Assembly (NCBI GenBank): GCA_025999215.1
Contig: AP024679.1
Span: 293,645 to 357,644, forward strand
Source of the DNA: Candidatus Dojkabacteria bacterium
GTDB lineage: Bacteria; Patescibacteriota; Dojkabacteria; J137
Length of the DNA: 64,000 nucleotides
Reading direction: 5' to 3'
The notes under the pieces are model-generated. The model did no database searches, had not been told where the DNA came from, and was given only the letters and a program-made list of their open reading frames with translations. How positions within the stretch are numbered: the stretch's first letter is position 1; every line of letters starts with the position of its first letter. The position numbers were made by a program, and so were the translations under genes. Below, in pieces: positions 1 through 64,000 of the stretch.

Positions 1-355
1 TTTCTTCAAGTTTCTTATTCGTTGGTAATTCATACTTTCCGGCCTTAATTTGCGGGTTTAAATTATTCAAACGAAGGTAAATTTTAAGCGCCAACGTACT
101 TTTTATAATACCTTTTTCTTCAAGGCTTGGTGCAATTGATTGTAAAGTATCTCCTTCTTTGACCTCAAAACTTATATTATTTCCCGCAATAGATGGCGCT
201 TCAAGGTTCCCTTTGTACCAATTAAAACCGATACCTGCTCCAATTAAAACTAATATTATCAAAAGTGAAATTATTGCAAAAGCAAATTTTAACTTGCTTC
301 TTTTGGCGGAAAGTTTTTGAAATTCATTTTTATTTAAGTTTACTTTTCTCTGCAT
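1..355 (-). CDS. mltG: MltG/YceG-like endolytic transglycosylase; 3' end lies beyond the window start
   Basis: Minus-strand ORF open at the window edge, ATG (revcomp) at 353-355. Translation MQRKVNLNKNEFQKLSAKRSKLKFAFAIISLLIILVLIGAG...KAGKYELP has the N-terminal TM and the YceG-like 'KAGxY' motif. yqgF-mltG adjacency matches the Firmicutes yrrK-yrrL arrangement. Confidence 0.55.
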   Translation of the reverse strand, partial: MQRKVNLNKNEFQKLSAKRSKLKFAFAIISLLIILVLIGAGIGFNWYKGNLEAPSIAGNNISFEVKEGDTLQSIAPSLEEKGIIKSTLALKIYLRLNNLNPQIKAGKYELPTNKKLEE

Positions 356-746
356 AAAAATCTAAATATTCTTGCAAAATAATTCTTGCTGCTTCAGAGT
401 CTTTGTCTCTAAGTTTAGCACCATTTTTTTGAAAAGTCTCTATGGCCATTCTAGTAGTAAGAGTTTCGTCCCACAACAGAATAGGTATAGATATGTGCAC
501 TTTTAATTTTTCAACAAACTCTTCAATTTCTTTTACAATTTTACTAGGTTTAAGCTCAATGCCTTTTGGTGTTCCAATAATCAAAAGCTCAATATTTTCC
601 TGGTTGATGATTTCTTGCAATTGAGATAGTACACTTTCGAAATTTTTATTCAAAATTGTAGTTTTGGCCCATGCAAAAGTTTTAGTTTCGTCTGATATTG
701 CAACTCCAATCCTTTTAGTACCGTAATCTAGCGCTAATATTGCCAT
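330..746 (-). CDS. yqgF: YqgF/RuvC-like putative pre-16S rRNA nuclease (Holliday junction resolvase-like)
   Basis: MAILALDYGTKRIGVAISDE... is the canonical YqgF N-terminus. Likely start is the internal Met at 746, not the track's 782. Confidence 0.8.
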   Translation of the reverse strand: MAILALDYGTKRIGVAISDETKTFAWAKTTILNKNFESVLSQLQEIINQENIELLIIGTPKGIELKPSKIVKEIEEFVEKLKVHISIPILLWDETLTTRMAIETFQKNGAKLRDKDSEAARIILQEYLDFYAEKSKLK

Positions 747-830
747 GGTAAATTTTAACAGAAATTTTGGTTTGTAGCACAATGAAAGATTAAATTTACT
801 GTGTTACAAATTGTAAATTAAGAAACGGCA

Positions 831-1526
831 GTGTTAGTAATCGATTGGCTTTTTCCAAAAAATTGTTATGGATGCTCTAAACCAGGAGAATACTTATGTA
901 ATGACTGTATTAAAAAACATTGCTCGGTTAGATGGGACCAAACTTGTCATGTTTGTAATCGAAATGTTAGCGTAGGATCGATTCATATAGAGTGTGGAGC
1001 GCAAACTTATTTAGACGGCGTTTTTTGTATGTTTGTTTATGATGGTCTCATCAAAAAAATAGTTCATGATGTTAAGTACAATTTTTATCACGATGTATTT
1101 AACGAGTTGGGGGTTAAAATGGCAAAGTTTAGTATGATTTTACCTAAATTTGAAAAATTGGTAATAACTAGTGTTCCGTTGAATCCTAAGAAAAAGAATT
1201 TTCGAGGTTTTAATCAATCTAAAATACTTGCCAAAAAAGTTGCAAAATATCAAGGTGTGGAGTACTTAGAAATTCTAAAAAGAACAAAAAATACTAAATC
1301 TCAAGTGGGCATGAGTTTGGTTGAAAGACAAACAAATTTGAAAAATGCATTCAAATTAACCTCAAAAGAAATTTTAAAAAACTTTAATAATTTAATTATT
1401 GTTGATGATGTTTATACAACAGGTTCAACTCTTAACGAGTGCGCCAAACTTATCAAAAGTCATAATCAATCAATGAATGTTTATGCTTTTACTTTGGCGA
1501 GAGCGCCAGGCGGGGTGATGGACTAA
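831..1526 (+). CDS. comFC: ComF-like competence protein with phosphoribosyltransferase domain
   Basis: N-terminal 4-Cys zinc ribbon (CYGC...CNDC...CHVC) plus PRTase motif IIVDDVYTTGSTL. Confidence 0.7.
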   Translation: MLVIDWLFPKNCYGCSKPGEYLCNDCIKKHCSVRWDQTCHVCNRNVSVGSIHIECGAQTYLDGVFCMFVYDGLIKKIVHDVKYNFYHDVFNELGVKMAKFSMILPKFEKLVITSVPLNPKKKNFRGFNQSKILAKKVAKYQGVEYLEILKRTKNTKSQVGMSLVERQTNLKNAFKLTSKEILKNFNNLIIVDDVYTTGSTLNECAKLIKSHNQSMNVYAFTLARAPGGVMD

Positions 1527-1607
1527 CTTTTGGTAAAATGTTATAATTAAATTAGAACCTTAACAAAGAACAGCATTTGCCATTTGTTCATTTTGGGTGA
1601 GCAAGTG

Positions 1608-2064
1608 GGGGATGATGTTCGACAGATGACGATTTATTTTAGTTCAAGCCGAGGTAAATGACAACCTCGTTAAATAAAGGTCATTACCTTCTTATCGAAG
1701 GAAATTGACATAAGCGTCAACAATAATGTTATCGGTGCTGTCCGAAACTTCTGGGCTTTCCTAACAGGAAAGGCAGTTGCGCCAAACTATGCTTTGGCAT
1801 AATTTCGGTACAGCGCTCTTGCTGAATAAAAAGTAGGCAAGCGTTTTCTTGTTGCTTTGACAGGTGAGCATCAAGAAAATGGTCACATAGCCTGTCTGCG
1901 TATCAAGCTCATTGGTTTGTGGTGTTTGATACTAAGAACATCAACAAACCCGGTATTTCCGTTTTGCTTGCTTTTGAGGAATTACCGTATTGAAAGCAAG
2001 CTAAGCTTGTAAATGCTAATTTAAACGTCAATCTGGACACGGATTGCTTCCGTCATCTCCACCA
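1608..2064 (+). ncRNA. ssrA: tmRNA (SsrA), one-piece form
   Basis: ORF-free, GC-richer block. 5' GGGGAUG (1608-1614) pairs with 3' CAUCUCC (2054-2060) including a G3:U70 wobble (alanine identity), followed by ACCA at 2061-2064. tRNA-like 5' UUCGACAG is present. Internal tag frame ...GCG CCA AAC TAT GCT TTG GCA TAA (ends 1801) encodes ...APNYALA*, i.e. a YALAA-type tag. Confidence 0.8.
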
Positions 2065-2161
2065 AAAGGGCCTCAGTATAAGCTGGGGCTTTTTTGTTGA
2101 GTAAAGAAAATTTTGAATTTTTTAAAAATTAATTTATAATGTCTTGTTTTAAATTCTACTT

Positions 2162-2986
2162 ATGGATATTCTAAATATTTTATTTTACGAGCCAATTTTC
2201 AATGCGGTTGTTGTACTATACAGGTTTTTTGATAACCAATTTTGGCTTGCAGTCATAGCAGTGGCTTTGCTTTCTCGTTTGATTTTATTTCCCTTTACAA
2301 TTAGACAAATTAAAATGGCTGAGTCGAGTAAAGAATTTGCAGAAAAATCAAAAGAGATAAAGAGAAAGTACAAAAATCAAAAAGAGAAACAGCAAGAAGA
2401 GCTCATGAAATTACAGTCAGAATATCTGCCAGCACAGTTAGCTGGATGCCTTCCTTTGGTTTTTCAATTGATATTTTTCATTAACTTGTACAAAGTAATC
2501 AACAATATTGTGAAGGAAAATGGCAATGCTTTTAATGATTTAGCTTATTCTTTTGTGCCGAAATTTGAACCTGGTTACCAGTTTAATCTTGATTTTTTTG
2601 GAATCAATTTGGGTGCAACCGCATCGCAGTTTAACATTGGTACCATGGAAATATTACCTTATGTTATTCTGGTAACTTTGGTTGGTCTTTCTCAGTTTTT
2701 GTCAATGAGAGTGATGATGAATTTGAGATCCACAAAAAAGAATGAAGCTGAAACCAACAAAAGATCTAACAAAAAGAATAAAAACGAAACGGAAGATTTT
2801 TCTGAAATTCTTGAGCAATCAACTAAACAAACAATGTTTTTAATGCCCGTATTATTTACTTTTTTTGCTTATAATTTACCTGCTGGGCTTAATTTGTATT
2901 GGACTGTACAGAGTACTTTTGTTATAATCCAGCAGCTTGTATTGCATTATTTTATTATGAAACCTAAGCAAAAGATTGAGGCTTAG
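2162..2986 (+). CDS. yidC: YidC/Oxa1-family membrane protein insertase (short form with Lys-rich cytoplasmic loop)
   Basis: Multi-TM 274-aa protein with YidC-like TM arrangement and a charged loop (KEFAEKSKEIKRKYKNQKEKQQEE). Assignment rests on pattern memory. Confidence 0.6.
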   Translation: MDILNILFYEPIFNAVVVLYRFFDNQFWLAVIAVALLSRLILFPFTIRQIKMAESSKEFAEKSKEIKRKYKNQKEKQQEELMKLQSEYLPAQLAGCLPLVFQLIFFINLYKVINNIVKENGNAFNDLAYSFVPKFEPGYQFNLDFFGINLGATASQFNIGTMEILPYVILVTLVGLSQFLSMRVMMNLRSTKKNEAETNKRSNKKNKNETEDFSEILEQSTKQTMFLMPVLFTFFAYNLPAGLNLYWTVQSTFVIIQQLVLHYFIMKPKQKIEA

Positions 2987-3015
2987 AATATTTTTATATT
3001 TTAATTTTAAAGAAA

Positions 3016-3681
3016 ATGAAATTAAAAGCGCAAAAGAGAACTTTGGTTGGTAAAAAGGTTAAACGATTAAGGGATCAGGGTCAGGTTCCGTCTGTAGTTT
3101 TTGGCCCCAACTTTGAATCAGTTAATATTACCATCAATGAAAAAGATTTTTTGAAAATTTTTGATCAGGTAGAGTACAATAAATTTATTGATCTTGAAAT
3201 TGAAGGAGAAGATAAACCTTTGAAAGTATTGGTTAAAGAAGTGCAGAAAGATTTTTTGAAAGATAATATCCTTACTGTTAATTTCTACAAAATTGATGAT
3301 AATAGAAAAATATCTGTTGAGGTTCCAATTAACTTGGTTGGAGAATCTCCAGCGCTAAAGATGAATCTAGGTTTTTTGGTACAGAATATGGATTCAATAT
3401 TAGTTCATTGTTACCCGAAAGATGTACCAGATCAATTTGAGGTTGATATTTCTAGCTTGGCTCAAACAGGAGATTCCGTAACTGTTCAGGTGTTAAATTT
3501 GCCTGAAGGGGTTGAGCTTGACAGCGGAATTGACCCAACAACAGCTATTGCATACATTGCTGCAAGACAGAAAGAAATAGAAGTTGCGACTACATCTGAA
3601 GAAGAAGTAGAAGGAGAAGAGACATCAGAGGCAGAAGGCGATTCACAGGAACAAGATGGTGGAAATTCTGAAACAGAGTAA
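3016..3681 (+). CDS. rplY: 50S ribosomal protein L25 / general stress protein Ctc, with acidic C-terminal tail
   Basis: MKLKAQKRTLVGKKVKRLRDQGQVPSVVFGP...; two-domain Ctc form. Confidence 0.8.
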   Translation: MKLKAQKRTLVGKKVKRLRDQGQVPSVVFGPNFESVNITINEKDFLKIFDQVEYNKFIDLEIEGEDKPLKVLVKEVQKDFLKDNILTVNFYKIDDNRKISVEVPINLVGESPALKMNLGFLVQNMDSILVHCYPKDVPDQFEVDISSLAQTGDSVTVQVLNLPEGVELDSGIDPTTAIAYIAARQKEIEVATTSEEEVEGEETSEAEGDSQEQDGGNSETE

Positions 3682-3742
3682 TTTTAATCTGAAAACTTTT
3701 TTCAAAGTTGTAAAATATCTCGGATTGTAGTGTAATGTATTT

Positions 3743-4824
3743 ATGAATAACTTGGATCCAAATCAAGAGATTAAAACTCTGTTTGAAAAAATTAACTCTA
3801 GTAAACTTCCCGCTGATCTCAAAGAAAGAGCTTTTGGGCAACTTGCGCGATTAGAAAAAATGCTTACTACTGGCGAGTATTCTCGCGATTTTGAGCCAAT
3901 TACAGAGTATCTAAACTGGATTTTGAAAATTCCTTGGGAAAATTTTGTTAAAGATAATCTTGATTTAGAAAATGTAAGAGCATCGCTTACTAAAAACCAT
4001 TATGGCTTGGAGCCGGTTAAAAACAGAATTTTAGAATACCTGGCCATAATGCACTTGCGACAAAAAAGATTGAGAAAGTCAAATGTCGGAAAATAAAGAT
4101 AAAATGGTTGCTCAAAGAAGCAGTAGCGAGAGCGCCCCGATTCTTTGTTTTGTGGGTATTCAAGGTGTGGGTAAAACATCTATGGCTAAATCTATTGCTG
4201 AGGCTTTAGGTCGGCCTTTTGTACGAATAGCGCTCGGAGGAATTAACTCTTCAACTGAGTTAAGAGGCATTTCTCGCGGAGAGGTGGGCGCTGAGCCTGG
4301 TCAAATAATTAAAGCTTTGGTTAGAACCCAAGTAATGAATCCGCTGATTTTATTTGATGAAATTGATAAAGTTAATAGTCAAACGGGTTTGCAGAGCTGA
4401 TGTGATGGCATCGCTTCTTGAAATACTTGATCCACAACAGAACGCTAGTTTTGTTGATAGGTATATTGATTACCCTGTAGATCTTTCACAGACTTTTTTT
4501 ATTACTACAGCGAATAATTTGGGAGGGATTAGTGCTGCTTTGCTTGATAGGTTAGAAATTATCAGGTTTGGTAGTTACAGTGATGAAGAAAAAATAGTAA
4601 TAGCCAAAGATTATCTACTTAAAAAAGTGATCAAAAACGCAGGGTTAAGAGAAGATCAGTTGAGGTTTGCGGATGATGTTTGGCCGCTGGTGGTGAGGCC
4701 TCTAGGTTTTGATGCCGGTGTTAGGCAGCTAGAAAGAACGCTGTCTGAGTTGGCAAGAAAGGTGGCTCTTCAAATCGTTCAGGGAGTAACTAGACGGGGT
4801 AGTAATAACCAAGGAAAATTTTAG
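3743..4824 (+). pseudogene. lon: Lon protease remnant: AAA+ module only, split over three frames, lacking the N-terminal LON domain and the C-terminal Ser-Lys protease domain
   Basis: The three track ORFs 3743-4096, 4083-4400 and 4354-4824 align consecutively to Lon: ...HYGLEPVKNRILEYLA / [35 protein letters not shown]...LFDEIDKV / ...SLLEILDPQQNASFVDRYIDYPVDLSQTFFITTANNL...LLDRLEII. Frameshifts are near 4085 and 4390. Translation ends before any protease domain. Confidence 0.75.
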
Positions 4825-4896
4825 AGATTACATACCCCAAGATTTTGGTGTTTATTCATGATTTTGTAAATATTTTGATACCTTAACGATGCTTTT

Positions 4897-5562
4897 ATGG
4901 TAAAGACTCTTCATCTAACTTATTCCAAGAAATCTAAAAAAAATATACGTAAGGTTATTGGGCTTGCTTTAATTTTTGTTATTTTATCAACATTTGTGGC
5001 TTCATTTTTATATTTAACGCTGCCTTTTTGGCCAGAAATTAAATATAGAATTTCAAAAAGCGAAATAACAGAACTCGATGTAGAAGTATCGGATGAAACA
5101 GCAGAAAAATTGGGAATAAAGAAAACAAAGAATTATAAAGAAGCACAGATTCTTGATTCAAATTTGTTGATAATTCCAAAAATTGGAGTAAAAGCAAAAA
5201 TTTTAGAACATAGTGATTTATCAATTCTTGATGTTGAAGAGGGTGTTTGGAGAGAACCTTTTACCAATACGCCTGAAGATGAAGGTGGAAACACTGTTAT
5301 AGCAGGCCATAGATTTCAGTATTTACCACCTAACACTTCTACTTTTTATCATTTAGATAAATTAAAGTCTGGTGATAAAATTTTAGTAATTTGGGATAAA
5401 AAAGAATATATTTATGAAGTGCAGGATATTTTTGAAGTGGAGCCAAGTGATACATACATTAGAGATAATTCTGGTGAATCTTTATTAACACTTTATACTT
5501 GCACTCCATTAGGAAGTGAAGCAAGGAGATTGGTTGTGCGTGCTAAATTATTAAACAATTAA
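4897..5562 (+). CDS. Sortase-family transpeptidase
   Basis: N-terminal TM anchor, catalytic His context (VIAGHR), TLYTC active-site Cys motif (TLxTC) and downstream conserved Arg. Confidence 0.75.
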   Translation: MVKTLHLTYSKKSKKNIRKVIGLALIFVILSTFVASFLYLTLPFWPEIKYRISKSEITELDVEVSDETAEKLGIKKTKNYKEAQILDSNLLIIPKIGVKAKILEHSDLSILDVEEGVWREPFTNTPEDEGGNTVIAGHRFQYLPPNTSTFYHLDKLKSGDKILVIWDKKEYIYEVQDIFEVEPSDTYIRDNSGESLLTLYTCTPLGSEARRLVVRAKLLNN

Positions 5563-5641
5563 AATTAGTTTGACAAATTTTGCTACTATTAACATAATTA
5601 ATTTGTCTATATTTAAAATTGGGTTTTAGTAAAATATTATT

Positions 5642-6856
5642 ATGTTTAAGAGAAAACAAAAAAAACAAAAGCAAGAAAGTGATTTAATGATAGCTCTTGA
5701 TATAGGAACCGAGTATGTAAAGACTGCTGTTTTCAGAAAAAATGAAAATCAAGTAGAAATTGTCGGCTTTGATAGGGCAAAACAGCAAGAGTCCTCAATG
5801 TCAGGTGCTTTTATAATTGACATTAACAATGTTGTTGATACTGTAGATAAAAGTTTAGGAAAAGCTTTTTCTGTTGCTGAGAAGTTGCTTGGAGAAAACA
5901 TTGTATTGCCAGAAAAGGCTATTTTAGGTATAGCTGGTGAGTTAATTCAGGGAGTAACTATACTTGTTAATGTTGATAGAGAAAACCCTGATAAACCTAT
6001 AGATGAAAAAGAATTAAATTCAACTATCAATAAAATAAAAAAAACATCTTTTGATAGCATCAAAGAAGAATTGGCTGAAGAATTAGGCTTGAGGCAAGCG
6101 CAAATTACTGAGATAGATACCAACATTAATAGTGTTTATATAGATGGAGTAAAGGTGATTAATCCAGTTGGTTTTACCGGAAGTGAGCTTGTTTATAGAG
6201 TTTATAGTACTTTTGCGCCAAAGGTGCATGTTGATTCCATAAAAAATGTAACTAATGAATTAGGTTTGGTAGCTGAAAAAATAATAGTGCAACCTTACGC
6301 TTTGGCTCTTGCTCATGAAGGTGCTAGAGAAAATAACTTTAGTGCAATTTTAGTGGACATTGGAGGGGGAACCACAGATGTTGCTATCGTTGAAAATGGA
6401 GATATTGTGGGTACTAGAATGTTTGCAATTGGGGGTAGAGTTTTCACGAAAAGAATTCAGAAAGAATTTGGCTGTTCTTATGATGAAGCAGAAAATTTGA
6501 AAATTTCATATACAGATGGAAAATTATCTGAGAAAAAAAAGGACCAGATAAAAGATGCCATTAGGGAAGATATTTCAACCTGGCTAACTGGTTTGGAGCT
6601 TGCTTTGGGAGATTTTGAAGATGTGAATAATTTTCCTAGTCAAATTTATTTGTGCGGGGGAGGTGCAATGTTGCCTGATATTCAAGAAGGATTGTTAGAA
6701 CATCCTTGGTTGCAAGTTTTACCGTTTCAAAAATTTCCAAACATTAATTTCTTTTTTCCAAATAAAGTTAGAAACGTGTTAGATAAAACTAGAATGGCTA
6801 ATCAAATAATGGATGTGACACCGCTAGCGCTTGCTCGCATGCATCTAAAAATTTAG
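5642..6856 (+). CDS. Actin-fold ATPase of the FtsA/PilM family
   Basis: MIALDIGTEYVKTAV... phosphate-1 motif and ILVDIGGGTTDVAIV phosphate-2/adenosine motifs. 404 aa fits FtsA better than PilM. Confidence 0.55.
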   Translation: MFKRKQKKQKQESDLMIALDIGTEYVKTAVFRKNENQVEIVGFDRAKQQESSMSGAFIIDINNVVDTVDKSLGKAFSVAEKLLGENIVLPEKAILGIAGELIQGVTILVNVDRENPDKPIDEKELNSTINKIKKTSFDSIKEELAEELGLRQAQITEIDTNINSVYIDGVKVINPVGFTGSELVYRVYSTFAPKVHVDSIKNVTNELGLVAEKIIVQPYALALAHEGARENNFSAILVDIGGGTTDVAIVENGDIVGTRMFAIGGRVFTKRIQKEFGCSYDEAENLKISYTDGKLSEKKKDQIKDAIREDISTWLTGLELALGDFEDVNNFPSQIYLCGGGAMLPDIQEGLLEHPWLQVLPFQKFPNINFFFPNKVRNVLDKTRMANQIMDVTPLALARMHLKI

Positions 6857-6872
6857 TTATTAAAATTTATAA

Positions 6873-8942
6873 ATGGCTGTTGTTACACCAAGTAAAATTT
6901 TTGTAGATCCTAGAGAAGAAATAACTTCAATTATAGAGAGAGTGCTTGCTGCAGAAAAGGATAGAGTAATTATAGTCATACCACAAAACTCTCTACTTTT
7001 ATCGAGCATTATAAGCTTGAAGATTTTAACAAGAAGATTAGCTAAGTCAGACAAGTTAGCTATATTAGTTACAGAGGATGAATATGGTAATGAGATTGCC
7101 GGAAAGGCAGGATTAGCGGTAGTTGAGCACATTAGCGACATAACCCAAGAAACATGGAGTTTGGCTGAAGATTTAAAACAACAAGAAATTATCAAATTAA
7201 ATGATAAAAAAAATCAATTACTAAGTAAAAGAAATGTTAATGTTGAGGAGGACGAACAATCTCAATCGCAAGATTTAGAAAAAGATCAAATTGAAAATCA
7301 AAGTTTAGATATAGAGGAGGCTTTTGAAGAACCCGAAAAAGAAAAAGATGAAATACAAAGTAATGAAGACACTCAAGATAAAGAAGATGTTGAGAAAATT
7401 TTTGATGAAGATACAGATATAAGTAAAGAGCTTGAGAAATATAAAAAGCCGAGGTTGGAGCATAAAGAAGTTGAAATTAATGGAGTTAAAATAATTGCTG
7501 GAGGAGATATTGCGTACTTACGAAAAAAAGAAAAAAGTGCTAAAATAGACCAGTATAATTTTCAAGATATGGATAAAGAAGAAATACCTGATAGAGAAGT
7601 TAAAGTGGGCGATGTAGCTAAATCTACCGATTACATGGGTAGAGACTTTACTAAAAAGGTAAACAAAAAGAATAGTTTTTCTAGCCTTTTTGAAAGCTTT
7701 TTTAGTTTGAAGCCCAAAAGAAAAAATGTAATTGGCGTTGTTGATCCAGAGGAGGAGTTAAGAAAAAAAAGAAGAAGGATTTTGATGGCTGGAGGAGGTG
7801 TGTTAATTGCTTTGGTTTTAACTTTTGGAACGTGGACTTATTTAACTAATGTTTTTTCCAGTGTAGATGTGGAGGTTGTTTATGCTAAAGAAGATGTAAA
7901 ATTTAGTGAAACGATAATTGCATCAACTGAAAATACCGAAGTTGATCCTGAAAAACTTGAGATACCAGCTATTTTGCTTGAAGAAAAAGATTTAAATACT
8001 CAAGTAACTGCAACGGCTACGGGGCAGGGAATTAGGGGAGAAAAGGCTAAAGGATATTTATCTTTTTACAACATAGATATAGAAACTCCTGTCACAATTC
8101 CAAAAGGCACCAGAATAACCAATGTTGTTAATGATTTGGTATTCATTCTTCAGGAAGATGTGTTGTTAGACCCTGTAACTTATGATGATTTAGGCGCAGT
8201 TGAAGTACCTGATCCAGTTGATGGTTTGGTAGAAGCTGAGGATGTTGGTGATCAGTATAATTTTTCTGATGGCGATCCAACCACTTTTATTGCTCAAGGT
8301 TTTGACAAAGATAGTATTCAAATTAAAAGGTTAGTTGATTTTGAAGGAGGATCGTCTGAAACTTTTACAGCTGTGGATCAAAGAGATGTGGACGCAGTGA
8401 AGAATGAAACAAAACAAAAGTTGTTAGAAGAGGGAACAAGTAAAATTAAAGCTTTTTTGCCAAGAGGTTATAGATTGCTTGAAGAAACAATTCAATTTGA
8501 AGAAACAGAAATAAGACCTTTTCCAGATGTGGGAGAAGAGGCAAAAGATGGTAAGTTTAGTTTGAATATGGAAGGTAAGGTTACGGCTTTGGCAGTTAAA
8601 GAGCAAGATTTAGAAGAGGTTACAAGGCAAGTTTTGGCTATTCAAAATGAGATTGAGCAAATACCAGCTCTTGAAAATTATAAAGTTAATATTAAGGATG
8701 TGGTTAGGGATGGAGGAAGAGTTTCATTTGTAATAGATTCTGAAGGATTATTTTCTAACAAGCTTGAAGATGATGAAATTTTTAATCTTATTGCTGGAAA
8801 AAAAATTGATGAAGCTTTGCGAATTTTGTCAGACTTAGAGGAGGTAGAGGATGTATCTATTTCTTATTCTCCTGGCTTGGTTCCAGAAAGTCTTCAACGC
8901 GTTCCTAAAGATATGGGAAGAATTTCAATTAAAACTTTATAA
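6873..8942 (+). CDS. Hypothetical bitopic membrane protein: cytoplasmic N-domain, acidic low-complexity linker, single TM, large extracytoplasmic C-domain
   Basis: 689-aa ORF. TM near residue 300 (ILMAGGGVLIALVLTFGTWTY). The linker is rich in E/D/K. No motif recognised. Confidence 0.5.
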   Translation: MAVVTPSKIFVDPREEITSIIERVLAAEKDRVIIVIPQNSLLLSSIISLKILTRRLAKSDKLAILVTEDEYGNEIAGKAGLAVVEHISDITQETWSLAEDLKQQEIIKLNDKKNQLLSKRNVNVEEDEQSQSQDLEKDQIENQSLDIEEAFEEPEKEKDEIQSNEDTQDKEDVEKIFDEDTDISKELEKYKKPRLEHKEVEINGVKIIAGGDIAYLRKKEKSAKIDQYNFQDMDKEEIPDREVKVGDVAKSTDYMGRDFTKKVNKKNSFSSLFESFFSLKPKRKNVIGVVDPEEELRKKRRRILMAGGGVLIALVLTFGTWTYLTNVFSSVDVEVVYAKEDVKFSETIIASTENTEVDPEKLEIPAILLEEKDLNTQVTATATGQGIRGEKAKGYLSFYNIDIETPVTIPKGTRITNVVNDLVFILQEDVLLDPVTYDDLGAVEVPDPVDGLVEAEDVGDQYNFSDGDPTTFIAQGFDKDSIQIKRLVDFEGGSSETFTAVDQRDVDAVKNETKQKLLEEGTSKIKAFLPRGYRLLEETIQFEETEIRPFPDVGEEAKDGKFSLNMEGKVTALAVKEQDLEEVTRQVLAIQNEIEQIPALENYKVNIKDVVRDGGRVSFVIDSEGLFSNKLEDDEIFNLIAGKKIDEALRILSDLEEVEDVSISYSPGLVPESLQRVPKDMGRISIKTL

Positions 8943-8957
8943 ATCTCGAAAAAAATA

Positions 8958-9013
8958 TTGACAAAATTTTTCAAATTCTGCTAAGATTAGCAGTGAAGCA
9001 CTGATGGTGCTAA
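8958..9013 (+). promoter_or_regulatory. Putative sigma-70-like promoter with CIRCE-like inverted repeat upstream of groES
   Basis: TTGACA at 8958-8963, about 18-nt spacer, TAAGAT, then TTAGCAGTG-N9-TGGTGCTAA (8988-9013). This is a degenerate version of CIRCE TTAGCACTC-N9-GAGTGCTAA. Confidence 0.4.
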
Positions 9014-9046
9014 ATTGGAATAGTTTATTTGTTAGTTTGTTAGTTT

Positions 9047-9352
9047 ATGTCAAAGCAAAGTGTAGGAATCAAACCAATCGGCGGCTACATACTAGTAAAA
9101 CCTCAAGCTGAGGAAGAAAAAACAGCTTCAGGTTTAATTATTCAAACATCAGGCAAAGGTGAGAGGCCTCAGAGAGGTGAGATTATAGCTTTAGGTACAG
9201 GAAAGTTAGATGAAAATGGAAAAGTGATTCCTTTTAATGTAAAAGTAGGTGATATGGTTATGTTCAAAAAATATTCTCCAGAAGAAGTAGAAATTGACGG
9301 AGAAGAATATTTAATTATGCAAGAATCTGATATTCTTGCAATTTTAGAATAA
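9047..9352 (+). CDS. groES: Co-chaperonin GroES
   Basis: MSKQSVGIKPIGGYILVKPQ... Confidence 0.9.
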   Translation: MSKQSVGIKPIGGYILVKPQAEEEKTASGLIIQTSGKGERPQRGEIIALGTGKLDENGKVIPFNVKVGDMVMFKKYSPEEVEIDGEEYLIMQESDILAILE

Positions 9353-9374
9353 TTTTTATTTGTTAGATTTTTAA

Positions 9375-10988
<1,614 letters not shown>

Positions 10989-11013
10989 TTTAAAATATCA
11001 AATCATTACGAAA

Positions 11014-11048
11014 AGAAAAGGAGGGTTTCCCTCCTTTTCTTTTTTATC
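11014..11048 (+). terminator. Rho-independent terminator after groEL
   Basis: AAAAGGAGGG-UUU-CCCUCCUUUU hairpin followed by a T-tract. Confidence 0.7.
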
Positions 11049-11083
11049 TTTATATTTATATTAAAATTCTTTATACTGGTTAT

Positions 11084-11401
11084 ATGCTAGACATATTCTT
11101 AAAACCTTTTTATTGGTGGTATGCGGTTATTGTGAGAAGTTACTTTATTTATCTTTTTTTAAACTATAGTTTTTACTTAAATAAAACCGACACCATACCA
11201 ATGTTCAAAAATATTTTCGTGCCTTTGTTTGGAAGAAAGGGGATAACTAACAGAATTATTAGCCTATTTTTACGTTTTTGGTGGGTCGTGTTTGGTTTTA
11301 CATTTTCTACAGTTTTGATAATTCCAATGTTTTTGTTTGGAATTTTGTTGTTGATACTGCCATTTTTACCTATTATTCAAACTTATAGAATTGTAACATG
11401 A
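11084..11401 (+). CDS. Small polytopic membrane protein (hypothetical)
   Basis: Hydrophobic 105-aa ORF whose end overlaps the start of the next gene (ATGA). Confidence 0.35.
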   Translation: MLDIFLKPFYWWYAVIVRSYFIYLFLNYSFYLNKTDTIPMFKNIFVPLFGRKGITNRIISLFLRFWWVVFGFTFSTVLIIPMFLFGILLLILPFLPIIQTYRIVT

Positions 11402-13975
11402 ATGAAATGCTTGAAATTACAACGTCAAACAATACAAAAATTATTTTAAACCTTGAAGATTTATTTAAATTTAGAGGTGAGCGAAAAAATCGTGATTATT
11501 TTGATAAAAGGTTAGGTTCTTTGTTGTTTATATTGGGAATTATTTTGTTAGTAATTCCATACTTTTGGCTAATTTATAATAGTCGTTTTTCTTTTAAAGA
11601 ATTATGGAATCCTACTGAACCAGGCCTAATAATTTCAAATATTTCAATTTTTTTGATAATTTATGGATTGTATTTAAAAAGAGATAAAAAAGTTTTTGAT
11701 TCGAGTTTGCACCTTGAAGACCTTTCAGACTTACGAAAAAAAATTAAAAATAATGCTCAAAAAGTCTACGAATTAGAAAATGCCTTTAGTGTAGAGGTTT
11801 TACAAATTTTGGATGAAGTTTATGCCAAACACAAAGACTTTTTTTTAGTAGCGTTGTCTGATTACATGGTAAGTGTCTCAAAAGAAAAAAAACTTTTAGA
11901 GAGTAGGTTGGGCTTAGATTTAAAAAGTTTAAAAAATGCTTTATTAGAACACTTTAAAACTAAAACTACTAGTTTTGAAGTGATGGCCGCAGAATTTTTT
12001 AGAGATTTATTAGATAAAGCTAATTTTATTGAAAGTGATTACATAGATGAAAAAATTCTTTTGGCAACTCTAATAGAAAAATATTGGAAGGAAGTTTTAA
12101 GAGAATTCGAAATAACAGAATTAGATATTAAAGGTTTTATTTTGTGGCTTAAAAATGAGCAGAAAAATTTAAATTATCAAAAAAAATGGAAGCGATTGTC
12201 AAAATTAAAACCCAAAGGCCCAATTAATAGAGCTTACACCTCTCGTGCAACCCCAATGCTTGATGAGTTTGGGTACAACTTAACTGCTCGAATTATTGAT
12301 AGAGGCTTTAGTATTTCTATAGGCAGAGAAAATGAAATTAATACTCTTTTACAGACTTTGGAGCAAGAATCAAGCGCTGCAGCGATAATTATTGGTGAGC
12401 CAGGTGTAGGAAAAACTCACTTTTTAGAGTATCTAGCAACAAGAATGATAATTGAAGATGTTCCGAAAGAGCTTAGAGATTCAAGGCTTGTGGTTGTAGA
12501 TTTAAATAAGGTATTTGCTAAAGCGGGATCAATTGATCACTTTAAGCAGATTTTACAACAAATTTTAGAGGAGGTTGTGGAATCTAAAAGTTTAATTATT
12601 GCTTTTGAAGATTTTTCACAAATTCTCTCAATCCGAACTGAAGGAAGAATGGAAATTATTAATTTGGTTATGAATATGATTACTAGATATAATATTAAAA
12701 CCATAACCACCACAACTCTTTCAGATTATTACAAGTATGTTAAACCTATAAAAACATTGGCTGCTCTTTTTACGCCAATAAACCTAAACGAGCCAAGTAA
12801 AGAAGTTACTCTACAGATTTTATTAGATGAAGTTAAGCAACTTGAGAAAAAACATAATTTAACAATTCAAGTATCAGCCGTTAAGAGAATCGTGGAGTTT
12901 GGCAACGAATTTGATTTTGAAAGAGTAATGCCTGATAAGGGTAACAGGCTACTTGAGGAGGCAGTGATAAGGGCAGAACAAAATAATTTTAAAGTGATTG
13001 ATGAAGATTTAATTGATGAGCTTTTGTCTGAAAAAATCGGAGTTAATGTTGGAGAGATACGACAAGATGAAGCGATTAAGCTTAGAAACCTTGAAGAAGA
13101 AATGCACAAAAGAGTTGTTGGACAAGAAAATGCGATATCAGCAGTTGCTAGTGCGCTTAGAAGAGCTAGAGCAGGGATTATTAGTTCAAATCGTCCCAGT
13201 TGCTTCATTTTTATTCTTTGGTCCCACAGGAGTTGGAAAAACTGAAGTTGCTAAAACACTAGCAAGTACTTACTTTGGAGATGAAAAAAATATGATTAGG
13301 TTAGACATGTCTGAATATCAAGAGGAAAAAAATCTGGATAGGCTAATTGGGTATGCTGATGATTCAGGAGAATTTATTGGTGGATATCTTGTTGATTCTG
13401 TTAGGCAAAAACCTTTTTCGTTAGTCTTGTTGGATGAGATTGAAAAAGCAAATTCAAAAGTTTTAGATTTATTTTTGCAAGTTTTAGATGAAGGTTTTAT
13501 AACTGATGGGTTAGGTAGAAAAATTGATTTTACAAACACGATTATTATTGCTACCAGCAATGTTGCTTCAAAGGAAATAACTGTAATGTTTGAGCAAGGG
13601 CAGAAATATATTGATGTTTTAAATAAAATAACTCCACTTTTGAAAAATTATTTTAGGGTTGAGTTTATTAATCGTTTTGATAAAGTCATTATGTTTAGAC
13701 CGTTGAATTTTGTAGATATTGAGCAAATAGCGAATTTAATTCTGATGAAACTGAGAGATAGGTTACTTGCTCAAGGAATAGATTTAAAATGGGATAAAAA
13801 TACTCTTTTTAAATTAGCTGAAAAAGGTTATAGTAGAGTGTACGGTGCGCGAGAGCTAAGAAGAGTTATACAAGAAACTATTGAAGATGATATTGCAACT
13901 GCTATAATTGAGAAAAAGTTGAAAAGCGGTAATACAGCTGTTTTAAGCGGTTTAGATATTATTTACATTACTTAA
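11398..13975 (+). pseudogene. Divergent, membrane-anchored Clp/Hsp100-like double-AAA+ ATPase (ClpA-like, no M-domain, Clp N-domain replaced by 2 TM helices) with one frameshift between D1 and D2
   Basis: D1 Walker A GEPGVGKTH with degenerate Walker B (IIAFEDF). Linker ...MHKRVVGQENAISAVASALRRARAGIISSNRP. D2 continues in the overlapping frame (track ORF 13013-13975): SFLFFGPTGVGKTEVAK...LVLLDEIEKA...sensor-2 GARELRR. Frame switch near 13195-13205 at a CCC run. N-terminus has two predicted TM helices (residues ~40-95). Confidence 0.7.
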
Positions 13976-14335
13976 ATGAAAAAAATTATTTTTATAACAA
14001 TTTTTTACACAAGCGTTTTTTTAGATAGGGTTAATGCGCAAGAATTTTCTTACAGTATTCCTAGCCCTACAAGGTATCAAAGTTTGGAGGATGTAGTTTC
14101 TGCATTAGGAAATTTAATTCAGCCAATATTTATATTAACCTTTTTGGCAATGGTTTTGTATGGGGCATGGGTTAGGCTTACATCGCAAGGAAATGCTGAC
14201 AAATTAGCAACAAGTAGAAAAATAATCATTGCTGCAATAGTGGGTTTTACCTTGGCGGTTTTAGCTCCATCAATAGTAAATATTGTAACAGGTTTACTTG
14301 GAGTAACTGGTTTAGAAACTTTACAAACAAATTAA
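13976..14335 (+). CDS. Secreted small two-TM protein, VirB2/TrbC-like pilin family (paralog 1)
   Basis: Signal peptide ending VNA-QE, then a TM - charged loop - TM hairpin (ILTFLAMVLYGAWVRLTSQGNADKLATSRKIIIAAIVGFTLAVLAP). Topology and size match conjugative-pilin-type proteins. Homology is not proven. Confidence 0.45.
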   Translation: MKKIIFITIFYTSVFLDRVNAQEFSYSIPSPTRYQSLEDVVSALGNLIQPIFILTFLAMVLYGAWVRLTSQGNADKLATSRKIIIAAIVGFTLAVLAPSIVNIVTGLLGVTGLETLQTN

Positions 14336-14338
14336 AAT

Positions 14339-14950
14339 ATGAAGGCTTTATTGTTTGTTTTAAATATATTTTTTTTAATCTCAATAATTTTTGGATCTGT
14401 AGTTTATGCACAAGGTTATCCAGGACCTAATACTAATGATCCAAACTATAGTCGTATAGGGTCCGCTCCTGAAAATTGTAGTGACAACTACGTGGTAGAT
14501 TTTAGTTGTCAAAGAGCAAAAATTTTAGATCCTTCAGTTTTTTGTTATGAAAACAAATGCCCAGATGTTCCTTCTTATCAAGATGCTCAGCAAGGTAGCG
14601 ATGATACTTGGTTAAGTTTAGATGCTTTTGGGGCTAGATTAAATATTGATTCTGGAAAAGAGATTGCCGCACTAATTAATATTTCCATATCTACTTTTTT
14701 GGGAATTATATCTATTTATGCATTGGTTAGAGGTGTGTATGTTGCTGGCTTTAAAATAGCAGGTAATACAGAACAAGAAAAGCTTACAGAAGCAAGGAAT
14801 GAAATTGTGCAACTAGTTTTGGCGTTTGTAATTGCTTGGTCGGCAATTTTTGTATTGCAGTTTGTATTCTCTTTGCTTGGATTAGGTAGTATTAATAACT
14901 ATATTTTATTTGGAGATAACCAACAAGGAACTCAAATAGTTATAAATTAA
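14339..14950 (+). CDS. VirB2/TrbC-like pilin-family paralog 2 with Cys-rich ectodomain
   Basis: Signal peptide (VYA-QG), an ectodomain of about 100 aa with 6 Cys, then the TM-loop-TM module with the shared 'EQEK' loop signature (KIAGNTEQEKLTEARNEI). Confidence 0.45.
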   Translation: MKALLFVLNIFFLISIIFGSVVYAQGYPGPNTNDPNYSRIGSAPENCSDNYVVDFSCQRAKILDPSVFCYENKCPDVPSYQDAQQGSDDTWLSLDAFGARLNIDSGKEIAALINISISTFLGIISIYALVRGVYVAGFKIAGNTEQEKLTEARNEIVQLVLAFVIAWSAIFVLQFVFSLLGLGSINNYILFGDNQQGTQIVIN

Positions 14951-14953
14951 ATT

Positions 14954-15499
14954 ATGAAAACAAAAACTAAAATCTTATTGTTTTTAATTATGTTTTTTGT
15001 AATACCGCCATTAGTGAGCGCGCAGGATGGATCAGGCTCTTTGGAATTCAATACAGGTAAGGCTGGTGAAGGCTTAGACCCAATTACGATTTCTTTTTTC
15101 CCTCAAGTTACTCTTATTGATGCAGAGTATGCAAGCTTTTTAAGTTGGTTAAGTTTTATAGCTAACATAGCTATATTAGTTTTGGTGCTTTTTTGGCTTT
15201 ATAAAATTTTTTTTGCAGGGATAGAAGCTATGAGAGGTGGTGGTGAAGCTGAAAAATTGGTTGAATCTTGGAAAAAAGTTAGAGCGGTTTTGCTTGGAGT
15301 AACTATTTCTTTTTTGATACCAATAATACTTTCTATTGTAGGGACTTTTTTGGGTGTTGGTGCAATTTGGGAGTGGCCATTAGCTTTTAGAGAATGTAAA
15401 GATGATAGGTATGATTATTATTTTCAAGCTTTACAGGAGTGGAGTCAAACTACAAACGTTTCAGATCCTAAAGCTGAAGTTGATAGTATTTGTTTTTAA
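14954..15499 (+). CDS. VirB2/TrbC-like pilin-family paralog 3
   Basis: Signal peptide (VSA-QD) plus TM - IEAMRGGGEAEKLVESWKK - TM. Confidence 0.45.
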   Translation: MKTKTKILLFLIMFFVIPPLVSAQDGSGSLEFNTGKAGEGLDPITISFFPQVTLIDAEYASFLSWLSFIANIAILVLVLFWLYKIFFAGIEAMRGGGEAEKLVESWKKVRAVLLGVTISFLIPIILSIVGTFLGVGAIWEWPLAFRECKDDRYDYYFQALQEWSQTTNVSDPKAEVDSICF

Positions 15500-15507
15500 T
15501 AATTTAA

Positions 15508-15945
15508 ATGTATAGATTTTTTATTTTTGCAGCAATTATTTTATTGAGTTTTGGTTTTTTAAACATAGTTAAGGCTCAGGGCTTTTGTGATTTTTATCCA
15601 TGTGGTAATAATGATCCAAGTATTGATGACAGCACAGAAGATGATCTTTCAGTAACTTTTCGAACAGGTTTTCGATTAATAACATCGTTAATATTTACAG
15701 TTTTCATAGCATATGGTATATTTTTGATAATTAAGGCTACTTATATTATTATTAGAAGTGAAGGAGTTTCAGAAAAATACGAAAAAGGGTATAAGTTGAT
15801 AAAGGGGGTTTATGTTGGTGTAATTATGATATTTATAGGTTTGATAGGTTTATTGATTGTTGCTGTTTTTTTTGGTGGGGTAAGTATATTTAATGTTGAG
15901 CTAACTGAGCCAGAAGGGGTTGATACACCGTTATTTGAATTTTAG
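15508..15945 (+). CDS. VirB2/TrbC-like pilin-family paralog 4
   Basis: Signal peptide (VKA-QG), short Cys-containing ectodomain, then TM - IRSEGVSEKYEKGYK - TM. Confidence 0.45.
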   Translation: MYRFFIFAAIILLSFGFLNIVKAQGFCDFYPCGNNDPSIDDSTEDDLSVTFRTGFRLITSLIFTVFIAYGIFLIIKATYIIIRSEGVSEKYEKGYKLIKGVYVGVIMIFIGLIGLLIVAVFFGGVSIFNVELTEPEGVDTPLFEF

Positions 15946-15971
15946 ACTTTTATTATTTATTAGTTGTCAAA

Positions 15972-16512
15972 TTGAAAAAAATATCTAATTTTACATTAGG
16001 GGTATTTGTTTTTTTGATTATTGCGTTTTTTTTAGTAACTGTTAATGTTGATGCACAGGGTAGTTCCCAAGATCTTCCTGATGATACGAATGCTACAACT
16101 ACTAATGATGAAAGTTTGGTTTGTCAAGTACTTCCATTTTTAAAGAATATAGCATTTGTTAATAAGGCTATATATGAGGGTAGTGAATAAGGTGCAGAAA
16201 ATGCCGTTAACACCATAGTAGGCTTGGTTCAACTAGGAGGAACTTTGGTGTTTGTAGGTATAATAGGAATATCAATTTATGTGATCATAAAGGCGGCAAT
16301 AAAGTATATAAGAAGCGAAGGAGAAGGAGAAGGTGGTTGAAGCGCAAAAGGCAATAAAGCAGGTGTTTGCAGGTTTAGCGGCGTTATTTGTAGGGTTGGT
16401 AGGTTTAGTAATAATACTTGCATTAATAAATACTGATGGTACTTTGGGTGGTTCTACTGAGCAGAATAGTGATTTAATAAAACAGCTAGAACAATTAAAT
16501 TTAGGGGAGTAG
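15972..16512 (+). pseudogene. VirB2/TrbC-like pilin-family paralog 5, inactivated. This is the first, diverged unit of the 647-bp tandem repeat.
   Basis: In-frame TAA at 16188-16190 where the intact copies have AAA. A 2-nt deletion near 16320 (GAAGGAGAA-GGAGAAGG versus GAAGGAGAACAGGAGAAGG) shifts the frame into TGA. From 16191 onward the nucleotide sequence is near-identical to 16838-17159. Confidence 0.7.
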
Positions 16513-16572
16513 TTTGTTAATTTAGAATTTAGATATTTAAAAATAAATTTTTTATCGGATTTACAAAGAATT

Positions 16573-16602
16573 TTGACATTTTTTGAGCTGTTTGTGTATA
16601 AT
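16573..16602 (+). promoter_or_regulatory. Consensus sigma-70-type promoter inside the repeat unit
   Basis: TTGACA - 18 nt - TATAAT, about 35 nt upstream of the 16638 ATG. An identical copy sits at 17220-17249 upstream of 17285. Confidence 0.55.
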
Positions 16603-16637
16603 TAATTGAACAAATTTATTAATTAGTTTAATTTAAA

Positions 16638-17159
16638 ATGAAAAAAATTATTAACAAGATTCACTCAACACTCATTATTTTAATGTTTGTTTTTTTATTA
16701 CATCCACTTCTTTTTTCAGTCTTAGTTGTTCGGGCTAGCGGTCAAAGTGATTTTTCTAATATTATATGTCAAGTACTTCCTTTTTTGAACAATATAGTAT
16801 TCGTTAAGGATGCTATATGTAAGGGTAATGAAAAAGGTGCAGAAAATGCCGTTAATACCATAGTAGGCTTGGTTCAACTAGGAGGAACTTTGGTGTTTGT
16901 AGGTATAATAGGAATATCAATTTATGTGATCATAAAGGCGGCAATAAAGTATATAAGAAGCGAAGGAGAACAGGAGAAGGTGGTTGAAGCGCAAAAGGCA
17001 ATAAAGCAGGTGTTTGCAGGTTTGGCGGCGTTATTTGTAGGGTTGGTAGGTTTAGTAATAATACTTGCATTAATAAATACTGATGGTACTTTGGGTGGTT
17101 CTACTGAGCAGAATAGTGATTTAATAAAACAGCTAGAACAATTAAATTTAGGGGAGTAG
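16638..17159 (+). CDS. VirB2/TrbC-like pilin-family paralog 6 (repeat copy A)
   Basis: Signal peptide (VRA-SG), Cys-containing ectodomain, then TM - IRSEGEQEKVVEAQKAIKQ - TM. 173 aa. Confidence 0.5.
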   Translation: MKKIINKIHSTLIILMFVFLLHPLLFSVLVVRASGQSDFSNIICQVLPFLNNIVFVKDAICKGNEKGAENAVNTIVGLVQLGGTLVFVGIIGISIYVIIKAAIKYIRSEGEQEKVVEAQKAIKQVFAGLAALFVGLVGLVIILALINTDGTLGGSTEQNSDLIKQLEQLNLGE

Positions 17160-17284
17160 TTTGTTAATTTAGAATTTAGATATTTAAAAATAAATTTTTT
17201 ATCGGATTTACAAAGAATTTTGACATTTTTTGAGCTGTTTGTGTATAATTAATTGAACAAATTTATTAATTAGTTTAATTTAAA

Positions 17285-17806
17285 ATGAAAAAAATTATTA
17301 ACAAGATTCACTCAACACTCATTATTTTAATGTTTGTTTTTTTATTACATCCACTTCTTTTTTCAGTCTTAGTTGTTCGGGCTAGCGGTCAAAGTGATTT
17401 TTCTAATATTATATGTCAAGTACTTCCTTTTTTGAACAATATAGTATTCGTTAAGGATGCTATATGTAAGGGTAATGAAAAAGGTGCAGAAAATGCCGTT
17501 AATACCATAGTAGGCTTGGTTCAACTAGGAGGAACTTTGGTGTTTGTAGGTATAATAGGAATATCAATTTATGTGATCATAAAGGCGGCAATAAAGTATA
17601 TAAGAAGCGAAGGAGAACAGGAGAAGGTGGTTGAAGCGCAAAAGGCAATAAAGCAGGTGTTTGCAGGTTTAGCGGCGTTATTTGTAGGGTTGGTAGGTTT
17701 AGTAATAATACTTGCATTAATAAATACTGATGGTACTTTGGGTGGTTCTACTGAACAGAATGATCAATTACAAAGATTAAGGGATTTAGATTTGGGAGAA
17801 CAATAA
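17285..17806 (+). CDS. VirB2/TrbC-like pilin-family paralog 7 (repeat copy B; identical to copy A except the C-terminal 15 aa)
   Basis: Nucleotide-identical to 16638-17115. C-terminus is NDQLQRLRDLDLGEQ versus NSDLIKQLEQLNLGE in copy A. Confidence 0.5.
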   Translation: MKKIINKIHSTLIILMFVFLLHPLLFSVLVVRASGQSDFSNIICQVLPFLNNIVFVKDAICKGNEKGAENAVNTIVGLVQLGGTLVFVGIIGISIYVIIKAAIKYIRSEGEQEKVVEAQKAIKQVFAGLAALFVGLVGLVIILALINTDGTLGGSTEQNDQLQRLRDLDLGEQ

Positions 17807-18010
17807 AGTTAGTTTTAGTAGGGAAGATAATTTTAAAATAGCTAAATTAATTTATTTCTTTTTTATTAGCCTAATTGGGTGTTGGGGATTTTTTGTTTAA
17901 ATTAGATGTAATTTTATTATTTAATTCTAGATTCAATCAGTGTTCTATCGTCTGAAACAATTACTTCAAATTTACTTGATAAAAGTTTCATTTCTTGGGA
18001 TACTTTTGGT

Positions 18011-18470
18011 ATGAAAAATTTACTTGTAGTGTTGCTTGTTTTTTTTGGGCTTGCTTTCTTTACACTCAGTGTAAATGCTCAAATGCAAGACATTCCCTTT
18101 TCTGCAAATGATTCATCGTGCAGTAGTTATCAGTGCTTCAATGGTGAGGATCCTGTTTATAATGAAAGTAAAAAGTTATGTATGTGTGGAGATGAGCCTG
18201 CATACTTCAAGCCACCCACACTTCAGCAAGTTGAGATATGGTTTGTTAGGATAGTTTATATCGTTTGGGCTTTTGTTGGGTCACTTTCTTTTGTAATGCT
18301 AGTTTATTTGGGATATCAATATATGCTCAAAGGAGGGAACAAGTGACCAAGCCTTGGTTGATTTAAGAAGGAGGATTATAAACTATATAATTGGGGTGGT
18401 ATTAGTGTTTTTGGCTGTTCCCGATATTAACGACTTTCTTTCGGTTTTTAAATATAAATGGAGATGTTAA
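18011..18470 (+). pseudogene. VirB2/TrbC-like pilin-family paralog 8 requiring a +1 frameshift (probably pseudogene)
   Basis: Signal peptide (VNA-QM), Cys-rich ectodomain and TM1, then ...LKGGNK-TGA at 18344. The +1 frame continues DQALVDLRRRIINYIIGVVLVFLAVPDI..., which recreates the charged loop plus TM2 seen in all paralogs. Confidence 0.55.
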
Positions 18471-18977
18471 GTGTTATGAGTTTGCAGAGTCTGGGGAATT
18501 GACATTTAGATTTTTCTTTCCAGAGCTTATGTACTGATCCTTTGAATGTTTTAGTTTCGGATCCTTGTACGTTTGGTGATGATGCTAGAGGGTTTGCTTG
18601 TGCTATAGAAGGAGCAAAGGTATCTGATTGCTCTGCAAGAAATTACAGAAGTATACAATATTTAGAGCTTATGTTTGTAGACAAGGTGTATCGAATTCTA
18701 TCGAGTTTAATGATAGTAACTAGTTTAACATCGATTTGAAACTAATAAGTTTGTTGTAGATGCACATACTGATTTTGTTATTTAATGTAAGTGTGAGATT
18801 AATATATTAGATTTTAAAGTTGTAAGATTATAAGAGATAGTATGTCTGAACGAATTTATAACTACAAACGATTTCAATTCTATTCCTGATTCGTTACAAG
18901 TAGATATTGCGGGAGAAGAAAATTCTTTTGATGTAATTACCAAAATAGAGTCTTCTGGTATAACAGTAACTAAAAAT

Positions 18978-19970
18978 GTGAAGAAATATATTTTGAAAAA
19001 GATAATTGATCGTCAAAATCAGTTACTAGATGAAAGAAAACCCTTAGATGGCGAATTTAATAAACTTAAAGATGAAAAGCAAGCTCTTGAAGGAAAGGAA
19101 CTTTTTGTATTATATTTACAAACTTTAAAAAATGATTTAGAAGATGTATTAAAAAAATATGAGATTAATGAAATTGACAAAACAAAAATTGAAAATTTAA
19201 AGCGTGAAAAACAGCATATGAGAACCAAATATCTTTTAGGTAAAGAAGATAATTTTTTTGCACAAGATAAAAATGAAGATAATGATGAAAAAAAGGATGA
19301 GCCATATTATTTTGTGGTTGGTTTAATGGTTTTGCAATCACTATTTGTTGTGTTTGCTTTATTGTATAAATTTAATTTGACGTTACTTTTAATTGGCGTG
19401 GTTTCATTTTTGATACAAATTTTATTTGCGTCACTTGCAAATAAAGTTGGATATTATGAAAATAATCTGTTATTTGAGTTGATTAATTATACTCATCCTG
19501 AAATAGATAAGCAGGAAGTGTTTGATAATTTTGATTATGAGGAGAGTATGCTTGTGAAGTTTGCAATGTATGAAACGATTAAGAATGAAATTAATAAGAT
19601 AGATGAATATAGTCAAGAATTTTTGAATGGGCAGACCTTAGATGAGTTTTCAAACAAAATAAAGCAAATAGTTGATAAAATGAGAGAAATTAATGAAAAG
19701 CTTATCGAAATTGAAAAAATTTCAATTAGTTCTGAAAAATTGAAAAAACTTAAACAAGAGCAATCTAGTTTGTCTGGCACAGGTTTGTTTGGGGATGTAT
19801 CATCTTCTGAAGGTGTTTTGAGTGATGCCGATAAAATCTCAATAGGAAGATTTTTGGTTGTTAATCATCAAAATGCTCTATCGGTTGAATTTGCCAGAGA
19901 GCAATTTAATATTTTACAAGAAGTCATTAGTGATAAAATACTTTATAGGACACAAGTTACACAAAACTAA
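18978..19970 (+). CDS. Hypothetical coiled-coil membrane protein (two central TM helices)
   Basis: K/E-rich helical N-region, TM pair (YYFVVGLMVLQSLFVVFALLY / LLLIGVVSFLIQILFASL), acidic C-region. Confidence 0.45.
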   Translation: MKKYILKKIIDRQNQLLDERKPLDGEFNKLKDEKQALEGKELFVLYLQTLKNDLEDVLKKYEINEIDKTKIENLKREKQHMRTKYLLGKEDNFFAQDKNEDNDEKKDEPYYFVVGLMVLQSLFVVFALLYKFNLTLLLIGVVSFLIQILFASLANKVGYYENNLLFELINYTHPEIDKQEVFDNFDYEESMLVKFAMYETIKNEINKIDEYSQEFLNGQTLDEFSNKIKQIVDKMREINEKLIEIEKISISSEKLKKLKQEQSSLSGTGLFGDVSSSEGVLSDADKISIGRFLVVNHQNALSVEFAREQFNILQEVISDKILYRTQVTQN

Positions 19971-20010
19971 TTTAGTCAAGATAGCTAACATAGCTAATCT
20001 AGTTATATTT

Positions 20011-21711
20011 ATGTTTGTGTTTGTTAATCCAGCATGGGCACGAAGTGTTGCTGATATCCAAAATGAAATAAATCAACAAGAACAAGAGTTAGAAAATGTA
20101 AAAGAAACATTGGAAAATGCGTTAAAGCAGCTCCAAGATACTGAGAGTAAATTGAATAATCAACAATCAGAATTAGAAAAATTAAATTCTGAAATAAGTT
20201 TAATTGATCAGCAAATAAACATTAATAATGTAGAGTTAGAGATTTTAAAAAAAGAAATAGAGGTTAAGCAACTTGAAAAAATCAAAAGAGAAAAAATTTT
20301 AGAAAAAACTCTATCTAAAAATTACATGGATTGGAGAGCTAAGGATACTCAAATAGAAAAATTTTTATTAAAAAATAACATTGATAATTCAGAGAAACAT
20401 TGGCAATATGATTCATTTTTTGTGAGTATTCAACAACAAGGTATAGTATCCCTTTTGGAGACATTGCAAGATCTCAAAAAATTATCTTCTGAGTATGATA
20501 AAAAAATAGAAGAGTTACAAGCTCAAAACAGTGAACTTGAAGCAAAAAAACAAAAATTACAAGAAGAGCTTTTGGCATTACAAAATGCGATTTATGCTAC
20601 AAACAACAACATAGTATCTTTACAAAGCCAGCAACAAAATATCGAAAGTAAAATTAAAAATCTTCTTGAGGAACAAAAACAAGCTTTTGAGTACGAACGA
20701 AAAATCTTAGAACAAGATCCTGGTGGAGGTGGTGGAAATATTAACGAGGGTGAGTGGTTTTTTTATGGAAGTGGAAGAGATTTGTATCAAGGACATGGTG
20801 TAGGTATGAGTCAATGGGGTGCTCACGGTATGGCATTAAATGGTTTTACATATGATCAAATACTTAGTTTTTATTATGAAAATTCATATGTGCAGGGCGG
20901 TTTTTCAAAGCAAATTAATGTTGATGGATATGGAAGCATGGATATTGAAACTTATGTATCAGGCTTAGGTGAAGTTCCTAGCAAAGCTTGTGGGAATCCT
21001 GATCAAGTTCAATCTAATCCGGAAAAATATGTGATAGATGATCCAAACAATAGTTGGGATTGCTGGCCTGAAGAAGCCATTAAAGCTCAGGTAGTAGCTG
21101 CTAGAACCTATGCATGGTGGTATACCAGTGTGAGAGGTAGCATTTGCACTACAGCATCATGTCAGGTTTACAGTGGAGGTAATGGAAAAGCCTGGGCAGC
21201 ACAAGAAACTCAAGGAGAGCTAGTTCTTTATAATGGTTCTCCTATTGAAGCCGTATATTCTTCAGATAACAATCAAGGTTATGGTACGGCAGACAACGAT
21301 ACTATTTGGCAAAACATTTATGGAGACGGCACACCTTATCCATATTTAAGATCAAAAAATGATAATGATTATGCAACACCTACTCAATGGACTAATTGGA
21401 CTTATCAAACCTCTGGTTTTTTGAGTCAAGATATTAACGCTATGCTTAATTTTGTAGTCAATAATTCTAATTATTCTATAGGCGTTAAAAATGCTATTAG
21501 TAATATAATTAACGAAGTTGGAGAAATTGAAAGTTTAAGTTTTGTTAGAGATAATTCTTTAAGAGTTAAAAAAGTTATCTTGAAAGGAACCAATGGTGTA
21601 GAAAAAAGTATTGGTGGATGGTGGTTTAAAAATATTTGGAATACTTGGGCTTATGAGACTGGTAGAGGAGATTATATATATTCTCAGACGTTCTTTTTAT
21701 CAAGTAAATAA
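20011..21711 (+). CDS. SpoIID/LytB-domain (peptidoglycan-remodelling) protein with long N-terminal coiled coil
   Basis: GHGVGMSQWGAHGMALNG matches the SpoIID/LytB core. It is preceded by about 200 aa of Q/E/L-rich heptads and a Gly5 linker. Track ORF starts at 19858, overlapping the upstream gene by 113 nt. The ATG at 20011 (MFVFVNPAWA) is more plausible, but the true start is uncertain. Confidence 0.6.
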   Translation: MFVFVNPAWARSVADIQNEINQQEQELENVKETLENALKQLQDTESKLNNQQSELEKLNSEISLIDQQININNVELEILKKEIEVKQLEKIKREKILEKTLSKNYMDWRAKDTQIEKFLLKNNIDNSEKHWQYDSFFVSIQQQGIVSLLETLQDLKKLSSEYDKKIEELQAQNSELEAKKQKLQEELLALQNAIYATNNNIVSLQSQQQNIESKIKNLLEEQKQAFEYERKILEQDPGGGGGNINEGEWFFYGSGRDLYQGHGVGMSQWGAHGMALNGFTYDQILSFYYENSYVQGGFSKQINVDGYGSMDIETYVSGLGEVPSKACGNPDQVQSNPEKYVIDDPNNSWDCWPEEAIKAQVVAARTYAWWYTSVRGSICTTASCQVYSGGNGKAWAAQETQGELVLYNGSPIEAVYSSDNNQGYGTADNDTIWQNIYGDGTPYPYLRSKNDNDYATPTQWTNWTYQTSGFLSQDINAMLNFVVNNSNYSIGVKNAISNIINEVGEIESLSFVRDNSLRVKKVILKGTNGVEKSIGGWWFKNIWNTWAYETGRGDYIYSQTFFLSSK

Positions 21712-21749
21712 TTTACTTATACTTCTTTTTGTGCGATAATTTTCATTAA

Positions 21750-22547
21750 ATGAATAATAATTACAATAGTTCACCTAATTATTCTAATCCCAATCCTAAT
21801 ATGGTTCCTAATAGTGAGGGTATAGTTCCAGCTCCCATGCCGGTGCCAAATTATGGTTTTGAACCAAATCAACCGGCAGTCCCTATGGATCACTATGAAT
21901 ATCAAAAAAGATTGAGGGATATTAATTTACAAAGAGAAATTAGCGAAATAGAAAGAATTATACCAAGAAAGAAAAACTCCTCTTTTTCAAGTCTTGAGTT
22001 TAGACCCAAGCATGTTCATTTTGCAACTCAAAATCCCCAGGAAAAGGTTTATCTTTTAATAAGAAGGCATTGGATTACAAATTTAGGTTGGTTTTTGAGA
22101 TATACATTTTTGGCTTTTGTACCTCCTACTATATTTTTTATACTTAAATTTTTCGAGATAGAAACTGATCTGGTGACTCCGAGAGGGATTTTTTTATTTT
22201 TATTAGGTTTTTATTCTTTGATTATTACTAATTTTTTCTCACATTTTTTTGATTGGTATTTTGATCCATATATTTTAACTAACGAAAGAATAATAGGATA
22301 TGATTTTAAGCCTTTTACTTCTTTTTCTGTAACTGAAGCAACACTTGATAACATTGAGGATGTTCAAGAAAAATCTATTGGCCCCATAGCGAGTCTATTT
22401 CATTATGGAAATATCAGACTTTTGACTGCGTCTGAAAAAGGTGAGATTGTTTTTGAAGCTGTACCAAACCCTACGGAAGTTAGAGATATCATAGCTGATG
22501 TGACTAAGATATACAAAAAGTATAATTTAAATCAACACAATGATTGA
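21750..22547 (+). CDS. Membrane protein with bacterial PH (bPH_2/YdbS-like) domain and N/P-rich N-terminus
   Basis: N/P-rich low-complexity N-terminus, TM hairpin, then the bPH2-like pattern ...IRRHWITNLGWF...ILTNERIIGYDF. Confidence 0.4.
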   Translation: MNNNYNSSPNYSNPNPNMVPNSEGIVPAPMPVPNYGFEPNQPAVPMDHYEYQKRLRDINLQREISEIERIIPRKKNSSFSSLEFRPKHVHFATQNPQEKVYLLIRRHWITNLGWFLRYTFLAFVPPTIFFILKFFEIETDLVTPRGIFLFLLGFYSLIITNFFSHFFDWYFDPYILTNERIIGYDFKPFTSFSVTEATLDNIEDVQEKSIGPIASLFHYGNIRLLTASEKGEIVFEAVPNPTEVRDIIADVTKIYKKYNLNQHND

Positions 22548-22752
22548 GCAAAGTTTAATAATAATAGACGCAATTAAAATAGCTGCTATTGTTTTTGCAG
22601 TTGGGCATTTTTTAGCGGGATTACTTTTATTTCGCGATATGATAAGAATAAATAAATCATTAAAAACCAAAAATTCTTCTTTTTTCAATTTGTTAAGTTT
22701 TATTTACTTACTGTTTCTCCTTTTTGTGTTAATCATATTTATTTTAGCTTAA
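22540..22752 (+). CDS. Small hydrophobic protein (hypothetical)
   Basis: 70 aa, two TM segments. Start overlaps the upstream stop (ATGATTGA). Confidence 0.3.
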   Translation: MIEQSLIIIDAIKIAAIVFAVGHFLAGLLLFRDMIRINKSLKTKNSSFFNLLSFIYLLFLLFVLIIFILA

Positions 22753-22814
22753 TTGGTAGTATTTTACCTTTTGATAGCATCTGATATACTGTTGTAAAGT
22801 TAGGTTTTTAAGTT

Positions 22815-25181
22815 ATGGATATTAAGGCTGAGTTTATTGTAGGTAAACAAACGCCCAGACAGTGGTCTGGGGTTTATGGTTATGTTCCAGAAGAAAAAAG
22901 TGTTTTAGAAACCCGAGGAAGTTTGTGTGTGGTGATATCTCTTAAATCTGAAAATGATTCGGTTGTACTAGAGCATGTAGCTTCTTTTTCTCTAGATGAA
23001 TTACAAAGATATATCTATGAAGAAGATTTTAATAATTCCTATCTTGAGCATCTTGAAGAAGCTATGTTTGCTATGAAAAATAGGCTTTTAACTGTTGTTG
23101 ATAAAGAAGAGAGTTTAAAAGATGGTGTTGACTTTGAGATGGCCGTGGGAATTTATTTTAACGATTATGCTTATTTTGCGAGTGTTGGTGAGGCAGGCAT
23201 TTATTTGTTGAGAAATGAAAATTTGGTTTGTGTTTCTGATGCTTTGATTGATTCAAGTATGCAAGGCTTTTTTAGAACAGGAAGCTTGATGATTGAACCG
23301 CTAGATACGTTTTTGTTATGCACTTCAAAATTTGTAAATGAAGGTGAAGAAGTTGTTAGAAAAGTGTTAAAAGATAAAGATTTAGAAAAACCAACAAGTG
23401 ATTTTATACACAAACCAGGTATTGCGGGCATGCTTGTTGCTGATATTGAGGTAATGAAAAATTTTGCTTCAGAATCTGAGGATGAATCAAAAGAAAGAGT
23501 AGACGTGATTGATGCAAAAGAGATTGAGTTAGAAAAAGCAGAAGAGCACAGTAAAGATCAATTGTTAAAAACTTTTGAGAATACAGATAGTGATGAAATC
23601 AAAGATGAATCAGATGTAAATGAAAAAATTAATCAAACTATAGAAAATGATGACTTGGATGATGGGGTTGAAAATAAAAAAGTTTCAGATTTAAATCAAT
23701 TGACAACATTTCAAGAATATTTTGAGAATTTAAGAAATAAATTAAAGGGTCTGTTTGGTAAAATTTTGCCAGGTTTAAAAAATTTAAACTCGATTTTTAA
23801 AAGTAAAGTTGTTAAGCATTTTAAAGATAATAAAAAAACTTACGCTCAATTTTTGAAAAGCATATATACAAATTTAATTACATTTGGCTCAAAAGTGGCG
23901 GATTTGTTTAAAAGAGAGGTTTTGGGAGTCGGTTATCAAGATAGAAGAAATGCTTTTGATAGAGCAAAAAGAATAAGGAGAAATAGAAGAATATTTGCGG
24001 GTGCTTTGGTAATACTAATTATTTTTACATACTTTTTCATATCAAGAACAATTCAAAATAACAAAATTCAAGCGGAAAGACGCGAAATTGAAGCCAGGTA
24101 TCAAGTTTTACAATCTGAGGTTGAGTCATTGAAATCAGAGGCTTTGGCAACCAAAAATCAAGATGTTGATAAAAAAGTATTGGTTTTGAACGAAATAGAT
24201 AAATTAACTAAAGAAGTTGAAGATGCAACACCAGAAGATTATATGAGTGATGCTTTTAGTAGCTTAAATGAAGCTTTGAGTGAAGTGCGTGATGATTTAC
24301 TTTTGATTGATAGAATCAGAGAGCCTCAAGTGATAGCAGATTTTGGCGCAGTATTTGAGGATGTTGATTTAAGAGACATTGCTTACTCTAATGGTGGCAT
24401 TTTTGTAAGTGATTATTTAAGAAATGTTGTTTATAAACTTTCAACTAATTTGTCGTCTGAACCAGTAGAGCATATTTCAAATTTGGTTAAACCTGAGTTT
24501 TTAGTTACAAGTAGCAGTGGAGATTTAATTGTTTATGATAATGATGAAATAAGTGGTATAGCTAGGTTCTCTCCAAATGAAAGTAATTCTTTAAGTAGGT
24601 TTAGTGGCTTGTTAGCAAGGAGAGATATTGGAAGTGTTGCCGAGGTTGGCTTGTATCTCAACACAGATGGACTTTATGAGTTAAAAACATCCAATGAACA
24701 AATTTATAAAAGAGAAAAGTCAGGTGATACCTATCTTGGTGGCGGAGCATTGTTTGTTAGTTCAAATCCTCCAAATTGGAAAAATGATCCAGAATTATCA
24801 AGAGCAATAGATATAGCTGTTCCGTTTGAGATTTATGTTTTGATTGATGGAGGTGGGATTAGAAGATATCTTGGAGGAGGTGATAACACACTTGTGTATG
24901 AGAGTTTTGTGAATTTATTGAGATCTGATTTTGAGAGTTTTAAAAATGCAAGTAGCATTGATGTGAGTAGCCAATTTATGGCAGTGTCGGATCCACAAAA
25001 TAGAAGAGTTATGATTTTTCAAATTTCTGATACTCCTGAAAAATTTTTAACCTTGGTTACACAATTTGTTTATGATGGAACAGAGGATTATTTTAATAAT
25101 TTGCAAGAGGTTGTAATCAATGAAATAGACAGGCAAGTTTATGTGCTTGATGGTGAAAAGGTAATAAGGTTAGATTTTTAA
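22815..25181 (+). CDS. Large hypothetical membrane protein: N-terminal globular domain, acidic linker, one TM (~residue 395), coiled coil, beta-rich C-domain
   Basis: 788-aa [26 protein letters not shown]. No catalytic motif recognised. Confidence 0.45.
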
Positions 25182-25183
25182 TA

Positions 25184-25637
25184 ATGAAAGTACTTTCAAC
25201 TAACAAACAAGCAAAACGAAATTATGAGTTTATAGAAAAGTTTGAAGCAGGAATAGTTTTAGAAGGCTGGGAGGTAAAATCAATCAAAGCAGGGTAGTGT
25301 ATCTATAGATGGTTCTTATGCTTATGTCAAAGAAAATGAAGTATTTGTTAAGAAGGTGAAAGTATATCCGTTAATGTCCGCGGGTAAAGTTCCTGAGGCT
25401 CAAACGGAACGCGATAGGAAGTTGCTACTTAAGAAAAATGAAATCAACAAAATTAAAACTTTACTGAAAAATATAGGTTATACTTTAGTTGTCAGTCAGT
25501 TGTTCCTTGCTAATTCGGGTTTTATCAAGGTTGAAGTGGTGGTTTCTAAAGGGCTCAAAAAATATGAAAAAAGAGAACGGAAAAAGGAGAAAGATTTAAA
25601 AAGAAAATTAGAAGCTGATAGAAAATATTATGGATAA
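25184..25637 (+). pseudogene. smpB: SsrA-binding protein SmpB, split by a 1-nt frameshift
   Basis: 25184-25297 encodes [40 protein letters not shown]. The +1 frame continues [66 protein letters not shown]... (track ORF 25356-25637). Both halves align to SmpB. The break is at a GGG run near 25292-25295. Confidence 0.75.
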
Positions 25638-25857
25638 TAACATACAAATCACAAAAGAATTGTTAGCTAAATACAGTTTTACCTTTTATGCATACGACGA
25701 AAAAGGAGAACCGCTGTTTACTGCTCCCAATGGGCAAATAGTCGGGTTTAATCTAGTCAGAAATTTTATAATTGAGCAAGAAAACAAGTTGAAACAAAGT
25801 CAACTGGTAGGAAGTGGCGGTGGTATTGAAAGCATGCCCAAGTCTGCCTACAGTTAA
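25630..25857 (+). CDS. Hypothetical small protein
   Basis: 75-aa ORF overlapping the smpB stop (ATGGATAA). No motif. Confidence 0.3.
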   Translation: MDNNIQITKELLAKYSFTFYAYDEKGEPLFTAPNGQIVGFNLVRNFIIEQENKLKQSQLVGSGGGIESMPKSAYS

Positions 25858-26019
25858 TCAAAACATTGATCAAAATACCAAAGAGGAAGGTCTGATTCAA
25901 ATTTTGAAAATAACTTAGAAAGAGCATCGGAAAGACCAGAAAAAGAGGAAAATCAAGAAAATGAAAATGATAAAAATCAAAATCAAAATCAAACGAAAAT
26001 TTTTACTGTAACACCCAAA

Positions 26020-26217
26020 ATGGCAGCGGCCCCAAAAAGTGTACCTTTTGGTGATGGGTTTACACCTTCAAAGTTTGATCCAAGCTCATTGCAAGATACA
26101 AAAAGGTTTGTGCAACAAAATAAGAAGCAAGGGAATAGTAACAGCAATAAATGGTTGGCGGTTTTGTTTGAAAAATTTGTGAAAGAATACGAGGATCAAT
26201 TAAACAATAATAAATAA
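26020..26217 (+). CDS. Hypothetical small basic protein
   Basis: 65-aa ORF immediately upstream of the large ATPase. Confidence 0.3.
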   Translation: MAAAPKSVPFGDGFTPSKFDPSSLQDTKRFVQQNKKQGNSNSNKWLAVLFEKFVKEYEDQLNNNK

Positions 26218-26218
26218 G

Positions 26219-28669
26219 TTGTATATGTTAGTTAAGATGGATATAATCAACACTGCTATTATAATTTTATATTTTATAATAGGAATACTTCTTGGAAGTA
26301 TTGTAGCTTACTTTTTGTTAAAATACGCGCTTAAGAAAACACATGAAGCAGTTTTGAGAAGAAAACATAGAAATTTGGTTTTCTTTGAAGTTAAATTACC
26401 TGCAAACAACGAGTTTGAGATAAAAGTGGCAGAGCAAATGTTTGCTGGTTTGATGAGTATTTCACCAAAAATTAAAGGAATAAAAAAATATTTTAATGCT
26501 AAGGCTTTCGTAAGTTTTGAGGTGGTAGCATTTAAAGATAATATTAAGTTTTATGTAGCTTGTCCAAAAAGAATAGCGGGAATAGTCGATAAGCAAATTA
26601 ATGGAACTTATACATCTGCTGATATTAAGCTGGTTAAAGAATATAATTTATTTCCTGACGATTCAAAAGTGGCTTACGCGGCTTTGAAACTAGATAAGCA
26701 TCATAGAATACCCATCAGAACTTATGAGGATTTGCCTGTAGATACATTGTCAACTTTGCTAGATGCGTTTAGTAAAATTCAGTTTAATGAAGCAGCGGCA
26801 TTTCAAGTTGTAATTACTCCAGCTGGTTCTGAATGGCGTAATCAATCTAAAAAATATATTAAAAAGCTTAGAGAGGTACCAGAAGGAGAAGATGGAAAAA
26901 CTAAGAAAAAACCTGAGCTTGATGATGATACTATTCAACTTATTGACCAAAAAGCATCGAAACCGGGTTTTTATGTAGATGTTAGGTTGGTTGCAGTTAG
27001 TGAAGATAAAGAGTCAGCCGAAATGCATTTGAGTAATATGATGAGTTCAATAGATCACTATGTAAAAGAAGGTGGAAACAGATTTAAGAAATTAGAAAAG
27101 AAAAAAATTAAAAATATAGTTGATGATTTCATCTATAGAATACCTAGAGAAACTATGATATTAAACACGGAAGAACTAGCTACTCTTTATCACTTCCCAA
27201 ACAAAAATATAACTACTCCTCATGTAAATTGGCTTTTATCTAAAAAAGCGCCAGCTCCGGATTTTGTAGAGGCTGAATTTAAAGAAGATTATATGTATAT
27301 TGGGAGAAATACTTTTAGGGGAAAAGAACGGGAGATTTTTATCAAACCAGAGGATAGGCTTAGGCATATGTACATAATCGGTCAAACTGGTACCGGAAAA
27401 TCAGGTTTTATGGTAGGTATGATGACAAGAGATATTAAGCTTGGACATGGTTGTGGTTTTATTGACCCTCATGGAAGTGATGCAGAAAAAATACTTCAAC
27501 AGGTTCCTCCTGATCGTGCTGATGATGTAGTATTTTTTGATCCATCAGATATGGAAAGGCCATTCGGTTTGAACATGCTTGAATATGAATCAGAAGGGCA
27601 GAAAGCAAAAGCTTTAGATGAATTATTGTCTATTTTTGATACTTTGTTTGATTTGAGGCAAACAGGAGGACCAATATTTTATCAATATTTTCGTTATGGA
27701 GTATTACTTTTATTATCAGATCCAGACTCAGGTGCGACAGTGTTAGAAGTTCCAAAGATCTTATCTGATGATGCTTATAGAAAGTACAAGCTATCTAGGT
27801 GTCCAGATAAAGAGATTGTTGCATTTTGGGAAAAACAAGCTGAAGCAGCGGGAGGAGAAGCCTCTCTAAAAAACTTGGTTCCTTATATTACTTCCAAATT
27901 ATCTCCATTTGTTACCAACCCTTATGTGCGACCAATTGTTGCACAACAAAAATCAACACTAGATTTTAAAGATATTATGGATAGTAAAAAAATTTTGATA
28001 GCCAAATTATCAAAAGGAAAGATTGGAGATTACAATGCTTATCTTTTAGGAATGATTTTAATTGGAAAATTGCTTGTTACTGCGTTGAGTAGAGAAGAAA
28101 AATCGGAAAGTGAGAGAGTTCCTTTTTACTTGTACATTGATGAGTTTCAAAATTTTTTGACGGAATCTATTCAAACAATTTTGTCGGAAGCTAGAAAGTA
28201 TAAATTGTCTCTCACTATTGCACACCAGTACATTAGTCAGTTGGTTAAAAATAACGATACTAGAATTAGAGATTCAATTTTTGGTAATGTTGGTAATAAG
28301 GCTGTTTTTAGAGTTGGTACCGAAGATGCAAAATTTTTGGAACATGAGTTTGAAGGTGTGTTTGATAAAAATGATTTAATTAAGGTTGAAAATTTCACTT
28401 TTTATTTGAAGATGTTATCTGGTGGACAACCCACACCACCTTTTTCAGTAAGATCTTTTTATGGTGACTCAAAATACGATATGATAGGTAAACCTAATCC
28501 TGAGTTAGCTCAGATAATCAAAGAAATATCGAGGCTAAAATACGGAAAGCCTAGAGAGCTGGTAGAGAAAGAAATAGAAATGAGGACAGAAGAGGCTCAT
28601 AAAAAGGGTGAAGAAATAATTAAGAAAAACAAATCTTCTTCAGGCTTCGGCGGTTTCGGTGGATTTTGA
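26219..28669 (+). CDS. VirD4/TrwB/TraD-like type IV coupling-protein-family ATPase with N-terminal TM anchor and 370-aa N-extension
   Basis: Walker A YIIGQTGTGKSGF. FIDPHGSD (compare TrwB IVDPNGD). Walker B LYIDEFQNF. Motif LTIAHQYISQL (compare T4CP/FtsK-HerA QSxSQL). One TM at residues 8-30. C-terminus is GFGGFGGF. Confidence 0.55.
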   Translation: MYMLVKMDIINTAIIILYFIIGILLGSIVAYFLLKYALKKTHEAVLRRKHRNLVFFEVKLPANNEFEIKVAEQMFAGLMSISPKIKGIKKYFNAKAFVSFEVVAFKDNIKFYVACPKRIAGIVDKQINGTYTSADIKLVKEYNLFPDDSKVAYAALKLDKHHRIPIRTYEDLPVDTLSTLLDAFSKIQFNEAAAFQVVITPAGSEWRNQSKKYIKKLREVPEGEDGKTKKKPELDDDTIQLIDQKASKPGFYVDVRLVAVSEDKESAEMHLSNMMSSIDHYVKEGGNRFKKLEKKKIKNIVDDFIYRIPRETMILNTEELATLYHFPNKNITTPHVNWLLSKKAPAPDFVEAEFKEDYMYIGRNTFRGKEREIFIKPEDRLRHMYIIGQTGTGKSGFMVGMMTRDIKLGHGCGFIDPHGSDAEKILQQVPPDRADDVVFFDPSDMERPFGLNMLEYESEGQKAKALDELLSIFDTLFDLRQTGGPIFYQYFRYGVLLLLSDPDSGATVLEVPKILSDDAYRKYKLSRCPDKEIVAFWEKQAEAAGGEASLKNLVPYITSKLSPFVTNPYVRPIVAQQKSTLDFKDIMDSKKILIAKLSKGKIGDYNAYLLGMILIGKLLVTALSREEKSESERVPFYLYIDEFQNFLTESIQTILSEARKYKLSLTIAHQYISQLVKNNDTRIRDSIFGNVGNKAVFRVGTEDAKFLEHEFEGVFDKNDLIKVENFTFYLKMLSGGQPTPPFSVRSFYGDSKYDMIGKPNPELAQIIKEISRLKYGKPRELVEKEIEMRTEEAHKKGEEIIKKNKSSSGFGGFGGF

Positions 28670-28716
28670 TTAGAGCTTGTAGAAATTTTTTCAATAAATT
28701 GTTAAAATATTACAGT

Positions 28717-28793
28717 GCTCCTGTAGCTCAGTTGGTTAGAGCACGGTTCTTATAAAGCCGGGGTCAGTGGTTCGAGTCCACTCAGGAGTACCA
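28717..28793 (+). tRNA. tRNA-Ile (anticodon UAU), CCA encoded
   Basis: Cloverleaf: acceptor GCUCCUG/CAGGAGU; anticodon stem CGGUU/AGCCG with loop CUUAUAA (UAU); T-arm AGUGG-UUCGAGU-CCACU; 3' ACCA. Confidence 0.75.
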
Positions 28794-28796
28794 AAC

Positions 28797-29663
28797 CTAC
28801 ACTTCATAAATCTTATCTTTTCCTGAAGGTTTGTATTTCTTAGAAAGGAGTGATAAATATTTTTGAGTTGTGCTTTCTGATTTATGACCTACAATTTGAG
28901 CGAGGTAACTAGTAGAAACGCCTTGAGATAGTTGATGAACAATAAAGGTATTTCTGATATCGTTTACGCAGACGTTTTTCAAATTAGCTTTAGCTATAGC
29001 TCTATCAATTGAATTTCTAATATTTCTAATTTGAATAGGTTGACCAGTTCTGGTAAAAAATAAAGGATGGTTATTATCTTTATCGGCACAATGTTTTTCA
29101 AGATATGATTTTAATACGTAAAATAGCTTATCGTTGATCGGTATAACCCTCTTTTCATTTGATCCGTAAGGTTCTATAGTTATTTCTTTTTTAGACATAT
29201 CCACATCTTTAATTTTGAGGTTTGCAAGTTCAGCTATCCTGATTCCTGTTTGAAGCAATGTTTCAATTATTACAAATAATCTTTCATTTTGCCTACTAAC
29301 TTCTTTGAGTGCTAGATATTCTGTTGGTTTTAAAATTCTTTTTTTCTTGTTAATGTATTTAGGATGTTCCACTTCTAATGCAGGATTGTATTTTATTTTT
29401 TTTGTTGTTATTAAAAAATTAAAAAATGTTCTATAACTATTAAGTTTACGAGAAATTGTTTTAGGGGAAAGTCCTTTCTGTTCTTTTAAAAAAATCAAAG
29501 CATTTTTTATATCTTTGGTTTCAAATTGTGGTAAATCTTTTTGGACGTTTGTTTCTGCAAGTTGTTCGATATCTTTTTTATATGCAATAATGGTATTGGG
29601 AGACATTTTTTGTTTTTCTAAGTAGCTTGTGAAGCTTGCGACTAGTTCGTTAGTTGTATTCAT
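28797..29663 (-). CDS. Tyrosine recombinase (XerC/XerD/phage-integrase family)
   Basis: 288 aa with the C-terminal catalytic ...VGHKSESTTQKYLSL (H-x-x-R...Y) signature and the N-terminal core-binding motif (SPNTIIAYKKDIEQL). Its stop is 3 nt from the tRNA-Ile(UAU) 3' end. Confidence 0.75.
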   Translation of the reverse strand: MNTTNELVASFTSYLEKQKMSPNTIIAYKKDIEQLAETNVQKDLPQFETKDIKNALIFLKEQKGLSPKTISRKLNSYRTFFNFLITTKKIKYNPALEVEHPKYINKKKRILKPTEYLALKEVSRQNERLFVIIETLLQTGIRIAELANLKIKDVDMSKKEITIEPYGSNEKRVIPINDKLFYVLKSYLEKHCADKDNNHPLFFTRTGQPIQIRNIRNSIDRAIAKANLKNVCVNDIRNTFIVHQLSQGVSTSYLAQIVGHKSESTTQKYLSLLSKKYKPSGKDKIYEV

Positions 29664-29726
29664 GATAGTATGTTATAGGGTAACTGCGGTGATATTAACA
29701 TACTAAAATAAAGTTATCAATTAAAT

Positions 29727-30143
29727 ATGAGAAAAAAAATCTTTTTTTTGAAATTAAAACTTAATCAAATTTTTAAAAACATTGAACTAGATGGCATCGC
29801 TCTAACTTTTATATTGTTTTTATTTTCAATAATTTTATTCTTACAAATTATAAGTGTTGTGAATCGAGCCAAGTATAACTACGATGTTTATGTTTATGAA
29901 AAAAACACTTTGAGTGAGTTAAAGTCAAAATTAGAAGAGACAATTGATGAGCTAGATTATGTAAGTTCGGAGGAGTATCAAACTTTATTGTTGAGAGATG
30001 CGTATTCATTTGCGTCGGATAGACAGATATTGTTTAGAGAAAATAATGTTTCAAGTGTTGCAACTATCAATGAAAAAGAGTATTTGAAAATTGATGATAC
30101 CAAGGAATTCTATACAGTATGGTGGAAAGATTTGATTTTTTAA
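29727..30143 (+). CDS. FtsB/DivIC-like septum-formation initiator (putative)
   Basis: N-terminal TM, short coiled coil, C-terminal ...LLLRDAYSFASDRQILFRE resembling the FtsB/DivIC conserved tail. Confidence 0.4.
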   Translation: MRKKIFFLKLKLNQIFKNIELDGIALTFILFLFSIILFLQIISVVNRAKYNYDVYVYEKNTLSELKSKLEETIDELDYVSSEEYQTLLLRDAYSFASDRQILFRENNVSSVATINEKEYLKIDDTKEFYTVWWKDLIF

Positions 30144-30170
30144 GCTAAAAGTATTATAATTAGCTGTTGA

Positions 30171-30245
30171 CGCGGGGTAGAGCAGTGGCAGCTCGTCGGG
30201 CTCATAACCCGAAGGTCGTTGGTTCGAATCCAACCCCCGCAACCA
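30171..30245 (+). tRNA. Initiator tRNA-fMet (CAU), CCA encoded
   Basis: Near-identical to E. coli tRNA-fMet: CGCGGGG...GCUCGUCGGGCUCAUAACCCGAAGGUCG...CCCCCGCAACCA, including the C1xA72 mismatch and the three G-C pairs in the anticodon stem. Confidence 0.9.
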
Positions 30246-30290
30246 AGTGCCCCCACATGTTTGTGGGGGCACTTGGTTTATTCTTTCACT
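30243..30290 (+). terminator. Rho-independent terminator overlapping the tRNA-fMet CCA end
   Basis: CCAAGUGCCCCCA-CAUGUU-UGGGGGCACUUGG perfect 13-bp stem followed by a UUUAUUCUUUCACUUUUU tract. Confidence 0.75.
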
Positions 30291-30363
30291 TTTTATACAA
30301 ATATTCCGCCATTTTTAGTTTATAATTTTCAATTTTTTTGTTAAAATTAAAGAGTAATTTTGG

Positions 30364-30436
30364 CCAGAGTAGCTCAGTAGGTTAGAGCGTGGGATTCATA
30401 AACCCAAGGTCGGCAGTTCGATTCTGCCCTCTGGCA
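30364..30436 (+). tRNA. tRNA-Met (CAU), elongator type (could alternatively be a lysidine-type Ile2); no encoded CCA
   Basis: Acceptor GCCAGAG/CUCUGGC; D-arm GCUC...GAGC; anticodon loop UUCAUAA; T-arm GGCAG-UUCGAUU-CUGCC. Confidence 0.65.
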
Positions 30437-30458
30437 TTTAAATTGTTTAGATGGATTT

Positions 30459-32864
30459 ATGGATAGTCAAAAACAAAACTCAAAAAATACAAAAGAAAAC
30501 AAAGAAAAAGAAGAGCAAATTAAAAAACAACTTGAAGAAATGTCTTGGAGTTTATTAAAAGAGATTAGTGAAAAAAACAAAAAAAATAAAAGAACCTCTC
30601 GCATAAAAAAAACGAGATTTGGTATAAAGAGAGTCAATCCATTTATACTTCTTGGAGGCATATTTTTATTTTTGCTAGTTTTTTCGAGTTTGATATCAAA
30701 TTTTACTTTCAATCCAAAAGGATCATTAGACACAATAGTAAGTGGATTACAAAACAATGAATTTTCTCAAATTTTAATACAGAACGACAGTAAAATTATC
30801 GCAATAGATAAACTTTATGTAACAACTAAGGGTAGACTTGCAAGCGATAAAATTCCAGAAAAAGTAAATTATTTAAATAAAAAAAATAATCTTCAGGAAA
30901 TTACGCCAGATGAGCTAATTCAATCTCTAAAACCTAAATCGCTAGCTGATACGATCAGATCTCTTTTTGGAAATCAAGCGGGATTTGTAGAAGAAATAAT
31001 TGTAGGTGAGGATTATGTGTTAGTTTTAAATGCTGGAGAAACTCAAGATCAGGTGGTTAGGGATATTGGTTACAATGAGTTTAATCAGTTACTTGAAGAG
31101 AATAATTTATCAATAAATTCTTTGGGAGTTCCTGTATTTAATTTGCAAAAATATGCAAAAGTTGTTGATTTGGAGTCATTTTACAATAGGTTACAAGCGG
31201 GGCAATTTGATGTTGTATATCAAGTTGATGAATTTGTGGTTGCTAAGAAAAAAGCTCAATTCGTAGATAGAATTGTCGTTGATTGGACTCCAAATATAGA
31301 TTCGTTTGTTGAAACTTTACAAAATGAAAATATATCTTTGGCAAGTGCAAATGTAGATATTGTGTCTGTCAATGTGCCCTCAGGAATTTCTCTGGATGAT
31401 ATTTTTACAATCATAACTATAATTGGAATGGTTATCTTGGTGATCGTTATTTATAGAAGTGCACAATCGTCGGGAATGGGACTTATGCAATTTGGACAGT
31501 CAAAAGCCAAGATGTTTTTTGGGCAAAAAACCGATACTTCTTTTGATGATGTTGCAGGTATTGATGAAGCTCGAGAAGAATTAAACGAAATAGTAGAGTT
31601 TTTAAAACATCCTAATAAATTTAGAAATTTGGGTGCAAGAATTCCAAAAGGTATTTTAATGTTTGGTCCACCAGGAACAGGTAAAACTTTACTTGCTAGG
31701 GCAATAGCTGGTGAAGCGGGAGTTCCATTTTTTCATACTTCGGGATCAGAGTTTGAAGAAATGTTGGTTGGGGCGGGTGCGTCAAGAGTAAGAGATCTAT
31801 TTGCAAAAGCCAAAAAAGCTGCTCCATCACTAATATTTATTGATGAAATTGATGCAGTTGCTCGAAAACGTGGAACAAGAATTCAATCGGGAAATACTGA
31901 ACAAACGCTCAATCAAATTTTAGTTGAGATGGATGGTTTTGAAAAGAATACGAATGTTATTGTGATTGCAGCGACAAATAGGCCTGATGTACTTGACCCT
32001 GCAATTTTGAGACCAGGAAGATTTGATAGGCAAGTTAGAATTGAACTCCCAGACGTTGAAGGTCGTTTACAAATTCTTAAAATTCACAGTAAAAATAAAC
32101 CTTTAGACAAAGATGTTGATTTGGAAAAAATAGCCAAAAGAACTGTTGGTTTTACTGGTGCTGATCTTGAAAACATAATGAATGAGTCAGCAATTATTGC
32201 AGCGAAACAAAATAAAAAACTAATCAGTATGGAAGATATTGAAGAAGCAGTTTCAAAAGTAGTTTTGGGACCTGCTAGAAGATCTCGAAAAAGAACAGAA
32301 GATGAGCTGAAGTTAGTTGCTTATCATGAAGCGGGCCATGCTGTTGTTTCATATTTTACTCCTAACGCTACTCCTGTTGATAAAATTTCAATTGTGTCTC
32401 GAGGAAGTACAGGTGGGGTTACAATGTTCTTACCTGAAAAAGATGAGTATATAGTTTCAAAATCAAAGTTGATAGCAGAAATTACTGTAAGTTTAGGAGG
32501 TAGAGCGGCTGAAGAAATTGTTTTGGATGATATATCAACTGGGGCTTCAAATGATATCAAGAAAGCAACACAGGTTGCGCGCCGAATGGTTCAGCAATTT
32601 GGAATGAATGAAAAACTAGGTTTAGTTGAGTACGGTAATCATGAAGAGAATGGCTTGGGATATCAATACGGTGATTGGAAAGAATATTCCGAAAAAACAG
32701 CTGAGATTATTGATGAAGAAGTAAGAAAGATCATTTCTCAACAATATGAATTTGCAAAGAAAATTTTGAGTGAACATCGCGATAAGCTAGATAAATTAGC
32801 GCAAAGATTACTTGAAAAAGAAGTAATTGATAAAGCTGAATTTACAGAACTCATGACCGTGTAA
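30459..32864 (+). CDS. ftsH: ATP-dependent zinc metalloprotease FtsH with extended (~330 aa) N-terminal extracytoplasmic region
   Basis: Walker [35 protein letters not shown] zinc-binding motif, two TM segments. Confidence 0.9.
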
Positions 32865-32865
32865 C

Positions 32866-33735
32866 ATGTCAAGATTAGATAAAACCCGTCATGTCTATGA
32901 GCTATTGCTTGAATTTTATTCACGAAACTTTTTGTATGCTGGTGTAAATGAGGAGTTAGCTTACAATCTTATTAATTTAGTTTGGGAACATACTTTTGAA
33001 GCTGATAGTGTTCAAACTATAAAGAAAATTTTCAAAGAAGCAAAAAAACAGTGTAAAAACAAAGTAGTAGAGGAGGATTTTTTAAATGCTTTTCACCAAA
33101 ACTTTTTAAAAGTAGAAAGATTTTTAGATGTTGGGGCAAATAGGTTAGATTTACTAAAAACTCTGGGGGAGAATTATGAAAACATTGAAAACCTTTACGC
33201 TATTGATACAAAAGAAAAGAGTGAAATAACGTTACCAAATAATAAATCATTTTACTTTAAGGTTGATAATTATTCACAAAATTTACCCGAAGAATTATCA
33301 AACATTGATTTTATAAACATACAGTTTGTTTTGCACCACTTTCCTGATGATAGCTCAATTATAAGATTACTAAATTGGTGTTACAGAATCTTGGAAAAAG
33401 ATGGGATTGTAGTTTTGTGGGAAGAAAGTTTTGAAAAAAAATGGAATAAAAATCTTAATTTTCCTGTTAAAGTGTTTACTGATGAAAATTTAACTGAGAA
33501 ATTTTATCGACTCAATACTTCAGAAAAATTTGCTTTTATTCAAATAAACGATTGGCTTATAAACTTTAGCAACAGCCATTTACAATGGACTTCAAATTAT
33601 AAAATGTGGTATGATTGGGTTAAGATTTTTGCAAGTGTTGGGTTTCAGCTAGAAGATTATTGGAATTTAGGCCTTAGAGTTAATGGCAAATTGAAACAGG
33701 GGGTTCATATTATCGGTATGTTTAAGAAAAAATAA
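32866..33735 (+). CDS. Divergent class-I SAM-dependent methyltransferase-like protein (putative)
   Basis: Motif-I-like LDVGANRLD, acidic post-I (LYAIDTKE), motif II IDFINIQFVLHHFPDD, motif III LLNWCYRILEKDGIVVLW. Confidence 0.4.
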   Translation: MSRLDKTRHVYELLLEFYSRNFLYAGVNEELAYNLINLVWEHTFEADSVQTIKKIFKEAKKQCKNKVVEEDFLNAFHQNFLKVERFLDVGANRLDLLKTLGENYENIENLYAIDTKEKSEITLPNNKSFYFKVDNYSQNLPEELSNIDFINIQFVLHHFPDDSSIIRLLNWCYRILEKDGIVVLWEESFEKKWNKNLNFPVKVFTDENLTEKFYRLNTSEKFAFIQINDWLINFSNSHLQWTSNYKMWYDWVKIFASVGFQLEDYWNLGLRVNGKLKQGVHIIGMFKKK

Positions 33736-33737
33736 TT

Positions 33738-34895
33738 ATGGATTTAAAACAAAAATCAATTAATCTGCACAAAAAACACAAAGGGAAAATTTCCATACAA
33801 TCAAAAATAAGTTTAAAAAATAAGGACGATTTATCTTTGGCGTATACTCCAGGTGTAGCTGAAGTTTGTAAAGTTATCGAAAAAAATTCTCAACAGGCAT
33901 ATGATTTAACTTCTATGAAAAACACAGTAGCTGTTGTAACTGATGGATCTGCGGTTTTGGGGTTAGGTAATATAGGGGGGCTAGCGTCTTTACCGGTAAT
34001 GGAGGGTAAAGCTATTTTATTTAAAGAATTTGGTGGAGTAGATGCAATTCCCATAACGATAAATTCTCTTGAAGTTGAAAAAATTGTAGAAACTATAAAA
34101 TTAATTGCTCCAACATTTGGGGGAATAAATTTGGAGGATATAGCTGCACCAAGATGTTTTGAAATAGAAGAAAGGTTAAGAAATGAATTAGATATACCTG
34201 TATTTCACGATGATCAGGACGGTACAGCAATAGTGGTTTTAGCTGGGTTAATCAATGCCTTGAAATTAGTTGGTAAAAATAAAGACAATACAAAAATTGT
34301 CATAAACGGTTCAGGTGCTGCAGGTATTGCGATTGCCAGATTGTTAAGAGATTACGGTGTTGGAAATATTATAGTTTGTGATTCAAAAGGAATAATATCC
34401 AAAGAAAGAGATGATCTTAATCAATATAAAAAAGAATTACTCAATTATACAAATTTAGATAACTCAAGCGGAACCCTTGAGGAGGCTATGGATAATACTG
34501 ATGTGTTTGTAGGAGTATCTGTTGGAGGAGTATTAAATTTCAACATGATTAAAAAAATGAAAAAAGATCCAATAGTTTTTGCAATGGCAAATCCAATACC
34601 TGAGATAATGCCAAATGACGCTTTAAGTGCTGGTGCAAGAATAGTAGCAACAGGTAGATCAGATTTTCCTAATCAGCTAAATAATGTTTTGGTTTTTCCG
34701 GGTGTATTTAAAGGCTTGTTGAAGGCGCGATGTCAAATAAATAACCAAATGAAAATAAGTGTTGCTCAAGTAATTGCTGATTTTGTAGAAAAAGATTTGA
34801 GCGAGGAAAAAATAATACCTTCTCCGTTTGAATATGAATTGTACGATGTCGTTGCTGAGACAATTTATAAATTAAGTACTAGTAAAAATGACTAA
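33738..34895 (+). CDS. NAD(P)-dependent malic enzyme (short form)
   Basis: ...LSLAYTPGVAEVC... and the GSGAAGIAIARLL dinucleotide-binding motif. Confidence 0.85.
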   Translation: MDLKQKSINLHKKHKGKISIQSKISLKNKDDLSLAYTPGVAEVCKVIEKNSQQAYDLTSMKNTVAVVTDGSAVLGLGNIGGLASLPVMEGKAILFKEFGGVDAIPITINSLEVEKIVETIKLIAPTFGGINLEDIAAPRCFEIEERLRNELDIPVFHDDQDGTAIVVLAGLINALKLVGKNKDNTKIVINGSGAAGIAIARLLRDYGVGNIIVCDSKGIISKERDDLNQYKKELLNYTNLDNSSGTLEEAMDNTDVFVGVSVGGVLNFNMIKKMKKDPIVFAMANPIPEIMPNDALSAGARIVATGRSDFPNQLNNVLVFPGVFKGLLKARCQINNQMKISVAQVIADFVEKDLSEEKIIPSPFEYELYDVVAETIYKLSTSKND

Positions 34896-37467
34896 ATCAA
34901 AAAACTTAGTCATAATAGATTCTCATGCACTTCTTTATAGAGCTTACTATGCAATGCCTCCGACACTAACTACAAGGGATGGTGAAGTTATAAATGCCGT
35001 TTATGGTTTTGCGAGTTTAGTTTTAGATGTAATTTGGAAATTTAAACCTACTAATTGTTTAGCAGTACTAGATTCTGGAAAACCTGTTGAAAGAGTTCAG
35101 GAATTTTCTTTGTATAAAGCTAATCGTAAAAAAGCGGATGATTTGTTTATCGCACAAATACCAAAAAGTGAAAAAGTGCTTGAAAAATTTGATATTCCTA
35201 TTTTGAAATTTGATGGAATAGAAGCAGATGATATCATAGGTACAGTTGTGGAAAAATATTCCAAAGATTTTGATAAAGTTATTATTGTAACTGGTGATCA
35301 AGATATGTTTCAATTGGTTAAAAATAACATTTATGTATACATGGCAGGAAGACGGTTTTCTGATTCAAAACTCTTTGATTCAAGCAAAGTTGAAGAAAAA
35401 TTAGGAATAACGCCAGACAAAGTTGCTGATTTTAAAGGTATTTCAGGTGACCCATCTGATAATATCCCTGGTGTAGCAGGTATAGGAAAAAAAGGAGCTG
35501 TGAGTTTGATAAAAGAGTTTGGGGGTATTGAAGATATTTATAAAAATATAGAAAAAGTTCCTAACAGATATAAAAATAAGCTTTTGGAAAATTACGAAAT
35601 GGCTATGCTTTCCAAATCATTAGCAACTATTAAAACAAATATTCCGCTTAATTTTGATATAAACAAAACACTACTTAAAATAGATAATTCAATGCTTGAA
35701 ATTTTAGAGGAATTTGAGTTTAAAAGTTTGGTTCAAAAGGCAAGTAAAATTGTTGAGATTTATCAAGAAAATGGAGGCTCTACGGAAAAGTCAAGAAGGT
35801 TTGAAAATAATACAAATTACAAAGAATATGATGGGAGTTTGCAAGGAGAAGTTTATATCTATTGTGAATATGATGATGTAGGTGATCCATTAAATTATGG
35901 TTTTAAGGAGATTTTGTTAGAAAGTAATGGCCAAATTTTCAAAGTAGATCAGCATAATAAAAGAAAATTTTTGGCTAATATATACAAAATAGCTAAAATG
36001 TACACTTTTGATGCCAAAAAGTTTTTGCATGTGTTGCATAATGAAGGTGTTAAGAATACAGAAAATCTAGAGATAGAAGATGTGGGGATATATGCGTTTG
36101 TTTTGGCAGAGGGGCAAGTGAGTTTTGATTTAAACAACATTTTAAAATTTTATAAAATACAAGAATCTAACCAGCTTAGTGCCATGAAAACTCTTTATCA
36201 GTCTTTGAGTAAGGCTGCTAAAAATAATCAAAAACTTTATGATATAATTCAAATTGAACATGGTATTTTGCCGATTGTAGTCCATATGGAACGGGCGGGT
36301 ATTGGAGTGGATGATAAAGAATTGGATAAGTTTAAGGGAGATATTTTAGCTAAGTTAGCTAATTTGCGTCAAGATATTTATGATAGCGCTGGTTGTGAGT
36401 TTAATGTTAATTCTACTAAGCAAGTTTCTGAAATTTTGTTTGAAAAATTGGGATTAACTTCATCTAACAAAACTAAAACGGGTAGTTTTTCAACTAACGA
36501 AAAAGCTCTTATAAAAATTAAAAAAGAACATAGAATTGTTTCTCAAATACTACTTTATCGTGAATTGGAAAAATTGAGCTCTACATATGTAAAAGCTCTT
36601 CCAAAGTATATTAATCCTAAAACTAATAGGATTCATGCTGTGTTTGATCAGATGGGTACAGTTTCTGGAAGATTTTCTTCACGGGATCCTAATTTGCAAA
36701 ATATACCAAAGGGTGATATTCAAGGTTTTGTTATACGGAATGTGTTTAAGGCATCACCAGGATGTGTTTTTGTGTCTTGTGATTATTCGCAGCAAGAGTT
36801 GAGAATTTTGGCAGGGCTTGCTAATGAGCAAGAGATGATAGATATATTTAACAATAATGGGGATGTTCATAAACTTACTGCATCAGAGCTTTTTGATGTT
36901 AGGCTTGAGGAGGTCACAAAAGAGCAGCGCGAGATAGGTAAAGTTGTGAATTTTAGTGTTATCTACGGTATATCCGCTTATGGCTTGTCGGAGAATTTAA
37001 AAATCTCTGTTTCACAAGCGCAATATTTTATTGATAAATATTTCAATAAATATAAAAGAGTAAGAGAATTTTTTGATGATCAAATGATTAAAATTAAAAA
37101 GAATGGTTACGCTGAAACAATTATTGGGAGAAGAAGGAGAAGTAATTTAATTAAATCTTCCAACAAAAATTTGCAAGCGTCCGCTAAAAGGGAATTATTG
37201 AACTTTTTAATTCAGGGGAGCGCTGCTGATATAATGAAGCTTGCTATGTTGAACTTGATTCCTGTTTTACAAAAGTACCCTGCAAAATTAATTGCTCAGA
37301 TTCACGATGAATTTTTGTTTGAAGTGAAAAAGGGTGATCATGTTGAAAAGTTTGGACAAGAAGTATCAAATAAAATGTTGAACGCTTATGATGTGGGGGT
37401 TGATTTTGCTGTGGAAATAAGTGTGGGTGAGAGATGGGGCGAAATGAAAAAGAAAGAAAATTTTTAA
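34888..37467 (+). CDS. polA: DNA polymerase I (5'-3' exonuclease plus polymerase domains)
   Basis: N-terminal FEN/5'-exo motifs (GDQDMFQLV, helix-hairpin-helix GIGKKGA), pol motif A (VSCDYSQQELRILA), motif B (REIGKVVNFSVIYG), motif C (QIHDEF). Confidence 0.9.
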   Translation: MTKSKNLVIIDSHALLYRAYYAMPPTLTTRDGEVINAVYGFASLVLDVIWKFKPTNCLAVLDSGKPVERVQEFSLYKANRKKADDLFIAQIPKSEKVLEKFDIPILKFDGIEADDIIGTVVEKYSKDFDKVIIVTGDQDMFQLVKNNIYVYMAGRRFSDSKLFDSSKVEEKLGITPDKVADFKGISGDPSDNIPGVAGIGKKGAVSLIKEFGGIEDIYKNIEKVPNRYKNKLLENYEMAMLSKSLATIKTNIPLNFDINKTLLKIDNSMLEILEEFEFKSLVQKASKIVEIYQENGGSTEKSRRFENNTNYKEYDGSLQGEVYIYCEYDDVGDPLNYGFKEILLESNGQIFKVDQHNKRKFLANIYKIAKMYTFDAKKFLHVLHNEGVKNTENLEIEDVGIYAFVLAEGQVSFDLNNILKFYKIQESNQLSAMKTLYQSLSKAAKNNQKLYDIIQIEHGILPIVVHMERAGIGVDDKELDKFKGDILAKLANLRQDIYDSAGCEFNVNSTKQVSEILFEKLGLTSSNKTKTGSFSTNEKALIKIKKEHRIVSQILLYRELEKLSSTYVKALPKYINPKTNRIHAVFDQMGTVSGRFSSRDPNLQNIPKGDIQGFVIRNVFKASPGCVFVSCDYSQQELRILAGLANEQEMIDIFNNNGDVHKLTASELFDVRLEEVTKEQREIGKVVNFSVIYGISAYGLSENLKISVSQAQYFIDKYFNKYKRVREFFDDQMIKIKKNGYAETIIGRRRRSNLIKSSNKNLQASAKRELLNFLIQGSAADIMKLAMLNLIPVLQKYPAKLIAQIHDEFLFEVKKGDHVEKFGQEVSNKMLNAYDVGVDFAVEISVGERWGEMKKKENF

Positions 37468-37521
37468 AAAGTTTTCAAATCTTTTTAAAAATTGTATTAT
37501 GGGTTAGATTAGATAAAAATT

Positions 37522-37926
37522 ATGAAGGCGTTAAAAATATTTTTATTTCTAACTTTTCTTTGCTTATTTGGTTATCTTGCTTTGGTAGCTTATGTTTTTT
37601 TAAAGAAAAATGGGGTAAAACTTGAAGATTTTTTATCTGGTTTTGATGGTGAAAATAACCAAGAAAAGGAGAAAAACGAGAAATTACCTAAAAAAAAGAA
37701 TGAGTTAAAAGATAAGAAAAATGATGAACTGACCGACAGGCAAAAAGAAATTGTAGAATTTTTGGAAAAATTCGGTGGAGAAAGCGTGAAGATGAATTTG
37801 TTGAGTAAAAATTTTAATACAGTAACACCAAGAACTTTAAGAAGAGATTTACAAAATTTGGTAGATTTAGGTATTGTGAAATCATTAGGGACCACGAAAG
37901 ATAGAGAGTATAAGCTTATTGGTTGA
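37522..37926 (+). CDS. Membrane-anchored protein with C-terminal winged-helix DNA-binding-like domain (hypothetical)
   Basis: N-terminal TM, K/E-rich linker, C-terminal ...TPRTLRRDLQNLVDLGIVKSLG (DeoR/wHTH-like). Confidence 0.35.
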   Translation: MKALKIFLFLTFLCLFGYLALVAYVFLKKNGVKLEDFLSGFDGENNQEKEKNEKLPKKKNELKDKKNDELTDRQKEIVEFLEKFGGESVKMNLLSKNFNTVTPRTLRRDLQNLVDLGIVKSLGTTKDREYKLIG

Positions 37927-37952
37927 TTGACGATTTTCTTTTAAAAAATGTT

Positions 37953-37986
37953 TGACAATTTGTTGGGTTGTGTTAAAATTACGTAG
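37953..37986 (+). promoter_or_regulatory. Candidate rRNA operon promoter
   Basis: TTGACA - 16 nt - TAAAAT about 220 nt upstream of the 16S 5' end. Confidence 0.35.
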
Positions 37987-38204
37987 TTATCCTTTGACTT
38001 ATCTCAATTGAGAAGCAAAGGAATTCCCACATTACTTGATTATTGAAAGATTCTGAGCCTTTTTTGGGTTCAGTATTTGTGGGTTTATAGAACATTAAAT
38101 ACTTGAAACTTTGAAAAGTGACAAGGATCCTGTCAAATTCCAGGTTTAAACTTTGTTTTTTAGCACGGATCTTTCCGTGATTGAAACTGTAGCTTTGCTA
38201 CAAC

Positions 38205-39700
<1,496 letters not shown>

Positions 39701-39795
39701 TTAAGGAGTTAGTTTAACCCAAAACTTGGAAATTTGATTTACGGAATCCTTGTCACTTTCAAGGTTTTAAGTTAATATTTAATTAAAATGGATTT

Positions 39796-39869
39796 AGGCC
39801 AGTAGCTCAGCTGGTTAGAGCGCACCTCTGATAAGGGTGAGGTCCTTGGTTCGAGTCCAAGCTGGCCTA
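39796..39869 (+). tRNA. tRNA-Ile (GAU) in the 16S-23S spacer
   Basis: AGGCCAGUAGCUCAG...CUGAUAA...GGUUCGAGUCC...CUGGCCUA. Confidence 0.9.
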
Positions 39870-39872
39870 TGC

Positions 39873-39946
39873 GGGGCCTTAGTTTAGTTGGCTAGAACGC
39901 TTCATTTGCAATGAAGAGGTCGTGGGTTCGAATCCCACAGGCTCCA
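39873..39946 (+). tRNA. tRNA-Ala (UGC) in the 16S-23S spacer
   Basis: GGGGCCU acceptor with G3:U70, anticodon loop UUUGCAA, T-arm GUGGG-UUCGAAU-CCCAC. Confidence 0.9.
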
Positions 39947-40084
39947 TTTAGAATTAGAAAAAATGTCAGTAATCAGCCATCAGGCTGATGATTGATATTT
40001 TGTAACGATCTTTAACAACTGAATAGAACGACATCATGATAAAAAAGGTTTTTTTGTCATGTGGGTAATTAAAATTACCAGAAA

Positions 40085-43088
<3,004 letters not shown>

Positions 43089-43237
43089 TGGTGAGCTTTG
43101 GTATATATTTTTGCCAAGATTCCACTCTTGGTAATGTTTATATACCAATTTTACCCTTGTTCGTTCTATTCAGTTTTTAGAGATTAAGTAATTTAAAAAT
43201 TCAATCACTAGGTGCAAGATTATTTAAGTAGTTTTGC

Positions 43238-43354
43238 ACCTGGTGATAGTATCGCCGTGGAAACACCTGATACCATCCCGAACTCAGAAGTGAAACACGG
43301 TTGAGCCGAAGATACTTGTCTGGCAACGGACTGGGAAAATAGGTAATCGCCAGG
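43238..43354 (+). rRNA. rrf: 5S ribosomal RNA
   Basis: ...CCAUCCCGAACUCAGAAGUGAAACAC... with a terminal helix CCUGGUGA/UCGCCAGG. Confidence 0.85.
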
Positions 43355-43356
43355 AT

Positions 43357-43393
43357 CAAAAAGGACCTCCCTTAAGGGAGGTCCTTTTTGTTA
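43357..43393 (+). terminator. Rho-independent terminator of the rRNA operon
   Basis: AAAAAGGACCUCCC-UUAA-GGGAGGUCCUUUUUGUU perfect hairpin. Confidence 0.8.
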
Positions 43394-43467
43394 ATATAAT
43401 AATTTTCTTACAAATCGCATTCAAAAAATTTTTTCAATTCTTTAAAAGTTTCTAAAAAAGTTATATA

Positions 43468-46400
43468 TTGAATGTAATGAAAATTGTAATTATAGAAGAA
43501 AACATTTCGATAAGAAGGTTTTTAAAGGCATTTCTAAACAAAAATTTTAAAAATGTCCAAGTTTATACTTCTGAAAATGGAGTGGAAGGGTTGGGACTTG
43601 TTTATGTTGTTAGGCCAGATTTGATACTAGTTGATACTACTTTACCAAAATATTCAGGACGAGAAATAGTTGAATTTTTGAGTTCAAATGATAGTTTTAA
43701 AAACGGTAAAACTAAAGTAATTATAATGAATGATGGAAGTAGTGTTTCCAAAACACTTGCGAATTTTAAAAACTACGAAAAAAAAGATAAAAAATTTTTG
43801 AAAAAGATAGGAAGTGAAATAATTAACTTTCAAAAAGATGTTATACATTCAGAAAGTATAAATCCAGGATTTTTAAATAGCTTAGGGATAAGGCTAGCCA
43901 ATAAGTCTGATTTGATGTGGAAAAAATTTTTAGAAAGTAGATTTTTAAAAGTCTGGTTTGGCTTGGGATGGCTATATTATCAGATTTTATTAAGCTTAGT
44001 TTTAACAATACATTTTCTGCTGGTAAGAGAAATAAAAGATTCTAATATTCAGCAAAATAAAATTGATTCGAAAAAAATAGCAGTCAAAGCCGCGCCTACT
44101 TTGGCGGGTTTATTTGCAACTTTTTTGGTTTTGTTTTCGCAAATTTTTTTATTCGTGCTTGGAGGTGTAGTGATTCTCAATACTAGGGTTAATAGTATTT
44201 TTGCAACAGGTGAAAGTGTAGAAGAAATTTTTTATTCAACGCTTACACAATCAAGATTTTGGTACCAAGCAGACTTTGTTGAATTTACTGCATCCGGTGT
44301 TCAGCTTAAATCTCAATTTACACCACCAGATGTGGGCATAGATCCACCACCAGGCGGTGGTATAGAAACACAAAGCATACCATCATCATACCCTGAATCG
44401 TATCCGCAAGAAAATGTTTTAGGAGTATCAAAAAGTACTTCACGTTATAGTACTAATCCAGCTCATATTACTTTACTACAACCAATTGAATACACTGATC
44501 TGATAAATTTTGAAGAATTTGCTAATAAACCTTCTAATACAACTATTACTTATCAATTAAGTCCGGATGGGACAAATTGGTATTATTTTGAAAGTGTTGA
44601 TACCGGTTGGGTGCTTACAACGGCTGGTTTTTGGAGTTCTAATACAGCTCAAGAAGTTCAACAAAATTTAGAATTATATGAATCGCTTTTTGATTCGGGA
44701 AGTTTATACATTACAGCTTTTCTGAAAACAGACAATCCTTCTTTTACACCAATTTTACAAAAGATAAATATTACTTTGAGTAATGAAATAGTATCGCAAA
44801 CTCCTGATCCGGGGAGTGGTGGAGGTGGTATAAATGAAATAACTCTTGATATATTGGACTTCAATACTCTAGAGCCGCAAATATTTACTGCAAGTTATTA
44901 CAATGGTAACAAAATAGTAACAGGAAAAATATTAGGGAGAGATAGATTATCAAAACTTATTTATAGAGCTCCCTCAGAAGTTTTATCAAGATATGAAGCT
45001 GTAATAACATATGAAGATGGTACATTGATTGGTACGACTGATCTGTATCTCAATTCAAGAGATGAGATAGCTTTTAAATTAGTGACAAACGGAGAGCCAG
45101 GTGGCTTTATAGTTGTGCAAATACGACCTAAAGTTGGAGTTCCTCTCCCACCGGGAGTTGTACTTGACGAATCCCCTCGATCAAAAAGAGTTTTAAATTC
45201 TACTTTTACTGTTGATTCTACTAGCGATGAGCCAGATGCTCTTCTAGATGGCTTGTGTGAGACAGCTCTGGGAGAATGTACTTTGAGAGCAGCTATACAA
45301 GAAGCAAACAACACGCCAGGTTTTGATATTATAAATTTTGCTATACCTGTTACCGATTCAGGGTATAGAGACTATGATAGCCCTGGAACTCCTGGAAGTG
45401 GAGATTCTTTGAATGGAGATGATTATTGGGTTATTAGGCCGCAAGTAAATTATCCTACAATTACTGAAGCAATTAATTTGAATGTAGGTTCTCAAAGAAC
45501 AAACATTAGTGATACTAATAACTTAGGACCAGAGATTGAGATCACAGGAATTGATATTATGGGTAGTCCAGGTTTGGTTTTTGATCATGGTTCATCCGGA
45601 ACATCTGAAATCTCTGAAGTTGTGGTAAATGGTTTTGTGAATGCAGTGGTTTTACATTCTTCAACCAATATGAAATCTACTTATTTGGGAACTGATGTGA
45701 GAGGTCAAAATCAAGTGGTTTCTTCAAAATCTCTGGTAATTTCTCCAAAAATATTTTCAAACATTACAATTGGAAGTACAGCTCAATTAGAAGATAGGAA
45801 TGTAATATCACAAGCTGAGATTAATTTTGTTTGGGGTACTGGAGGAAATATAACTTTGGTGAATAATTATTTTGGTCTTAATTCCTTAGGTAGCGCGAGT
45901 ATATTATCACCTTTGGATACACCTCTTGAGATTAGTAGTAGTGGTGCTAGTGTAGATTCTCTTATAAAAATTGGAGAAAATTTAACGAATGGAAGAAATT
46001 ACTTTGCATCAGGAATTAATGTAACGGCTGGTGGTTACGTTGCTGTTGAGATAAAAAATAATTTATTTGGTGTAGATACAAATTTTAATCTAATTAACCA
46101 CAACGCTAAAATGAATTATTCTTTGGATAGTTCTCTAAATAGTTATGTTTATGATCTTTTGGTTGAGAATAATTTATTTTTACAACCAGCAGGGTCATAT
46201 TTAATATTTAATTCTAACAATACTTCAAAAGTTAGATTTTATCAGAATACCTTAGCTACTGATTCAATAAGTCCAACTCATTATGCCATGGATATATTGG
46301 CAACTTTTACTCCAAATTTAACTGAAAATCAAATAGAGGTAGTAGATAATTTTTTTGGTGGCGATGGAATTAATCCAGATCCATTTTTTGGCGTAGTTAC

Positions 46401-49400
46401 TGAGTCAGCATCTAATGAGTTGCTTAAAGTTCAAAATGTGAACATTTTGGTTGAAGATAATATCTTCAAATCCAGCTCTACGCCTGATATAACAAATTTT
46501 TTTGCAGATACGATTGCGTATTTTAATAATAACATTGTTGAGGGTGGTGGTGCCGGCTTAAAGTTTTCTTCTGATTATAGTTTAGAAGCTTACGGAAATG
46601 AATTTAAATTTGGAAAATATGGAATCAAGCTAGATTTGGGTACTGATGTAGCTAATCAAACTGTTGATATTAAAGGAAATTTATTCTACTTAAATGATTA
46701 TGGGCTTTTTGCTTATCTTGATGATTCAATCACCTCTCTTGATCCTGATATTAAAAAACTTACCCTGGGGGGAAGTTTACCTATGAGTGGATCCAAATGT
46801 GAAGCAAGCGAAAAAAATTGTTTTGAACAAAACAGAATGTGGGGAGTAGTTATTTTAGATTCAGTACCTGAAAATGAAAATAATGTGTATTATCAAAATA
46901 CTTTTGTGAATAACGGAATAAACAATGATATTGTTGATGGGGTAGGTGAAAATTATGCTCAAGCTTGGAGGGGTGGTTTTGAGTTGTTTAATAAAGATCA
47001 AAGAGTAGCTATCACGGGAGACTTTGTAAGTAAGTATATATTCACGATAGAGGGAAAAAGAAGTCCATTAACAGCTCAGAGTAAAGTTTGTCCTTTTGGG
47101 GCTACGGAGTGTCCTGCGAGTGGTGATACAACTGGAGTTTTGGGAGAATCAACCATTCTTGATTATGGTTCAACTGGATCTAACATGACTTATCTAAACT
47201 TAATTGAATATTACTATGACAATGTAGGTAACAAAGTAGATGTATCAGAGTTTGTTATTGATTCACCTCATCTAGCTCAAAGGGTATTTAGTTTTGATGG
47301 AGATGCGTCTAACGATACAGCAAATGTAACTCAAGGTGCTGGAGTTAGGAATATAAATGGATTTAATTATGAAGATAGGGGGATGGTTTGGACCAATAAT
47401 CCTACCGCAACGAGAGATACTGTTAATCATGTTTACGCGCGATTTCAGTTAGCAGAAGTAGAGTTTGTGGATGCTAACCCGATATGGCATAATAACCAGT
47501 GGTGGATAGTAGTGGATTCAACTTTGGATACCGATAATGTTTCTTCTGAAGGTTATGATGATGGTGGTGGAGCTTATTCTGGCGGTGGTTTGAGCGGAAG
47601 CGATGGTGTGGCTGACGGTAAAACAACGCTGAAAGAAGCTTTGTTTGTTGCCAATAACTTGAATCCTAGTGATGTTAAAAATATTGTATTTTGCATACCA
47701 AATGGTAGTGGTGGAAGCACTGATGGGCTAGGAGGATTGCTTCCTTTTCCATGTGGTATTGGTGCGGCCGATCCTAATTATAACAATCCAATTCCTAGCA
47801 AATGGAGAATCGAATATCAGTCCGATGTGCCTTCTTTGCCTTATGTAATTGACTCTAACTTTCACATTAATAACGATAATATTAACTTGATTGCAAATCA
47901 AGCGTACAATTGGATAAACCCAGTAGCTTACCCTGATCCTGCAGCAAAACCAAGAATTGTCATAGACTTTCTTTCAAATTATAGATTTGAGATTGGAACC
48001 AGCAATGCGGTATCAAATATACAGATAAAAGGATTGGAGATTACTCGCAATCCTGGTGCGGCATATAATATTTTTGGTAAAGCAGGAACCAGCAATGTAA
48101 TTATAGGTGGAAATCAAGCGTTAGATAGAAATGTAATTTACAATGGTGATAGAAATATATATTTTCCTGGTCCTGGTAGTAGTAATATTAGTATTTTAGG
48201 TAATTTTTTAGGGGTGAAAGATGATGGAGTAACTGATCAAACTAATTCTAATATATTTAATTTGGTTTTTGGAAATTCTTATGTAAGCGATATAGTGGTT
48301 GGTTCACCAGGATGGGGAAGGAATATAATCAGCGGTGCAGGTAGAGGGGTTTCTCTGATTAATTGTTCTGATGCGGTAATTCAAAATAACTATATAGGAG
48401 TAGGTTATGATGGTGAAACTGTTATTTCAGAACCACATATTGGAATTTTATTGGATAGAGTAGAGAATGTTCTTGTGGGTGGTGATATAGAAACAGAAGG
48501 TAATGTTATTGCTGGAAACAAGCCTGGTATTTTTGTAAGGGGATTAAGAGTACCAGATATTACTAATACAAAATTTACTGCAAAAATTGAAGGTAATAGG
48601 ATTGGTTACACTGCTAGCAACAATCCAGCATCAATACTAGGTGATGGCATCGTTGTTGGTTCTCAGGAAAATATACTACCTCATGAACAACTTGGAAAAG
48701 TTATACTTGGCGGAGAATATTTTAATTTAAGAAACCTAATTTATGCTAGCCAGTCTAACATTAGATATGATTCTGGACAATTGATTGTAAATCATAATTG
48801 TTTAGGAACTAATTATGATTGTACTGAATTCTTTCCAGACCCTGACCCTTCTTTTCCAGCCGTAAAAACAACAAATATTACAGTAACATATGGAGTGAGT
48901 GTAAATTCTTACAAAACTAATGATCAATTTACGAGCTTGGATATAGATTACACAAAATTTAAGATTAATAGTAATTACGATTTAGTATATTTGGCATTCA
49001 CAGGCAACAATGATTCTACTCCTTTTAATTTTAGATTAAATGAAATAAAAAACTCGTTAACCTCTTTTTATTTACCATATGCAATAGAAGATTCAGATTC
49101 TCTCAACTGGCCACCAAATTACGATGTTTCGGCTTTAAGCTCATTACCTGATGATGATGATGTAGATGAAGGTATTAATAATTTACAAAATTTTCCTGAA
49201 ATATTAAAAGCTATATATTTAGGTGGTGGCTACTATCAAGTAGAAGGTGTAATTGATGGTAATTCTTCAGAGGCGCCTTTTGAAGTTGAAGTTTGTAAAA
49301 GTTTTGAAACTTCGGTTTTGACTATTAATAATTATGAGCACGGACTAGGGCAATGTGAAGTATTTTTAGGTAATACTTTTACACCTAATGTTGCCGGAGT

Positions 49401-51195
49401 TTTGCCTGAAGGCTCAACACTTAATTTAAGTGAAGTGCCTCAGAGAGGAAGTAATACCGATTATTATTGGAGTAAGGTTGTTTATGTGGAAGGAGTAAAT
49501 GAAAATTCCGAAGTATATTTTTCAACTAGTGCCATTAATAATTATGGCGGACAAAGTCAATATGGCCCCAACTTTTTAGCTCAAGCTGGAGAAGAAAATT
49601 TTGAAATAAAAAGCTATTTTATTCCAATAATTTATCCAAGTGATGATGGGAGTACTGTTACTGATGATGCTACTCCAGTGATAGATTGGATAGCTCCTGT
49701 TGATGATCAAAATAATTTAAATCCAGATACTGTAGTTAGATATGAAGTGTACATTGATAATGCTAAAGTCGGAGAGACTTCAGGTGATATCACTCATTTA
49801 TCAATAATTAATCCTTTGAGTGTTGGGCAACATACTTTGAAAGTTTTAAGTTTTGGGTTAAATGGTGAGAGTGAAGGGGAGAGTAAGGAGGTAGTTTTTG
49901 TAGTTATTGAGCCACAGTATTCTTTTGAATTAATTTACCCTGTTGATGTGGTGATTGATGATGTAAAGCCCATATTCTCTTGGAGTGGTTTATCAAACTC
50001 AGCCGGCGCAGGTAGTGCGATAATTTACGATTTGTATTTAGATGGAGAACTGTTTGCTAGCAATCTTAATCAAACTCAATATCAGAATGTAAATCTTGAG
50101 CTAGATGAAGGAAATTATGAGTGGTTTGTGGTTGCTTATAGATTGGAGCCTGATTCATCAAAAACTGAAATATCTAGAACTACAAAGGCAGAATTTGAGG
50201 TTAGAATACCTTCAAATTCTGAGCTAGCTTCATCACCAGTAATAGAGATAAAAGATGATGTGACGAATAAAAATTTTGAAAACAAAGATGTTGTTTCTAC
50301 ACCTTTATCTTTTGAATCTTCAAAATTATTAAATGATTCAGTTGTAGTTAATGCAGCTTTAGTTGTTACTAGCGTAAGTTTGGGATCTATAATTATGTTT
50401 TTAAACAATTTGAAAACAGGAGGAGATATATCTATTTTTGGAGTAATATTAGGTTGGATATTTGATAGAAAGAAAAAGTATTGGGGTTTTGTAATTGATG
50501 GGAATACCAATAAGGGGGTTCCTTTGGCGATAGTTAGATTTTATAAAGAAAAGGCCCATACAAACCTCGCTCAGAGGGGTTTTGTCTATCAAAGTATTAG
50601 TGATTTGAAAGGAAGATATAGGGCTATAGTTGAAGATGATGGATACTATTTTGTAGAAGTAAGAGCAGATGGTTATGAAACTTTGGAGAAAAAAATATAT
50701 CTAACTAGGGATGAAGAAATAAACAGAGATTTTGAAGTTGTGCGAGTAGAGGATAAGAGTAATAAAATTCTTACGAGGCTAAATCTAACAAGGTTGCTTA
50801 ATTTCGTAATATTAGCAATGATATTGGGTGGGTTCTTTTATACCATTTACGCAACACTTATAAGTCCGGTTTCTATTAATTTCTTAATTTTGGCGCTTTA
50901 TGTTTTTGTTTTTATTATAAATTTGATTGCTCCAATCAAAGAGAGGTTTAATCAAAAACTGCAAATTTTAGAAGCAATTACGAAAAAACCGCTACCTGGA
51001 GTAAGTGTGAGATTTTATGACGATAATGGTAAACAGTTAGATATTAAATTGACAAACAAAAACGGAATAATTTTGATCAATTCCAAAGCTCGCCAAATCA
51101 GTCTTTACAAAGAAGGTTATGAAAATATGAAGTTAGATTTGAGTAGCTATAATAAAAGTTTTGTGGAGCTTAATAAAAATTTTGAATCAATTTAA
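43468..51195 (+). CDS. Giant (2575 aa) membrane/surface protein. An N-terminal cytoplasmic receiver-like (REC-fold) domain and TM segments are followed by a very large extracytoplasmic region with parallel beta-helix-type repeats and prealbumin/CarboxypepD_reg-like domains, then C-terminal TM helices.
   Basis: Residues 1-120 follow the CheY-like pattern: KIVIIEEN (acidic pair as EE), ...ENGVEGLGL..., PDLILVDTTLPKYSGREIV (phospho-acceptor Asp context), KVIIMNDGS. Multiple TM helices lie between residues ~160-230 and ~2430-2500. Repetitive N/G/S/T-rich beta-strand repeats fill the middle (e.g. NNYFGLNSLG, NNLFGVDTNF). GVPLAIVRFYKEKAHT...GRYRAI...DGYYFVEVRADGYETLEKKIYL resembles CarboxypepD_reg/Cna-B. 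Confidence 0.6.
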   Translation: MNVMKIVIIEENISIRRFLKAFLNKNFKNVQVYTSENGVEGLGLVYVVRPDLILVDTTLPKYSGREIVEFLSSNDSFKNGKTKVIIMNDGSSVSKTLANFKNYEKKDKKFLKKIGSEIINFQKDVIHSESINPGFLNSLGIRLANKSDLMWKKFLESRFLKVWFGLGWLYYQILLSLVLTIHFLLVREIKDSNIQQNKIDSKKIAVKAAPTLAGLFATFLVLFSQIFLFVLGGVVILNTRVNSIFATGESVEEIFYSTLTQSRFWYQADFVEFTASGVQLKSQFTPPDVGIDPPPGGGIETQSIPSSYPESYPQENVLGVSKSTSRYSTNPAHITLLQPIEYTDLINFEEFANKPSNTTITYQLSPDGTNWYYFESVDTGWVLTTAGFWSSNTAQEVQQNLELYESLFDSGSLYITAFLKTDNPSFTPILQKINITLSNEIVSQTPDPGSGGGGINEITLDILDFNTLEPQIFTASYYNGNKIVTGKILGRDRLSKLIYRAPSEVLSRYEAVITYEDGTLIGTTDLYLNSRDEIAFKLVTNGEPGGFIVVQIRPKVGVPLPPGVVLDESPRSKRVLNSTFTVDSTSDEPDALLDGLCETALGECTLRAAIQEANNTPGFDIINFAIPVTDSGYRDYDSPGTPGSGDSLNGDDYWVIRPQVNYPTITEAINLNVGSQRTNISDTNNLGPEIEITGIDIMGSPGLVFDHGSSGTSEISEVVVNGFVNAVVLHSSTNMKSTYLGTDVRGQNQVVSSKSLVISPKIFSNITIGSTAQLEDRNVISQAEINFVWGTGGNITLVNNYFGLNSLGSASILSPLDTPLEISSSGASVDSLIKIGENLTNGRNYFASGINVTAGGYVAVEIKNNLFGVDTNFNLINHNAKMNYSLDSSLNSYVYDLLVENNLFLQPAGSYLIFNSNNTSKVRFYQNTLATDSISPTHYAMDILATFTPNLTENQIEVVDNFFGGDGINPDPFFGVVTESASNELLKVQNVNILVEDNIFKSSSTPDITNFFADTIAYFNNNIVEGGGAGLKFSSDYSLEAYGNEFKFGKYGIKLDLGTDVANQTVDIKGNLFYLNDYGLFAYLDDSITSLDPDIKKLTLGGSLPMSGSKCEASEKNCFEQNRMWGVVILDSVPENENNVYYQNTFVNNGINNDIVDGVGENYAQAWRGGFELFNKDQRVAITGDFVSKYIFTIEGKRSPLTAQSKVCPFGATECPASGDTTGVLGESTILDYGSTGSNMTYLNLIEYYYDNVGNKVDVSEFVIDSPHLAQRVFSFDGDASNDTANVTQGAGVRNINGFNYEDRGMVWTNNPTATRDTVNHVYARFQLAEVEFVDANPIWHNNQWWIVVDSTLDTDNVSSEGYDDGGGAYSGGGLSGSDGVADGKTTLKEALFVANNLNPSDVKNIVFCIPNGSGGSTDGLGGLLPFPCGIGAADPNYNNPIPSKWRIEYQSDVPSLPYVIDSNFHINNDNINLIANQAYNWINPVAYPDPAAKPRIVIDFLSNYRFEIGTSNAVSNIQIKGLEITRNPGAAYNIFGKAGTSNVIIGGNQALDRNVIYNGDRNIYFPGPGSSNISILGNFLGVKDDGVTDQTNSNIFNLVFGNSYVSDIVVGSPGWGRNIISGAGRGVSLINCSDAVIQNNYIGVGYDGETVISEPHIGILLDRVENVLVGGDIETEGNVIAGNKPGIFVRGLRVPDITNTKFTAKIEGNRIGYTASNNPASILGDGIVVGSQENILPHEQLGKVILGGEYFNLRNLIYASQSNIRYDSGQLIVNHNCLGTNYDCTEFFPDPDPSFPAVKTTNITVTYGVSVNSYKTNDQFTSLDIDYTKFKINSNYDLVYLAFTGNNDSTPFNFRLNEIKNSLTSFYLPYAIEDSDSLNWPPNYDVSALSSLPDDDDVDEGINNLQNFPEILKAIYLGGGYYQVEGVIDGNSSEAPFEVEVCKSFETSVLTINNYEHGLGQCEVFLGNTFTPNVAGVLPEGSTLNLSEVPQRGSNTDYYWSKVVYVEGVNENSEVYFSTSAINNYGGQSQYGPNFLAQAGEENFEIKSYFIPIIYPSDDGSTVTDDATPVIDWIAPVDDQNNLNPDTVVRYEVYIDNAKVGETSGDITHLSIINPLSVGQHTLKVLSFGLNGESEGESKEVVFVVIEPQYSFELIYPVDVVIDDVKPIFSWSGLSNSAGAGSAIIYDLYLDGELFASNLNQTQYQNVNLELDEGNYEWFVVAYRLEPDSSKTEISRTTKAEFEVRIPSNSELASSPVIEIKDDVTNKNFENKDVVSTPLSFESSKLLNDSVVVNAALVVTSVSLGSIIMFLNNLKTGGDISIFGVILGWIFDRKKKYWGFVIDGNTNKGVPLAIVRFYKEKAHTNLAQRGFVYQSISDLKGRYRAIVEDDGYYFVEVRADGYETLEKKIYLTRDEEINRDFEVVRVEDKSNKILTRLNLTRLLNFVILAMILGGFFYTIYATLISPVSINFLILALYVFVFIINLIAPIKERFNQKLQILEAITKKPLPGVSVRFYDDNGKQLDIKLTNKNGIILINSKARQISLYKEGYENMKLDLSSYNKSFVELNKNFESI

Positions 51196-51257
51196 AATAA
51201 AATTGAGTTGATTTTTTTGTTGTGGTAAATTATTGGGTAATGATAGAATGAAATTAT

Positions 51258-54200
51258 ATGAATCTGATCAAAAAGCTACACCCAGCCACATATTTTTTTG
51301 TATTTATAATTGTGGCCATTTGTTTTTTTCTGTTCTCTAGCTTCGAAAAAGCTCAAGCTGGTATCTATTCATGGATTCAGAGCGCTTGGGATGGGGGAAT
51401 AAGTTCAAATATAATAACTTCTGATACCAACACTTTATCTCAAGTTAATAATGCTACCGTTACACAAAATAGCGTTTCAATAAATAGCACACCAAATTGG
51501 TTTGACAATTCTTGGAGTTATAGGATTCCAATAACAATTGACAACCCTAATACTTATGCTTTAACTGATCATCAAATTAAAATAACTCTAGACACGTCCT
51601 CTTTAATTGCAAGTGGAAAACTACAACCAGATTGTCGAGATATACGTTTTACAAATATCATAGGAAATGTTGTTTTTCCTTACTGGATTTCAGAAGGTTC
51701 GAATGAATGTAATTCTACAACCACAAATATATGGATTAAAGTAGATAATTTAAATATTGGTAGCAATTTAATTTACATGTATTACGGTAATCCGTCAGCA
51801 ACGTCATTTTCAAATGGAGAGGATACCTTTTTATTTTTTGATGACTTTAACGATGGAATACTGGATCCAAATAAATGGCAACACGATGGAATTGGATATT
51901 CTGAAAGTGATGGAAAACTAACAACTTGGAGTAATGGTTCATGGAGATCACTACGTTCAACATATCAAATAGATTTTTTACACCCTGTTAATGTTGAAGC
52001 AAGAGTGATTTCAGATTCTGCAGATGATTGGCATCCTCTTATGCTTACAGATGCTTCAAATGGAAATATTAATAGGTTTGGTATTCTTGATTATTTTTAC
52101 AGTGGTTCGAACATTGGAATTCAAATCAAACAAAGAAGTTATACTTATCCAAAAGATTTAGGTACAATGTTGCCTTCAATTCCATACATTATGCAAATAA
52201 CAAAGGATGGATTCACATCAAAATTTGAAGCTTATTTTATGAATGATAACAATACATTTATTAATAATTATGTAGCAACAGGATTAAGGTTTTCAAATCG
52301 ACCTTGGGTGATTAGGCAATGGAAACGTCAAAGCTCTCAAGATCATTGGGATTGGATTTTGGTAAGTAAAGCCGCTACTGAACATCTCACTATAACTTAT
52401 CCATTGACAAATGAACAAAAGGTTTATGTTAGTCCAAGTTATGTAACTTCAAACATATTCAACACAACATTTCCTACAGAATGGAATTCAATTAATTTTT
52501 CTGGAAGTGGTACTTTCACAGTTAAAGTTAGATCAGATTATTTAAGTAATATGAGTAATGCTCAAGATTGGAGCAGTTGTGATCCTGTAACTTCAGGTCA
52601 AGATATTTCTTCTAACAATTGCATCAACAATGGTGATCAATATATACAGTTTAGGGTGGAATTTGATCCCAATGGAATTAGTTATGGAGAAGTAAATAGT
52701 GTAGTTATTGAATATCAAGAATACGATCTTGATAATCCGGTTACTAATGCTTCTAATGTTGTTCTCTCAGGAGTTAGTGCAGGCAATTGGATTAATTTCA
52801 AACCTACAATAAACTGGGATGATGCCACTGATAATGCGGGTGGTTCTGGGATTTATGGATATTGTATTGCTTTAGATGAAACAAATGGCACATCGAGCAA
52901 TTTAGATCCTGCAATCACTGGCGGTATACTCCAAGGTTTGGATGATGGCGTTCCAAAAACTTTTTGCCCTTTCATTGTGCAAGGAACAACTTTTGATCTC
53001 AATGTAGTTTCGGGGTTGAACTTAACATCCGGTAAAACATATTTTGTTTCGATCAAAGCAGTTGATAATGGTGGAAATATATTTTCGGGAGCTAGCACAG
53101 ATTATCAAGATTTGACCAATTTTAAATTTGATAATATGCCACCTGAAAATCCTGCGTTTATTAATTTACCTGTAAATTTTGTATCTACCAAAGATATAAC
53201 TATTTCGTGGCCTGTAGGGGCTGCTGGCGCAAGTGATACTTTTAGTGGTGTAGCTGGTTTACAATACAAAATAGGTCAAAATGGCACGTGGTATGGTGAT
53301 TTACACAATGGTAGTCAAGACATAACGGATCTTTTGGTTGATGATGGAGTATACACAACTGATCCAACTTATGATTATCCTAACCTAGCAGAAGGAGTTA
53401 ATAAAATCTACTTTAGAACTCTGGACAATGCAGGCAACATTTCAGCCACAACTTTGCAAGGAGATATTAAAATTAATACAGTAGCTCCATCAGAAGTTCA
53501 GAATTTATCAGTAAATCCGTTTTCTAATACAGTCAATCAATATGAATTTACCTGGGATCCACCTGCAACTTTTACAGGTTTGGTATCAGGTATCACATAT
53601 TGTTATACAGTGAATGTATTGCCTTCAGAGTCATCTTGTAACTATACACTCCCAGGAGAAACTTCAATAGGTCCTGGCGCTTTTGCTACACAACCAGGAA
53701 TTAATACAATGTACATTGTTGCACGAGACGAAGCATCAAATGTTAATTATGCAACTTTTCAAAGTATAAATTTTGAGTACAATGGAACTGCTCCAGGAAT
53801 TCCAACTAACTTAGATGTAGCTGATATATCAATAAAAAGTACATCAAATTGGAGACTAGCTTTATCTTGGGATACGCCAAACGATGTAGGAGCAGGAGTT
53901 GCAAATTACAAAATATTTAGATCTCTGAATACTGATATTTCTTGCGCTAGTAGTTTTGGAAGTTTTACTCAAATAGGTTCTAGTACATCAACTAGTTACA
54001 TAGATACAGGCTTGTCTCAAGTTCCATACAATTACTGCATTGTTGCTTGTGATAGCGCAAATAATTGTTCTGCGCCTACAGGAAATGTTGTAAAAACACC
54101 AACAGGAAAATACACTGAACCGGCAAAATTAATAACTGAACCAGAAGTTATACAGGTTGGCACCAGAACGGCTAAAATAAATTGGGTGACGGAAAGAACA

Positions 54201-55325
54201 AGTGATTCCAGAATTCAGTTAGGAGTTGAAAGTGGCAAATATTTTGATGAGGAAATATCAAACTCTGATCAAGTTACAAATCATATAATTACTTTGAATA
54301 ATTTAGATCCAGGAAAGACATATTTTTACAGAGCACTTTGGATTGATGAAGATGGAAATGTAGGTGTATCAAGTGAAAAAATATTCGTTACAAAACCTGC
54401 TCCACTACTTGAAAATACTAATGTTACAGCAATTACAACCAGTAGTGCAATTATTAATTTAAGTGTTGCTAATGCAACTCAAGTGCGTATTGTGATTCCA
54501 GGGTTTTTTGATGAATACATACCTACATCTACAGAATTTAGTACATATTCTATACCATTGACCAATTTACGAGAGAATACTAGATATTCTTTTAGAATAT
54601 ATCTCAAAGATGTTGATGGTTATGAATATGACACTTTTGAAGATAGAGTTTTTCAAACGTTACCACTTCCGCAAATTACAGATGTAAGTTTCGAAGAGCT
54701 CAAAGGAGTTGCCTCTCCAACGATAGCGGTTAGATGGAAAACTAATGTGCCAACAGTTAGTACAATTTATTACAAAAACTTAGATTCAGAAGAAGGTTTA
54801 ATTTCTACCATACCAAACACTGAAAGAAAGGAAGAATTTGAAGAAAATGTATCTGGACTTAAACCCGAAACCACCTATTCTTTATACATTGTGGCGACAG
54901 ATGTTTTTGGTAATAGCGCTAGGTCAAATGAATTCACATTCACAACAGCAACTGATACCAGACCTCCAGAGATAGTTGGAATCAAAATAGGTAAATCAAA
55001 TACAGGAGATGAAGGTAATAACGCTCAACTTATTGTAACAATTGATACAGATGAACCAACTACAGCTCAAGTTGAGTATGGTGAAGGAAGTAGTGGAGTG
55101 TACACTCAGGCTACGCCAATAGACACAATTTACAAGACTCAACACAATATCATAATTAATGAATTAAAGCCTAATGCTGTGTATAACTTAAGAGTTATTG
55201 TTAGCGATAGCGCTTTAAATAGGAAATCATCATCAAACAAAATAATCGTAACTTCTAAGTCACAACAAGAAGTTTTAGAGATTGTGCTTGGTGAGTTATC
55301 TGAATTGTTTGGGTTTGTATTTTAG
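51258..55325 (+). CDS. Giant (1355 aa) secreted/surface protein with DUF2341/LamG-like N-region and multiple fibronectin-type-III-like repeats
   Basis: Signal peptide and N-terminal TM anchor. WSYRIPITID...DCRDIRFT (DUF2341-like). Recurring FN3-like units (...PSEVQNLSVNP...YEFTWDPP..., ...PGIPTNLDV...ALSWDTPNDVGAGVANYKIFRS..., ...TAKINWVTERTSDSRIQLG...). Confidence 0.6.
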   Translation: MNLIKKLHPATYFFVFIIVAICFFLFSSFEKAQAGIYSWIQSAWDGGISSNIITSDTNTLSQVNNATVTQNSVSINSTPNWFDNSWSYRIPITIDNPNTYALTDHQIKITLDTSSLIASGKLQPDCRDIRFTNIIGNVVFPYWISEGSNECNSTTTNIWIKVDNLNIGSNLIYMYYGNPSATSFSNGEDTFLFFDDFNDGILDPNKWQHDGIGYSESDGKLTTWSNGSWRSLRSTYQIDFLHPVNVEARVISDSADDWHPLMLTDASNGNINRFGILDYFYSGSNIGIQIKQRSYTYPKDLGTMLPSIPYIMQITKDGFTSKFEAYFMNDNNTFINNYVATGLRFSNRPWVIRQWKRQSSQDHWDWILVSKAATEHLTITYPLTNEQKVYVSPSYVTSNIFNTTFPTEWNSINFSGSGTFTVKVRSDYLSNMSNAQDWSSCDPVTSGQDISSNNCINNGDQYIQFRVEFDPNGISYGEVNSVVIEYQEYDLDNPVTNASNVVLSGVSAGNWINFKPTINWDDATDNAGGSGIYGYCIALDETNGTSSNLDPAITGGILQGLDDGVPKTFCPFIVQGTTFDLNVVSGLNLTSGKTYFVSIKAVDNGGNIFSGASTDYQDLTNFKFDNMPPENPAFINLPVNFVSTKDITISWPVGAAGASDTFSGVAGLQYKIGQNGTWYGDLHNGSQDITDLLVDDGVYTTDPTYDYPNLAEGVNKIYFRTLDNAGNISATTLQGDIKINTVAPSEVQNLSVNPFSNTVNQYEFTWDPPATFTGLVSGITYCYTVNVLPSESSCNYTLPGETSIGPGAFATQPGINTMYIVARDEASNVNYATFQSINFEYNGTAPGIPTNLDVADISIKSTSNWRLALSWDTPNDVGAGVANYKIFRSLNTDISCASSFGSFTQIGSSTSTSYIDTGLSQVPYNYCIVACDSANNCSAPTGNVVKTPTGKYTEPAKLITEPEVIQVGTRTAKINWVTERTSDSRIQLGVESGKYFDEEISNSDQVTNHIITLNNLDPGKTYFYRALWIDEDGNVGVSSEKIFVTKPAPLLENTNVTAITTSSAIINLSVANATQVRIVIPGFFDEYIPTSTEFSTYSIPLTNLRENTRYSFRIYLKDVDGYEYDTFEDRVFQTLPLPQITDVSFEELKGVASPTIAVRWKTNVPTVSTIYYKNLDSEEGLISTIPNTERKEEFEENVSGLKPETTYSLYIVATDVFGNSARSNEFTFTTATDTRPPEIVGIKIGKSNTGDEGNNAQLIVTIDTDEPTTAQVEYGEGSSGVYTQATPIDTIYKTQHNIIINELKPNAVYNLRVIVSDSALNRKSSSNKIIVTSKSQQEVLEIVLGELSELFGFVF

Positions 55326-55478
55326 TCTAAAAGTTTTTAAAAATTTTATAATTTAGGCTTAGTATTTATTGCTTGTTAAATTTTTTATGTTATAATGACT
55401 AAGCTTCTCTGGAGGGCGGGGAGCGAGTTTATATATGACCCTCTGAAGATTGCGTGATTTTAACGTGATCATTTTACT

Positions 55479-56729
55479 ATGGCAAAAAATACAAAAAAAT
55501 TTACAACCAAAGATTTAGAAAATTTTCTTACAAAAGTTAAAATCCCAAAAATTTTTAATCAAGGTGATATTGTAGAAGGGACTATCATTAAAATTTCGCC
55601 AAGAGAAATGATTTTGGATGTAGAAGGGAGAGCTGAGGGAATAATTAAAGGAGGAGAATTAAAATTAGACGGCGAAAAACTTAAAAAGAAAGTAGGTGAT
55701 AAAGTTATGGCTTATGTGTTAAACCCGGAAAACGAAGAAGGTATGGTTGAGCTTTCAATCAGAAGAACAGGATCAGCAAGAAAGTGGTTTGAACTAGAAC
55801 AGGCAAAAGAAAATGATGAACCTATCACTGTGAAAGTAGTAGAAGCTAATGCTGGTGGTGTGCTCGTTGAGATTGGCGGAGGATTGAGAGGGTTTGTACC
55901 TAGCTCACACTTAAAAACAGAAAGAATTTATACCGGTAATTCGATAGATTTTTCAAATAAAGAGGAAGCAACTAAAGAAATTCAAACAAAACTTGCTGAA
56001 ATGATAGGAGAGGAGCTTGAGGTAAAGGTGATGGAAATTGATAAAGAAAAAAATAGAGTGATTCTATCTGAAAAATTTGTGTACTCAGACACCAATGAAA
56101 TAGAACGAAGAGAAGAGACGTTGCAACGACTTCAAGTGGGAAGTAAACTTAAAGGCCAAGTTACAGGTATTGCGCCTTTTGGATTGTTTGTTAATGCTGA
56201 AGGATTGGAAGGTTTGGTTCATTTGTCTGAAATTTCTTGGGATAAGGTTTCAAATCCGGCAGATTTTTATAATGTTGGGGATGAGGTCGAAGTACAGGTT
56301 ATAGGTTTACAAGATTCAGGCAAAAGAGTTGCTTATAGTATTAAAAGATTGCAACCTGATCCATGGAAGACTTTAATTAAGAAGTACAAAGTTGGACAAG
56401 TAGTTGAAGGTGAAGTAACATCAGTTGCAAACTATGGAGCTTTTGTAAAAATTGAAGACGGTCTTAATGGACTAATTCATATCTCTGAGCTTTCTAATAA
56501 AATAGTTAGAGATCCAAGTGATGTAGTTAAAGTGGGTGAAAAAGTAAAAGTAATGATAATTTCAATTTCAGATGAAGATAGGCATCTAGGCTTAAGTTTG
56601 AAGAGAACTACCACAAAATCATCTAAACCATCATCAAGCAAGAAGCAAAAAACAGAATCTAGTGAGACTGAAGAAAGTTCTCGCGAACTAGAAGGTTTGG
56701 AGAAAATTTTAGATGAAGTTTCTGAGTAG
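55479..56729 (+). CDS. rpsA: 30S ribosomal protein S1 (four S1 domains, basic/Ser-rich C-tail)
   Basis: Repeated S1 modules: GDIVEGTIIKI..., GQVTGIAPFGLFVNAEGLEGLVHLSEISW, VEGEVTSVANYGAFVKIEDGLNGLIHISEL. Confidence 0.85.
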   Translation: MAKNTKKFTTKDLENFLTKVKIPKIFNQGDIVEGTIIKISPREMILDVEGRAEGIIKGGELKLDGEKLKKKVGDKVMAYVLNPENEEGMVELSIRRTGSARKWFELEQAKENDEPITVKVVEANAGGVLVEIGGGLRGFVPSSHLKTERIYTGNSIDFSNKEEATKEIQTKLAEMIGEELEVKVMEIDKEKNRVILSEKFVYSDTNEIERREETLQRLQVGSKLKGQVTGIAPFGLFVNAEGLEGLVHLSEISWDKVSNPADFYNVGDEVEVQVIGLQDSGKRVAYSIKRLQPDPWKTLIKKYKVGQVVEGEVTSVANYGAFVKIEDGLNGLIHISELSNKIVRDPSDVVKVGEKVKVMIISISDEDRHLGLSLKRTTTKSSKPSSSKKQKTESSETEESSRELEGLEKILDEVSE

Positions 56730-56838
56730 AACTCTTTTAATCTAAGTATTTTGCTTAGTTTAAAAATTTGATAGTACAGTTTCTAGGTTGTAACTTTAGC
56801 ACTCTTTTTGTTATACTGATAAAAGTAACTAAAAGATT

Positions 56839-59382
56839 ATGGAAAACAATGAAATTAATGGGTTCAAACGTTTAACCGAGAGTGCTAAAAGGGTGTTGAA
56901 AGATGCCTTCGAGTTGGCAGTCAGATTTGAATCAAAAGAGCTTAGGGCGATGCACATTTTTTATGTTCTCCTTTCAGACAGTGAGAGCTATTCTCATGAG
57001 GTTTTTGAACGACTTGGAGTTGATATTCCGAGTACACTAGAACAGTTAAAAAATGAAATCTCCAAAATTAAAAATTTGTCCAGAAGCGCAAGCAAAAGTT
57101 TATCTCAGCCTAAGCTTTCAGATGAAGTGAAAAATACTATTCAAGAGGCGTTTTTCATTGCTTCAAAATCGGGTTTTCAATATGTTGGCACAGCACATTT
57201 GTTATTAGCTATGTTTACGAATGATGAAATTAATTTGGTTAGTGATCTTAGAAAAATTGGAATTGGTTACGATAAAATAGAGAAGTTGCTTTATCAAATA
57301 GGAGCTTTTACGCCAGAACAATCCTACAAACCCAAATCAAAACCTAAATTTTCTTTGCCCTTACCTATGTTTGATCAGCCTGATTCCGACGAAGAGAATC
57401 GGTTTGTGCCTAATTTTTGTACAGATATGATTGAAGAATCTAAAAAAGGTAAATACATGGAAATTGTGGGGCGGGAGAAAGAAATCAAAAGACTTTTACA
57501 TATTTTATCAAGAAAGACTAAAAACAATCCGATTTTGGTAGGAGATGCTGGCGTAGGAAAAACGGCAATAGTTGAAGGACTTGCGAATATGATCGTTGAG
57601 GGTAATGTGCCGGCATCGTTTATGGATAAAAAAATATTAAGTTTGGATGTTGCTGGGATATTAGCTGGTGCTAGATTGAGGGGAGATGTAGAGGAAAGGG
57701 TAATTAAAATAATTGATAGTGTAATTGAAAGTGGCGATACAATTTTGTTCATTGATGAAATTCACATGATAGTAGGCGCTGGTTCTGGAGGCGGTAGGGA
57801 TTCGTTGGATATTGCTAATATTTTGAAACCTTATCTTACAAAATCAGACTTGAGCATAATTGGCGCTACAACTTATGATGAATATTCTAAATTCTTTGAA
57901 CCTGATGCGGCACTAACTAGACGATTTCAACCTATTTTCGTTGAAGAAATAGACATAGATAGCGCCAAACATGTAATGTACACTATTGCTAAAGATTTTG
58001 CTGATTATCATAAAGTAAAGATACAAAATGAAGCTATAGAAGAGAGTGTAGAGTTATCTGCAAAGTTTATTCAAGATAGATATTTGCCTGATAAAGCAAT
58101 TGATATTTTGGATGAAGCTGCAGCAAGTATTAAAATTGGGCGTGAAGTAGCAATTGAACCAGAATTAAGTAAACTAGGTGAAAAATTAATAAAAATTCAG
58201 GACAAGAAAAACCAAGCAATTAATGCGAACAATTTAAAAGAGGCATCAATGTACAAAAAACAAGAAGATATAATTACAAAAGAAATACAAGCAATAATTG
58301 AGGGTAAGAAAAAAGTAAAAAAAACGTATCCTAAAACAGTAACAGCTAAACTTATTCGAGATATTATAGTGGATTGGACATCCATACCTTTAGTTGCTAG
58401 CGATATTAGCGATAAAACTCTTAGAGATTTAGATAAAAGATTATCCAAAAGAGTTGTAGGCCAAACAAAGGCAGTTGGAAATGTAACTAAAGCAATTCAG
58501 CGAACTCATATAGGGTTAAATGATGGAAAAAGGCCGCTTGCTTCATTTTTGTTTTTGGGTCCAACTGGTGTTGGGAAAACAGAGCTTGCGAAAGCGCTGG
58601 CTTATGAACTTTTTGGGTCTGAAAATTTACTCAAGCAGGTTGATATGAGTGAGTTTATGGAGCAACATAGTGTTTCTAAATTGATTGGTTCGCCTCCTGG
58701 TTACATAGGTTTTCAAGAAGGAGGACAATTAACAACTTTTGTTAAACGTAAACCATATTGTGTAATTTTGTTTGATGAAATAGAAAAGGCTCACCCTGAT
58801 GTTTTGAATATTTTGCTTCAGATTTTGGAGGAAGGTCATTTAACAGACTCAAAGGGTAGTAAAGTTAGTTTTAAAAATACGATTATAATTTTGACTTCGA
58901 ATATTGGGGCAGAGGAAGTGGCAAATGATAATACTCTTGGTTTTGATATTGACATAGAGCGAAAAGAGGGTGGTGAAATTGATGAAGCGTTTGAAGAGAT
59001 GGAAGAAAAGCTTTTGGGCCAACTTCGTAAAACTCTCAGACCAGAGTTGTTGAATAGAATTGATTCTATAAATGTTTTCCGAGGTTTAAACAAAGAAGAT
59101 TGTTTGCAAATTTCAAAAAATCTTGTAGATCAGTTTATTTTAAGATTAGTAGAAAAGGGAATAGTTTTGAATGTATCTTCTGCAGTTGTTAGAAAAATTA
59201 ATGAAGAAGGATACAGTAAAGAGTATGGAGGTAGAAATATTAGAAGAAAGGTTCAAGAATTGCTGGAAGATGGGCTTGCACAATTTTTGATATCATCCAA
59301 AAATAAAAGAAATAAAAATGAAGTTTTAAAACTTCAAGCTTCTTTAGATAAAAATAATATAGTATTTTCTTTCGTTGATTAA
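56839..59382 (+). CDS. clpC: ClpC/ClpB-type Hsp100 chaperone-ATPase (Clp N-domain, D1, short middle region, D2)
   Basis: D1 Walker A VGDAGVGKTAIVEGLA and Walker B ILFIDEIHMIVGAG. D2 FLFLGPTGVGKTELAKALA, VILFDEIEKAHPDV, sensor-2 GGRNIRR. Confidence 0.85.
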   Translation: MENNEINGFKRLTESAKRVLKDAFELAVRFESKELRAMHIFYVLLSDSESYSHEVFERLGVDIPSTLEQLKNEISKIKNLSRSASKSLSQPKLSDEVKNTIQEAFFIASKSGFQYVGTAHLLLAMFTNDEINLVSDLRKIGIGYDKIEKLLYQIGAFTPEQSYKPKSKPKFSLPLPMFDQPDSDEENRFVPNFCTDMIEESKKGKYMEIVGREKEIKRLLHILSRKTKNNPILVGDAGVGKTAIVEGLANMIVEGNVPASFMDKKILSLDVAGILAGARLRGDVEERVIKIIDSVIESGDTILFIDEIHMIVGAGSGGGRDSLDIANILKPYLTKSDLSIIGATTYDEYSKFFEPDAALTRRFQPIFVEEIDIDSAKHVMYTIAKDFADYHKVKIQNEAIEESVELSAKFIQDRYLPDKAIDILDEAAASIKIGREVAIEPELSKLGEKLIKIQDKKNQAINANNLKEASMYKKQEDIITKEIQAIIEGKKKVKKTYPKTVTAKLIRDIIVDWTSIPLVASDISDKTLRDLDKRLSKRVVGQTKAVGNVTKAIQRTHIGLNDGKRPLASFLFLGPTGVGKTELAKALAYELFGSENLLKQVDMSEFMEQHSVSKLIGSPPGYIGFQEGGQLTTFVKRKPYCVILFDEIEKAHPDVLNILLQILEEGHLTDSKGSKVSFKNTIIILTSNIGAEEVANDNTLGFDIDIERKEGGEIDEAFEEMEEKLLGQLRKTLRPELLNRIDSINVFRGLNKEDCLQISKNLVDQFILRLVEKGIVLNVSSAVVRKINEEGYSKEYGGRNIRRKVQELLEDGLAQFLISSKNKRNKNEVLKLQASLDKNNIVFSFVD

Positions 59383-59478
59383 AATAATCAGAAGAAATTT
59401 TTAATTTACAAATAAATTGAAAAATAGGATTTGTATTTCTTTAAAGCTGTTTTCTATAAAAAAAACTTTACTATAGGG

Positions 59479-59507
59479 TTGACAAAAAAAATATTATAGG
59501 GTATAAT
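59479..59507 (+). promoter_or_regulatory. Consensus sigma-70-type promoter of the rho leader
   Basis: TTGACA - 17 nt - TATAAT. Confidence 0.55.
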
Positions 59508-59535
59508 ATAGCAGATCATTAAAAAAGTTATTAGT

Positions 59536-59696
59536 TAGTCCCAGAGTCTGGTTTGCGTACATCGACTACATTCTCTGAAGTTGAACTTACTGGACTCTCG
59601 GACTAGCTAATAATTTCAAAAGTTGTCTGGTCCCAGAGTCTAGTTTGCGTACAATCGACTGCAATCTCTCAGTTGAACTTACTGGACTCTCGGATT
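59536..59696 (+). ncRNA. Two tandem ~70-nt structured repeats in the rho 5' leader (unclassified cis-regulatory RNA)
   Basis: Unit 1 (59536-59607) and unit 2 (59629-59696) are about 85% identical. Each is closed by a 12-13-bp stem (UAGUCCCAGAGUC...GACUCUCGGACUA) around a conserved ~45-nt core (GUUUGCGUACAUCGACU-CAUUCUCUGAAGUUGAACUUACUG). Confidence 0.5.
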
Positions 59697-59833
59697 AGGT
59701 AACTTTTCTCCTTAAAGTTGATTTTTTAAATTAAACCTGTTATAGTTAGTTGGCTTTTGAGGTTCTCCTCGATTGTAGAAAGCTATTAAAATTTATTCCC
59801 ATGATGGACTTGTTTATTTATTAAATTATTCTT

Positions 59834-61126
59834 ATGCCAAAAAAGAAGGATTCAATTGCTGAGTCTACCAGTTTGAAAGAACTTGAAGCAATGACTTTGA
59901 CTGAGTTGAGAAAAATTGCTTCAGAACTTGAGATTAAAGATGCAGCTAATTATAAAAAAAGTGATTTGATTATAAAAATACTTGCAACTCAGACCAAAAA
60001 AGGAGGCAATATTTTTGCTGAAGGTTTTTTGGAGATTGTGAAAGACTCACACGGAGTATTAAGGTCTTTAACGATGTTGCCCGGTGAAAATGATGTTTAT
60101 GTATCAAGTTCTCAAATAAAAAGATTTAATTTAAGGCAAGGAGATTTTATTTCAGGACAAGCAAGGCCCCCAAAAGAAGGAGAAAGGTATTTGTCTTTAC
60201 TTAAAATAGAGGCAATAAATGGAGGTAGTCCAGACAAGGCTATTGCTCGACCTAATTTCAATCAATTAACTCCAATTTACCCTAATGAGCAAATTAAACT
60301 GGAAACTGATCAAAATACAATTTCTACAAGAATTATTGATTTATTATGTCCGATAGGAAAAGGACAGAGAGGTATGATAGTTGCGCCTCCAAAGGTTGGA
60401 AAAACTTGGTTGCTCAAAGATATTGCTAAAGGTATTGCAACTAACCATCCAGAAATCCATTTAATGGTTTTGTTGGTTGGTGAAAGACCAGAAGAAGTTA
60501 CAGATATGCAAAGATTTGTTCAGGGTGAAGTGATTGCGGCAAATTTTGACGAGCATCCAGAAGCTCATACCAGAATTGCTGAAATGGCAGTTGAAAGAGC
60601 TAAAAGATTGGTTGAACAAGATCAAAAGGACGTAGTAATTTTGATGGATAGTATTACCAGACTTGCTAGAGCTTACAATATCACTGCGCCACCATCCGGA
60701 AGAACTTTGTCTGGTGGTTTTGATCCAGTAGCAATTTACCCACCAAAGAAATTTTTTGGTGCTGCACGAAACATTGAGCAAGGAGGAAGTTTAACAATCA
60801 TCGCAACAGCACTCGTTGATACTGGTAGTAAAATGGATGATGTGATTTTTGAAGAGTTTAAGGGAACTGGAAACATGGAGGTGAAACTAGATAGAAAACT
60901 TGCAGAACGCAGAATTTTTCCTGCTATTGATGTTACTGCATCCTATACTCGAAATGAAGATAGGCTATTATCTCCAGAAGTTTTAGCTCAAACATGGAAA
61001 ATTGTTCGAATGCTTGATACGATTGGCAGTGAAACAAAAGAAAATCCAACTCAGGTTTTGATTGATAGATTGAAAAAAACAAAAAATAATGAAGAATTTT
61101 TGGCAACCATGCATGAGCCTATGTGA
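59834..61126 (+). CDS. rho: Transcription termination factor Rho
   Basis: N-terminal RNA-binding domain, Walker [19 protein letters not shown], ...[15 protein letters not shown]..., Q- and R-loops. Confidence 0.9.
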
Positions 61127-61186
61127 TAAATGTGTAAGAAAAAGAATATGTGCTATAATTAGATAGGTTTAATGTAAAAGCTAGAG

Positions 61187-62362
61187 ATGTTTGCACCAAA
61201 TTTAAAATTTTTGTTTGTCAAGTTTTTAAGAATATTTTCCTTTGTTTTAAAGCTTTTTTTAAAGCCTTTGAGTTTTATAACGCTGTATTTCCGAGATTTT
61301 AAAACTAATTTTGTATATAGGTTTTTCTGGGGTAGAGGTAATTTATATAGGCAAGTTTTACACTTAACATTTGCTGTATTAACCTTGTTCTTGGTTGCTA
61401 CAGGAATTTCTATAGAGATTGGAAGAAGATCTAGCATTCAAGGTTTTACTTTAGAAAATGAAACAATTATTGGCAATATTGATTTGCTTCAACAGGGTAG
61501 TGGAATCCAAACAGTGCTTGTGTCAGAAGGTAATGTTGGTTTTAAAATTTTTACTCATACAATTGGTAGTGATGATACTCTGGAAACATTAGTTCAAGAA
61601 TATGGAGTAAACGCGCGAACCATTAAGGATGCAAATAGAGGTGTAATTGATTATTGGACAGATAAATTGCGAGTTGGAGAAACAATTTGTATTCCTGAAG
61701 TTAACGGGGTACTTTATGAAGTTGCAGAAGGAGATACTGTAGTTAAGATTTTAGAAAAAGTTGAGGGAGGAGATTTATTTGAGACTTTAGAATTAAATGC
61801 AATTAATAATCCAGATCAAGTATTAAGTAAGGGGCAAAAAATTCTTATCCCCAATGCAAAACTTCCCGAACCACCAAAACCTATTCCACGGCCAGGTACC
61901 ATTATTGCAGAAGCTCCTTTTTCATCACAGTATTTACCTACAGAAGTAGAAGTACAACAGCTTAATGGAATGTCCTTTGTGGATCCGTTATCACATCCAT
62001 TTTGTGAAGGTTATGTGTGGGAGCGAGGTTTTACTTCATGGCATACAGCCGTTGATCTTTCGAAAAGATCAGGTTGTCCTATCAGATCAATTGCTGATGG
62101 TGTTGTTCTCTTTGCTGGATGGACAAATGGTCCTAAGGGTTACTATATTAAAATTGACCACGGTTCAGGGATTGTATCAGAATATTTTCATGGTGATGGA
62201 AATATCTGGGTAAGACCAGGTGATAGGGTTTACTCTGGACAAGAAATAATGAACATGGGATGTACTGGGTGGTGTACAGGTACCCACTTACACTTAGAAT
62301 TAGTAATCAATGGCAAGGAAATTGACCCTGCGCCTTTTGTACCTTACAGGAGACCTTACTAG
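61187..62362 (+). CDS. M23-family peptidoglycan endopeptidase with two LysM domains
   Basis: LysM-like DTLETLVQEYGVNARTI and DTVVKILEKV...LNAINNPDQVLSKGQKILIP. M23 motifs HTAVD, GYYIKIDHG and HLHLEL. Confidence 0.8.
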   Translation: MFAPNLKFLFVKFLRIFSFVLKLFLKPLSFITLYFRDFKTNFVYRFFWGRGNLYRQVLHLTFAVLTLFLVATGISIEIGRRSSIQGFTLENETIIGNIDLLQQGSGIQTVLVSEGNVGFKIFTHTIGSDDTLETLVQEYGVNARTIKDANRGVIDYWTDKLRVGETICIPEVNGVLYEVAEGDTVVKILEKVEGGDLFETLELNAINNPDQVLSKGQKILIPNAKLPEPPKPIPRPGTIIAEAPFSSQYLPTEVEVQQLNGMSFVDPLSHPFCEGYVWERGFTSWHTAVDLSKRSGCPIRSIADGVVLFAGWTNGPKGYYIKIDHGSGIVSEYFHGDGNIWVRPGDRVYSGQEIMNMGCTGWCTGTHLHLELVINGKEIDPAPFVPYRRPY

Positions 62363-62407
62363 TGCTGTTAATTTTATTGATTTTGTTTTATAATAACTGA
62401 AATTATT

Positions 62408-62480
62408 GCCCTCATAGTTCAATAGGATAGAACAAGGCACTCCTAAGGCTTAGATCCAGGTTCGAATCCTGGTGAGGGCA
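62408..62480 (+). tRNA. tRNA-Arg (CCU); no encoded CCA
   Basis: Acceptor GCCCUCA/UGAGGGC; D-arm GUUC...GAAC; anticodon loop CUCCUAA; T-arm CCAGG-UUCGAAU-CCUGG. Confidence 0.75.
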
Positions 62481-62521
62481 TTGTTGAAAAACAATATTTA
62501 TTATTTTTTAATTTAGATTTT

Positions 62522-63148
62522 ATGAAAAAATCAAAACATATCGAGCAAACGTTGGTTTTGCTAAAACCCGATGCTGTACAGAGAGGATTGATTGGAGAAA
62601 TAATTTCAAGATTTGAAAAAAAAGGGCTTAAAATAGTTGCAATGAAAATGGTCTGGCCTACAGATAAACAGGCGTCTGATCATTACTATTGGAGTGATGA
62701 AGAGAAAGAAAAAACAGGTATGAGGACAATTAGTGCATACAAAGAGAGAGGTATGGAGCTGGATAAAGATCCGAAAGAGATAGCTGAGGCCGTTCAAAGA
62801 AAATTAAGAAAATTTCTAACAGCAGGACCTATCATTGCTATGGTGATTGAGGGTGCTCATGCAATAGATAATGTTAGAGCTTTGGTAGGAAAAGGGAATC
62901 CTCTACAAGCTGACGTTGGAACTATTAGAGCTGATTACACGATTGAGTCATATATTTTAGCTGATGAGACTGATAGAGCAGCTAGAAATTTGGTACATGC
63001 TTCGGATTCTGTAAGTGAAGCAAATCGAGAAATAAAAGTGTGGTTTAATGAAAATGAAATTGTGAGTTACAATCTTGCTATTGAAGAAATTTTGTATTCA
63101 AAAGAGTGGGAAGAGACTAGAGAAGACTTAGTTCGAAACGATGATTAA
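62522..63148 (+). CDS. ndk: Nucleoside-diphosphate kinase with ~45-aa insertions
   Basis: LVLLKPDAVQRGLIGEIISRFEKKGLKIVAMK; active-site His context NLVHASDSVSEANREIKVWF. 208 aa versus the usual ~140. Confidence 0.7.
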   Translation: MKKSKHIEQTLVLLKPDAVQRGLIGEIISRFEKKGLKIVAMKMVWPTDKQASDHYYWSDEEKEKTGMRTISAYKERGMELDKDPKEIAEAVQRKLRKFLTAGPIIAMVIEGAHAIDNVRALVGKGNPLQADVGTIRADYTIESYILADETDRAARNLVHASDSVSEANREIKVWFNENEIVSYNLAIEEILYSKEWEETREDLVRNDD

Positions 63149-63159
63149 GTGAGATTTTT

Positions 63160-63978
63160 TTATTCTTCAATTTGTATTCGGTAAACCTCACGTACTGGGG
63201 AGAGTGTGTGTACCAGTATGGATTTGGCATCCTGTGATATTAATGTTTTATAAAACAAGCCATCTTTATGTTTAAACACTGGAATTATCTGAGTTATTTG
63301 AGGTGTAGATGCATAGATTGTGTTAGGGTCATTCTTTTTTTGAAAAGTAAAAAAACTATCATTTAATGACCAATTTATAGATTGAAAATCTATATCTTTA
63401 AATTCTGGAATTGGTTTTATTGGAACTACATCAACACTTTTACTAGTTAGCCTTTTTATTAATTGTAATGCAACAATATCTCCCGTATCATTGTAACCAA
63501 TTAAAATATCGCTAGCGTTATTAAATTTTTCAACAATAAAATCTTCGAAATAATAAAAATTTTTTATATCAAAATAAAATACAATTGTTTCAGAATTATT
63601 TCGAAAAATAACTTTTTCTTTGTTTGAAAATATTAGCTCATGATTTATTAAATCAAAAGGAAGCTCAATAGCTGTGCTTTCATCGTTATTGTATTTATAA
63701 AAAATATTATTATTAACATAATATATGGTTGATTCTGGTTTGTTTATGTAAAACGAGAAATTTTCATCTGAAGGTATACTTATAATTGAAGATACATTTT
63801 TCTTGTGATTGAGCTCAAAAAGTAGATCATCTGATGTAAAAATCAAAGTTTCATCATCTAGCCAAAAAACTTCATTAAAAGTGTAGGGGATTGTGATTAA
63901 ATAAGTTTCTGGCACATCGTTGTTGATTTTAAAATCGGTTGGAAAAATATAAACTTTTAAATCATTATTTAAGAGCAT
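63160..63978 (-). CDS. Hypothetical protein (Asn/Phe/Tyr-rich, beta-rich)
   Basis: 272-aa ORF, no recognisable motif. Confidence 0.4.
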   Translation of the reverse strand: MLLNNDLKVYIFPTDFKINNDVPETYLITIPYTFNEVFWLDDETLIFTSDDLLFELNHKKNVSSIISIPSDENFSFYINKPESTIYYVNNNIFYKYNNDESTAIELPFDLINHELIFSNKEKVIFRNNSETIVFYFDIKNFYYFEDFIVEKFNNASDILIGYNDTGDIVALQLIKRLTSKSVDVVPIKPIPEFKDIDFQSINWSLNDSFFTFQKKNDPNTIYASTPQITQIIPVFKHKDGLFYKTLISQDAKSILVHTLSPVREVYRIQIEE

Positions 63979-64000
63979 AAATTTCCCTGAAGGTGAGATT

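Follow-up and report, generated by a model that had tools for sequence, protein, structure and literature searches.

In Mycoplasma pneumoniae the resume codon of tmRNA encodes Asp, and Gur and Sauer are said to have described, in 2008, a Mycoplasma tag of 27 residues that is directed to Lon. A Mycoplasma tmRNA with a 27-residue Lon-directed tag was also reported by Burgos et al. (2021, PMC8403727), and the resume codon of M. pulmonis encodes Glu (PMC1168896). The T-loop of tmRNA has been described as highly conserved (PMC1168896), and the interaction of the T-loop with the D-loop is needed for SmpB binding in E. coli (PMC3968760). A departure in this part of the molecule is known from the mitochondrion of Reclinomonas, whose tmRNA, 189 nt long, has the UU of the T-loop replaced by GG and appears to be without a reading frame (PMC1168896).

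A large catalogue of Patescibacteria tmRNAs exists already: the supplement of the 2025 tmRNA database lists 5,275 genes found in 6,765 genomes (PMC11915505). Dojkabacteria are not named in the text of the database paper. In the literature on tmRNAs of Dojkabacteria, the candidate phyla radiation (CPR) and Patescibacteria we found no description of the reduced elbow and the long, Val-started tag presented below. Since tmRNA is textbook matter and Patescibacteria tmRNAs are already catalogued, the novelty of our observations is limited to these lineage-specific traits.

Identification of the tmRNA gene

The window analysed here is a stretch of 64,000 nt from a Candidatus Dojkabacteria (CPR/Patescibacteria) MAG; all positions refer to this stretch (Table 1). 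The segment 1608–2064 (+ strand) matches the RF00023 covariance model with a score of 85.1 bits (gathering threshold 47) and an E-value of 1.4e-31. The match spans the full model (positions 1–374 of 374), and its ends coincide exactly with those of the original prediction, which had been made from the sequence alone and had proposed this Infernal search as a check. We consider it highly probable that the segment is the ssrA gene of Candidatus Dojkabacteria bacterium, encoding a one-piece tmRNA with a tag that starts from GUC 1716–1718. The full-model match and the family comparison described below bear out the predicted identity, boundaries, strand and reading frame. The segment had also been described as GC-richer and as lying between comFC and yidC; its GC content is indeed ~41% (versus ~30% in the flanks), and the flanking genes encode a ComFC-like phosphoribosyltransferase (831–1526) and YidC (2162–2986). 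The designation ‘ORF-free’ is only loosely true, as mechanical ORFs of 41–51 aa overlap the segment. The tmRNA sequence itself is reliable: over window positions 644–3332 it agrees at 100% of positions with a separately made Logan assembly (L002). Run DRR290133, from the hot-spring community of origin, also contains the locus in identical form.

ARAGORN, the other program proposed for verification, reports no tmRNA here at default settings; at the 80% threshold it returns the same coordinates and the tag APNYALA followed by a stop. All 26 full-length copies of the Dojkabacteria tmRNA that we looked at escaped detection at default settings, so pipelines relying on ARAGORN will report Dojkabacteria genomes as having no tmRNA. 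Because such pipelines miss the gene, its unannotated status in the source genome, as originally stated, is plausible. Relaxed ARAGORN settings find the gene, but mis-call the tag in the genome of the window. The Rfam threshold, too, is barely reached, or missed, by several Dojkabacteria tmRNAs.

A homologous tmRNA, 424–464 nt long, is situated directly upstream of yidC in 23 related Dojkabacteria genomes. The gene order comFC-ssrA-yidC is kept in a sister MAG (L001), and ssrA-yidC is kept in L003–L026. With the window and its 23 relatives the family has 24 sequences, and family statistics given below overstate independence, the sequences being kin to one another. A search with the family HMM found no tmRNA near yidC in loci L027–L082, which represent other CPR classes.

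Table 1. Positions of the tmRNA elements and associated features in the window
Feature	Position	Strand	Partner or evidence
Promoter-like site: TGGACT, 17-nt spacer, TATAAT, TG before −10 (extended −10)	1519..1547	+	consensus scan, 10/12 matches
Mature one-piece tmRNA (ssrA), 457 nt	1608..2064	+	RF00023 full-model match; ARAGORN at 80%, same ends; homologues upstream of yidC
Acceptor stem, 5′ strand GGGGAUG (G3 of G3·U at 1610)	1608..1614	+	pairs with 2054–2060
Reduced D-loop analogue AUG-UUCGAC, without the Rfam-consensus ‘cuGG’	1615..1623	+	4-nt deletion versus model positions 10–13
Helix 2, 5′ strand	1623..1649	+	pairs with 2005–2035
Pseudoknot 1 (stem 1, 1650–1654/1665–1669; stem 2, 1655–1662/1680–1686)	1650..1686	+	RNAalifold, complementarity
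Extra hairpin CCUUC-UUAUC-GAAGG between pseudoknot 1 and resume context	1687..1701	+	local hairpin in 17/24 members
Frame-setting context UAAGC, positions −5 to −1	1711..1715	+	family conservation
Tag frame, 28 sense codons, VNNNVIGAVRNFWAFLTGKAVAPNYALA; GUC (Val) 1716–1718, UAA 1800–1802	1716..1802	+	Rfam alignment, family comparison
Candidate long-range helix, 5′ strand (codons 7–11 of the mRNA-like domain)	1734..1747	+	pairs with 1803–1817
Candidate long-range helix, 3′ strand (immediately after the stop codon)	1803..1817	+	pairs with 1734–1747
Hairpin aligned to helix 5, after the stop codon; stem CUUGC/GCAAG, A-rich loop UGAAUAAAAAGUAG	1818..1841	+	covariance-model alignment
Pseudoknot 2	1844..1896	+	stem 2, 93% paired, compensatory changes at 6/7 pairs; stem 1, 66%
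Pseudoknot 3	1900..1950	+	both stems complementary in the window
Pseudoknot 4	1952..2001	+	RNAalifold recovers stem 1; stem 2, 68% paired
T arm, 5-bp stem ACGGA/UCCGU and 5-nt loop UUGCU	2039..2053	+	covariance-model alignment, RNAalifold
Acceptor stem, 3′ strand CAUCUCC (2054–2060) and ACCA (2061–2064)	2054..2064	+	invariant in 24/24
Terminator-like hairpin followed by U run	2063..2096	+	RNAfold, −20.9 kcal/mol
smpB, obligatory protein partner, frameshifted in the assembly	25184..25637	+	tblastn and ORF listing

Tag reading frame and resume codon

The sequence around the start of the tag frame is among the family's shared features: A is found at −4 and at −3 in all 24 sequences, U at −5 in 19 and C at −1 in 22, while 22 sequences have GUC as resume codon and 22 have AAY as second codon. 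The UAAGC of the window corresponds to U85/A86 of the E. coli UAGUC, the subject of the A86/U85 rule (PMC2481249).

Downstream of this context the frame has the properties of a coding sequence. Tags have 25–32 codons in the 24 sequences, with eight different lengths, all in frame. There are no in-frame stops, versus 57 and 53 stops in the two other frames, and each sequence is stopped in both of these. Variation by codon position over the tag frame is 0.46/0.44/0.63 (24 sequences); 26 of the 29 codon columns are most variable at position 3 (Wilcoxon p = 4e-7), and no such third-position periodicity was found in pseudoknots 2–4. In a close pair of sequences (L015 and L016) the numbers of nucleotide differences at codon positions 1, 2 and 3 are 3, 5 and 12, with eight synonymous codon changes. 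The long part of the tag is amphipathic, rich in Asn, Ala, Val and Phe and almost without acidic residues. In its middle part (WAFLTGKAV) the tag of the window diverges more than any other in the family.

The family comparison thus shows that translation would resume at GUC 1716–1718, set by the conserved UAAGC, with APNYALA making up the C-terminus only. The frame GCG CCA AAC UAU GCU UUG GCA UAA of the original prediction is present, with its stop codon at 1800–1802 rather than ending at 1801; the 7-aa tag starting from GCG 1779 gives way to one of 28 aa, four times longer. A resume codon even further upstream was considered, as the window has no stop in this frame as far back as tmRNA position 67, and was rejected: the relatives have in-frame stops 2–6 codons upstream of GUC, and A at −4 fits GUC only. 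Nor did we accept that the helix-5 loop holds a reserve or ancestral stop: the window has a second in-frame UAA there (1827–1829), but among 19 members the stop triplet of the loop is in frame in no more than three.

Helices, pseudoknots and length of the RNA

All helices are complementary within the window sequence. In the family the four-pseudoknot structure is 69.6% paired, versus 40–57% when slid, and the covariation score of the full structure (0.336, versus 0.12–0.26 slid) was reached by none of 500 shuffles. Covariation among the 24 members supports the acceptor stem, helix 2, the pseudoknots and the T stem; RNAalifold recovers the acceptor stem, helix 2, pseudoknots 1, 2 and 4 and the T stem, with compensatory changes at 25 of 36 pairs. 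The inner five base pairs of helix 2 (CAAGC/GCUUG) are 100% paired with compensatory changes, and its outer part is 65% paired. Stem 1 of pseudoknot 1 is recovered by RNAalifold with compensatory changes; stem 2 is complementary in the window and poorly aligned across the family. The MAFFT family alignment is poor at this stem, at the hairpin after pseudoknot 1 and at stem 1 of pseudoknot 4 (42–52% paired), and the two pseudoknot stems are weakly supported in it. In pseudoknot 3, family-wide pairing is 60% for one stem and 74% for the other, and every pair has changes on both sides.

The hairpin that follows pseudoknot 1 is present in 17 of the 24 members, with differing stem sequences and often with GNRA or UUCG loops, and absent in seven. 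The long-range helix 1734–1747/1803–1817 (14 bp, −20.4 kcal/mol in the window) has an equivalent placement in 16 of 24 members versus 21.6% of shuffles; we list it as a candidate only. The loop of the helix-5 hairpin carries a motif, (C)GAAnAAAAAGUAG, that is conserved in the family alignment, with stop triplets not consistently in frame.

The excess of length relative to the Rfam model is confined to the interval between pseudoknot 1 and helix 5, where the alignment contains insertions of 79 and 25 nt. The former is the long reading frame; an interpretation of it as a structured non-coding insert was set aside in favor of coding sequence, given the open frame and third-position variation. The latter consists of the 3′ strand of pseudoknot 1 and the 15-nt hairpin. 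Read against the model, the length of 457 nt is due to the 84-nt coding frame and the 15-nt hairpin, the four pseudoknots being ordinary in size. The RNA is longer than typical tmRNAs, as originally noted; the extra pseudoknot insertions suggested as the reason are replaced by the reading frame and a small hairpin.

tRNA-like domain

The predicted 7-bp acceptor stem with its G3·U alanine determinant is confirmed: none of the seven pairs (1608–1614/2054–2060) is lost in any of the 24 sequences, and the G·U pair is invariant. The rest of the tRNA-like element is present in a reduced form. The T stem is 100% paired in the family, with compensatory GC/CG/UA exchanges, and the T-loop that it closes has 3–5 nt in 22 of 24 members (5 nt in the window; 7 nt in the Rfam model). 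On the 5′ side the D-loop analogue, with UUCGAC at 1618–1623, has no GG, and its spacer is 3–5 nt in all 24 members. The tmRNA of the window thus has neither the canonical 7-nt TψC loop nor the D-loop GG; the six tRNAs of the 64-kb window are canonical.

The T-loop/D-loop interaction cannot form in the Dojkabacteria tmRNA, so the case for its function is made by conservation alone, and alanylation, SmpB/EF-Tu binding and tagging are predicted activities. To judge from the aligned sequences, the reduced T-loop is a stable family trait and not a sign of decay, because it is common to 22 of 24 members, along with co-varying stems and tags under coding selection.

smpB and a neighboring Lon-like gene

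In the assembly, the smpB gene is interrupted by one surplus G within a run of three (GGG, ~25292–25294). On removal of one G the sequence encodes a SmpB of 150 aa with 63% identity to an intact homologue; the NCBI annotation contains only a fragment of 87 aa. The frameshift is compatible with an assembly indel, and no independent assembly covering the smpB region is on record. SmpB of Dojkabacteria relatives is intact (~150 aa). A nearby Lon-like AAA gene has, in the assembly, three frameshifts relative to the sister MAG (at 4068, 4393 and 4793) and is without a detected protease domain.

Expression and proposed pathway

The promoter-like site, a pattern match with putative function, would imply a 5′ leader of ~50–55 nt for RNase P to remove. 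A stricter terminator scan lists nothing at the position of the terminator-like hairpin. By established tmRNA biology, ssrA would be transcribed from the extended −10 promoter, the precursor would be trimmed to GGGG...ACCA, AlaRS would charge the molecule with alanine via G3·U, and SmpB with EF-Tu would bring the charged tmRNA to stalled ribosomes. Resumption at GUC would add (Ala)-VNNNVIGAVRNFWAFLTGKAVAPNYALA, with termination at UAA 1800–1802. If the analogy with the Lon-directed Mycoplasma tag (27 residues) holds, a degradation signal may be formed by the hydrophobic ...YALA end together with the extended N-terminal part, and determinants for some protease other than ClpXP may reside in the latter.

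Alternative readings

A tmRNA with the short tag APNYALA would resume at GCG 1779 and carry 1716–1778 as an untranslated structured insert between pseudoknot 1 and the tag. ARAGORN makes this choice at the 80% threshold, with GGCAGUU upstream and A at −4; tags usually resume on an alanine codon (PMC1168896) and most commonly have ten residues (PMC11915505), and the region can form a 14-bp helix and hairpins. However, the junction of GGCAGUU with GCG is not conserved in the family, whereas UAA(A/G)C followed by GUC AAY is family-wide and nearly invariant, and the resume codon of the Rfam model falls on GUC 1716–1718. Moreover, all 24 members keep the frame open upstream of 1779, and the part N-terminal of APNYALA also has the excess of variation at the third codon position (0.46/0.45/0.62); indels there are all multiples of three, and the encoded peptides have the motif VN...NAV.NV..AF in common. 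We regard the short tag as improbable and retain the 28-codon tag that starts at GUC.

The same family data bear on the proposal that the gene is decaying, trans-translation being lost in a reduced genome. The split smpB of the deposited assembly, the three frameshifts in the Lon-like gene nearby, the missing canonical T-loop and D-loop GG and the ARAGORN score below threshold all agree with it; yet the acceptor stem and ACCA, the resume context, the 28-codon open frame and all helices are intact in the window, 22 of the 24 members have the reduced T-loop together with co-varying stems and tags under coding selection, the SmpB of the family is intact, and the extra G in the window's smpB may be an assembly indel. 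Decay appears to us very unlikely. Almost no credence can be given to the idea that the excess length stems from an intervening sequence, be it a group I intron or a mobile insertion, from further pseudoknots or from a permuted gene in two pieces, even though the RNA, at 457 nt, is longer than the typical ~350 nt and than any tmRNA of a 2005 survey (maximum 425 nt; PMC1168896) and introns in tmRNA T-loops are known (PMC11915505). Inside 1608–2064 every other Rfam family stays below its gathering score, and the other matches in 1500–2200 are two sub-threshold sRNA hits (E-values 0.09 and 0.2) near the terminator. The T-loop is uninterrupted and shorter than normal, the order of the 5′ and 3′ tRNA-like halves is the standard one, and pseudoknots 2–4 align without large insertions, the extra nucleotides being the coding frame and the 15-nt hairpin; this element-by-element map refutes such readings. 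The one-piece tmRNA with the long tag is the reading we compare with other systems below.

Comparison with known tmRNAs

It is possible, though on balance doubtful, that Dojkabacteria as a class perform trans-translation with a dismantled tRNA-like elbow (a tetraloop-like cap in place of the TψC loop and no D-loop GG), that SmpB and the ribosome recognize this tmRNA differently, and that the Val-initiated amphipathic tag of 25–32 residues makes up a distinct class of degron, with Lon, FtsH or another fate, rather than a variant of the ClpXP tag. Different recognition would be expected because SmpB binding in E. coli is held to require the D/T-loop interaction. The family is a natural experiment on which tRNA-like parts are needed when the T-loop/D-loop contact is absent and the acceptor and T stems are kept, and on the role of a long tag in a reduced genome.

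With E. coli SsrA (RF00023; 363 nt, tag ANDENYALAA) the Dojkabacteria tmRNA shares the 7-bp acceptor stem with G3·U, ACCA, the T stem and the long helix 2, as well as the succession of pseudoknot 1, an unpaired, A-rich linker bearing U (−5) and A (−4), and the resume codon. A tag with a hydrophobic ...YALA ending, helix 5, pseudoknots 2–4 and an smpB gene elsewhere in the genome, frameshifted in the assembly of the window, are also common to both. In contrast to E. coli, the resume codon is GUC (Val) and not GCN (Ala), the tag has 28 aa and not 10, and the stop codon precedes the hairpin aligned to helix 5 instead of lying inside it. There is an extra hairpin after pseudoknot 1, the RNA has 457 nt, the T-loop has 5 nt instead of 7, and the D-loop is without GG.

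The Mycoplasma tmRNA is similar in belonging to a small reduced genome and in its long tag (27 residues, versus 25–32 aa in Dojkabacteria; PMC8403727), non-alanine resume codon and hydrophobic ...FA or ...LA end. In having a tag of at least ~25 residues and a non-alanine resume codon, the window tmRNA, with 28 aa and Val, resembles the Mycoplasma type. The tags themselves are without sequence similarity: the long part in Dojkabacteria has the Asn/Ala/Val/Phe-rich, amphipathic composition given above, with almost no acidic residues. Any assignment of a protease that would act on the Dojkabacteria tag is pure analogy. With the tmRNAs of jakobid mitochondria the Dojkabacteria molecule shares the departure from the conserved T-loop. 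Unlike these tiny RNAs, it has given up no more than the elbow contacts and retains the complete pseudoknot ring as well as a long tag frame.

The tmRNA gene and its relatives

The segment at 1608–2064 (+) is a genuine tmRNA gene. It matches the Rfam tmRNA family RF00023 with 85.1 bits (E 1.4e-31; gathering score 47 bits) over model positions 1–374 of 374, and the ends coincide exactly with those of the original prediction. ARAGORN returned nothing with default settings and, with the threshold at 80%, the same ends and the APNYALA* tag. The acceptor stem is formed as proposed by GGGGAUG (1608–1614) and CAUCUCC (2054–2060), with G.U as the third pair, and is followed by ACCA (2061–2064); the UUCGAC of tmRNA occupies 1618–1623. 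The gene had been noticed as a GC-richer segment between comFC and yidC: its GC content is ∼41% vs ∼30% in the surroundings, and genes for a ComFC-like phosphoribosyltransferase and YidC adjoin it. No intron or permutation was found in the window tmRNA.

Coordinates of the tmRNA neighbours and of other features of the window
Feature	Position	Strand	Remark
ComFC-like phosphoribosyltransferase	831–1526		
Hairpin aligned to helix 5	1818–1841		3′ of stop codon; conserved A-rich loop; columns ∼268–292 of alignment A2
YidC	2162–2986		NCBI KatS3mg085_292 (Candidatus Dojkabacteria MAG)
Lon-like AAA+ gene	3743–4858	+	1.7 kb downstream of tmRNA
smpB	25184–25637	+	frameshift-split
tRNA-Ile	28717–28793	+	anticodon encoded TAT (UAU)
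23S rRNA	40079–43092	+	

An identical YidC is present in GCA_026004355.1 (a sister MAG, L001) and in the Logan assembly of run DRR290133 (L002). The latter is 100% identical to the window over 644–3332; thus, the tmRNA sequence is reproduced by an independent assembly. Two changes separate the tmRNA of the sister MAG (L001 2445–2903) from the window copy, a single substitution and an inserted TA (2 nt). Both are 3′ of the stop codon and 5′ of the helix-5 hairpin, in the 3′ strand of a candidate long-range helix; the tag frame is the same.

Dojkabacteria tmRNAs are at the limit of what standard tools detect. From species-representative genomes, 80 loci were collected with a YidC profile; the RF00023 threshold was attained in 17 of the 20 first loci, and a family HMM located a full-length homologue (424–464 nt) immediately 5′ of yidC in all of loci L003–L026 except L017, which is truncated by a contig end. 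Several family members score within 3 bits of the RF00023 threshold, the full-length genes of L005 and L014 fall below it, and all 26 full-length copies of the family (L003–L026 and the window) escaped ARAGORN with default settings.

A long tag reading frame

Comparison of 24 family members supports a tag of 28 residues with resumption at GUC 1716–1718, in place of the 7-residue tag starting at GCG that had been proposed and that ARAGORN also gives at the lowered threshold; the window tag reads VNNNVIGAVRNFWAFLTGKAVAPNYALA, and its stop codon is at 1800–1802, one base off the end given originally (1801). The Rfam tag start (consensus ...AAUAAuU GCa AAC...) is aligned onto CAUAAGC GUC AAC of the window, and therefore the resume codon of the model is GUC 1716–1718, in the same frame as ...APNYALA*. 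At the equivalent place all 24 sequences follow the pattern UAA(A/G)C|GUC AAY, with A at −4 and at −3 in 24/24, U at −5 in 19/24 and C at −1 in 22/24; GUC is the resume codon in 22 members and AAY the second codon in 22. The context of the GCG start (GGCAGUU|GCG) is not conserved in the family alignment. Resume codons other than GUC are AAC (possibly Asn) in L023 (2290–2726), GAC (Asp) in L022 (2512–2935) and GUA ACU in L020 (1218–1666); A at −4 is retained in these three members deviating from GUC.

From the resume codon the frame is open for 25–32 codons (eight lengths among the 24 sequences, mode 28) and stops mostly at UAA, shortly 5′ of the helix-5 hairpin. Over the tag span there are 0 stops in frame and 57 and 53 in the other two frames, both of which are closed in every sequence. 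Mean pairwise differences at codon positions 1, 2 and 3 are 0.46, 0.44 and 0.63, with a like excess at position 3 in the part N-terminal of APNYALA (0.46, 0.45 and 0.62). In 26 of 29 codon columns variation is highest at position 3 (Wilcoxon p = 4e-7), and three-base periodicity is absent from PK2, PK3 and PK4. Close pairs differ mainly at synonymous sites; L015 and L016 have 3, 5 and 12 nt differences at positions 1, 2 and 3, with 8 synonymous vs 6 non-synonymous codon changes.

The family tags have a common peptide pattern, e.g. VNQIKNTFSNAVANVKAAFAPSYALAFA and VNNTFTNVANAVRNFFVPQVQLNFAA. Ala, Asn, Val and Phe are abundant and acidic residues nearly absent; in the N-terminal 14–18 residues the amphipathic helical periodicity exceeds the shuffled mean in 24/24 (mean z 1.9). 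The resume codons listed in a 2005 survey encode Ala, Gly, Asp, Arg, Ser and Glu, with Val not among them (PMC1168896), and the commonest tag length is ten residues (PMC11915505).

Extra length and secondary structure

The extra length of the gene has a simple explanation. The insertions relative to the Rfam model lie between PK1 and helix 5: 79 nt before helix 5 are the long tag frame, and a 25-nt stretch comprises the PK1 3′ strand and a 15-nt hairpin (1687–1701). Since PK2–PK4 are of ordinary size, the extra pseudoknot insertions originally suggested are unsupported, the excess being the long frame and the 15-nt hairpin. A hairpin at the latter position is present in 17 members and absent from 7; its stems vary (UAGCC/GGCUA vs UAGUC/GACUA) and its caps are often GNRA or UUCG. 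The longest tmRNA known in the 2005 survey was 425 nt (PMC1168896).

With the sequence-only alignment of 24 sequences (A2), RNAalifold finds the acceptor stem, inner helix 2, PK1 stem 1, one stem each of PK2 and PK4 and the T stem, with compensatory changes at 25 of the 36 pairs; the acceptor stem, G.U included, is invariant. When the window structure with four pseudoknots is drawn in full, all helices are complementary with the sole exception of one U.U. Across the alignment, pairing of this structure amounts to 69.6% vs 40–57% with partners slid, and its covariation score is 0.336 vs 0.12–0.26 for the slid versions, a value attained in 0 of 500 shuffles. The proposed fold is strongly supported for the acceptor stem, inner helix 2, the T stem and the second stems of PK2 and PK3; PK1 stem 2 and PK4 stem 1, as well as the extra hairpin, are weak (42–52% paired), in regions where the sequence-only alignment is visibly off-register.

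A conserved long-range helix is a candidate only. The 15 nt 3′ of the stop codon find their best partner at ORF nt ∼12–34 (codons 5–11) in 16/24 sequences vs 21.6% of shuffles (binomial p = 3e-6, relatedness of the sequences ignored). In the window this helix would have 14 bp (−20.4 kcal/mol; 1734–1747 with 1803–1817); an equivalent exists in 15 other loci, with strand sequences varying among lineages. The loop of the helix-5-aligned hairpin carries a conserved motif, (C)GAAnAAAAAGUAG; stop triplets in this loop are in a frame that is inconsistent across the family.

A reduced tRNA-like domain

Two traits make this family noteworthy: the long, predicted Val-initiated tag and a dismantled T-loop/D-loop contact. 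The window T loop is UUGCU (5 nt; arm 2039–2053), on a T stem that is retained and co-varying. T loops measure 3–5 nt in 22 of the 24 members and are often GNRA or UUCG; of the other two, L007 keeps UUCAAU and the last has a 5-nt loop of neither type. The spacer from acceptor stem to UUCGAC (1615–1623 with UUCGAC included) is 3–5 nt, without the consensus GG, a 4-nt deletion relative to the model. All six tRNAs of the window retain GTTCGANT T-loops and the D-loop GG; the reduction is therefore confined to the tmRNA. In reviews the T-loop is presented as highly conserved (PMC1168896), and in the literature searched we found no description of a variant with reduced T-loop or missing D-loop GG. 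Curators may have met it, because 5,275 genes from Patescibacteria are already in the tmRNA database.

As to other RNA genes of the window, a tRNA-Ile(GAT) is encoded in the rRNA operon in addition to the tRNA-Ile with TAT anticodon, and the 23S rRNA, when compared with the bacterial model, contains large insertions around 40365 and 40430–40480, for example 65 nt vs 3 in the model.

Frameshifts in smpB and a Lon-like gene

The smpB gene is split: its N-terminal part is a 37-aa ORF with its end at 25297, and the remainder lies in the +1 frame. Removal of one G from the GGG run (∼25292–25294) restores a 150-aa SmpB, which shares 63% identity with its closest intact homologue; family SmpBs are ∼150 aa. 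In the NCBI annotation of the 862-kb contig the gene is represented just by an 87-aa fragment (KatS3mg085_319). No independent assembly covering the region was found. The Lon-like gene encodes AAA and Lon_lid domains, with no protease domain detected. Compared with its intact 371-aa counterpart in the sister MAG (L001 4582–5697), it carries one additional base each at 4068, 4393 and 4793, and these insertions break it into three frames. Of 79 mismatches between the window and L001, 77 fall in 3001–5000 and 2 in 1–3000. The frameshifts in both genes may be either assembly indels or real lesions.

Proposed mode of action and comparison with known systems

By established tmRNA biology, transcription would start perhaps from an extended −10 site (1519–1547) and terminate at a hairpin (2063–2096), with end processing to follow; the tmRNA would be alanylated via G3.U and delivered by SmpB and EF-Tu. 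Comparative evidence supports resumption at GUC 1716–1718 and translation of the tag frame.

The resume context of the family, UAA(A/G)C|GUC, has the same arrangement as UAGUC|GCA of E. coli, in which A86 (−4) is essential and almost universal, with U85 helping to select the frame (PMC2481249). With regard to the long tag (25–32 codons), the closest functional analogue is that of Mycoplasma, a reduced genome without ClpXP, in which a 27-residue tag is recognised by Lon (PMC8403727).

Follow-up and report, generated by a model that had tools for sequence, protein, structure and literature searches.

Tandem arrays of VirB2-like pilin genes have already been published for the Patescibacteria. A survey reported arrays of 2–11 such genes in 383 assemblies (Quinonero-Coronel et al., 2025, PMC12102498), an array being at least two VirB2-like genes, in tandem or one gene apart, on the chromosome and with pairwise identity of ∼25%. 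Among 1948 assemblies, that survey places pilin genes close to virB4 in only 1135, and its Table S1 records VirB4 in at least two Dojkabacteria genomes (PMC12102498). In Ca. Southlakia epibionticum, a monoderm epibiont, the array comprises six pilins (SEML1_0014-0019), each scored essential (Wang et al., 2023, Cell, PMC10633639; see also PMC12857230). According to reviews, no Patescibacterium has been seen to produce a T4SS pilus (PMC12857230).

The locus described here, in a 64-kb stretch of Dojkabacteria DNA (hereafter, the window), resembles these arrays: it has eight adjacent genes of the PF18895 type in a chromosomal setting (an rRNA operon, GroEL, and tmRNA lie in the surroundings, and the module adjoins GroEL and SmpB), low identity between most paralogs, and small proteins built, as in Southlakia, of a signal peptide and a helical hairpin. 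It is probably the VirB2-like (PF18895) pilin set of a Patescibacteria-type T4SS in a Dojkabacteria form, with six types in fixed order, the fifth of which is triplicated. Unlike the Southlakia and survey arrays, it lies outside a virB4 cluster and behind a membrane-anchored Clp-like ATPase, as part of a Dojkabacteria-wide module, and its last member carries a Cys-rich C-terminal extension. The likeness between the six Southlakia genes and the six basal types here is one of number.

The eight consecutive open reading frames (c1–c8) lie on the forward strand and start at 13976, 14339, 14954, 15508, 15972, 16638, 17285, and 18011, as the first-pass annotation had it; the end given there, 18470, is too early, since c8 really extends to near 18723, its intact ortholog being a 234-aa protein with a Cys-rich C-terminal extension. 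Gene c1 (13976..14335, 119 aa, no Cys) is type T1, a canonical short PF18895 member; c2 (14339..14950, 203 aa) is T2, with an ectodomain of ∼83 aa containing four Cys; c3 (14954..15499, 181 aa) is T3, with a 45-aa C-terminal tail containing two Cys; and c4 (15508..15945, 145 aa, two Cys; orthologs P0004 and P0009) is T4. Three copies of T5 follow: copy a (c5, 15972..16512), a probable true pseudogene, and two intact genes encoding 173 aa with two Cys each, the chimeric copy b (c6, 16638..17159) and copy c (c7, 17285..17806), which has its own C-terminal tail. The last gene, c8 (18011..18723), is T6 and encodes, when restored, ∼234 aa with 10 Cys (orthologs P0003, 234 aa, and P0006, 230 aa). 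By hydropathy and alignment heuristics, every copy has an N-terminal hydrophobic signal peptide of the Sec type with the site V-x-A↓Q (V-R-A↓S in c6 and c7), the V and A of which are the only invariant alignment columns across the copies, then a variable region of ∼17–83 aa and two hydrophobic helices separated by a charged loop, an architecture already proposed from the first reading and predicted in all copies. The helices also appear in AF2 models (predicted structures) of c1 and P0003. The N-terminal ectodomain and C-terminal tail are predicted to be extracellular and the charged loop intracellular. The other copies share only 21–32% identity with c1.

Against Pfam PF18895 (T4SS_pilin), c1 scores 28.0 bits (gathering score 26.6), c2 reaches a sub-threshold 17.1 bits, and c3–c8 have no Pfam match in the window. 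Several T6 orthologs carry precomputed PF18895 annotations, so the family threshold is passed by T1 and, via its orthologs, by T6, with T2–T5 below it; a Pfam-threshold survey would therefore probably under-call this array. An HMM built from nine outside PF18895-positive proteins gives c1 to c8 135.8, 24.0, 35.3, 16.7, 31.8, 26.0, 26.0, and 27.2 bits, respectively. For each copy, none of 200 block-shuffled, hydropathy-preserving decoys matched the real score (the weakest copy, c4, scores 16.7 bits vs a decoy maximum of 9.2), and reversed sequences gave at most 1.6 bits. The VirB2/TrbC-like identity first suggested for these proteins thus holds as homology of all eight copies beyond transmembrane composition, although only c1 in the window passes the Pfam threshold. 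Two related proteins (P0041 and P0042) and the Southlakia pilins SEML1_0018 and SEML1_0019 match both PF18895 and PF04956 (TrbC/VirB2).

A sequence-profile search of the PDB with these proteins found no pilin, with no significant match to VirB2/TrbC/TraA pilins including archaeal Ced/Ted (PDB 8dfu, 8dft) and R388 TrwL (8s6h), and Foldseek returned nothing significant. The fold was judged to resemble that of solved VirB2-family pilus subunits, the best structural match being to pilus-forming subunits; a two-helix hairpin is a low-information fold, however, and the T6 model has generic hairpin matches only. Compared with the conjugative pilins, the ectodomains and tails here are long and variable, and six types are co-encoded rather than one major subunit. 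In function, T4SS pilins are defined by polymerizing as an extracellular filament, and certain families have lipid-bound or cyclised subunits. A weak hairpin similarity of c1, c2, c6, and c7 to the Mbov_0395 family pilin-like conjugal transfer protein of Mycoplasma ICEs (NF045849), also from a wall-less/monoderm lineage, is a lead only: scores of 15.8–22.6 bits (22.6 for c2, sub-threshold) are far below the 40-bit cut-off, and the locus is not a member. Type IV pilins (T4P/ComGC-like) were rejected, in agreement with the first-pass annotation, because none of the eight copies has the class III prepilin-peptidase motif G↓F(T/S)LxE within its first 40 residues, and all have two C-terminal transmembrane helices, not one N-terminal helix.

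The array is conserved across 23 related loci (L001, L002, L004, L005, and 19 further). The shared gene order is ClpTM-T1-T2-T3-T4-T5-T6-SpoIID and onward, where ClpTM is the Clp-like ATPase and SpoIID a cell-wall hydrolase, and 18 of the 23 loci have exactly six array genes in the same T1–T6 order, with 1:1 orthologs. Omega is 0.01–0.23 for the hairpins and 0.10–0.12 for the ectodomains of T1–T4; relative to the L001 orthologs, c2 is 66% identical in the ectodomain and 94% in the hairpin, and c3 is 88% identical. On these comparisons, the array consists of six paralog types in a constant order, kept under purifying selection, and is not a variation cassette.

An antigenic or host-range variation system, with the paralogs as alternative major subunits of one pilus in a fast-evolving array, has been a speculation for the published arrays too (PMC12102498), and Bartonella Trw and Anaplasma VirB2 paralog arrays provide precedents (PMC12102498, PMC12857230). 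The ectodomains are indeed wholly different between paralogs, and T5 has duplicated repeatedly and diverged fast, with near-neutral tails and a pseudogene among its copies. We nevertheless regard this explanation as improbable for the array as a whole: the six types keep their order and 1:1 orthology in 18 of 23 loci, the T1–T4 ectodomains are constrained (omega about 0.1), the T5 unit is the only recombination repeat in the array, which contains neither silent cassettes nor invertible elements, and the essentiality of each of the six Southlakia pilins speaks against redundancy. The fast-evolving surface-variation cassette envisaged at first is thus not supported, and its hypervariable ectodomains are clearly so between paralogs but, between orthologs, only in T5; likewise, in the comparison among related genomes suggested at first, T5 alone duplicates and diverges fast. 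Membership among pilE/pilS-like or Trw-like antigenic-variation cassettes was rejected on the same grounds, T1–T4 and T6 being 1:1 in fixed order and T5 alone behaving in that way. The array shares with the trwL (virB2) genes of the Bartonella Trw T4SS tandem amplification within the VirB2 family, T5 being a lineage-specific duplication with divergent exposed parts; the trwL copies, however, represent a single gene in variant forms believed to diversify the pilus surface (PMC12857230), whereas amplification here affects only one of six types that diverged anciently and keep their order.

Among the six types, turnover is limited to T5, through duplication and rapid divergence. T5 has more than one copy in the window and in L001, L012, and L027; its copies are 78–96% identical inside the window and 48–57% identical to those of L001, with dS of 1.8 vs 0.3–0.6 in the flanks and omega of 0.7–0.9 in the C-terminal tail. 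The within-array identity of up to 96% compares with a reported maximum of 54% (PMC12102498). From the core of c5 to that of c7, a gene-scale unit of 647 bp is repeated three times in tandem (16122..17760, forward strand; repeat search, families D1 and D2, spacing 645–647 nt, with base-level comparison). This single unit stands in place of the internal tandem repeats reported at first pass: TRF found no tandem repeat over the array and is silent on the 647-bp unit because its period is above 500. The supposed exact duplicates, c6 and c7, are near-identical, differing by 1 nt over 595 nt that include the upstream spacer (16513 to 17107), but they are not exact, their proteins being identical for 157 of 173 aa and ending in different C-terminal tails. 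Gene c6 is a chimera, its 5′ part as in c7 and its 3′ part and tail as in c5, to which it is identical from 16972 onward, downstream spacer included. A 125-nt spacer is identical at 16513–16637 and 17160–17284 and absent from all related loci; it bears a sigma-70-type promoter match, TTGACA-18-TATAAT (12/12 consensus positions, forward strand), at 16573..16602 upstream of c6 and, as its twin, at 17220..17249 upstream of c7, the only two perfect matches within 11000–20000. A single unequal crossover between the cores of T5a and T5c accounts for both T5b (c6) and the duplicated promoter-bearing spacer, and the triplication in this genome is very recent.

Two copies, c5 and c8, had been read as inactivated, and the evidence separates them. 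Relative to c6, c5 has a 2-nt deletion (c6 positions 16970-71), and it carries a nonsense change (AAA to TAA at 16188) and a TGT to TAT change at 16173 that removes a Cys invariant in all 29 other T5 sequences; codon differences between c5 and c6 are 4 synonymous and 8 nonsynonymous. With three lesions, two of them substitutions, the inactivation is probably real, and c5 is probably a true pseudogene that decayed after the triplication. The c8 region, by contrast, has 11 insertion-only events, seven inside c8 (18335, 18420, 18530, 18616, 18628, 18635, and 18655) and others reaching the spacer and the first part of the gene that follows. Restored c8 is 91% identical to its ortholog overall and 95% beyond the first frameshift, with omega of 0.14 there. 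Because the breaks are insertion-only and spill past a gene that still shows such constraint, the apparent decay of c8 is probably an assembly or consensus artefact. Two Cys in the N-terminal ectodomain of T6 and six in its C-terminal extension are conserved; across 22 homologs, six are invariant and two nearly so.

The gene preceding the array, ClpTM (11398..13975, forward strand), encodes a membrane-anchored double-AAA+ Clp/Hsp100-like ATPase (Pfam AAA/AAA_2/ClpB_D2-small on both halves). In the window, a single C inserted into a C run at 13196 breaks the reading frame in two; in L001, L002, L004, and L005 the gene is intact (858–908 aa) and encodes two N-terminal transmembrane segments and two Walker A motifs but no Clp_N. 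The ClpTM stop codon directly adjoins the start codon of c1; spacers between ClpTM and the first pilin gene are 0, 0, −4, 26, and 31 nt, and ClpTM lies upstream of the array in 22 loci. T1–T6 are transcribed immediately behind it. Downstream, and syntenic in most related loci, is a SpoIID/LytB-domain cell-wall hydrolase with a long coiled coil (19858..21711, forward strand; PF08486; TIGR02669, 120.8 bits), a possible VirB1 analogue. Two further conserved neighbours encode a protein with an NHL beta-propeller and one with a bPH domain; neither is a T4SS part.

The sole T4SS-type ATPase in the window, 7.5 kb downstream of the array, is T4CP/VirD4-like (26219..28669, forward strand; DUF8128, recorded on its orthologs, plus TraG-D_C; Pfam TraG-D_C, T4SS-DNA_transf, and TrwB_AAD_bind), and its matches to NCBIfam VirD4/TraD-like families are all far below cut-offs. 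Neither the 64-kb window nor the flanks of the related arrays, searched to 10 kb on each side, contain a match to VirB4, VirB6, or VirB3; the array is therefore not in a T4SS gene cluster as defined by VirB4 with VirB3, VirB6, and VirB8 adjoining. Unlike conjugative VirB2/TrbC/TraA systems, it has no mating-pair-formation genes or relaxase adjoining it.

This setting bears on a second explanation, that the proteins are VirB2-family by descent but form no filament, serving instead as channel or wall-spanning subunits or as a separate, VirB4-independent membrane complex handled by the co-transcribed Clp-like ATPase. The lack of a nearby VirB4 or VirB6 and the tight ClpTM coupling in 22 loci favor it, as do monoderm T4SSs, which are generally without pili (PMC12102498, PMC10633639), and pilus-less T4SSs that still require VirB2 (PMC12857230). 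We think it unlikely, however, because the best structural match is to pilus-forming subunits, the large conserved Cys-rich extracellular parts of T2 and T6 suggest exposure beyond the membrane, and in Southlakia the pilins are essential but SEML1_0700, the probable ClpTM counterpart, is neither essential nor linked.

That the array instead encodes unrelated small membrane proteins (holins, bacteriocin immunity or defence proteins) resembling pilins by composition is extremely improbable and largely refuted: most copies do fall below the Pfam threshold, and two-TM proteins easily yield weak spurious matches, but every copy outscores all 200 hydropathy-preserving decoys and the reversed sequences, PHROGs and PADLOC searches of the array genes gave no match at E ≤0.01, holins do not typically carry cleavable signal peptides, and the conserved, housekeeping-linked chromosomal module by GroEL and SmpB is not a phage or bacteriocin locus.

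For a VirB2-like pilin set, the following course can be proposed. Signal peptides would be cleaved and the hairpins held in the membrane as a pool, from which T4SS machinery encoded elsewhere (VirB4, VirB6) might extract them; the extracted pilins would be assembled into a surface filament or conduit for contact with a host bacterium. The six types would then represent non-redundant structural positions, not interchangeable antigenic variants, and T5 may be the most dosage-sensitive and most surface-variable subunit. A bolder version, which we offer tentatively and consider doubtful, is that one heteromeric surface structure of the VirB2 type requires every one of T1–T6, none of which could stand in for another, and that in it T5, amplified and with its own perfect promoter, would supply the bulk, the Cys-rich T2 and T6 the tip or adaptor, and the co-transcribed ClpTM dedicated pilin handling. 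If this heteromeric reading is true, the structure would be the first VirB2-family filament with a major/minor-subunit logic like that of type IV pili, and its six-part design might be common to the essential Southlakia array.

The array consists of eight consecutive plus-strand ORFs, c1 to c8, beginning at 13976, 14339, 14954, 15508, 15972, 16638, 17285 and 18011, exactly as the first-pass annotation gave them. Their setting is chromosomal (~32% GC in the window, with an rRNA operon, tmRNA, GroES/EL, FtsH and PolA), and the encoded proteins match genes _305 to _312 of the MAG 'Candidatus Dojkabacteria bacterium KatS3mg085', on an 862,240-bp contig. In all eight the N-terminus is hydrophobic and closes with V-x-A|Q (c6 and c7: V-R-A|S), and the V and A of this site are the only invariant alignment columns across the set. 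The site is followed by a region of ~17 to 83 aa, very different in length and sequence between copies, and by a C-terminal part of two hydrophobic helices with a charged loop between them (e.g., RSEGEQEK). No copy carries a prepilin-peptidase motif, as already annotated. Intergenic gaps from the upstream ATPase through c5 are 0, 3, 3, 8 and 26 nt, and the remaining three are 125, 125 and 204 nt.

The original assignment of these proteins to the VirB2/TrbC-like pilins was right, since c1 passes the Pfam T4SS_pilin model PF18895 (28.0 bits; curated threshold 26.6) and all copies beat decoys on an external profile. That profile, built from nine external PF18895-positive proteins with the window sequences left out, gave the eight copies scores from 16.7 to 135.8 bits; for each copy, the real score lay above that of the reversed sequence and of all 200 hydropathy-preserving block shuffles. 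Against PF18895 c2 is sub-threshold (17.1 bits), c3 to c8 have no Pfam match in the window, and NCBIfam gives sub-threshold matches only, to the Mycoplasma ICE pilin-like family NF045849. A profile HMM of the eight paralogs found no pilin among PDB sequences, returning only non-significant transmembrane noise (GPCRs, seipin); Foldseek found nothing in the PDB at E <= 0.001, and a lower-confidence model of a c8 ortholog matched only generic hairpins. Holin-like and defence-like alternatives are unsupported, because PHROGs and PADLOC scans of the pilin genes gave no match. The VirB2-like assignment is well supported, and the array proteins would form a filament.

To place the array among its relatives, we used 23 non-redundant loci, drawn from L001, L002, L004, L005 and a genome-collection scan with a c8-type alignment, and typed the ORFs with type-specific profiles. 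Six paralog types, T1 to T6, emerge, and the array has six genes in 18 of the 23 loci. The near-universal order is GroEL, ClpTM (a membrane-anchored Clp-like ATPase), T1, T2, T3, T4, T5, T6, (h381), SpoIID, h269, h70, h787, SmpB, h189 and a T4CP-like gene, the h-numbered members being other neighbouring genes. The window has one gene each of T1 to T4 (c1 to c4, in that order), T5 in triplicate (c5 to c7) and a single T6 (c8). The sister MAG KatS3mg086 (L001), whose flanks are ~89% identical to the window in DNA, has eight intact pilin genes (119, 197, 181, 143, 165, 170, 176 and 234 aa), and the more distant genome L002 has six. Extra copies are of T5 in the window, L001, L012 and L027, and of T1 in L013 and L026.

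Arrays of this kind are already published, and the Dojkabacteria array is a divergent addition to them. Wang et al. report six pilin genes in Southlakia epibionticum (SEML1_0014 to 0019, 103 to 185 aa), each scored essential, with PF18895 on at least SEML1_0014-0016, 0018 and 0019, two of these also bearing PF04956 TrbC/VirB2 (Wang et al., 2023; PMC10633639). A survey found 441 VirB2-like arrays of 2 to 11 genes each among 383 Patescibacteria assemblies, with a mean within-array identity of 25% and a maximum of 54%, and its authors speculated that the arrays serve host-range variation (Quinonero-Coronel et al., 2025; PMC12102498); a 2025 review repeats these findings (PMC12857230). Surveys at Pfam thresholds probably under-count such arrays, because four of the six types have no PF18895 match in the window and T2 is sub-threshold.

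The locus had also been read as a fast-evolving surface-variation cassette, which is mostly wrong given the six-gene number, the fixed order and the constraint on T1 to T4. Between the window and L001, ectodomain identity is 88% for T1, 66% for T2, 86% for T3 and 90% for T4, at an omega of about 0.1, and hairpin omega is 0.01 to 0.23. Mean pairwise identity over all loci is 41–62% for hairpins, 26–49% for N-terminal ectodomains and 18–42% for C-terminal tails. The selection pattern is that of six old, constrained, non-redundant proteins and not of a variation cassette; a set so fixed, ordered and selectively constrained suggests that each of the six types has a structural role of its own, and speaks against antigenic variation. 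That every one of the six Southlakia genes is essential points the same way.

T5 is where the array changes. Its copies are 78–96% identical within the window and 68–94% within L001, and only 48–57% between these two genomes, the corresponding figure for T1 to T4 being 75–92%. In the same comparison T5 dS is ~1.8 versus 0.3–0.6 in flanking genes, the T5 ectodomain is 40% identical and tail omega is 0.7–0.9; class-wide, no segment varies more than the T5 tail (18% identity). The T5 block of the window is a 647-bp unit repeated three times; Tandem Repeats Finder reported nothing in 13500–19000 because the 647-nt period exceeds its limit. From the upstream spacer to 17107, c6 is identical to c7 save for one synonymous base, and from 16972 on it is identical to c5, tail and downstream spacer included. 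In an ancestral c5-spacer-c7 pair, a single unequal crossover between the cores would have given c6 the head of c7 and the tail of c5 and doubled the spacer, an exact fit to the observed block. Within the 125-nt spacer lies TTGACA-18-TATAAT, a perfect promoter match; no 12-of-12 match other than its two copies occurs in the 9 kb scanned, and the spacer itself was found in none of the related loci. Since the L001 triplication has a shorter period and lacks the spacer, amplification in the two genomes was independent or has been heavily remodelled. An exact-sequence search of a contig index with c6, c7 and c1 gave no match. The probable source study (Katase), linked by the MAG name KatS3mg085 alone and not naming mg085 in its main text, used PacBio HiFi reads (N50 10.5 kb) and metaFlye; a read of that length would by itself span the triplication, which is therefore probably real. 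The extra T5 copies at L012:9193-9840 and L027:7027-8605 are 45–63% identical, and the ectodomain of one contains a low-complexity insertion rich in Asn, Gly, Ser and Glu. That these lineages carry extra copies indicates that T5 duplication and ectodomain remodelling recur class-wide. T5 thus stands out as the evolutionarily labile subunit and probably the most exposed one.

Two dead copies had been counted in the array, a claim that probably stands for c5 and most likely falls for c8. Three lesions mark c5. At 16173 TGT has become TAT, with loss of a Cys present in 29 of 29 other T5 proteins; position 16188 holds a nonsense codon, and 2 nt have been deleted. The copy is probably a genuine pseudogene, because two of the three lesions are substitutions. 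Against L001, the window has 11 frame-breaking events in 18335–18847, every one an insertion, seven of them in c8 and four spread over the spacer and the opening codons of the conserved gene that follows. Once these bases are taken out, c8 and its ortholog share 91% identity; past the first frameshift the figure rises to 95%, with 12 synonymous versus 7 nonsynonymous changes and omega 0.14, which a truly decayed gene with so many indels would not show. A single surplus C in a C run at 13196 splits the ClpTM gene, and SmpB (25356–25637) is truncated to 93 aa versus 150 aa in orthologs. These two defects and the insertion cluster look like local assembly consensus errors, not biology, and the organism itself most likely has an intact c8 (18011–18723, about 234 aa). 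Clustered consensus errors can, as here, mimic gene decay.

ClpTM lies directly upstream of the array (window 11398–13975, plus strand; L001:3783-6359; L002:4803-7379; L004:4448-7174; L005:4472-7057), an immediate position it holds in 22 loci, its stop codon abutting the first pilin gene. It has a double AAA+ architecture with two N-terminal TM segments and two Walker A motifs, without Clp_N; a canonical ClpB/C is encoded elsewhere in the window (56839–59382). The T4SS survey paper makes no mention of it (PMC12102498). A role as obligatory pilin assembly motor is weakened, since the likely Southlakia counterpart, SEML1_0700 (860 aa), is described as non-essential and unlinked to the pilins (PMC10633639). 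By this analogy ClpTM may be an accessory factor and is unlikely to be an assembly motor.

Neither the 64-kb window nor, in related loci, the 10 kb flanking the array on each side contains a detectable VirB4, VirB6 or VirB3; the only T4SS-type ATPase in the window is a DUF8128/TraG-D_C T4CP-like protein (26219–28669). Table S1 of the survey lists VirB4 as present in two Dojkabacteria genomes, and many of the pilin genes it describes are unlinked to virB4 (PMC12102498). Two conserved neighbouring proteins are ruled out as hidden VirB6- or VirB8-like parts: the 788-aa protein (22815–25181) crosses the membrane once and ends in an NHL/'Pizza'-type beta-propeller (PDB profile E 4e-21), and the 265-aa protein (21750–22547) is a membrane bacterial PH-domain protein. 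Both lack a single-sequence Pfam match and were identified by scanning orthologs. A mobile-element context, suggested by an integrase (28797–29663, minus strand) adjoining a tRNA gene, is rejected: the integrase has an Xer-like arrangement of domains and is syntenic in L002, and the module as a whole is chromosomally conserved.

Other features of the window are recorded here. The adjoining tRNA is a tRNA-Ile with anticodon TAT (UAU) (28717–28793; ARAGORN), a species uncommon in bacteria, and two tRNA-Met(CAT) genes lie at 30171 and 30363. Window and L001, 89% identical overall, share exact-identity tracts of 343 nt (23376–23718), 287 nt (21981–22267) and 134 nt (18176–18309), the longest run expected under uniform divergence being ~64 nt. 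Such tracts suggest that the two co-resident Dojkabacteria lineages have recently exchanged DNA by homologous recombination, or else that constraint is very uneven. The 23S rRNA match (40079–43092) spans 3014 nt versus a 2925-position model, and the gene may carry a small insertion. Directly past the rRNA operon lie two very large ORFs, one of 2575 aa (43468–51195) with PEGA and CarboxypepD_reg domains and a weak N-terminal response-regulator match, the other of 1355 aa (51258–55325) with DUF2341 and fn3 domains. PEGA, CarboxypepD_reg, DUF2341 and fn3 are domains of surface-protein type, and the two ORFs possibly encode giant surface or adhesin proteins.

The first-pass annotation was largely right on the ORFs and their architecture, and what the locus adds is a fixed six-type design in a second class, a T5 hot spot whose crossover can be reconstructed, and a Clp-like neighbour. 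The T4SS and its pilin array are reported among the few functions that a cultivated Patescibacterium has been shown to require for its epibiotic lifestyle (PMC10633639). With a fixed six-part array now seen in the Dojkabacteria, the constrained set sharpens the question of pilin roles in Southlakia, and the T5 triplication, together with T5 duplications in three other lineages, singles out one subunit.

Follow-up and report, generated by a model that had tools for sequence, protein, structure and literature searches.

Recent tandem duplication of a VirB2-like gene within a conserved six-gene pilin cluster of a hot-spring Dojkabacteria bacterium

VirB2-like pilins are encoded in gene arrays that are widespread in Patescibacteria and that proved essential in the sole species tested. 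Arrays of 2-11 genes have been documented in this group, and the identity within the arrays of that survey is at most 54% (Quinonero-Coronel et al. 2025, PMC12102498). A cluster of six pilin genes is described for Southlakia epibionticum ML1 (Wang et al. 2023, as summarised in PMC12857230). The Trw system of Bartonella provides a further point of reference: its virB2 homolog, trwL, is reported to be amplified in tandem, with a copy number that varies between and within species, and the copies are said to undergo recombination and concerted evolution, the pilin genes far outpacing the remainder of the locus in divergence (PMC2883598 citing Nystedt 2008; PMC11091102). According to the same accounts, the Trw pilin genes have been proposed as host-specificity determinants.

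The locus considered here lies in a 64-kb stretch of DNA (the window, meaning the whole stretch that was analysed) taken from the circular 862-kb PacBio-HiFi genome of an ultrasmall hot-spring bacterium of the Dojkabacteria (Patescibacteria). This genome was assembled with metaFlye from HiFi reads at roughly 10.8x, with a read N50 of 10.5 kb. The consensus of the window is imperfect, as is evident from several frameshifts elsewhere in it, namely in smpB, a Lon-like ATPase gene, a ClpB-like ATPase gene and the sixth pilin gene; indels lie at 13198, about 25293, 3743-4824 and 18330-18720. A related sister strain occurs in the same sample. No same-species contigs were found in metagenome or genome collections, scans of which gave distant relatives only, and the protein cluster of the duplicated gene has just 2 members, from 1 contig. 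The duplicated gene occupies the fifth position of a conserved cluster of six paralogs of the VirB2-like "T4SS_pilin" type (PF18895), which is laid out as follows.

11398..13975, forward strand: ClpB-like double-AAA+ ATPase gene, split by a 1-nt insertion at 13198; it lies ahead of the pilin cluster in all relatives examined
13976..15945, forward strand: cluster positions 1-4 (119, 203, 181 and 145 aa), each encoding a signal peptide and two hydrophobic helices
15972..16512, forward strand: unit 0 (g0), an apparently disrupted paralog; TTG start, in-frame stop codon (TAA, 16188-16190), 2 nt deleted after 16324
16325..17618, forward strand: recent duplication, in which the 647 bp of 16325-16971 are repeated at 16972-17618 with 1 difference (16377 A / 17024 G)
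16513..16637, forward strand: spacer copy 1, 125 bp, with TTGACA-N18-TATAAT at 16573-16602
16638..17159, forward strand: copy A, an intact 173-aa VirB2-like gene; a chimera joining the tail of unit 0 (...NSDLIKQLEQLNLGE) to the 5' region and core of copy B
17160..17284, forward strand: spacer copy 2, 125 bp, 100% identical to spacer copy 1, with a promoter-like site at 17220-17249
17285..17806, forward strand: copy B, an intact 173-aa VirB2-like gene whose tail (...NDQLQRLRDLDLGEQ) is its own; the product matches NCBI protein KatS3mg085_311 at 100% identity
18011..18723, forward strand: cluster position 6, the ortholog of an intact 234-aa gene of the sister genome, broken by 5-6 small indels
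19930..21711, forward strand: conserved downstream neighbour of the cluster, encoding a protein with a SpoIID domain; the longest ORF runs from 19858

The repeat, described in the original prediction as a triple repeat of 647 bp, is real, since direct reading and alignment give three head-to-tail units with start-to-start spacings of 645 and 647 bp. The three units are not equal, however: the strict 647-bp segment occurs twice and lies inside older partial homology. Tandem Repeats Finder did not report it because the longest period of the tool, 500, is below 647. Copies A and B had been held to be identical except for one silent SNP, which is accurate over 470 nt (16638-17107 in A and 17285-17754 in B), where the sole difference is 17024 G / 17671 A (TTG/TTA); a second silent difference, 17108 G / 17755 A (GAG/GAA), opens the diverged tail. 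Within the tails, 20 of 49 aligned sites differ (heterogeneity between core and tail, Fisher p = 1e-21), and the two C-termini are those originally given, NSDLIKQLEQLNLGE for A and NDQLQRLRDLDLGEQ for B. The encoded proteins are 95% identical, with differences confined to the last ~16 residues.

Unit 0 is composed, as had been claimed, of a diverged 5' part and a near-identical 3' part. Its first 219 nt are only ~63% identical to copy A (70 differences at 189 aligned sites), whereas the segment from 16191 to 16637, which includes the 125-bp spacer after the unit, departs from A by 2 substitutions (16211 C vs T; 16377 A vs G) and the 2-nt deletion after 16324. The step between the two parts is sharp (Fisher p = 4e-39), and along the unit identity rises from 50% to 82%, 92% and finally 100%. 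Both lesions also read as claimed, the TAA aligning with an AAA of A and B. The pseudogene status drawn from this nonsense substitution and the 2-nt deletion is probable but not secure, because the assembly, a metaFlye consensus at roughly 10.8x, has several other frameshifts, and unit 0 of the sister genome is intact. The gene conversion that had been read from the SNP does not follow from it. Unit 0 does share the base of copy B, but both of these units have A and only the middle copy has G, a pattern for which one mutation or consensus error in copy A suffices. Recombination between the units is instead strongly supported on other grounds: identity changes in a step, copy A is chimeric, and the layout recurs in the sister genome.

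The TTGACA-N18-TATAAT element, previously assigned to every unit, is present in two copies rather than three, in the spacers ahead of A and B, and is missing upstream of unit 0 and downstream of B. As to the idea that the repeated gene carries its own promoter, A and B are each preceded by a perfect sigma-70 consensus. Such perfect matches number 3 in the window vs 0.12 expected, the third lying upstream of rho; the two sites at the locus may act as promoters. In the sister genome the units are separated by 4-nt gaps and lack both spacer and promoter, and separate promotion is therefore not a conserved feature. Nothing homologous to the 125-bp spacer turned up in relatives or in the rest of the window. 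A scan of 13.5-19.5 kb gave no terminator-like sites, and Rfam gave no RNA family within 15800-18100. Searches of the locus for inverted repeats and for G4 motifs found none, which rules out a mobile-cassette origin as well as G4-initiated conversion.

The relationship of the duplicated gene to VirB2-like pilins is established through its homologs and neighbours. Copies A and B fall below every Pfam threshold, do not match PF18895 even at E <= 1 (its curated cut-off being 26.6 bits), and reach E = 0.008 with the NCBIfam Mbov_0395 pilin-like model, far under the cut-off of that model. Among the 44 close homologs, all with E < 1e-20 to the query, 25 match PF18895 at E <= 0.01, the best at 6.8e-07. 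Array gene 1 passes the PF18895 cut-off itself (28 bits vs 26.6), and a profile of the duplicated gene finds array gene 4 (E = 8e-22) and gene 3 (E = 1e-5); in hhalign, the duplicated gene and array gene 1 give E = 0.0012 at a probability of only 19%. Membership in PF18895 is thus transitive, by way of the close homologs and the array neighbours.

The architecture of the duplicated protein is that of every array member, a signal peptide followed by two hydrophobic helices, here joined by a short charged loop in which KYIRSEG..K..K.IK is conserved. An AF2 model (pLDDT 73.6) places helices at 2-27, 65-107 and 112-148, corresponding to a signal helix and a long helical hairpin, in agreement with a hydropathy scan. 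Foldseek comparison of this model with the PDB returned nothing at E <= 0.001, the archaeal conjugation pilin 8dfu ranking 17th (E = 7); PDB sequences searched with a profile yielded nothing relevant or significant, and no structure of a VirB2-like filament from the CPR was found in the PDB searches. The N-terminus, MKKIINKIHSTLIILMFVFLLHPLLFSVLVVRA and then SGQ, is an ordinary Sec-type signal. It is not a prepilin leader (G, then F/M-T-L-x-E), and with no match to a type IV pilus pilin family, a pilin of that kind is ruled out. The earlier label "pilin-like" is consequently apt if taken to mean a VirB2-like pilin of type IV secretion, not a type IV pilus pilin; the duplicated gene may function as a pilin. 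The only protein related to type IV secretion that was recognised in the window is a VirD4-like coupling protein (26219-28669), 8.4 kb downstream; no VirB4 was recognised there, and the other large ORFs gave no family matches.

The sister genome, KatS3mg086 (L004), shows the same three-unit layout with a period of 517 bp and 1 difference per duplicated 517 bp. Its units RA and RB are identical over 427 nt, R0 matches RA in its last ~150 nt, its breakpoints are unlike those of the window, and all three units are intact, R0 included. Between the two genomes the duplicated gene retains only ~50% protein identity. Units are 98-100% identical within a genome vs 40-85% between genomes, so that copies and tails group by genome and not by position. 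Synonymous divergence from the sister is 0.30-0.53 in the flanking genes and 1.4-1.6 in the duplicated gene (dN 0.38; ~1.9 for dS of the core alone), about four-fold above the flanks, and cluster genes 1-4 have dN/dS values of 0.10-0.29. The duplicated gene is the most diverged part of the cluster. In the 5' regions, where nucleotide identity is merely 26-54%, no orthology between window and sister could be assigned. Descent of the window core from a paralog of the sister R0 type by simple sorting is ruled out, as the core is no closer to R0 than to RA. Among more distant relatives, three have a syntenic cluster with a single copy (L005, L006 and L008) and three have two diverged copies (L002, L003 and L011). 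This array therefore varies in copy number among relatives, with identity higher within than between genomes and dS above that of its flanks, which is the pattern of concerted evolution.

Taken together, these observations are probably best explained by a very recent, lineage-specific tandem duplication through unequal crossover inside the conserved VirB2-like cluster; the near-identical head-to-tail copies and the junction gene A, chimeric between the flanking paralogs, are those of a tandem segmental duplication. The event would have started from two neighbouring paralogs, g0 and gB, that differed in signal peptide, N-terminus and C-terminal tail and shared a homologous two-helix core, already partly homogenised by earlier conversion. 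A single unequal homologous crossover in this common core, between 16325 and 16460, would have duplicated 647 bp, creating a middle gene, A, that joins the tail of g0 to the core, 5' region and promoter of B, and copying the 125-bp spacer with its sigma-70-like promoter. The presumed outcome is two separately promoted, near-identical genes whose isoforms would differ only in the exposed C-terminal ~16 residues, beside an upstream copy that appears disabled in this genome. The crossover probably occurred independently in each of the two lineages. With a like event in the sister and one or two copies in relatives, this pilin position is therefore recombination-prone and fast-diverging. Any benefit might come from gene dosage or from variation in surface properties or host range. 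Copy-number or antigenic variation, as originally suggested, is plausible in view of the 1, 2 or 3 copies in relatives, the recent duplication in both sisters and the hyper-divergence of the gene.

A clearly less likely, though still sizeable, alternative is that the triplication is ancestral to both sister genomes and that the near-identity within each has been kept by continuing gene conversion, that is, by concerted evolution. That both genomes have three units in the same topology and position, and that copies and tails group by genome rather than position, is in line with this account, and the identity gradient of g0 (50% to 82%, 92% and 100%) needs at least one earlier conversion in any case. 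It would require, however, several conversion tracts per lineage, all ending in such a way as to mimic the product of one crossover. The one difference per unit and the unit lengths of 647 bp with a spacer vs 517 bp without one are more simply understood as one event per lineage.

Neutral, transient duplication in a decaying locus, with no functional meaning, is an unlikely reading. It draws on the apparent disruption of g0, the sixth pilin gene and the adjacent ClpB-like ATPase gene; but A and B are intact and have a perfect promoter consensus, cluster genes 1-4 have dN/dS values of 0.10-0.29 against the sister, the sister has three intact units, and frameshifts in smpB and the Lon-like gene too indicate consensus errors rather than decay specific to the locus. 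More doubtful still is a dedicated system of cassette-based surface variation following the logic of Neisseria pilE/pilS, in which g0 would be a silent, promoterless donor of segments for programmed antigenic or host-range variation. The disabled state of g0, its want of a promoter-like spacer, the presence of its tail in the intact copy A and the divergence of the locus relative to the rest of the cluster would fit such a system. Against it, there is a single candidate donor, the g0 of the sister is intact and the three sister genes abut with 4-nt gaps, the locus has neither a G-quadruplex motif nor inverted repeats, the only recombinase is 11 kb off, and the lesions of g0 may themselves be consensus errors. 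An expanded or mis-joined repeat is very improbable: the metaFlye consensus at roughly 10.8x has indel problems nearby and the sample also contains a related strain, but the array of ~1.8 kb is short relative to the HiFi read N50 (10.5 kb), the units can be told apart by their unique 5' and tail sequences, and the independently assembled sister contig has the same layout in a different sequence.

The published survey describes old, highly diverged paralogs only; the present locus shows that in at least one array position duplication and recombination are still going on, and that divergence there is far more rapid than in the adjacent genes. This marks the subunit that is most likely exposed to the exterior, be it host, phage or partner. 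It is speculative that the fifth pilin position is hypervariable through recombination and determines which host or partner is recognised; unequal crossover and conversion would repeatedly bring new combinations of exposed N- and C-terminal modules, with segments salvaged from disabled copies among them, onto an unchanging hairpin core, and whole alleles would be exchanged between lineages. Allele exchange of this kind would explain the roughly four-fold excess of synonymous divergence over the genome background, and the locus would then give an episymbiotic CPR bacterium a simple means of varying its surface. Such a system would be largely invisible to short-read MAGs because repeats of this kind collapse; the present locus is readable because it comes from HiFi assemblies.

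Among the closest counterparts of the locus are the VirB2-like arrays of Patescibacteria, with which it shares tandem genes for small proteins with a signal peptide and a two-helix hairpin, a relationship to PF18895, a chromosomal location in a CPR host and paralogs that are otherwise highly diverged, as well as, with S. epibionticum, six positions in the cluster. It differs from the arrays of the survey (PMC12102498, <= 54%) in that two copies are 95% identical in protein and, save for one silent site, identical over 470 nt; these copies lie under the HMM thresholds of the survey and would have gone uncounted. Unlike those arrays, moreover, it has no virB4 recognised nearby in the 64-kb window and is flanked by the genes of a ClpB-like ATPase and a SpoIID-like protein. 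Neisseria pilE/pilS resembles it in having a disabled or partial copy beside intact copies and variable exposed ends recombined onto a conserved core, but concerns a type IV pilus pilin of another fold and machinery with many silent cassettes, and its conversion is unidirectional and begun at a G4 element, of which the Dojkabacteria locus has none. Bartonella trwL shares with the present gene the tandem arrangement of a type IV secretion pilin gene, variable copy number, recombination between copies and divergence above that of the neighbours. Bartonella is, however, a diderm alphaproteobacterium with an R388-type MPF-T system and 5-8 diverged copies in one operon, and the Dojkabacteria genes are not homologous members of Trw, nor is an adhesion role known for them. 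The array is a real but fairly ordinary example of the expansion and diversification of surface-protein genes, and, because trwL in Bartonella is known to behave likewise, the observation is incremental rather than a new principle.

Position 5 in a run of pilin-like genes is occupied by three tandem units, two of which are almost identical. Each gene of this cluster encodes a small product with a signal peptide and two hydrophobic helices. The run is preceded by genes for Cpn10, Cpn60, a 105-aa product and a ClpB-like double-AAA+ ATPase and followed by those for a coiled-coil protein, a SpoIID-domain protein and two small membrane proteins, an order shared with the sister genome KatS3mg086 and three more distant genomes or contigs.

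Pilin-like genes of the cluster (window positions)
13976-14335: gene 1, above the cut-off of PF18895 (Pfam T4SS_pilin)
14339-14950: gene 2
14954-15499: gene 3
15508-15945: gene 4
between 15945 and 18011: position 5, three units
15972-16512: unit 0 of position 5, disrupted
16638-17159: copy A of position 5
17285-17806: copy B of position 5
18011-18723: gene 6

The repeat structure given in the original prediction was borne out almost to the base by a reading of 15600-18300 and by alignment of the units. Copies A and B (16638-17159 and 17285-17806) are intact ORFs of 173 aa each, which differ over 470 aligned nt only at 17024 (G) and 17671 (A), a silent change in a Leu codon. From 17108 and 17755 onwards their tails diverge, with 20 of 49 aligned sites different (core versus tail, Fisher p = 1e-21). 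Unit 0, which starts with TTG, has 70 differences from A among the 189 aligned sites of its first 219 nt; between 16191 and 16637, a stretch that includes the spacer, the only changes are substitutions at 16211 and 16377 and a 2-nt deletion after 16324 (5' versus 3' heterogeneity, p = 4e-39). It also has a TAA at 16188-16190 in place of the AAA of A and B. Strictly, the proposed three-fold 647-bp repeat is one 647-bp segment present twice (16325-16971 and 16972-17618) with one difference. Tandem Repeats Finder reported nothing because its period limit of 500 is shorter than this repeat.

The three-unit feature is genuine and unlikely to stem from mis-assembly. Copy B matches the NCBI protein KatS3mg085_311 (Candidatus Dojkabacteria MAG, 862,240-bp contig) at 100% identity. 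KatS3mg085 is listed as circular and finished (c__Dojkabacteria, o__J137; 31.4% GC), the product of a metaFlye 2.8.3 assembly of PacBio HiFi reads whose N50 was 10.5 kb (Kato et al. 2022, PMC9671151, with supplement); its coverage is taken as 10.8, the adjoining table value in that supplement, interpreted here as coverage. Reads of this kind easily cover the roughly 1.8-kb array, whose ends can be told apart; a repeat collapsed or expanded in assembly, the artefact suggested as a refutation, is therefore improbable. The consensus is imperfect, with several genes interrupted within 64 kb. The smpB gene (25184-25637) is broken into ORFs of 37 and 93 aa where a GGG run near 25291-25293 has one G too many, probably a HiFi/metaFlye consensus error; unlike smpB, the tmRNA (1608-2064) is intact. 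A Lon-like AAA+ ATPase with AAA and Lon_lid domains (3743-4824) is read as three overlapping ORFs in three frames, implying two frameshifts, and the ClpB-like ATPase (11398-13975) has a 1-nt insertion outside a homopolymer (A at 13198), its sister ortholog being intact at 858 aa. The sixth pilin-like gene contains five to six small indels in about 400 nt but otherwise closely resembles its 234-aa sister counterpart, which is intact; the indels reflect either genuine pseudogenisation or a consensus problem at this site, such as recruitment of sister-strain reads in polishing.

Because other genes in the window are interrupted, the 2-nt deletion in unit 0 is not to be taken at face value. Its A-to-T nonsense change is less typical as an error, and unit 0 is somewhat more likely than not a pseudogene. 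The deletion (within 16310-16345) converts GAAGGAGAACAGGAGAAGG into a perfect hexamer repeat (GAAGGA GAAGGA GAAGG); in such a context, slippage or deletion by microhomology is more typical than a homopolymer read error.

The three-unit layout is common to both genomes. KatS3mg086, from the same sample and with flanking proteins 73-99% identical, has three units at the same place (R0, RA and RB; 165, 170 and 176 aa as called), with a period of 517 bp. RA and RB show no difference over 427 nt before their tails diverge, R0 and RA are equal over the last ~150 nt with a diverged R0 5' part, and the duplicated 517-bp segment has one differing site. In contrast to the window, all three sister genes are intact, the units abut with 4-nt gaps, leaving no spacer and no promoter, and the breakpoints lie elsewhere. 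Among more distant relatives, L005, L006 and L008 carry only one copy here, free of repeats, and L002, L003 and L011 have two diverged copies each. Copies and tails group by genome, not by position.

In each genome, one unequal crossover accounts for all the identity relationships. It would have joined two older paralogs lying side by side, g0 (unit 0) and gB, in the core that they share, yielding a middle gene with the 5' region and core of B and the tail of g0. The sequence between g0 and B would have been copied as well, which in the window is the 125-bp spacer with its promoter-like site. The identity gradient of g0 (about 50%, 70-82%, 92%, then 100%) shows that part of the core had been homogenised by at least one earlier conversion. 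The original argument for gene conversion from a shared SNP fails, since unit 0 and B carry A and only the middle copy G, so that one new change in copy A is enough. Between the duplicates, about 0.15-0.2% of sites differ, against a window-sister synonymous background of 0.3-0.5, so the events postdate the split of the two lineages by far. Independent events in the two lineages are favoured over continuous homogenisation of the units. A programmed cassette system is unlikely because there is one candidate donor, g0 is intact in the sister, and a search found no G4 motifs or inverted repeats.

Divergence between window and sister is sharply raised at this position.

Divergence between window and sister
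Flanking genes: dS 0.30-0.53; dN/dS 0.02-0.10
Duplicated gene: dS 1.4-1.6; dN 0.38
Hairpin core only: dS about 1.9; dN 0.17

Pilin gene 2 is also raised over the flanks (dS 1.15), the excess being concentrated in its signal peptide and N-terminal region. The excess synonymous divergence at the duplicated gene means that its versions in the two genomes are not simple orthologs, and implies either that alleles were replaced through recombination with other lineages or that copies were differentially homogenised to old paralogs. Simple sorting between R0 and RA types was rejected, as the window core resembles the unconverted R0 core no more than it resembles RA. The variable regions are the signal peptide, mature N-terminus and C-terminal tail. 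F-type and T-pilus structures of VirB2/TraA-type pilins have exposed termini and a lumen-facing loop; by this analogy, the variation would lie on the filament outside.

The original label of pilin-like holds in the sense of a VirB2-like T4SS_pilin, PF18895 matching 25 of 44 aligned homologs (best E = 6.8e-07); a type IV pilus pilin is ruled out by the lack of a prepilin leader. Pfam gave no match for A or B themselves, and NCBIfam only a weak pilin-like conjugal-transfer match (E = 0.008). Homologs number 57 in 5.8 billion proteins, mostly on Dojkabacteria-type contigs, 12 being pre-annotated as PF18895. Their alignment contains a Sec-type signal peptide, two invariant cysteines around a C-x3-PF motif, hydrophobic helix 1, a conserved charged loop (KYIRSEGD..K..EAQKAIK), hydrophobic helix 2 and a variable tail. 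In the AF2 model (mean pLDDT 73.6), a signal helix is followed by short helices that bear the cysteines, then by a long hairpin (65-107 and 112-148) and finally by a C-terminal helix. Since Foldseek and PDB sequence searches with the product were uninformative, the VirB2-like assignment is supported by transitive sequence homology and topology.

The TTGACA-N18-TATAAT element predicted for each unit exists in two perfect copies, at 16573-16602 and 17220-17249. Three perfect consensus sites are present in the 64-kb window versus 0.12 expected, a rarity that supports, but does not prove, promoter function at the A and B sites; the only other one, with N17 spacing, lies at 59479-59507, 327 nt upstream of rho (59834). 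Two separately promoted genes may raise subunit dosage and provide two tail isoforms. Absence of Shine-Dalgarno motifs at the duplicated genes is uninformative, because genes in this genome generally lack them.

The conserved Dojkabacteria cluster (11084-22752; also in L004, the sister, and in L005, L006 and L008) comprises, in this order, the 105-aa protein, the ClpB-like ATPase, six VirB2-like membrane proteins, the coiled-coil and SpoIID-domain proteins, a membrane protein of bPH-like type and one of 70 aa. An AAA+ unfoldase-like ATPase thus constantly accompanies the pilin array. A VirD4-like coupling protein is encoded at 26219-28669, and no VirB4 was recognised in the 64-kb window or beside the conserved cluster. 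Further along, tRNA-Ile (anticodon TAT) directly adjoins an opposite-strand tyrosine recombinase (Phage_integrase family) at 28717-29663, followed by two tRNA-Met(CAT) genes at 30171 and 30363. The rRNA operon (16S, 38205-39700; tRNA-Ile/Ala; 23S, 40079-43092; 5S, 43239-43355) is directly followed, at 43468-55325, by two very large ORFs, one of 2575 aa and one of 1355 aa that has DUF2341 and fibronectin-III domains; both probably encode giant surface proteins.

This locus singles out a pilin position that is hyper-divergent and still recombining actively, and it illustrates what would be lost in short-read MAGs; the underlying principle is already familiar, and variation at population level is putative. 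The literature places the duplicated gene with a known class, the VirB2-like pilin arrays of Patescibacteria, of which 441, with 2-11 genes each, occur in 383 assemblies, with a within-array identity averaging 25% and reaching at most 54% (PMC12102498). In Southlakia epibionticum, six divergent VirB2-like pilins belong to a T4SS locus that is essential to its growth as an epibiont (PMC12857230, PMC11665869). The position also behaves like the amplified trwL genes of Bartonella, which show copy-number variants, concerted evolution and fast divergence (PMC2883598, PMC11091102).

Follow-up and report, generated by a model that had tools for sequence, protein, structure and literature searches.

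The question raised by this locus is whether a run of same-strand genes lying downstream of a pilin array in Candidatus Dojkabacteria KatS3mg085, a tiny symbiont, encodes one machine. The window analysed here is a 64-kb stretch of chromosomal DNA from this bacterium, and a previous sequence-only reading had proposed that its positions 18978–28669 form one contiguous dedicated module, part of an apparently undescribed envelope-spanning apparatus. The same-strand ORF set itself was confirmed (18978–19970, 19858–21711, 21750–22547, 22540–22752, 22815–25181 and 26219–28669), and it is read here as three side-by-side units brought together by chromosomal juxtaposition rather than as one operon-encoded machine. 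Unit A (about 18.9–25.2 kb, + strand) encodes a coiled-coil protein with two TM helices, a permuted SpoIID domain preceded by an EnvC-like coiled coil, a protein resembling bPH, a DUF5657 protein and a 788-aa PP2C-like/TM/NHL protein; unit B (25184–25637, +) is the housekeeping gene smpB; and unit C (25627–28669, +) consists of a partner gene and an 816-aa ATPase. Taken jointly with a wall-opening role of unit A for a pilus and a VirB4-like nature of unit C, this reading has, in our estimation, about an even chance of being correct.

Upstream of unit A lie about eight VirB2-like T4SS pilin genes (13976–18649, +), recognized by PF18895 (T4SS_pilin) matches of 2.2e-6 and 6e-3 and by the signal peptide and two-TM hairpin visible in their translations. 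Several genes of the window are disrupted, two of them in this array, and the pilin genes at 16638–17159 and 17285–17806 constitute a tandem duplicate. Orthologous arrays were present in loci L081 and L083, which also carry, at the position of the first unit A gene, a 377–382 aa orthologue of the coiled-coil membrane protein listed as a 330-aa ORF (18978–19970, +). The 377-aa orthologue aligns from position 18855 with 29% identity, upstream of the listed start, and the gene is accordingly placed at 18855–19970. Its two predicted transmembrane helices (residues 111–129 and 136–154) bear out the two-TM coiled-coil protein described before; no Pfam or NCBIfam family was matched, and the protein is restricted to Dojkabacteria-type loci, being unmatched in the other loci compared.

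The second gene of unit A (19969–21711, +) encodes a putative secreted or anchored peptidoglycan enzyme with a signal peptide, an EnvC-like coiled coil of about 200 aa and a SpoIID/LytB lytic-transglycosylase-type domain. Its start is most likely near 19969 and not at 19858, since a signal peptide is found there, right behind the point where the preceding ORF stops. Both family models were matched above their cut-offs, TIGR02669 at 1e-34 (120.8 bits against 83.3) and Pfam SpoIID PF08486 at 6e-10 (40.1 bits against 23), and profile comparison retrieved the solved SpoIID structures 5txu/5i1t at 4e-7, so that the SpoIID/LytB assignment made previously was upheld. The motif order is permuted, the GHGVGMSQWGA-type segment being N-terminal here and C-terminal in 5txu, and in the sequences inspected by eye KAQ..AAR[TS]Y is preceded by an E[MV]P segment. 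The long coiled coil, also part of that assignment, matched EnvC structures (8i6o_E 3e-7, 8tzk_E 5e-7, 6tpi_A 1e-4 and 8hd0_E 1e-4), each match spanning about 170–190 of 212 coiled-coil positions, with a possible contribution of coiled-coil composition bias. At E<=1e-20 the family comprised 2374 proteins, found in Dojkabacteria/WS6, Levybacteria and Woesebacteria. The resemblance to EnvC is a point against a pilus function, as it indicates FtsEX-type (division) control; neither ftsE nor ftsX was matched among the scanned ORFs of the window or in the inspected loci.

Directly 3′ of the SpoIID gene, in every case, lies a gene for a membrane protein (21750–22547, +) with a disordered N-terminus, two TM helices within residues 119–159 and a C-terminal bacterial-PH-like domain. 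The signal for the proposed bPH assignment was consistent across the family, bPH_2 being matched in 9/10 members (best 3e-4) and bPH_3 in 5/10 (best 4e-5), but all these matches fell below the gathering score, including that of the window protein to bPH_2 (E 0.028, 15.1 bits against 22). The start of the following gene, encoding a 70-aa two-TM DUF5657 protein (22540–22752, +), overlaps the bPH-like stop; the window copy scored 24.5 bits against a PF18901 cut-off of 25, and 14/15 positional orthologues matched this family (best 1.5e-17). The last gene (22815–25181, +) encodes the 788-aa protein, whose bitopic nature was confirmed by a single TM helix at about residues 392–410, which separates a cytoplasmic PP2C-like domain and acidic linker from a coiled coil and an extracellular NHL beta-propeller. 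The propeller resembles the PknD sensor domain (Pizza/PknD NHL structures, 1e-12 to 4e-10 by profile against PDB), with up to six matched stretches of NHL repeats and a faint PF01436 match in one orthologue. Profile matches of the N-terminal domain to PP2C phosphatase structures (7e-4 to 3e-3) suggest a PP2C fold, and since an 18-sequence alignment showed no invariant column, with the DGxGG, GDSR and DG positions unconserved, it is probably a pseudo-phosphatase.

The "small ORFs" noted between this gene and the ATPase turned out to be the remains of two genes. The first is smpB, of trans-translation (25184–25637, +; PF01668 6e-19 on the 3′ ORF), which is frameshifted in the assembly: tblastn of intact orthologues showed two frames joining at a +1 frameshift at about 25287–25294. 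The second is the ATPase partner gene (25627–26217, +), of about 187 aa in relatives and interrupted here by in-frame TAA and TGA codons; it aligned in one frame with the 187-aa ORF of L001 (33% identity over 192 aa). Intact orthologues of this region occur in L001, L081 and L083. The partner gene ends 1–7 nt before the ATPase start, and in the majority of 76 loci a same-strand ORF of 130–190 aa lies directly beside the ATPase gene, with a C-terminal W-L-A...K/R helix motif shared among these ORFs; in L057 the two are fused.

These observations bear on the proposal that 18978–28669, the pilins and the Clp-like ATPase constitute one novel, self-contained apparatus for secretion or DNA transfer in which the 816-aa protein is the coupling protein. 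The T4CP Pfam matches of this protein speak for it, and so, at close range, does neighbourhood conservation, since the pilin array is immediately upstream and the full co-linear, same-strand order of Clp-like ATPase, pilins, unit A, smpB, partner and ATPase is kept in Dojkabacteria relatives with 70–76% ATPase identity. Beyond Dojkabacteria, however, the parts separate: the ATPase lies beside unit A in 6/26 unit-A loci with enough flank and is absent from the other 20, as it is from 14/20 of those flanked by 6 kb or more on either side, while most ATPase loci lack unit A and pilins. Where the two adjoin, the ATPase is downstream of unit A in Dojkabacteria and directly upstream in some Levybacteria. 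Moreover, smpB sits inside the stretch and the ATPase family is found mostly in unrelated housekeeping contexts, which contradicts a dedicated module. The statement that the window holds no canonical VirB4, VirB6 or VirB11 agreed with our profile scan of ORFs across the 64 kb, which likewise matched no VirB3, VirB8, TrsD or PrgI. No relaxase was matched among the scanned ORFs, leaving DNA transfer unsupported. A single machine is thus improbable, and the earlier reading as a whole was partly supported.

Unit A itself proved to be a conserved entity. Dojkabacteria-type, Levybacteria-type and many metagenome loci share the order SpoIID-coiled coil, bPH, DUF5657 and 788-aa-like protein, with a 588–645 aa gene homologous to the 788-aa protein (hmmsearch 4e-20) at the same position in the latter two; these four genes, the last of the unit, are found repeatedly in Dojkabacteria and Microgenomatia. 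A T4SS_pilin array adjoins unit A in 20/26 loci whose upstream flank is 6 kb or longer, or, after de-duplication, in 13/15 metagenome lineages at 70% identity and 6/8 at 50%, figures that may be lineage-biased because the p265-centred loci were drawn from a single peptide pattern, without taxonomy. Since 17 of the 20 adjoining arrays are divergent and 3 co-directional to unit A, the adjacency has survived rearrangement. This conserved neighbourhood in two orientations makes a wall-opening role plausible for the pilus system. The linkage is apparently new: a term search of the main texts of PMC10633639 and PMC12102498, covering SpoIID in both and bPH, NHL, ClpB and AAA in the latter, found neither this cluster beside pilin arrays nor a Clp-like ATPase 5′ of the array.

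A less probable but serious contender is that unit A is a wall growth or division cluster, combining FtsEX/EnvC-style regulation with SpoIID chemistry, that the ATPase is a core patescibacterial translocase unrelated to pilus or T4SS, and that their proximity is inherited. The EnvC-like coiled coil fits this account, as do the pilin-free variants of the cluster, such as that of L166, whose neighbours are two class A PBPs together with LytR_C proteins. Among other loci without pilins, L008 and L165 have unit A beside SbcCD-like genes, and L164 retains only SpoIID of it. In addition, smpB is a constant neighbour of unit A on either strand (about 36/41 loci), so that a general function in the cell wall or in division, the synteny being inherited, stays a live alternative. 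Pilin arrays abutting unit A in 13/15 lineages and in both orientations are, however, less easily explained by pure inheritance.

The ATPase (26219–28669, +; 814 aa in the NCBI call, with ATG at 26225) is a membrane-anchored P-loop protein. The motifs reported before (GQTGTGKS, FIDPHG, YIDEFQNF and HQYISQL) were all recovered, as was the N-terminal anchor, a TM helix spanning about residues 14–32. Between the anchor and a VirB4/T4CP-type motor with a predicted helical insertion (about 359–745), followed by C-terminal helices, lies a DUF8128 domain of roughly 270 residues (about 53–320) with a predicted VirB4 N-domain fold. The classification as a T4 coupling protein was supported for the motor by three Pfam families above gathering (TraG-D_C 34.8 against 22, T4SS-DNA_transf 28.3 against 20.1 and TrwB_AAD_bind 24.1 against 20.5), and profile searches against PDB retrieved DotL (3e-5) and TrwB (2e-4), but the NCBIfam T4CP models all scored far below their cut-offs and the VirB4-type N-terminal domain is absent from T4CPs, which also weighs against a single machine built around a coupling protein; a plain coupling protein was rejected on this ground. 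Among VirB4 profiles, TIGR00929 reached E 2e-3 and 16.4 bits (cut-off 643) over 85 residues only, and CagE_TrbE_VirB was unmatched. In the predicted structure, the protein has the two-domain architecture of VirB4, an N-terminal domain plus a RecA-like motor, and each of the two domains is structurally nearest to dedicated T4SS ATPases. An FtsK/SpoIIIE or HerA identity was rejected, the closest relatives being T4SS ATPases. The ATPase is thus, as modelled, VirB4-like in its two-domain build, with sequence motifs closest to coupling proteins. This predicted architecture is apparently new for the family, as a term search of the main texts of PMC10633639 and PMC12102498 found no VirB4-like N-domain mentioned for the T4CP homologue.

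The distribution of the ATPase fits the account based on housekeeping functions. The family, defined by DUF8128 plus T4CP-type Pfam matches, is vertically conserved across Patescibacteria, usually among housekeeping genes, and its identity of about 40% across classes is far above that of usual T4SS parts. In different classes it is flanked by Xer, DivIC/FtsB, DnaX, NDK, MetAP, RNR and FtsH, and, apart from the small partner ORF, clustering of 81 neighbourhoods revealed housekeeping families alone, with no VirB3/VirB6/VirB8/TrsD-like or relaxase family recurring within ±10 kb (80–81 loci). T4CP homologues have been reported in 2918/3035 genomes (about 96%), and in S. epibionticum the T4CP homologue was reported non-essential and the T4SS essential (PMC12102498). 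The high conservation, the pilin array in only 2/44 loci centred on the ATPase and spanning 15 kb or more, the presence of the ATPase in a genome scored VirB4-negative (L040) and the non-essential S. epibionticum homologue are points against a pilus or T4SS function of this protein. On the other side stand the structural kinship of both domains with dedicated T4SS ATPases and the annotated ftsK kept in Saccharibacteria, by which a substitute for FtsK is not obviously needed.

Directly 3′ of the ATPase gene, tRNA-Ile (28717–28793) and a Phage_integrase-family gene (28797–29663, –) evoke the remnant of an integrated conjugative element, made of a T4CP-like ATPase, a tRNA and a tyrosine recombinase. 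This origin is very improbable, since G+C is flat (0.30–0.33) over 1–38 kb of the window, no relaxase was matched among the scanned ORFs and the ATPase family shows vertical conservation throughout the phylum. Moreover, the arrangement of ATPase, recombinase (–) and DivIC recurs in 15–18 of 81 chromosomal loci from different classes, a pattern that housekeeping recombinases of the XerC/D type would be expected to show.

In the preferred reading, unit A would open the peptidoglycan locally and controllably for the VirB2-type pilus or channel of the adjoining pilin array. A secreted, glycan-strand-cleaving SpoIID-type enzyme may be held on its EnvC-like stalk and be anchored or gated through the coiled coil by the membrane proteins of the unit, as FtsEX gates EnvC-type hydrolases, with the 788-aa protein possibly acting like a sensor, its inactive-looking PP2C-like domain inside the cell and its NHL propeller outside. 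smpB would be present through synteny only. The ATPase presumably forms a membrane ring in which ATP drives the movement of pilins or substrates, as in VirB4/VirD4 ATPases, and may act in trans with T4SS parts encoded elsewhere. By opening the wall, unit A could substitute for VirB1, which is unrecognisable in most Patescibacteria; in fact, most VirB2-bearing members were described without VirB1, with other glycosidases as possible substitutes (PMC12102498). The VirB1-like role ascribed to the SpoIID protein before remains plausible from its pilin neighbourhood. Domain identities, predicted folds, conservation and neighbourhood figures are what the analysis shows; the functional links drawn here, from wall opening and coiled-coil regulation to ring formation and cooperation with the T4SS, are all inferred.

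The T4SSs and pilin arrays of Patescibacteria, as well as their widespread T4CP homologues encoded at a distance from virB4, were already published in 2023–2025 (PMC10633639, PMC12102498, PMC12857230), so that the system is not undescribed as had been supposed. The T4SSs of this phylum (Wang et al. 2023, PMC10633639; Quinonero-Coronel et al. 2025, PMC12102498) share with the present locus chromosomal PF18895 pilin arrays of 2–11 divergent genes, without relaxase, a T4CP homologue usually far from virB4, and a VirB1 unrecognisable in most genomes. They are, however, centred on virB4 together with TrsD, PrgI/VirB3 and VirB6, in the published locus within about 20 genes of the pilins, and no ORF scanned across the window matched any of these; separation of pilins from virB4 is common, since they are near each other in 1135/1948 assemblies. 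Like VirB4 (TrwK of R388, 7o42/8rtd; C-domain 4ag5), the ATPase has about 800 aa and is membrane-attached, but it carries its own TM helix instead of a separate VirB3 and is encoded apart from VirB3/VirB6/VirB8/TrsD; in Patescibacteria the canonical VirB4 (PF19044/PF12846) is a different protein, which is paired with TrsD. With the T4CPs (TrwB, VirD4, TraD/TraG and DotL) it has in common an N-terminal anchor, a Walker A/B motor, possibly with a comparable helical insertion, and, often, a location away from channel genes, whereas it differs in having one TM helix in place of the usual two and in its context without relaxase or oriT. As for unit A, the FtsEX-EnvC/PcsB/RipC hydrolases show the same long coiled-coil hairpin before a wall-hydrolase-type domain, which is of SpoIID type here and not LytM/CHAP/NlpC, and ftsEX does not adjoin. 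Finally, the SpoIID of the sporulation DMP machine belongs to the same catalytic-domain family, but its SpoIIP/SpoIIM partners are absent here, the motif order is permuted and the usual neighbour is a pilin array.

The region between 18978 and 28669, which the sequence-only reading had proposed as one novel T4SS-like or conjugation-like module, is best read as a set of three: unit A (18.9–25.2 kb), a conserved envelope cluster encoding a coiled-coil protein, a SpoIID protein, a 265-aa bPH-like protein, a 70-aa DUF5657 protein and a 788-aa NHL protein; unit B, which is smpB; and unit C, composed of the 816-aa ATPase (26219–28669) and its upstream partner gene. All the ORFs listed in that reading were real, and its finding was real and partly right. 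In close Dojkabacteria relatives, the full order was found (Clp-like ATPase, pilins, coiled-coil, SpoIID, bPH, DUF5657, 788-aa, smpB, partner and ATPase), and in some Levybacteria the order was ATPase, SpoIID, bPH, DUF5657 and a ~590-aa protein homologous to the 788-aa protein (hmmsearch 4e-20), followed by smpB. A metagenome scan with the bPH protein as seed recovered 80 loci; 41 of them spanned 6 kb or more, and most of these 41 retained the four-gene core and smpB. In 26 loci the upstream flank reached 6 kb or more, and the ATPase adjoined unit A in only 6 of them. That the region encodes one self-contained novel machine appears improbable. Unit C is conserved phylum-wide and loosely linked to unit A, and smpB is there through synteny.

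Moreover, an array of 3–7 PF18895 pilin genes, with matches verified against Pfam, was placed directly beside the SpoIID gene in 20 of these 26 loci, 17 of the arrays being head-to-head on the opposite strand and 3 co-directional, like that of the window (13976–18649, plus strand). After de-duplication by bPH-protein identity, the array was present in 13/15 lineages at 70% and in 6/8 at 50%. This frequent adjacency, regardless of orientation, argues for a functional tie between unit A and the pilin arrays, and the pilus-linked reading of the region, which is the favoured one, is about as likely as not. The pilin-less loci mostly presented the ATPase in the array's place; a WS6 locus carried SbcCD-like genes upstream of the cluster, a Woesebacteria locus had SpoIID only, and in a Levybacteria locus devoid of pilins (L166:3145–13908) the cluster consisted of the SpoIID coiled-coil protein, a protein of 201 aa, DUF5657 and, in the place of the NHL protein, a LytR_C protein of 463 aa. 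Its neighbours in that locus were two class A penicillin-binding proteins as well as several toxin-antitoxin pairs. Such variants without pilins, together with the gene contexts, the high conservation and the reported non-essentiality of the T4CP homologue, are explained at least as well by a housekeeping role of the region, which is tentatively kept as a serious alternative.

Within the pilin array of the window, two genes (16638–17159 and 17285–17806) were nearly identical, forming a tandem duplication, and a perfect TTGACA-18 nt-TATAAT match was found ahead of each (16573–16602 and 17220–17249). In the promoter and terminator scan, the number of sites was not above that of shuffled sequence. 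The sole strong terminator-like site in 13–30.5 kb was located directly after tRNA-Met (30241–30278), where a G+C-rich hairpin with 17 bp of perfect pairing precedes a T-rich tail. The gene directly 5′ of the array (11398–13975) encodes a ClpB-like ATPase that has a double AAA+ module and, at its N-terminus, two TM helices, and it was kept at this position in Dojkabacteria-type loci (L083:34–2613, L084, L085 and L088); a canonical ClpB/ClpC was also present in the window (56839–59382). In the head-to-head loci, the pilin arrays were followed by large proteins of 700–1250 aa without Pfam match, all on the minus strand, such as L098:1613–5362, L100:2538–6107 with a signal peptide, and L153:2065–4836 and L138:1–2142, each with an N-terminal hydrophobic segment; these proteins may be adhesins or effectors.

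Concerning the proteins of unit A, the SpoIID/LytB domain proposed earlier was solid (TIGR02669, 120.8 bits vs a cut-off of 83.3). In the SpoIID protein (19969–21711), a signal peptide and a coiled coil of ~200 aa precede the SpoIID domain, and the coiled-coil profile matched EnvC of FtsEX-EnvC complexes at 3e-7 to 1e-4 over ~180 positions. Direct reading of the sequences by eye revealed that the conserved SpoIID segments were in permuted order relative to solved SpoIID structures, the GHGVGMSQWGA-type segment, C-terminal in those structures, being placed here before E[MV]P...KAQ..AARTY. The same order was found in the other members inspected of this SpoIID-coiled-coil family, whose named members belong to Dojkabacteria/WS6, Levybacteria and Woesebacteria, and the domain looks circularly permuted. 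The bPH assignment of the 265-aa protein, which has two TM helices, was sub-threshold yet recurred in 9 of 10 family members, and a single-sequence search of this protein against the PDB returned nothing useful. The DUF5657 family was matched in 14 of 15 positional orthologues of the 70-aa protein. In the 788-aa protein, the NHL propeller resembled the sensor domain of PknD (1e-12), whereas the N-domain weakly matched PP2C phosphatases (7e-4), the catalytic residues not being conserved; a word-index search with this protein returned only 3 homologues, and its relatives were recovered by synteny and local HMMs. None of the SpoIID, bPH, DUF5657 and 788-aa proteins showed likeness to a T4SS channel part.

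Patescibacteria represent a large share of uncultured bacteria, and in the only genetically tractable species the T4SS and the pilin array are essential for living on the host. The conserved SpoIID-type wall enzyme cluster beside pilin arrays could supply the VirB1-like function that is missing, together with its regulation. From homology, predicted structure and gene order, on which all functional statements made here draw, we infer that the most economical role of unit A would be the controlled local cleavage of glycan strands, letting a VirB2-type pilus or channel pass. The EnvC-like stalk suggests that the SpoIID enzyme would be switched by a membrane partner, which could be the bPH/DUF5657/NHL set or FtsEX, and the unit C product would most likely act in trans as a ring ATPase for pilin handling or substrate transfer. 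If the housekeeping role were the true one, the cluster would still be a new arrangement, in which an EnvC-like stalk is joined to a permuted SpoIID domain.

The window contained an rRNA operon, tmRNA, tRNAs, groES/EL, ftsH and polA, and its G+C content was flat (0.30–0.33) apart from the rRNA genes; the DNA is ordinary chromosome rather than an island. Just past the rRNA operon, two very large ORFs were observed (43468–55325), one of 2575 aa with a receiver-like N-terminus and PEGA and one of 1355 aa with DUF2341 and fn3 repeats, both probably surface proteins. Frameshifts or in-frame stops interrupted at least six window genes: a Lon-like gene (3743–4824), the Clp-like gene (11398–13975), two pilin genes (16092–16494 and 18011–18649), smpB (25184–25637), which starts 3 bases past the end of the 788-aa gene and has a frameshift at an A-run near 25290, and the ~187-aa ATPase partner gene (25627–26217), interrupted by TAA and TGA. 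Consequently, the 'small ORFs' of the sequence-only reading dissolved, the 93-aa one being the 3′ portion of smpB and those of 75 and 65 aa two fragments of the partner gene. Unbroken versions of smpB, the partner and the Clp-like gene exist in close relatives, and the orthologues of the split genes were unbroken in loci L081 and L083, so the splits reflect either assembly error (one shift lying within an A-run) or genome decay.

The ATPase was 100% identical to the annotated 'hypothetical protein KatS3mg085_322' of a Candidatus Dojkabacteria MAG, and the precomputed annotation of its family is DUF8128, a name of which no mention was found in the literature searched. Relatives were found in at least 599 loci of a scan with one genome per species, being 37–45% identical over ~780 residues in Levy-, Woese-, Davies-, Curtiss- and Roizmanbacteria, Paceibacteria, ABY1 groups and WWE3. 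The N-terminal domain as sole query retrieved 1726 representative clusters, nearly always at residues ~40–400 of 800–860-aa proteins. Clustering of every ORF within ±10 kb of 80 ATPase loci revealed no recurrent T4SS component; the neighbours were housekeeping genes differing by class, namely Xer recombinase and DivIC/FtsB in Microgenomatia and Dojkabacteria, DnaX in ABY1, and NDK, MetAP and adenylate kinase in Paceibacteria. In the window, the ATPase was followed by tRNA-Ile(TAT) and a minus-strand gene for a tyrosine recombinase of Xer type (28717–30143). The ATPase/recombinase/division-gene arrangement is a conserved neighbourhood, this order, with a DivIC/FtsB gene in relatives, recurring in 15–18 of 81 loci (including L002, L008, L009 and L026–L054). 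An ICE remnant, rejected on account of this recurrence and of the flat G+C, is extremely improbable. The sole constant neighbour was a same-strand ORF of 130–190 aa, at most a few bases separating its stop from the start of the ATPase gene. This partner is fast-evolving and falls into many families, the only common element, judged by eye, being a short C-terminal motif, often kept as a W-L-A...K/R helix; an iterated HMM from the partner ORF reached no family beyond one. In Parcubacteria GW2011_GWA2_49_9 (Paceibacteria; L057:9560–12310, KKW11044.1), the ATPase ORF has 916 aa and no TM helix, and its N-terminal extension bears the motif that in related genomes is found in a separate partner ORF upstream, indicating a partner-ATPase fusion.

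Wang et al. (2023) showed that a Saccharibacterium depends on its T4SS and on the pilin array of this system, both being essential, and recognised neither a coupling protein nor a relaxase in the cluster (PMC10633639). Quinonero-Coronel et al. (2025) surveyed 3035 genomes and reported 5713 T4CP homologues in 2918 genomes, only 148 of them near virB4, pilin arrays of 2–11 genes, few VirB1 homologues and no recognisable gene for wall opening in most Patescibacteria; exaptation of the T4CP was suggested because it is non-essential in S. epibionticum (PMC12102498). The tabulated data of that survey give 't4cp1' matches at about one per genome, far from virB4, and a separate canonical VirB4 paired with TrsD. 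Since a 110-position profile, the ~one-per-genome pattern and the TraG-D_C match agree, the DUF8128 family probably corresponds to this 't4cp1' set. The system class is already known, and the earlier description as apparently undescribed did not hold. Term searches found no mention of SpoIID in the main texts of PMC10633639 and PMC12102498, none of bPH, NHL or Clp in the main text of the latter, and none there of a pilin-array-associated membrane unfoldase. Two points seem to be new, namely the linkage of pilin arrays with the SpoIID cluster and, for the 'T4CP' family, its VirB4-like build.

The translated ATPase showed all four motifs reported for it, and a TM helix was predicted at its N-terminus. 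Its assignment as a coupling protein was borne out by T4CP Pfam families scoring above gathering thresholds, but not by the NCBIfam coupling-protein models, all far under their cut-offs, nor by its VirB4-type N-domain. A single-sequence search against the PDB gave no match. The AlphaFold model, with 57 homologues as input, was confident (pLDDT 88.7), and in structure comparison it scored 27.0 with the VirB4 C-domain (4ag5), the best value, 25.5 with TrwB, 25.3 with DptH, 23.2 with HerA, 21.9 with DotL, 21.7 with Cag-beta and 16.2 with FtsK; the outcome that would have refuted the earlier reading, FtsK or HerA in place of a T4SS ATPase, was thus not obtained. Residues 45–350 modelled separately (pLDDT 91.8, pTM 0.90) had TrwK chains of R388 T4SS structures as all of their best 14 Foldseek matches in the PDB, pointing to a predicted VirB4 architecture, with N-domain and motor in ~800 aa and its own membrane helix. 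The motif scores of the ATPase are, however, those of a coupling protein, whereas coupling proteins are devoid of the VirB4-type N-domain that it carries. Pilin extraction and pilus assembly become candidate jobs besides substrate coupling, and this build bears on the divergence of VirB4 and coupling proteins. It is unlikely, although conceivable, that DUF8128 is a third, unrecognised VirB4/VirD4 branch forming with the SpoIID cluster an apparatus apart from or upstream of the virB4-trsD machine. Such a branch could join the two-domain build of VirB4 to a membrane anchor of its own and to motifs like those of coupling proteins. It could be near-universal in Patescibacteria and always be paired with a small fast-evolving partner, and with the pilin-linked SpoIID/bPH/DUF5657/NHL cluster it could constitute a pilus-building or host-contact apparatus. 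It is also conceivable that DUF8128 proteins represent an extant intermediate linking VirB4 with the coupling proteins.

Follow-up and report, generated by a model that had tools for sequence, protein, structure and literature searches.

The frameshift that splits smpB in a Dojkabacteria metagenome-assembled genome is probably a consensus indel

We found that the smpB gene in the Dojkabacteria metagenome-assembled genome AP024679 is split by a one-base frameshift, and we consider it very probable that this break is an indel artefact of the assembly consensus. The window, i.e., the whole 64-kb stretch of this contig that was analyzed, contains at least seven further one-base indels in conserved genes, spread over four genes besides smpB, as revealed by a frame-by-frame survey. 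The organism itself most likely has smpB as a single intact gene of 150 codons, the partner of an intact tmRNA gene; the low-coverage HiFi/metaFlye consensus would have over-called a short run at positions 25292–25294, with GG read as GGG, and the reads, or the true DNA, would be expected to carry GG. An artefact is favored because the events belong to a single error class with an excess of insertions, fall at short runs and are clustered; because the affected genes are otherwise intact; because the assembly has low coverage with no polishing described; and because the gene of the nearest relative is intact. A preliminary description of this DNA had named assembly error first in its list of interpretations, and it is this option that is favored here, while the others on that list gained no positive support.

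The smpB frame opens with the ATG at 25184 on the plus strand. Its 5′ segment, comprising codons 1–37 in frame 0 (25184–25294, plus strand), matches positions 2–34 of the Pfam SmpB profile (E = 1e-11) and is closed by a frame-0 stop, TAG, that the shift creates at 25295–25297 on the same strand. The 3′ segment, comprising codons 38–150 plus the stop in the +1 frame (25296–25637, plus strand), runs to the TAA at 25635–25637 with a protein ending in ...KYYG, and matches profile positions 61–140 (E = 6e-19). The coordinates previously reported for the split, with 37 codons followed by the TAG and the body of the protein in the +1 frame, were thus confirmed, and both pieces match Pfam. An uninterrupted frame of ~145–160 codons, as expected of SmpB, is absent as assembled, since the frame breaks after codon 37. 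When the two segments are joined by a one-base skip (GCA GGG t AGT), the resulting 150-aa protein matches PF01668 as one stretch over profile positions 2–139 of 143 (143.8 bits, E = 4e-42). As each piece matches the SmpB profile separately and the joined protein does so in a single stretch, the split is not a chance pattern of ORFs. Further, in a 20-sequence alignment, the joined SmpB is free of gaps across the junction against 19 homologues and retains all 21 of the 21 invariant columns. In the deposited annotation, an 87-aa smpB fragment is listed as ‘hypothetical protein KatS3mg085_319’ (100% identical).

Single-base edits place the error within a permissive window of 20 nt (25278–25297), in which the only runs are GGG at 25292–25294 and AAA at 25286–25288. 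Deleting one G of the GGG yields the 150-aa SmpB ORF, and deleting one A of the AAA likewise does so. Taken together with the alignment to the nearest relative, these edits mark the GGG (plus strand) as the likeliest place of the extra base; the earlier assignment of the break to this run therefore holds as the best choice of site, although the AAA run restores the ORF equally well. The direction of the change, however, had been stated the wrong way round: an extra G had been proposed to restore a 150-aa ORF, whereas it is one G fewer that does so, and adding a G at this run results in a 41-aa product ending in ...KAGVVYL before a stop. The GGG triplet occurs once as an ordinary in-frame codon within smpB itself. 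We also considered reassignment of TAG as a sense codon and rejected it, as frame 0 past the smpB TAG is not SmpB-like and meets a TGA 14 codons later.

Among the best 120 of 804 SmpB homologues, the closest (63% identity, 150 aa) is intact and is encoded on a 303-kb JGI contig (locus L001), where the gene order is the same as in the window: a 787-aa protein, smpB, a 189-aa protein and a TraG-like ATPase. The preliminary description had singled out the same locus in relatives as the place to look, and there the smpB of the nearest relative is indeed intact, with 150 codons and GG at the junction. At the junction the window reads GCA GGG TAG against TCA GGT AAA in the relative (GCA-GGG-TAG versus TCA-GG-TAA); the relative has GG where the window has GGG, so that the window carries one extra base. 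The full-length homologues in the same set of 120 of 804 range from 140 to 161 aa, and the only fragment among them is that of the window itself. Among the matches listed, the junction is crossed in one segment at 160 of 160 loci (80 genomic and 80 metagenomic), with the 80 genomic loci coming from other phyla, none of them Dojkabacteria, and none of the metagenomic matches listed being closer than 47% identity.

The tmRNA gene (ssrA), whose presence had been claimed at the outset, was recovered at 1608–2064 on the plus strand as a full-length match to Rfam RF00023, scoring 85.1 bits where the gathering threshold is 47; ARAGORN makes no call for this tmRNA. It has the G3-U pair, an encoded CCA end and the tRNA-like domain. 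The putative tag reading frame, VNNNVIGAVRNFWAFLTGKAVAPNYALA followed by TAA (1716–1802, plus strand), was obtained by frame reading from a putative resume codon; it is open and ends in ...APNYALA-TAA. That the tRNA-like domain is present and the tag frame open implies that trans-translation, a process requiring SmpB, is under selection. Accordingly, the earlier suggestion that trans-translation is compromised in this organism or that smpB is in the course of being lost found no positive support, with both the invariant residues of SmpB and the tag frame being intact. The tmRNA does show some oddities of its own: its T-loop is 2 nt shorter than in the Rfam model (GGACACGGA-UUGCU-UCCGU), and the putative tag is unusually long, with ~28 codons ending in NYALA. 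These could be a peculiarity of the lineage or a further indel error.

The other broken genes in the window display the same kind of lesion. The Lon-like AAA+ gene (3743 to ~4861, plus strand) carries three +1 indels, recognized by Pfam matches and repair: the first at GG 4088–4089 or the adjacent A run, within a break spanning 4074–4096; the second at ACGGGTTT (GGG 4385–4387); and the third at GACGGGGTAG (GGGG 4796–4799). Its fragments match the Pfam AAA profile at positions 1–73, and then at 81–127 together with Lon_lid, while three one-base deletions yield a 371-aa protein with AAA 1–127 contiguous. This gene lacks a protease domain past Lon_lid, and the next gene (4897–5562) codes for a sortase. 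The ClpB-like gene (11398–13975, plus strand), likewise recognized by Pfam and repair, has a +1 indel at CCC 13195–13197, between NRP and VASFLFFGPTGVGKT; the break at CGT CCC AGT falls exactly between ...RRARAGIISSNRP and VASFLFFGPTGVGKTE, and removal of one C gives an 858-aa protein with AAA_2 1–165 contiguous, in addition to ClpB_D2-small.

The gene immediately downstream of smpB (25630–26217, plus strand) has two events, a +1 indel at CCC 25837–25839 and a −1 indel at GG 25889–25890, which were identified through the homologue of the relative and by repair. As assembled, it has two frame-0 stops; taking one C off ATG CCC AAG and adding one G at GAAGGT results in a 195-aa protein that aligns end to end, including the repaired stretch, with the 189-aa homologue at L001 (50% identity, E = 3e-60). 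The gene overlaps the smpB stop, and its product is a conserved protein of ~190 aa with no Pfam match, whose place beside smpB is kept at L001 (6446–7015). The order of smpB, this neighbor and the ATPase is also kept there.

The fifth gene codes for a small membrane, pilin-like protein (18011–18470, plus strand) with a +1 indel at GGG 18335–18337, identified by repair and by comparison to its paralogues. As assembled, it meets a stop two codons past GGA GGG AAC; with one G removed, the C-terminus regains a hydrophobic helix like that of the paralogues. It belongs to a run of small signal-peptide or membrane protein genes, at 13976–18470 and 26219–28669, that share a common C-terminal hydrophobic helix. 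We interpret these as pilin- or VirB2-like proteins; no Pfam match was found for them. Near them is a gene for a TraG/VirD4-like coupling ATPase (TraG-D_C, T4SS-DNA_transf). Across all five indel-broken genes, including smpB, there are no in-frame stops beyond those made by the shifts, no larger deletions and no loss of a conserved motif.

The eight events share a distinct signature. First, seven of the eight are one-base insertions, the exception being the −1 event in the gene downstream of smpB. Second, a G/C run of at least three is present in six of the seven ORF-defined junction windows. The chance of such a run per window is 14–34% in the six narrow windows and 85% in the 233-nt ClpB-like window, and the enrichment is significant both overall (p = 0.003) and with the ClpB-like window left out (p = 0.0034). 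As the junction windows also hold A/T runs of at least three, the exact inserted base is unprovable; alignment to homologues sets the ClpB-like, membrane-protein and smpB-downstream junctions beside a G/C run. Third, six of the events form two patches of three, at 4088–4796 and 25292–25889, each of no more than 710 nt, a degree of clustering that has a probability of ~5e-5 under uniform scatter in simulation. Fourth, the window has 91 A/T runs of at least 7 nt, none of which is required for any break. Comparison of the sequence around the GGG/CCC sites for a common motif, such as one for methylation, found the flanks alike in nothing beyond the run itself.

In the rRNA genes, a search with universally conserved motifs, which cover little of the sequence, found no indels in the 16S motifs; the 23S motifs, also covering little sequence, gave two nominal insertions and three non-matches, probably because the motifs used as queries were imprecise. 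The 3′ end of the 16S rRNA (39687–39699) is GGATTATCTCCTT, with an anti-Shine-Dalgarno core of TCTCC, whereas the usual end, GGATCACCTCCTT, has the core CCTCC. Besides the tRNA-Ile with anticodon GAT in the rRNA operon, the window codes for a tRNA-Ile with anticodon TAT (UAU) at 28717–28793, which suggests that AUA may be decoded through a UAU anticodon instead of a CAU tRNA carrying the lysidine modification. The rRNA operon is immediately followed by two very long intact ORFs of 2575 aa and 1355 aa (43468–55325), which together make up 11.8 kb without a frame break.

The origin of the assembly is compatible with this signature. According to the methods passages and Table S3 of the paper describing it, AP024679 (KatS3mg085) is a circular Dojkabacteria MAG of 862,240 bp from Katase hot spring sediment, assembled with metaFlye 2.8.3 from PacBio Sequel II HiFi reads above Q20, with 10.8x coverage, 852 CDS and 31.4% GC (PMC9671151). 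No short-read polishing is described in the methods passages, and the word ‘polish’ is absent from that paper (PMC9671151). Within the same assembly, the MAG with the lowest coverage has fewer bp per CDS than that with the highest coverage in 18 of 22 same-clade groups (binomial p = 0.002), a trend in agreement with consensus errors but confounded by the fragmentation of contigs. Exact-protein look-ups with the smpB fragment of the annotation and the 788-aa protein upstream of it matched no second assembly of the organism. Extrapolating from the 64-kb window, AP024679 probably carries about one indel per 7–8 kb. Given this probable density, claims of gene loss or pseudogenes in this genome, and in similar low-coverage HiFi/metaFlye MAGs too, need confirmation at the level of the reads.

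The two patches of indels hint at read support that may be thin or of low quality in these places, though clustering inside one gene would also be expected of a dead gene gathering hits. A consensus error of this form has its own unusual aspects. Long homopolymers are where errors in a HiFi consensus would normally be expected, and a bias toward G/C runs of 2–4 nt in a sequence of 34% GC is not textbook behavior. The rate in the window, ~14 indels per 100 kb, also seems high for a HiFi assembly. Our literature search found no paper documenting a short G/C-run insertion bias for ccs or for Flye on HiFi data.

The alternative that survives best, which we nevertheless regard as unlikely, is that the extra base is real: recent frameshifts would have been fixed in the population, SmpB would be inactive or truncated, and trans-translation would be lost or on its way out while the tmRNA still looks intact. 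The frameshift does stand in a deposited finished genome; moreover, the genomes of Patescibacteria are reduced, and loss or breakage of smpB does occur in genomes of that kind. Single smpB frameshifts were found in 13 complete genomes by Hudson et al. in 2014, and one of these, that of Buchnera BCc, was discussed as real by its original authors (PMC4131195). [quoted passage not shown] The concentration of three indels in the Lon-like gene and three in smpB and its neighbor gives both the look of decaying loci. However, none of the broken genes has acquired nonsense codons or larger deletions, their invariant residues are kept, and the tag frame of the tmRNA is intact. If eight indels per 64 kb were extrapolated to the 862-kb genome as real mutations, roughly a tenth or more of its genes would be broken, including, in the window alone, those for a ClpB-like protein, a Lon-like AAA+ protein and SmpB. 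The spectrum of events, with its preponderance of insertions, mostly at G/C runs, and its sparing of the 91 long A/T runs, is likewise not what is expected of natural slippage in AT-rich DNA.

Some true pseudogenes may nonetheless exist in the window. In the segment 15972–17806, a gene for a 173-aa secreted or membrane protein is present in three tandem copies, two of which (16638–17159 and 17285–17806) are near-identical. In the third (15972–16512), the N-terminus is diverged, and there are an AAA-to-TAA nonsense codon and a deletion of 2 nt in an otherwise identical stretch, lesions that are not of the homopolymer type; this copy could be a true pseudogene or an artefact of repeat collapse. 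Were the smpB frameshift itself real, it would represent a bacterium that is not an obligate endosymbiont and has a broken SmpB yet keeps its tmRNA, a situation that bears on the dispensability of trans-translation.

Far less probable is the proposal that the extra base is real and decoded, with a +1 shift at GGG-UAG, in which the P-site tRNA-Gly would re-pair from GGG to GGU while the UAG is slowly read, so that full-length SmpB is made by a programmed or tolerated shift; in a broader form, the seven +1 sites would all be rescued by +1 shifting or quadruplet reading at Gly or Pro codons. Formally, the smpB site does look like one for a +1 shift, with a slippery codon in the P site and a stop next in frame (GGG UAG U), but it is unconserved, there being no shift in the nearest relative or in any other SmpB sampled. 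The only Shine-Dalgarno-like element, GGAGGT at 25270–25275, ends 16 nt upstream of the GGG, compared to a spacing of 3 nt in prfB; it is also present in the unshifted relative at L001, where it encodes the conserved WEV motif. Thus, the programmed frameshift that the preliminary description had raised as an option is left without positive support, there being neither conservation of the site in relatives nor a stimulator at a useful distance.

The general version, in which the insertions at G/C runs are real and the ribosome passes them by shifting +1 or decoding quadruplets at Gly (GGN) and Pro (CCC) codons, making smpB, the clpB-like and the lon-like genes routinely dependent on recoding, strikes us as even more remote. 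Each of the seven +1 junctions can be positioned immediately behind a Gly (GGN) or Pro (CCC) codon, the codon families known from the classical frameshift suppressors sufD and sufA/B. However, such placement is expected in any case, since in AT-rich coding DNA most GG and CC dinucleotides occur within these codons. At the other six +1 sites, the next codons are ordinary sense codons (AGT, AAG, AAC and others), with a stop 2–16 codons later, and the gene downstream of smpB requires a −1 event as well, which lies beyond a model of decoded +1 shifts. Further, across the intact ORFs of the window (11,538 codons), GGG and CCC occur in frame as normal codons (70 and 17 uses, respectively), and we rejected a general recoding of these two codons on this ground. 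To our knowledge, no gene-wide recoding of this kind has been described in bacteria.

Least credible of all is a genuinely split protein, in which the 37-aa piece and a C-terminal piece initiated at GTG 25356 or ATG 25374 would reassemble into a working SmpB: both pieces do keep SmpB-like sequence, but a functional split is unlikely because the +1 frame from 25278 to 25356 has no start codon and codons 38–57 (SVSIDGSYAYVKENEVFVKK), which form part of the β-barrel core, would go unmade; moreover, no split form is seen among the best 120 of 804 homologues, and we know of no split SmpB.

Returning to the consensus error as the preferred reading, the case can be set against four kinds of known systems. 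The closest parallel is with the genomes with a single smpB frameshift compiled by Hudson, Lau and Williams in 2014, which also combine a well-conserved smpB, one frameshift and the presence of ssrA (PMC4131195). In contrast to those, the present case comes from a long-read MAG with 10.8x coverage and has seven further indels of like kind alongside it in 64 kb, which makes the argument for error much stronger than it would be for an isolated smpB frameshift. The endosymbiont cases, namely the frameshifted smpB of Buchnera aphidicola BCc and the pseudogenes or truncated versions in Hodgkinia and Tremblaya, are similar in featuring a disrupted smpB in a bacterium with a small genome. However, these are obligate endosymbionts with signs of decay, such as multiple stops, truncation into the β-barrel or loss of ssrA (PMC4131195), whereas here all the invariant residues of SmpB are kept and the ssrA tag frame is open. 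The +1 frameshift of prfB (CUU UGA C) is alike in form, with a slippery P-site codon, an in-frame stop and a product that continues in the +1 frame; the smpB site differs in being unconserved, in having no Shine-Dalgarno element spaced at 3 nt and in having no autoregulatory logic that would tie UAG and RF1 to SmpB. Finally, the homopolymer-length errors of long-read assemblies, as detected by IDEEL-type tests (PMC9262707, PMC13087279), show the same pattern of adjacent ORFs matching consecutive parts of a family, in a manner dependent on coverage; here, the runs are short G/C runs of 2–4 nt and not long A/T runs, and the reads are HiFi and not nanopore. The smpB break, which is conspicuous because the gene is nearly universal, is therefore best filed as a familiar gene-fragmenting long-read indel and not as a new system or a real feature of the organism.
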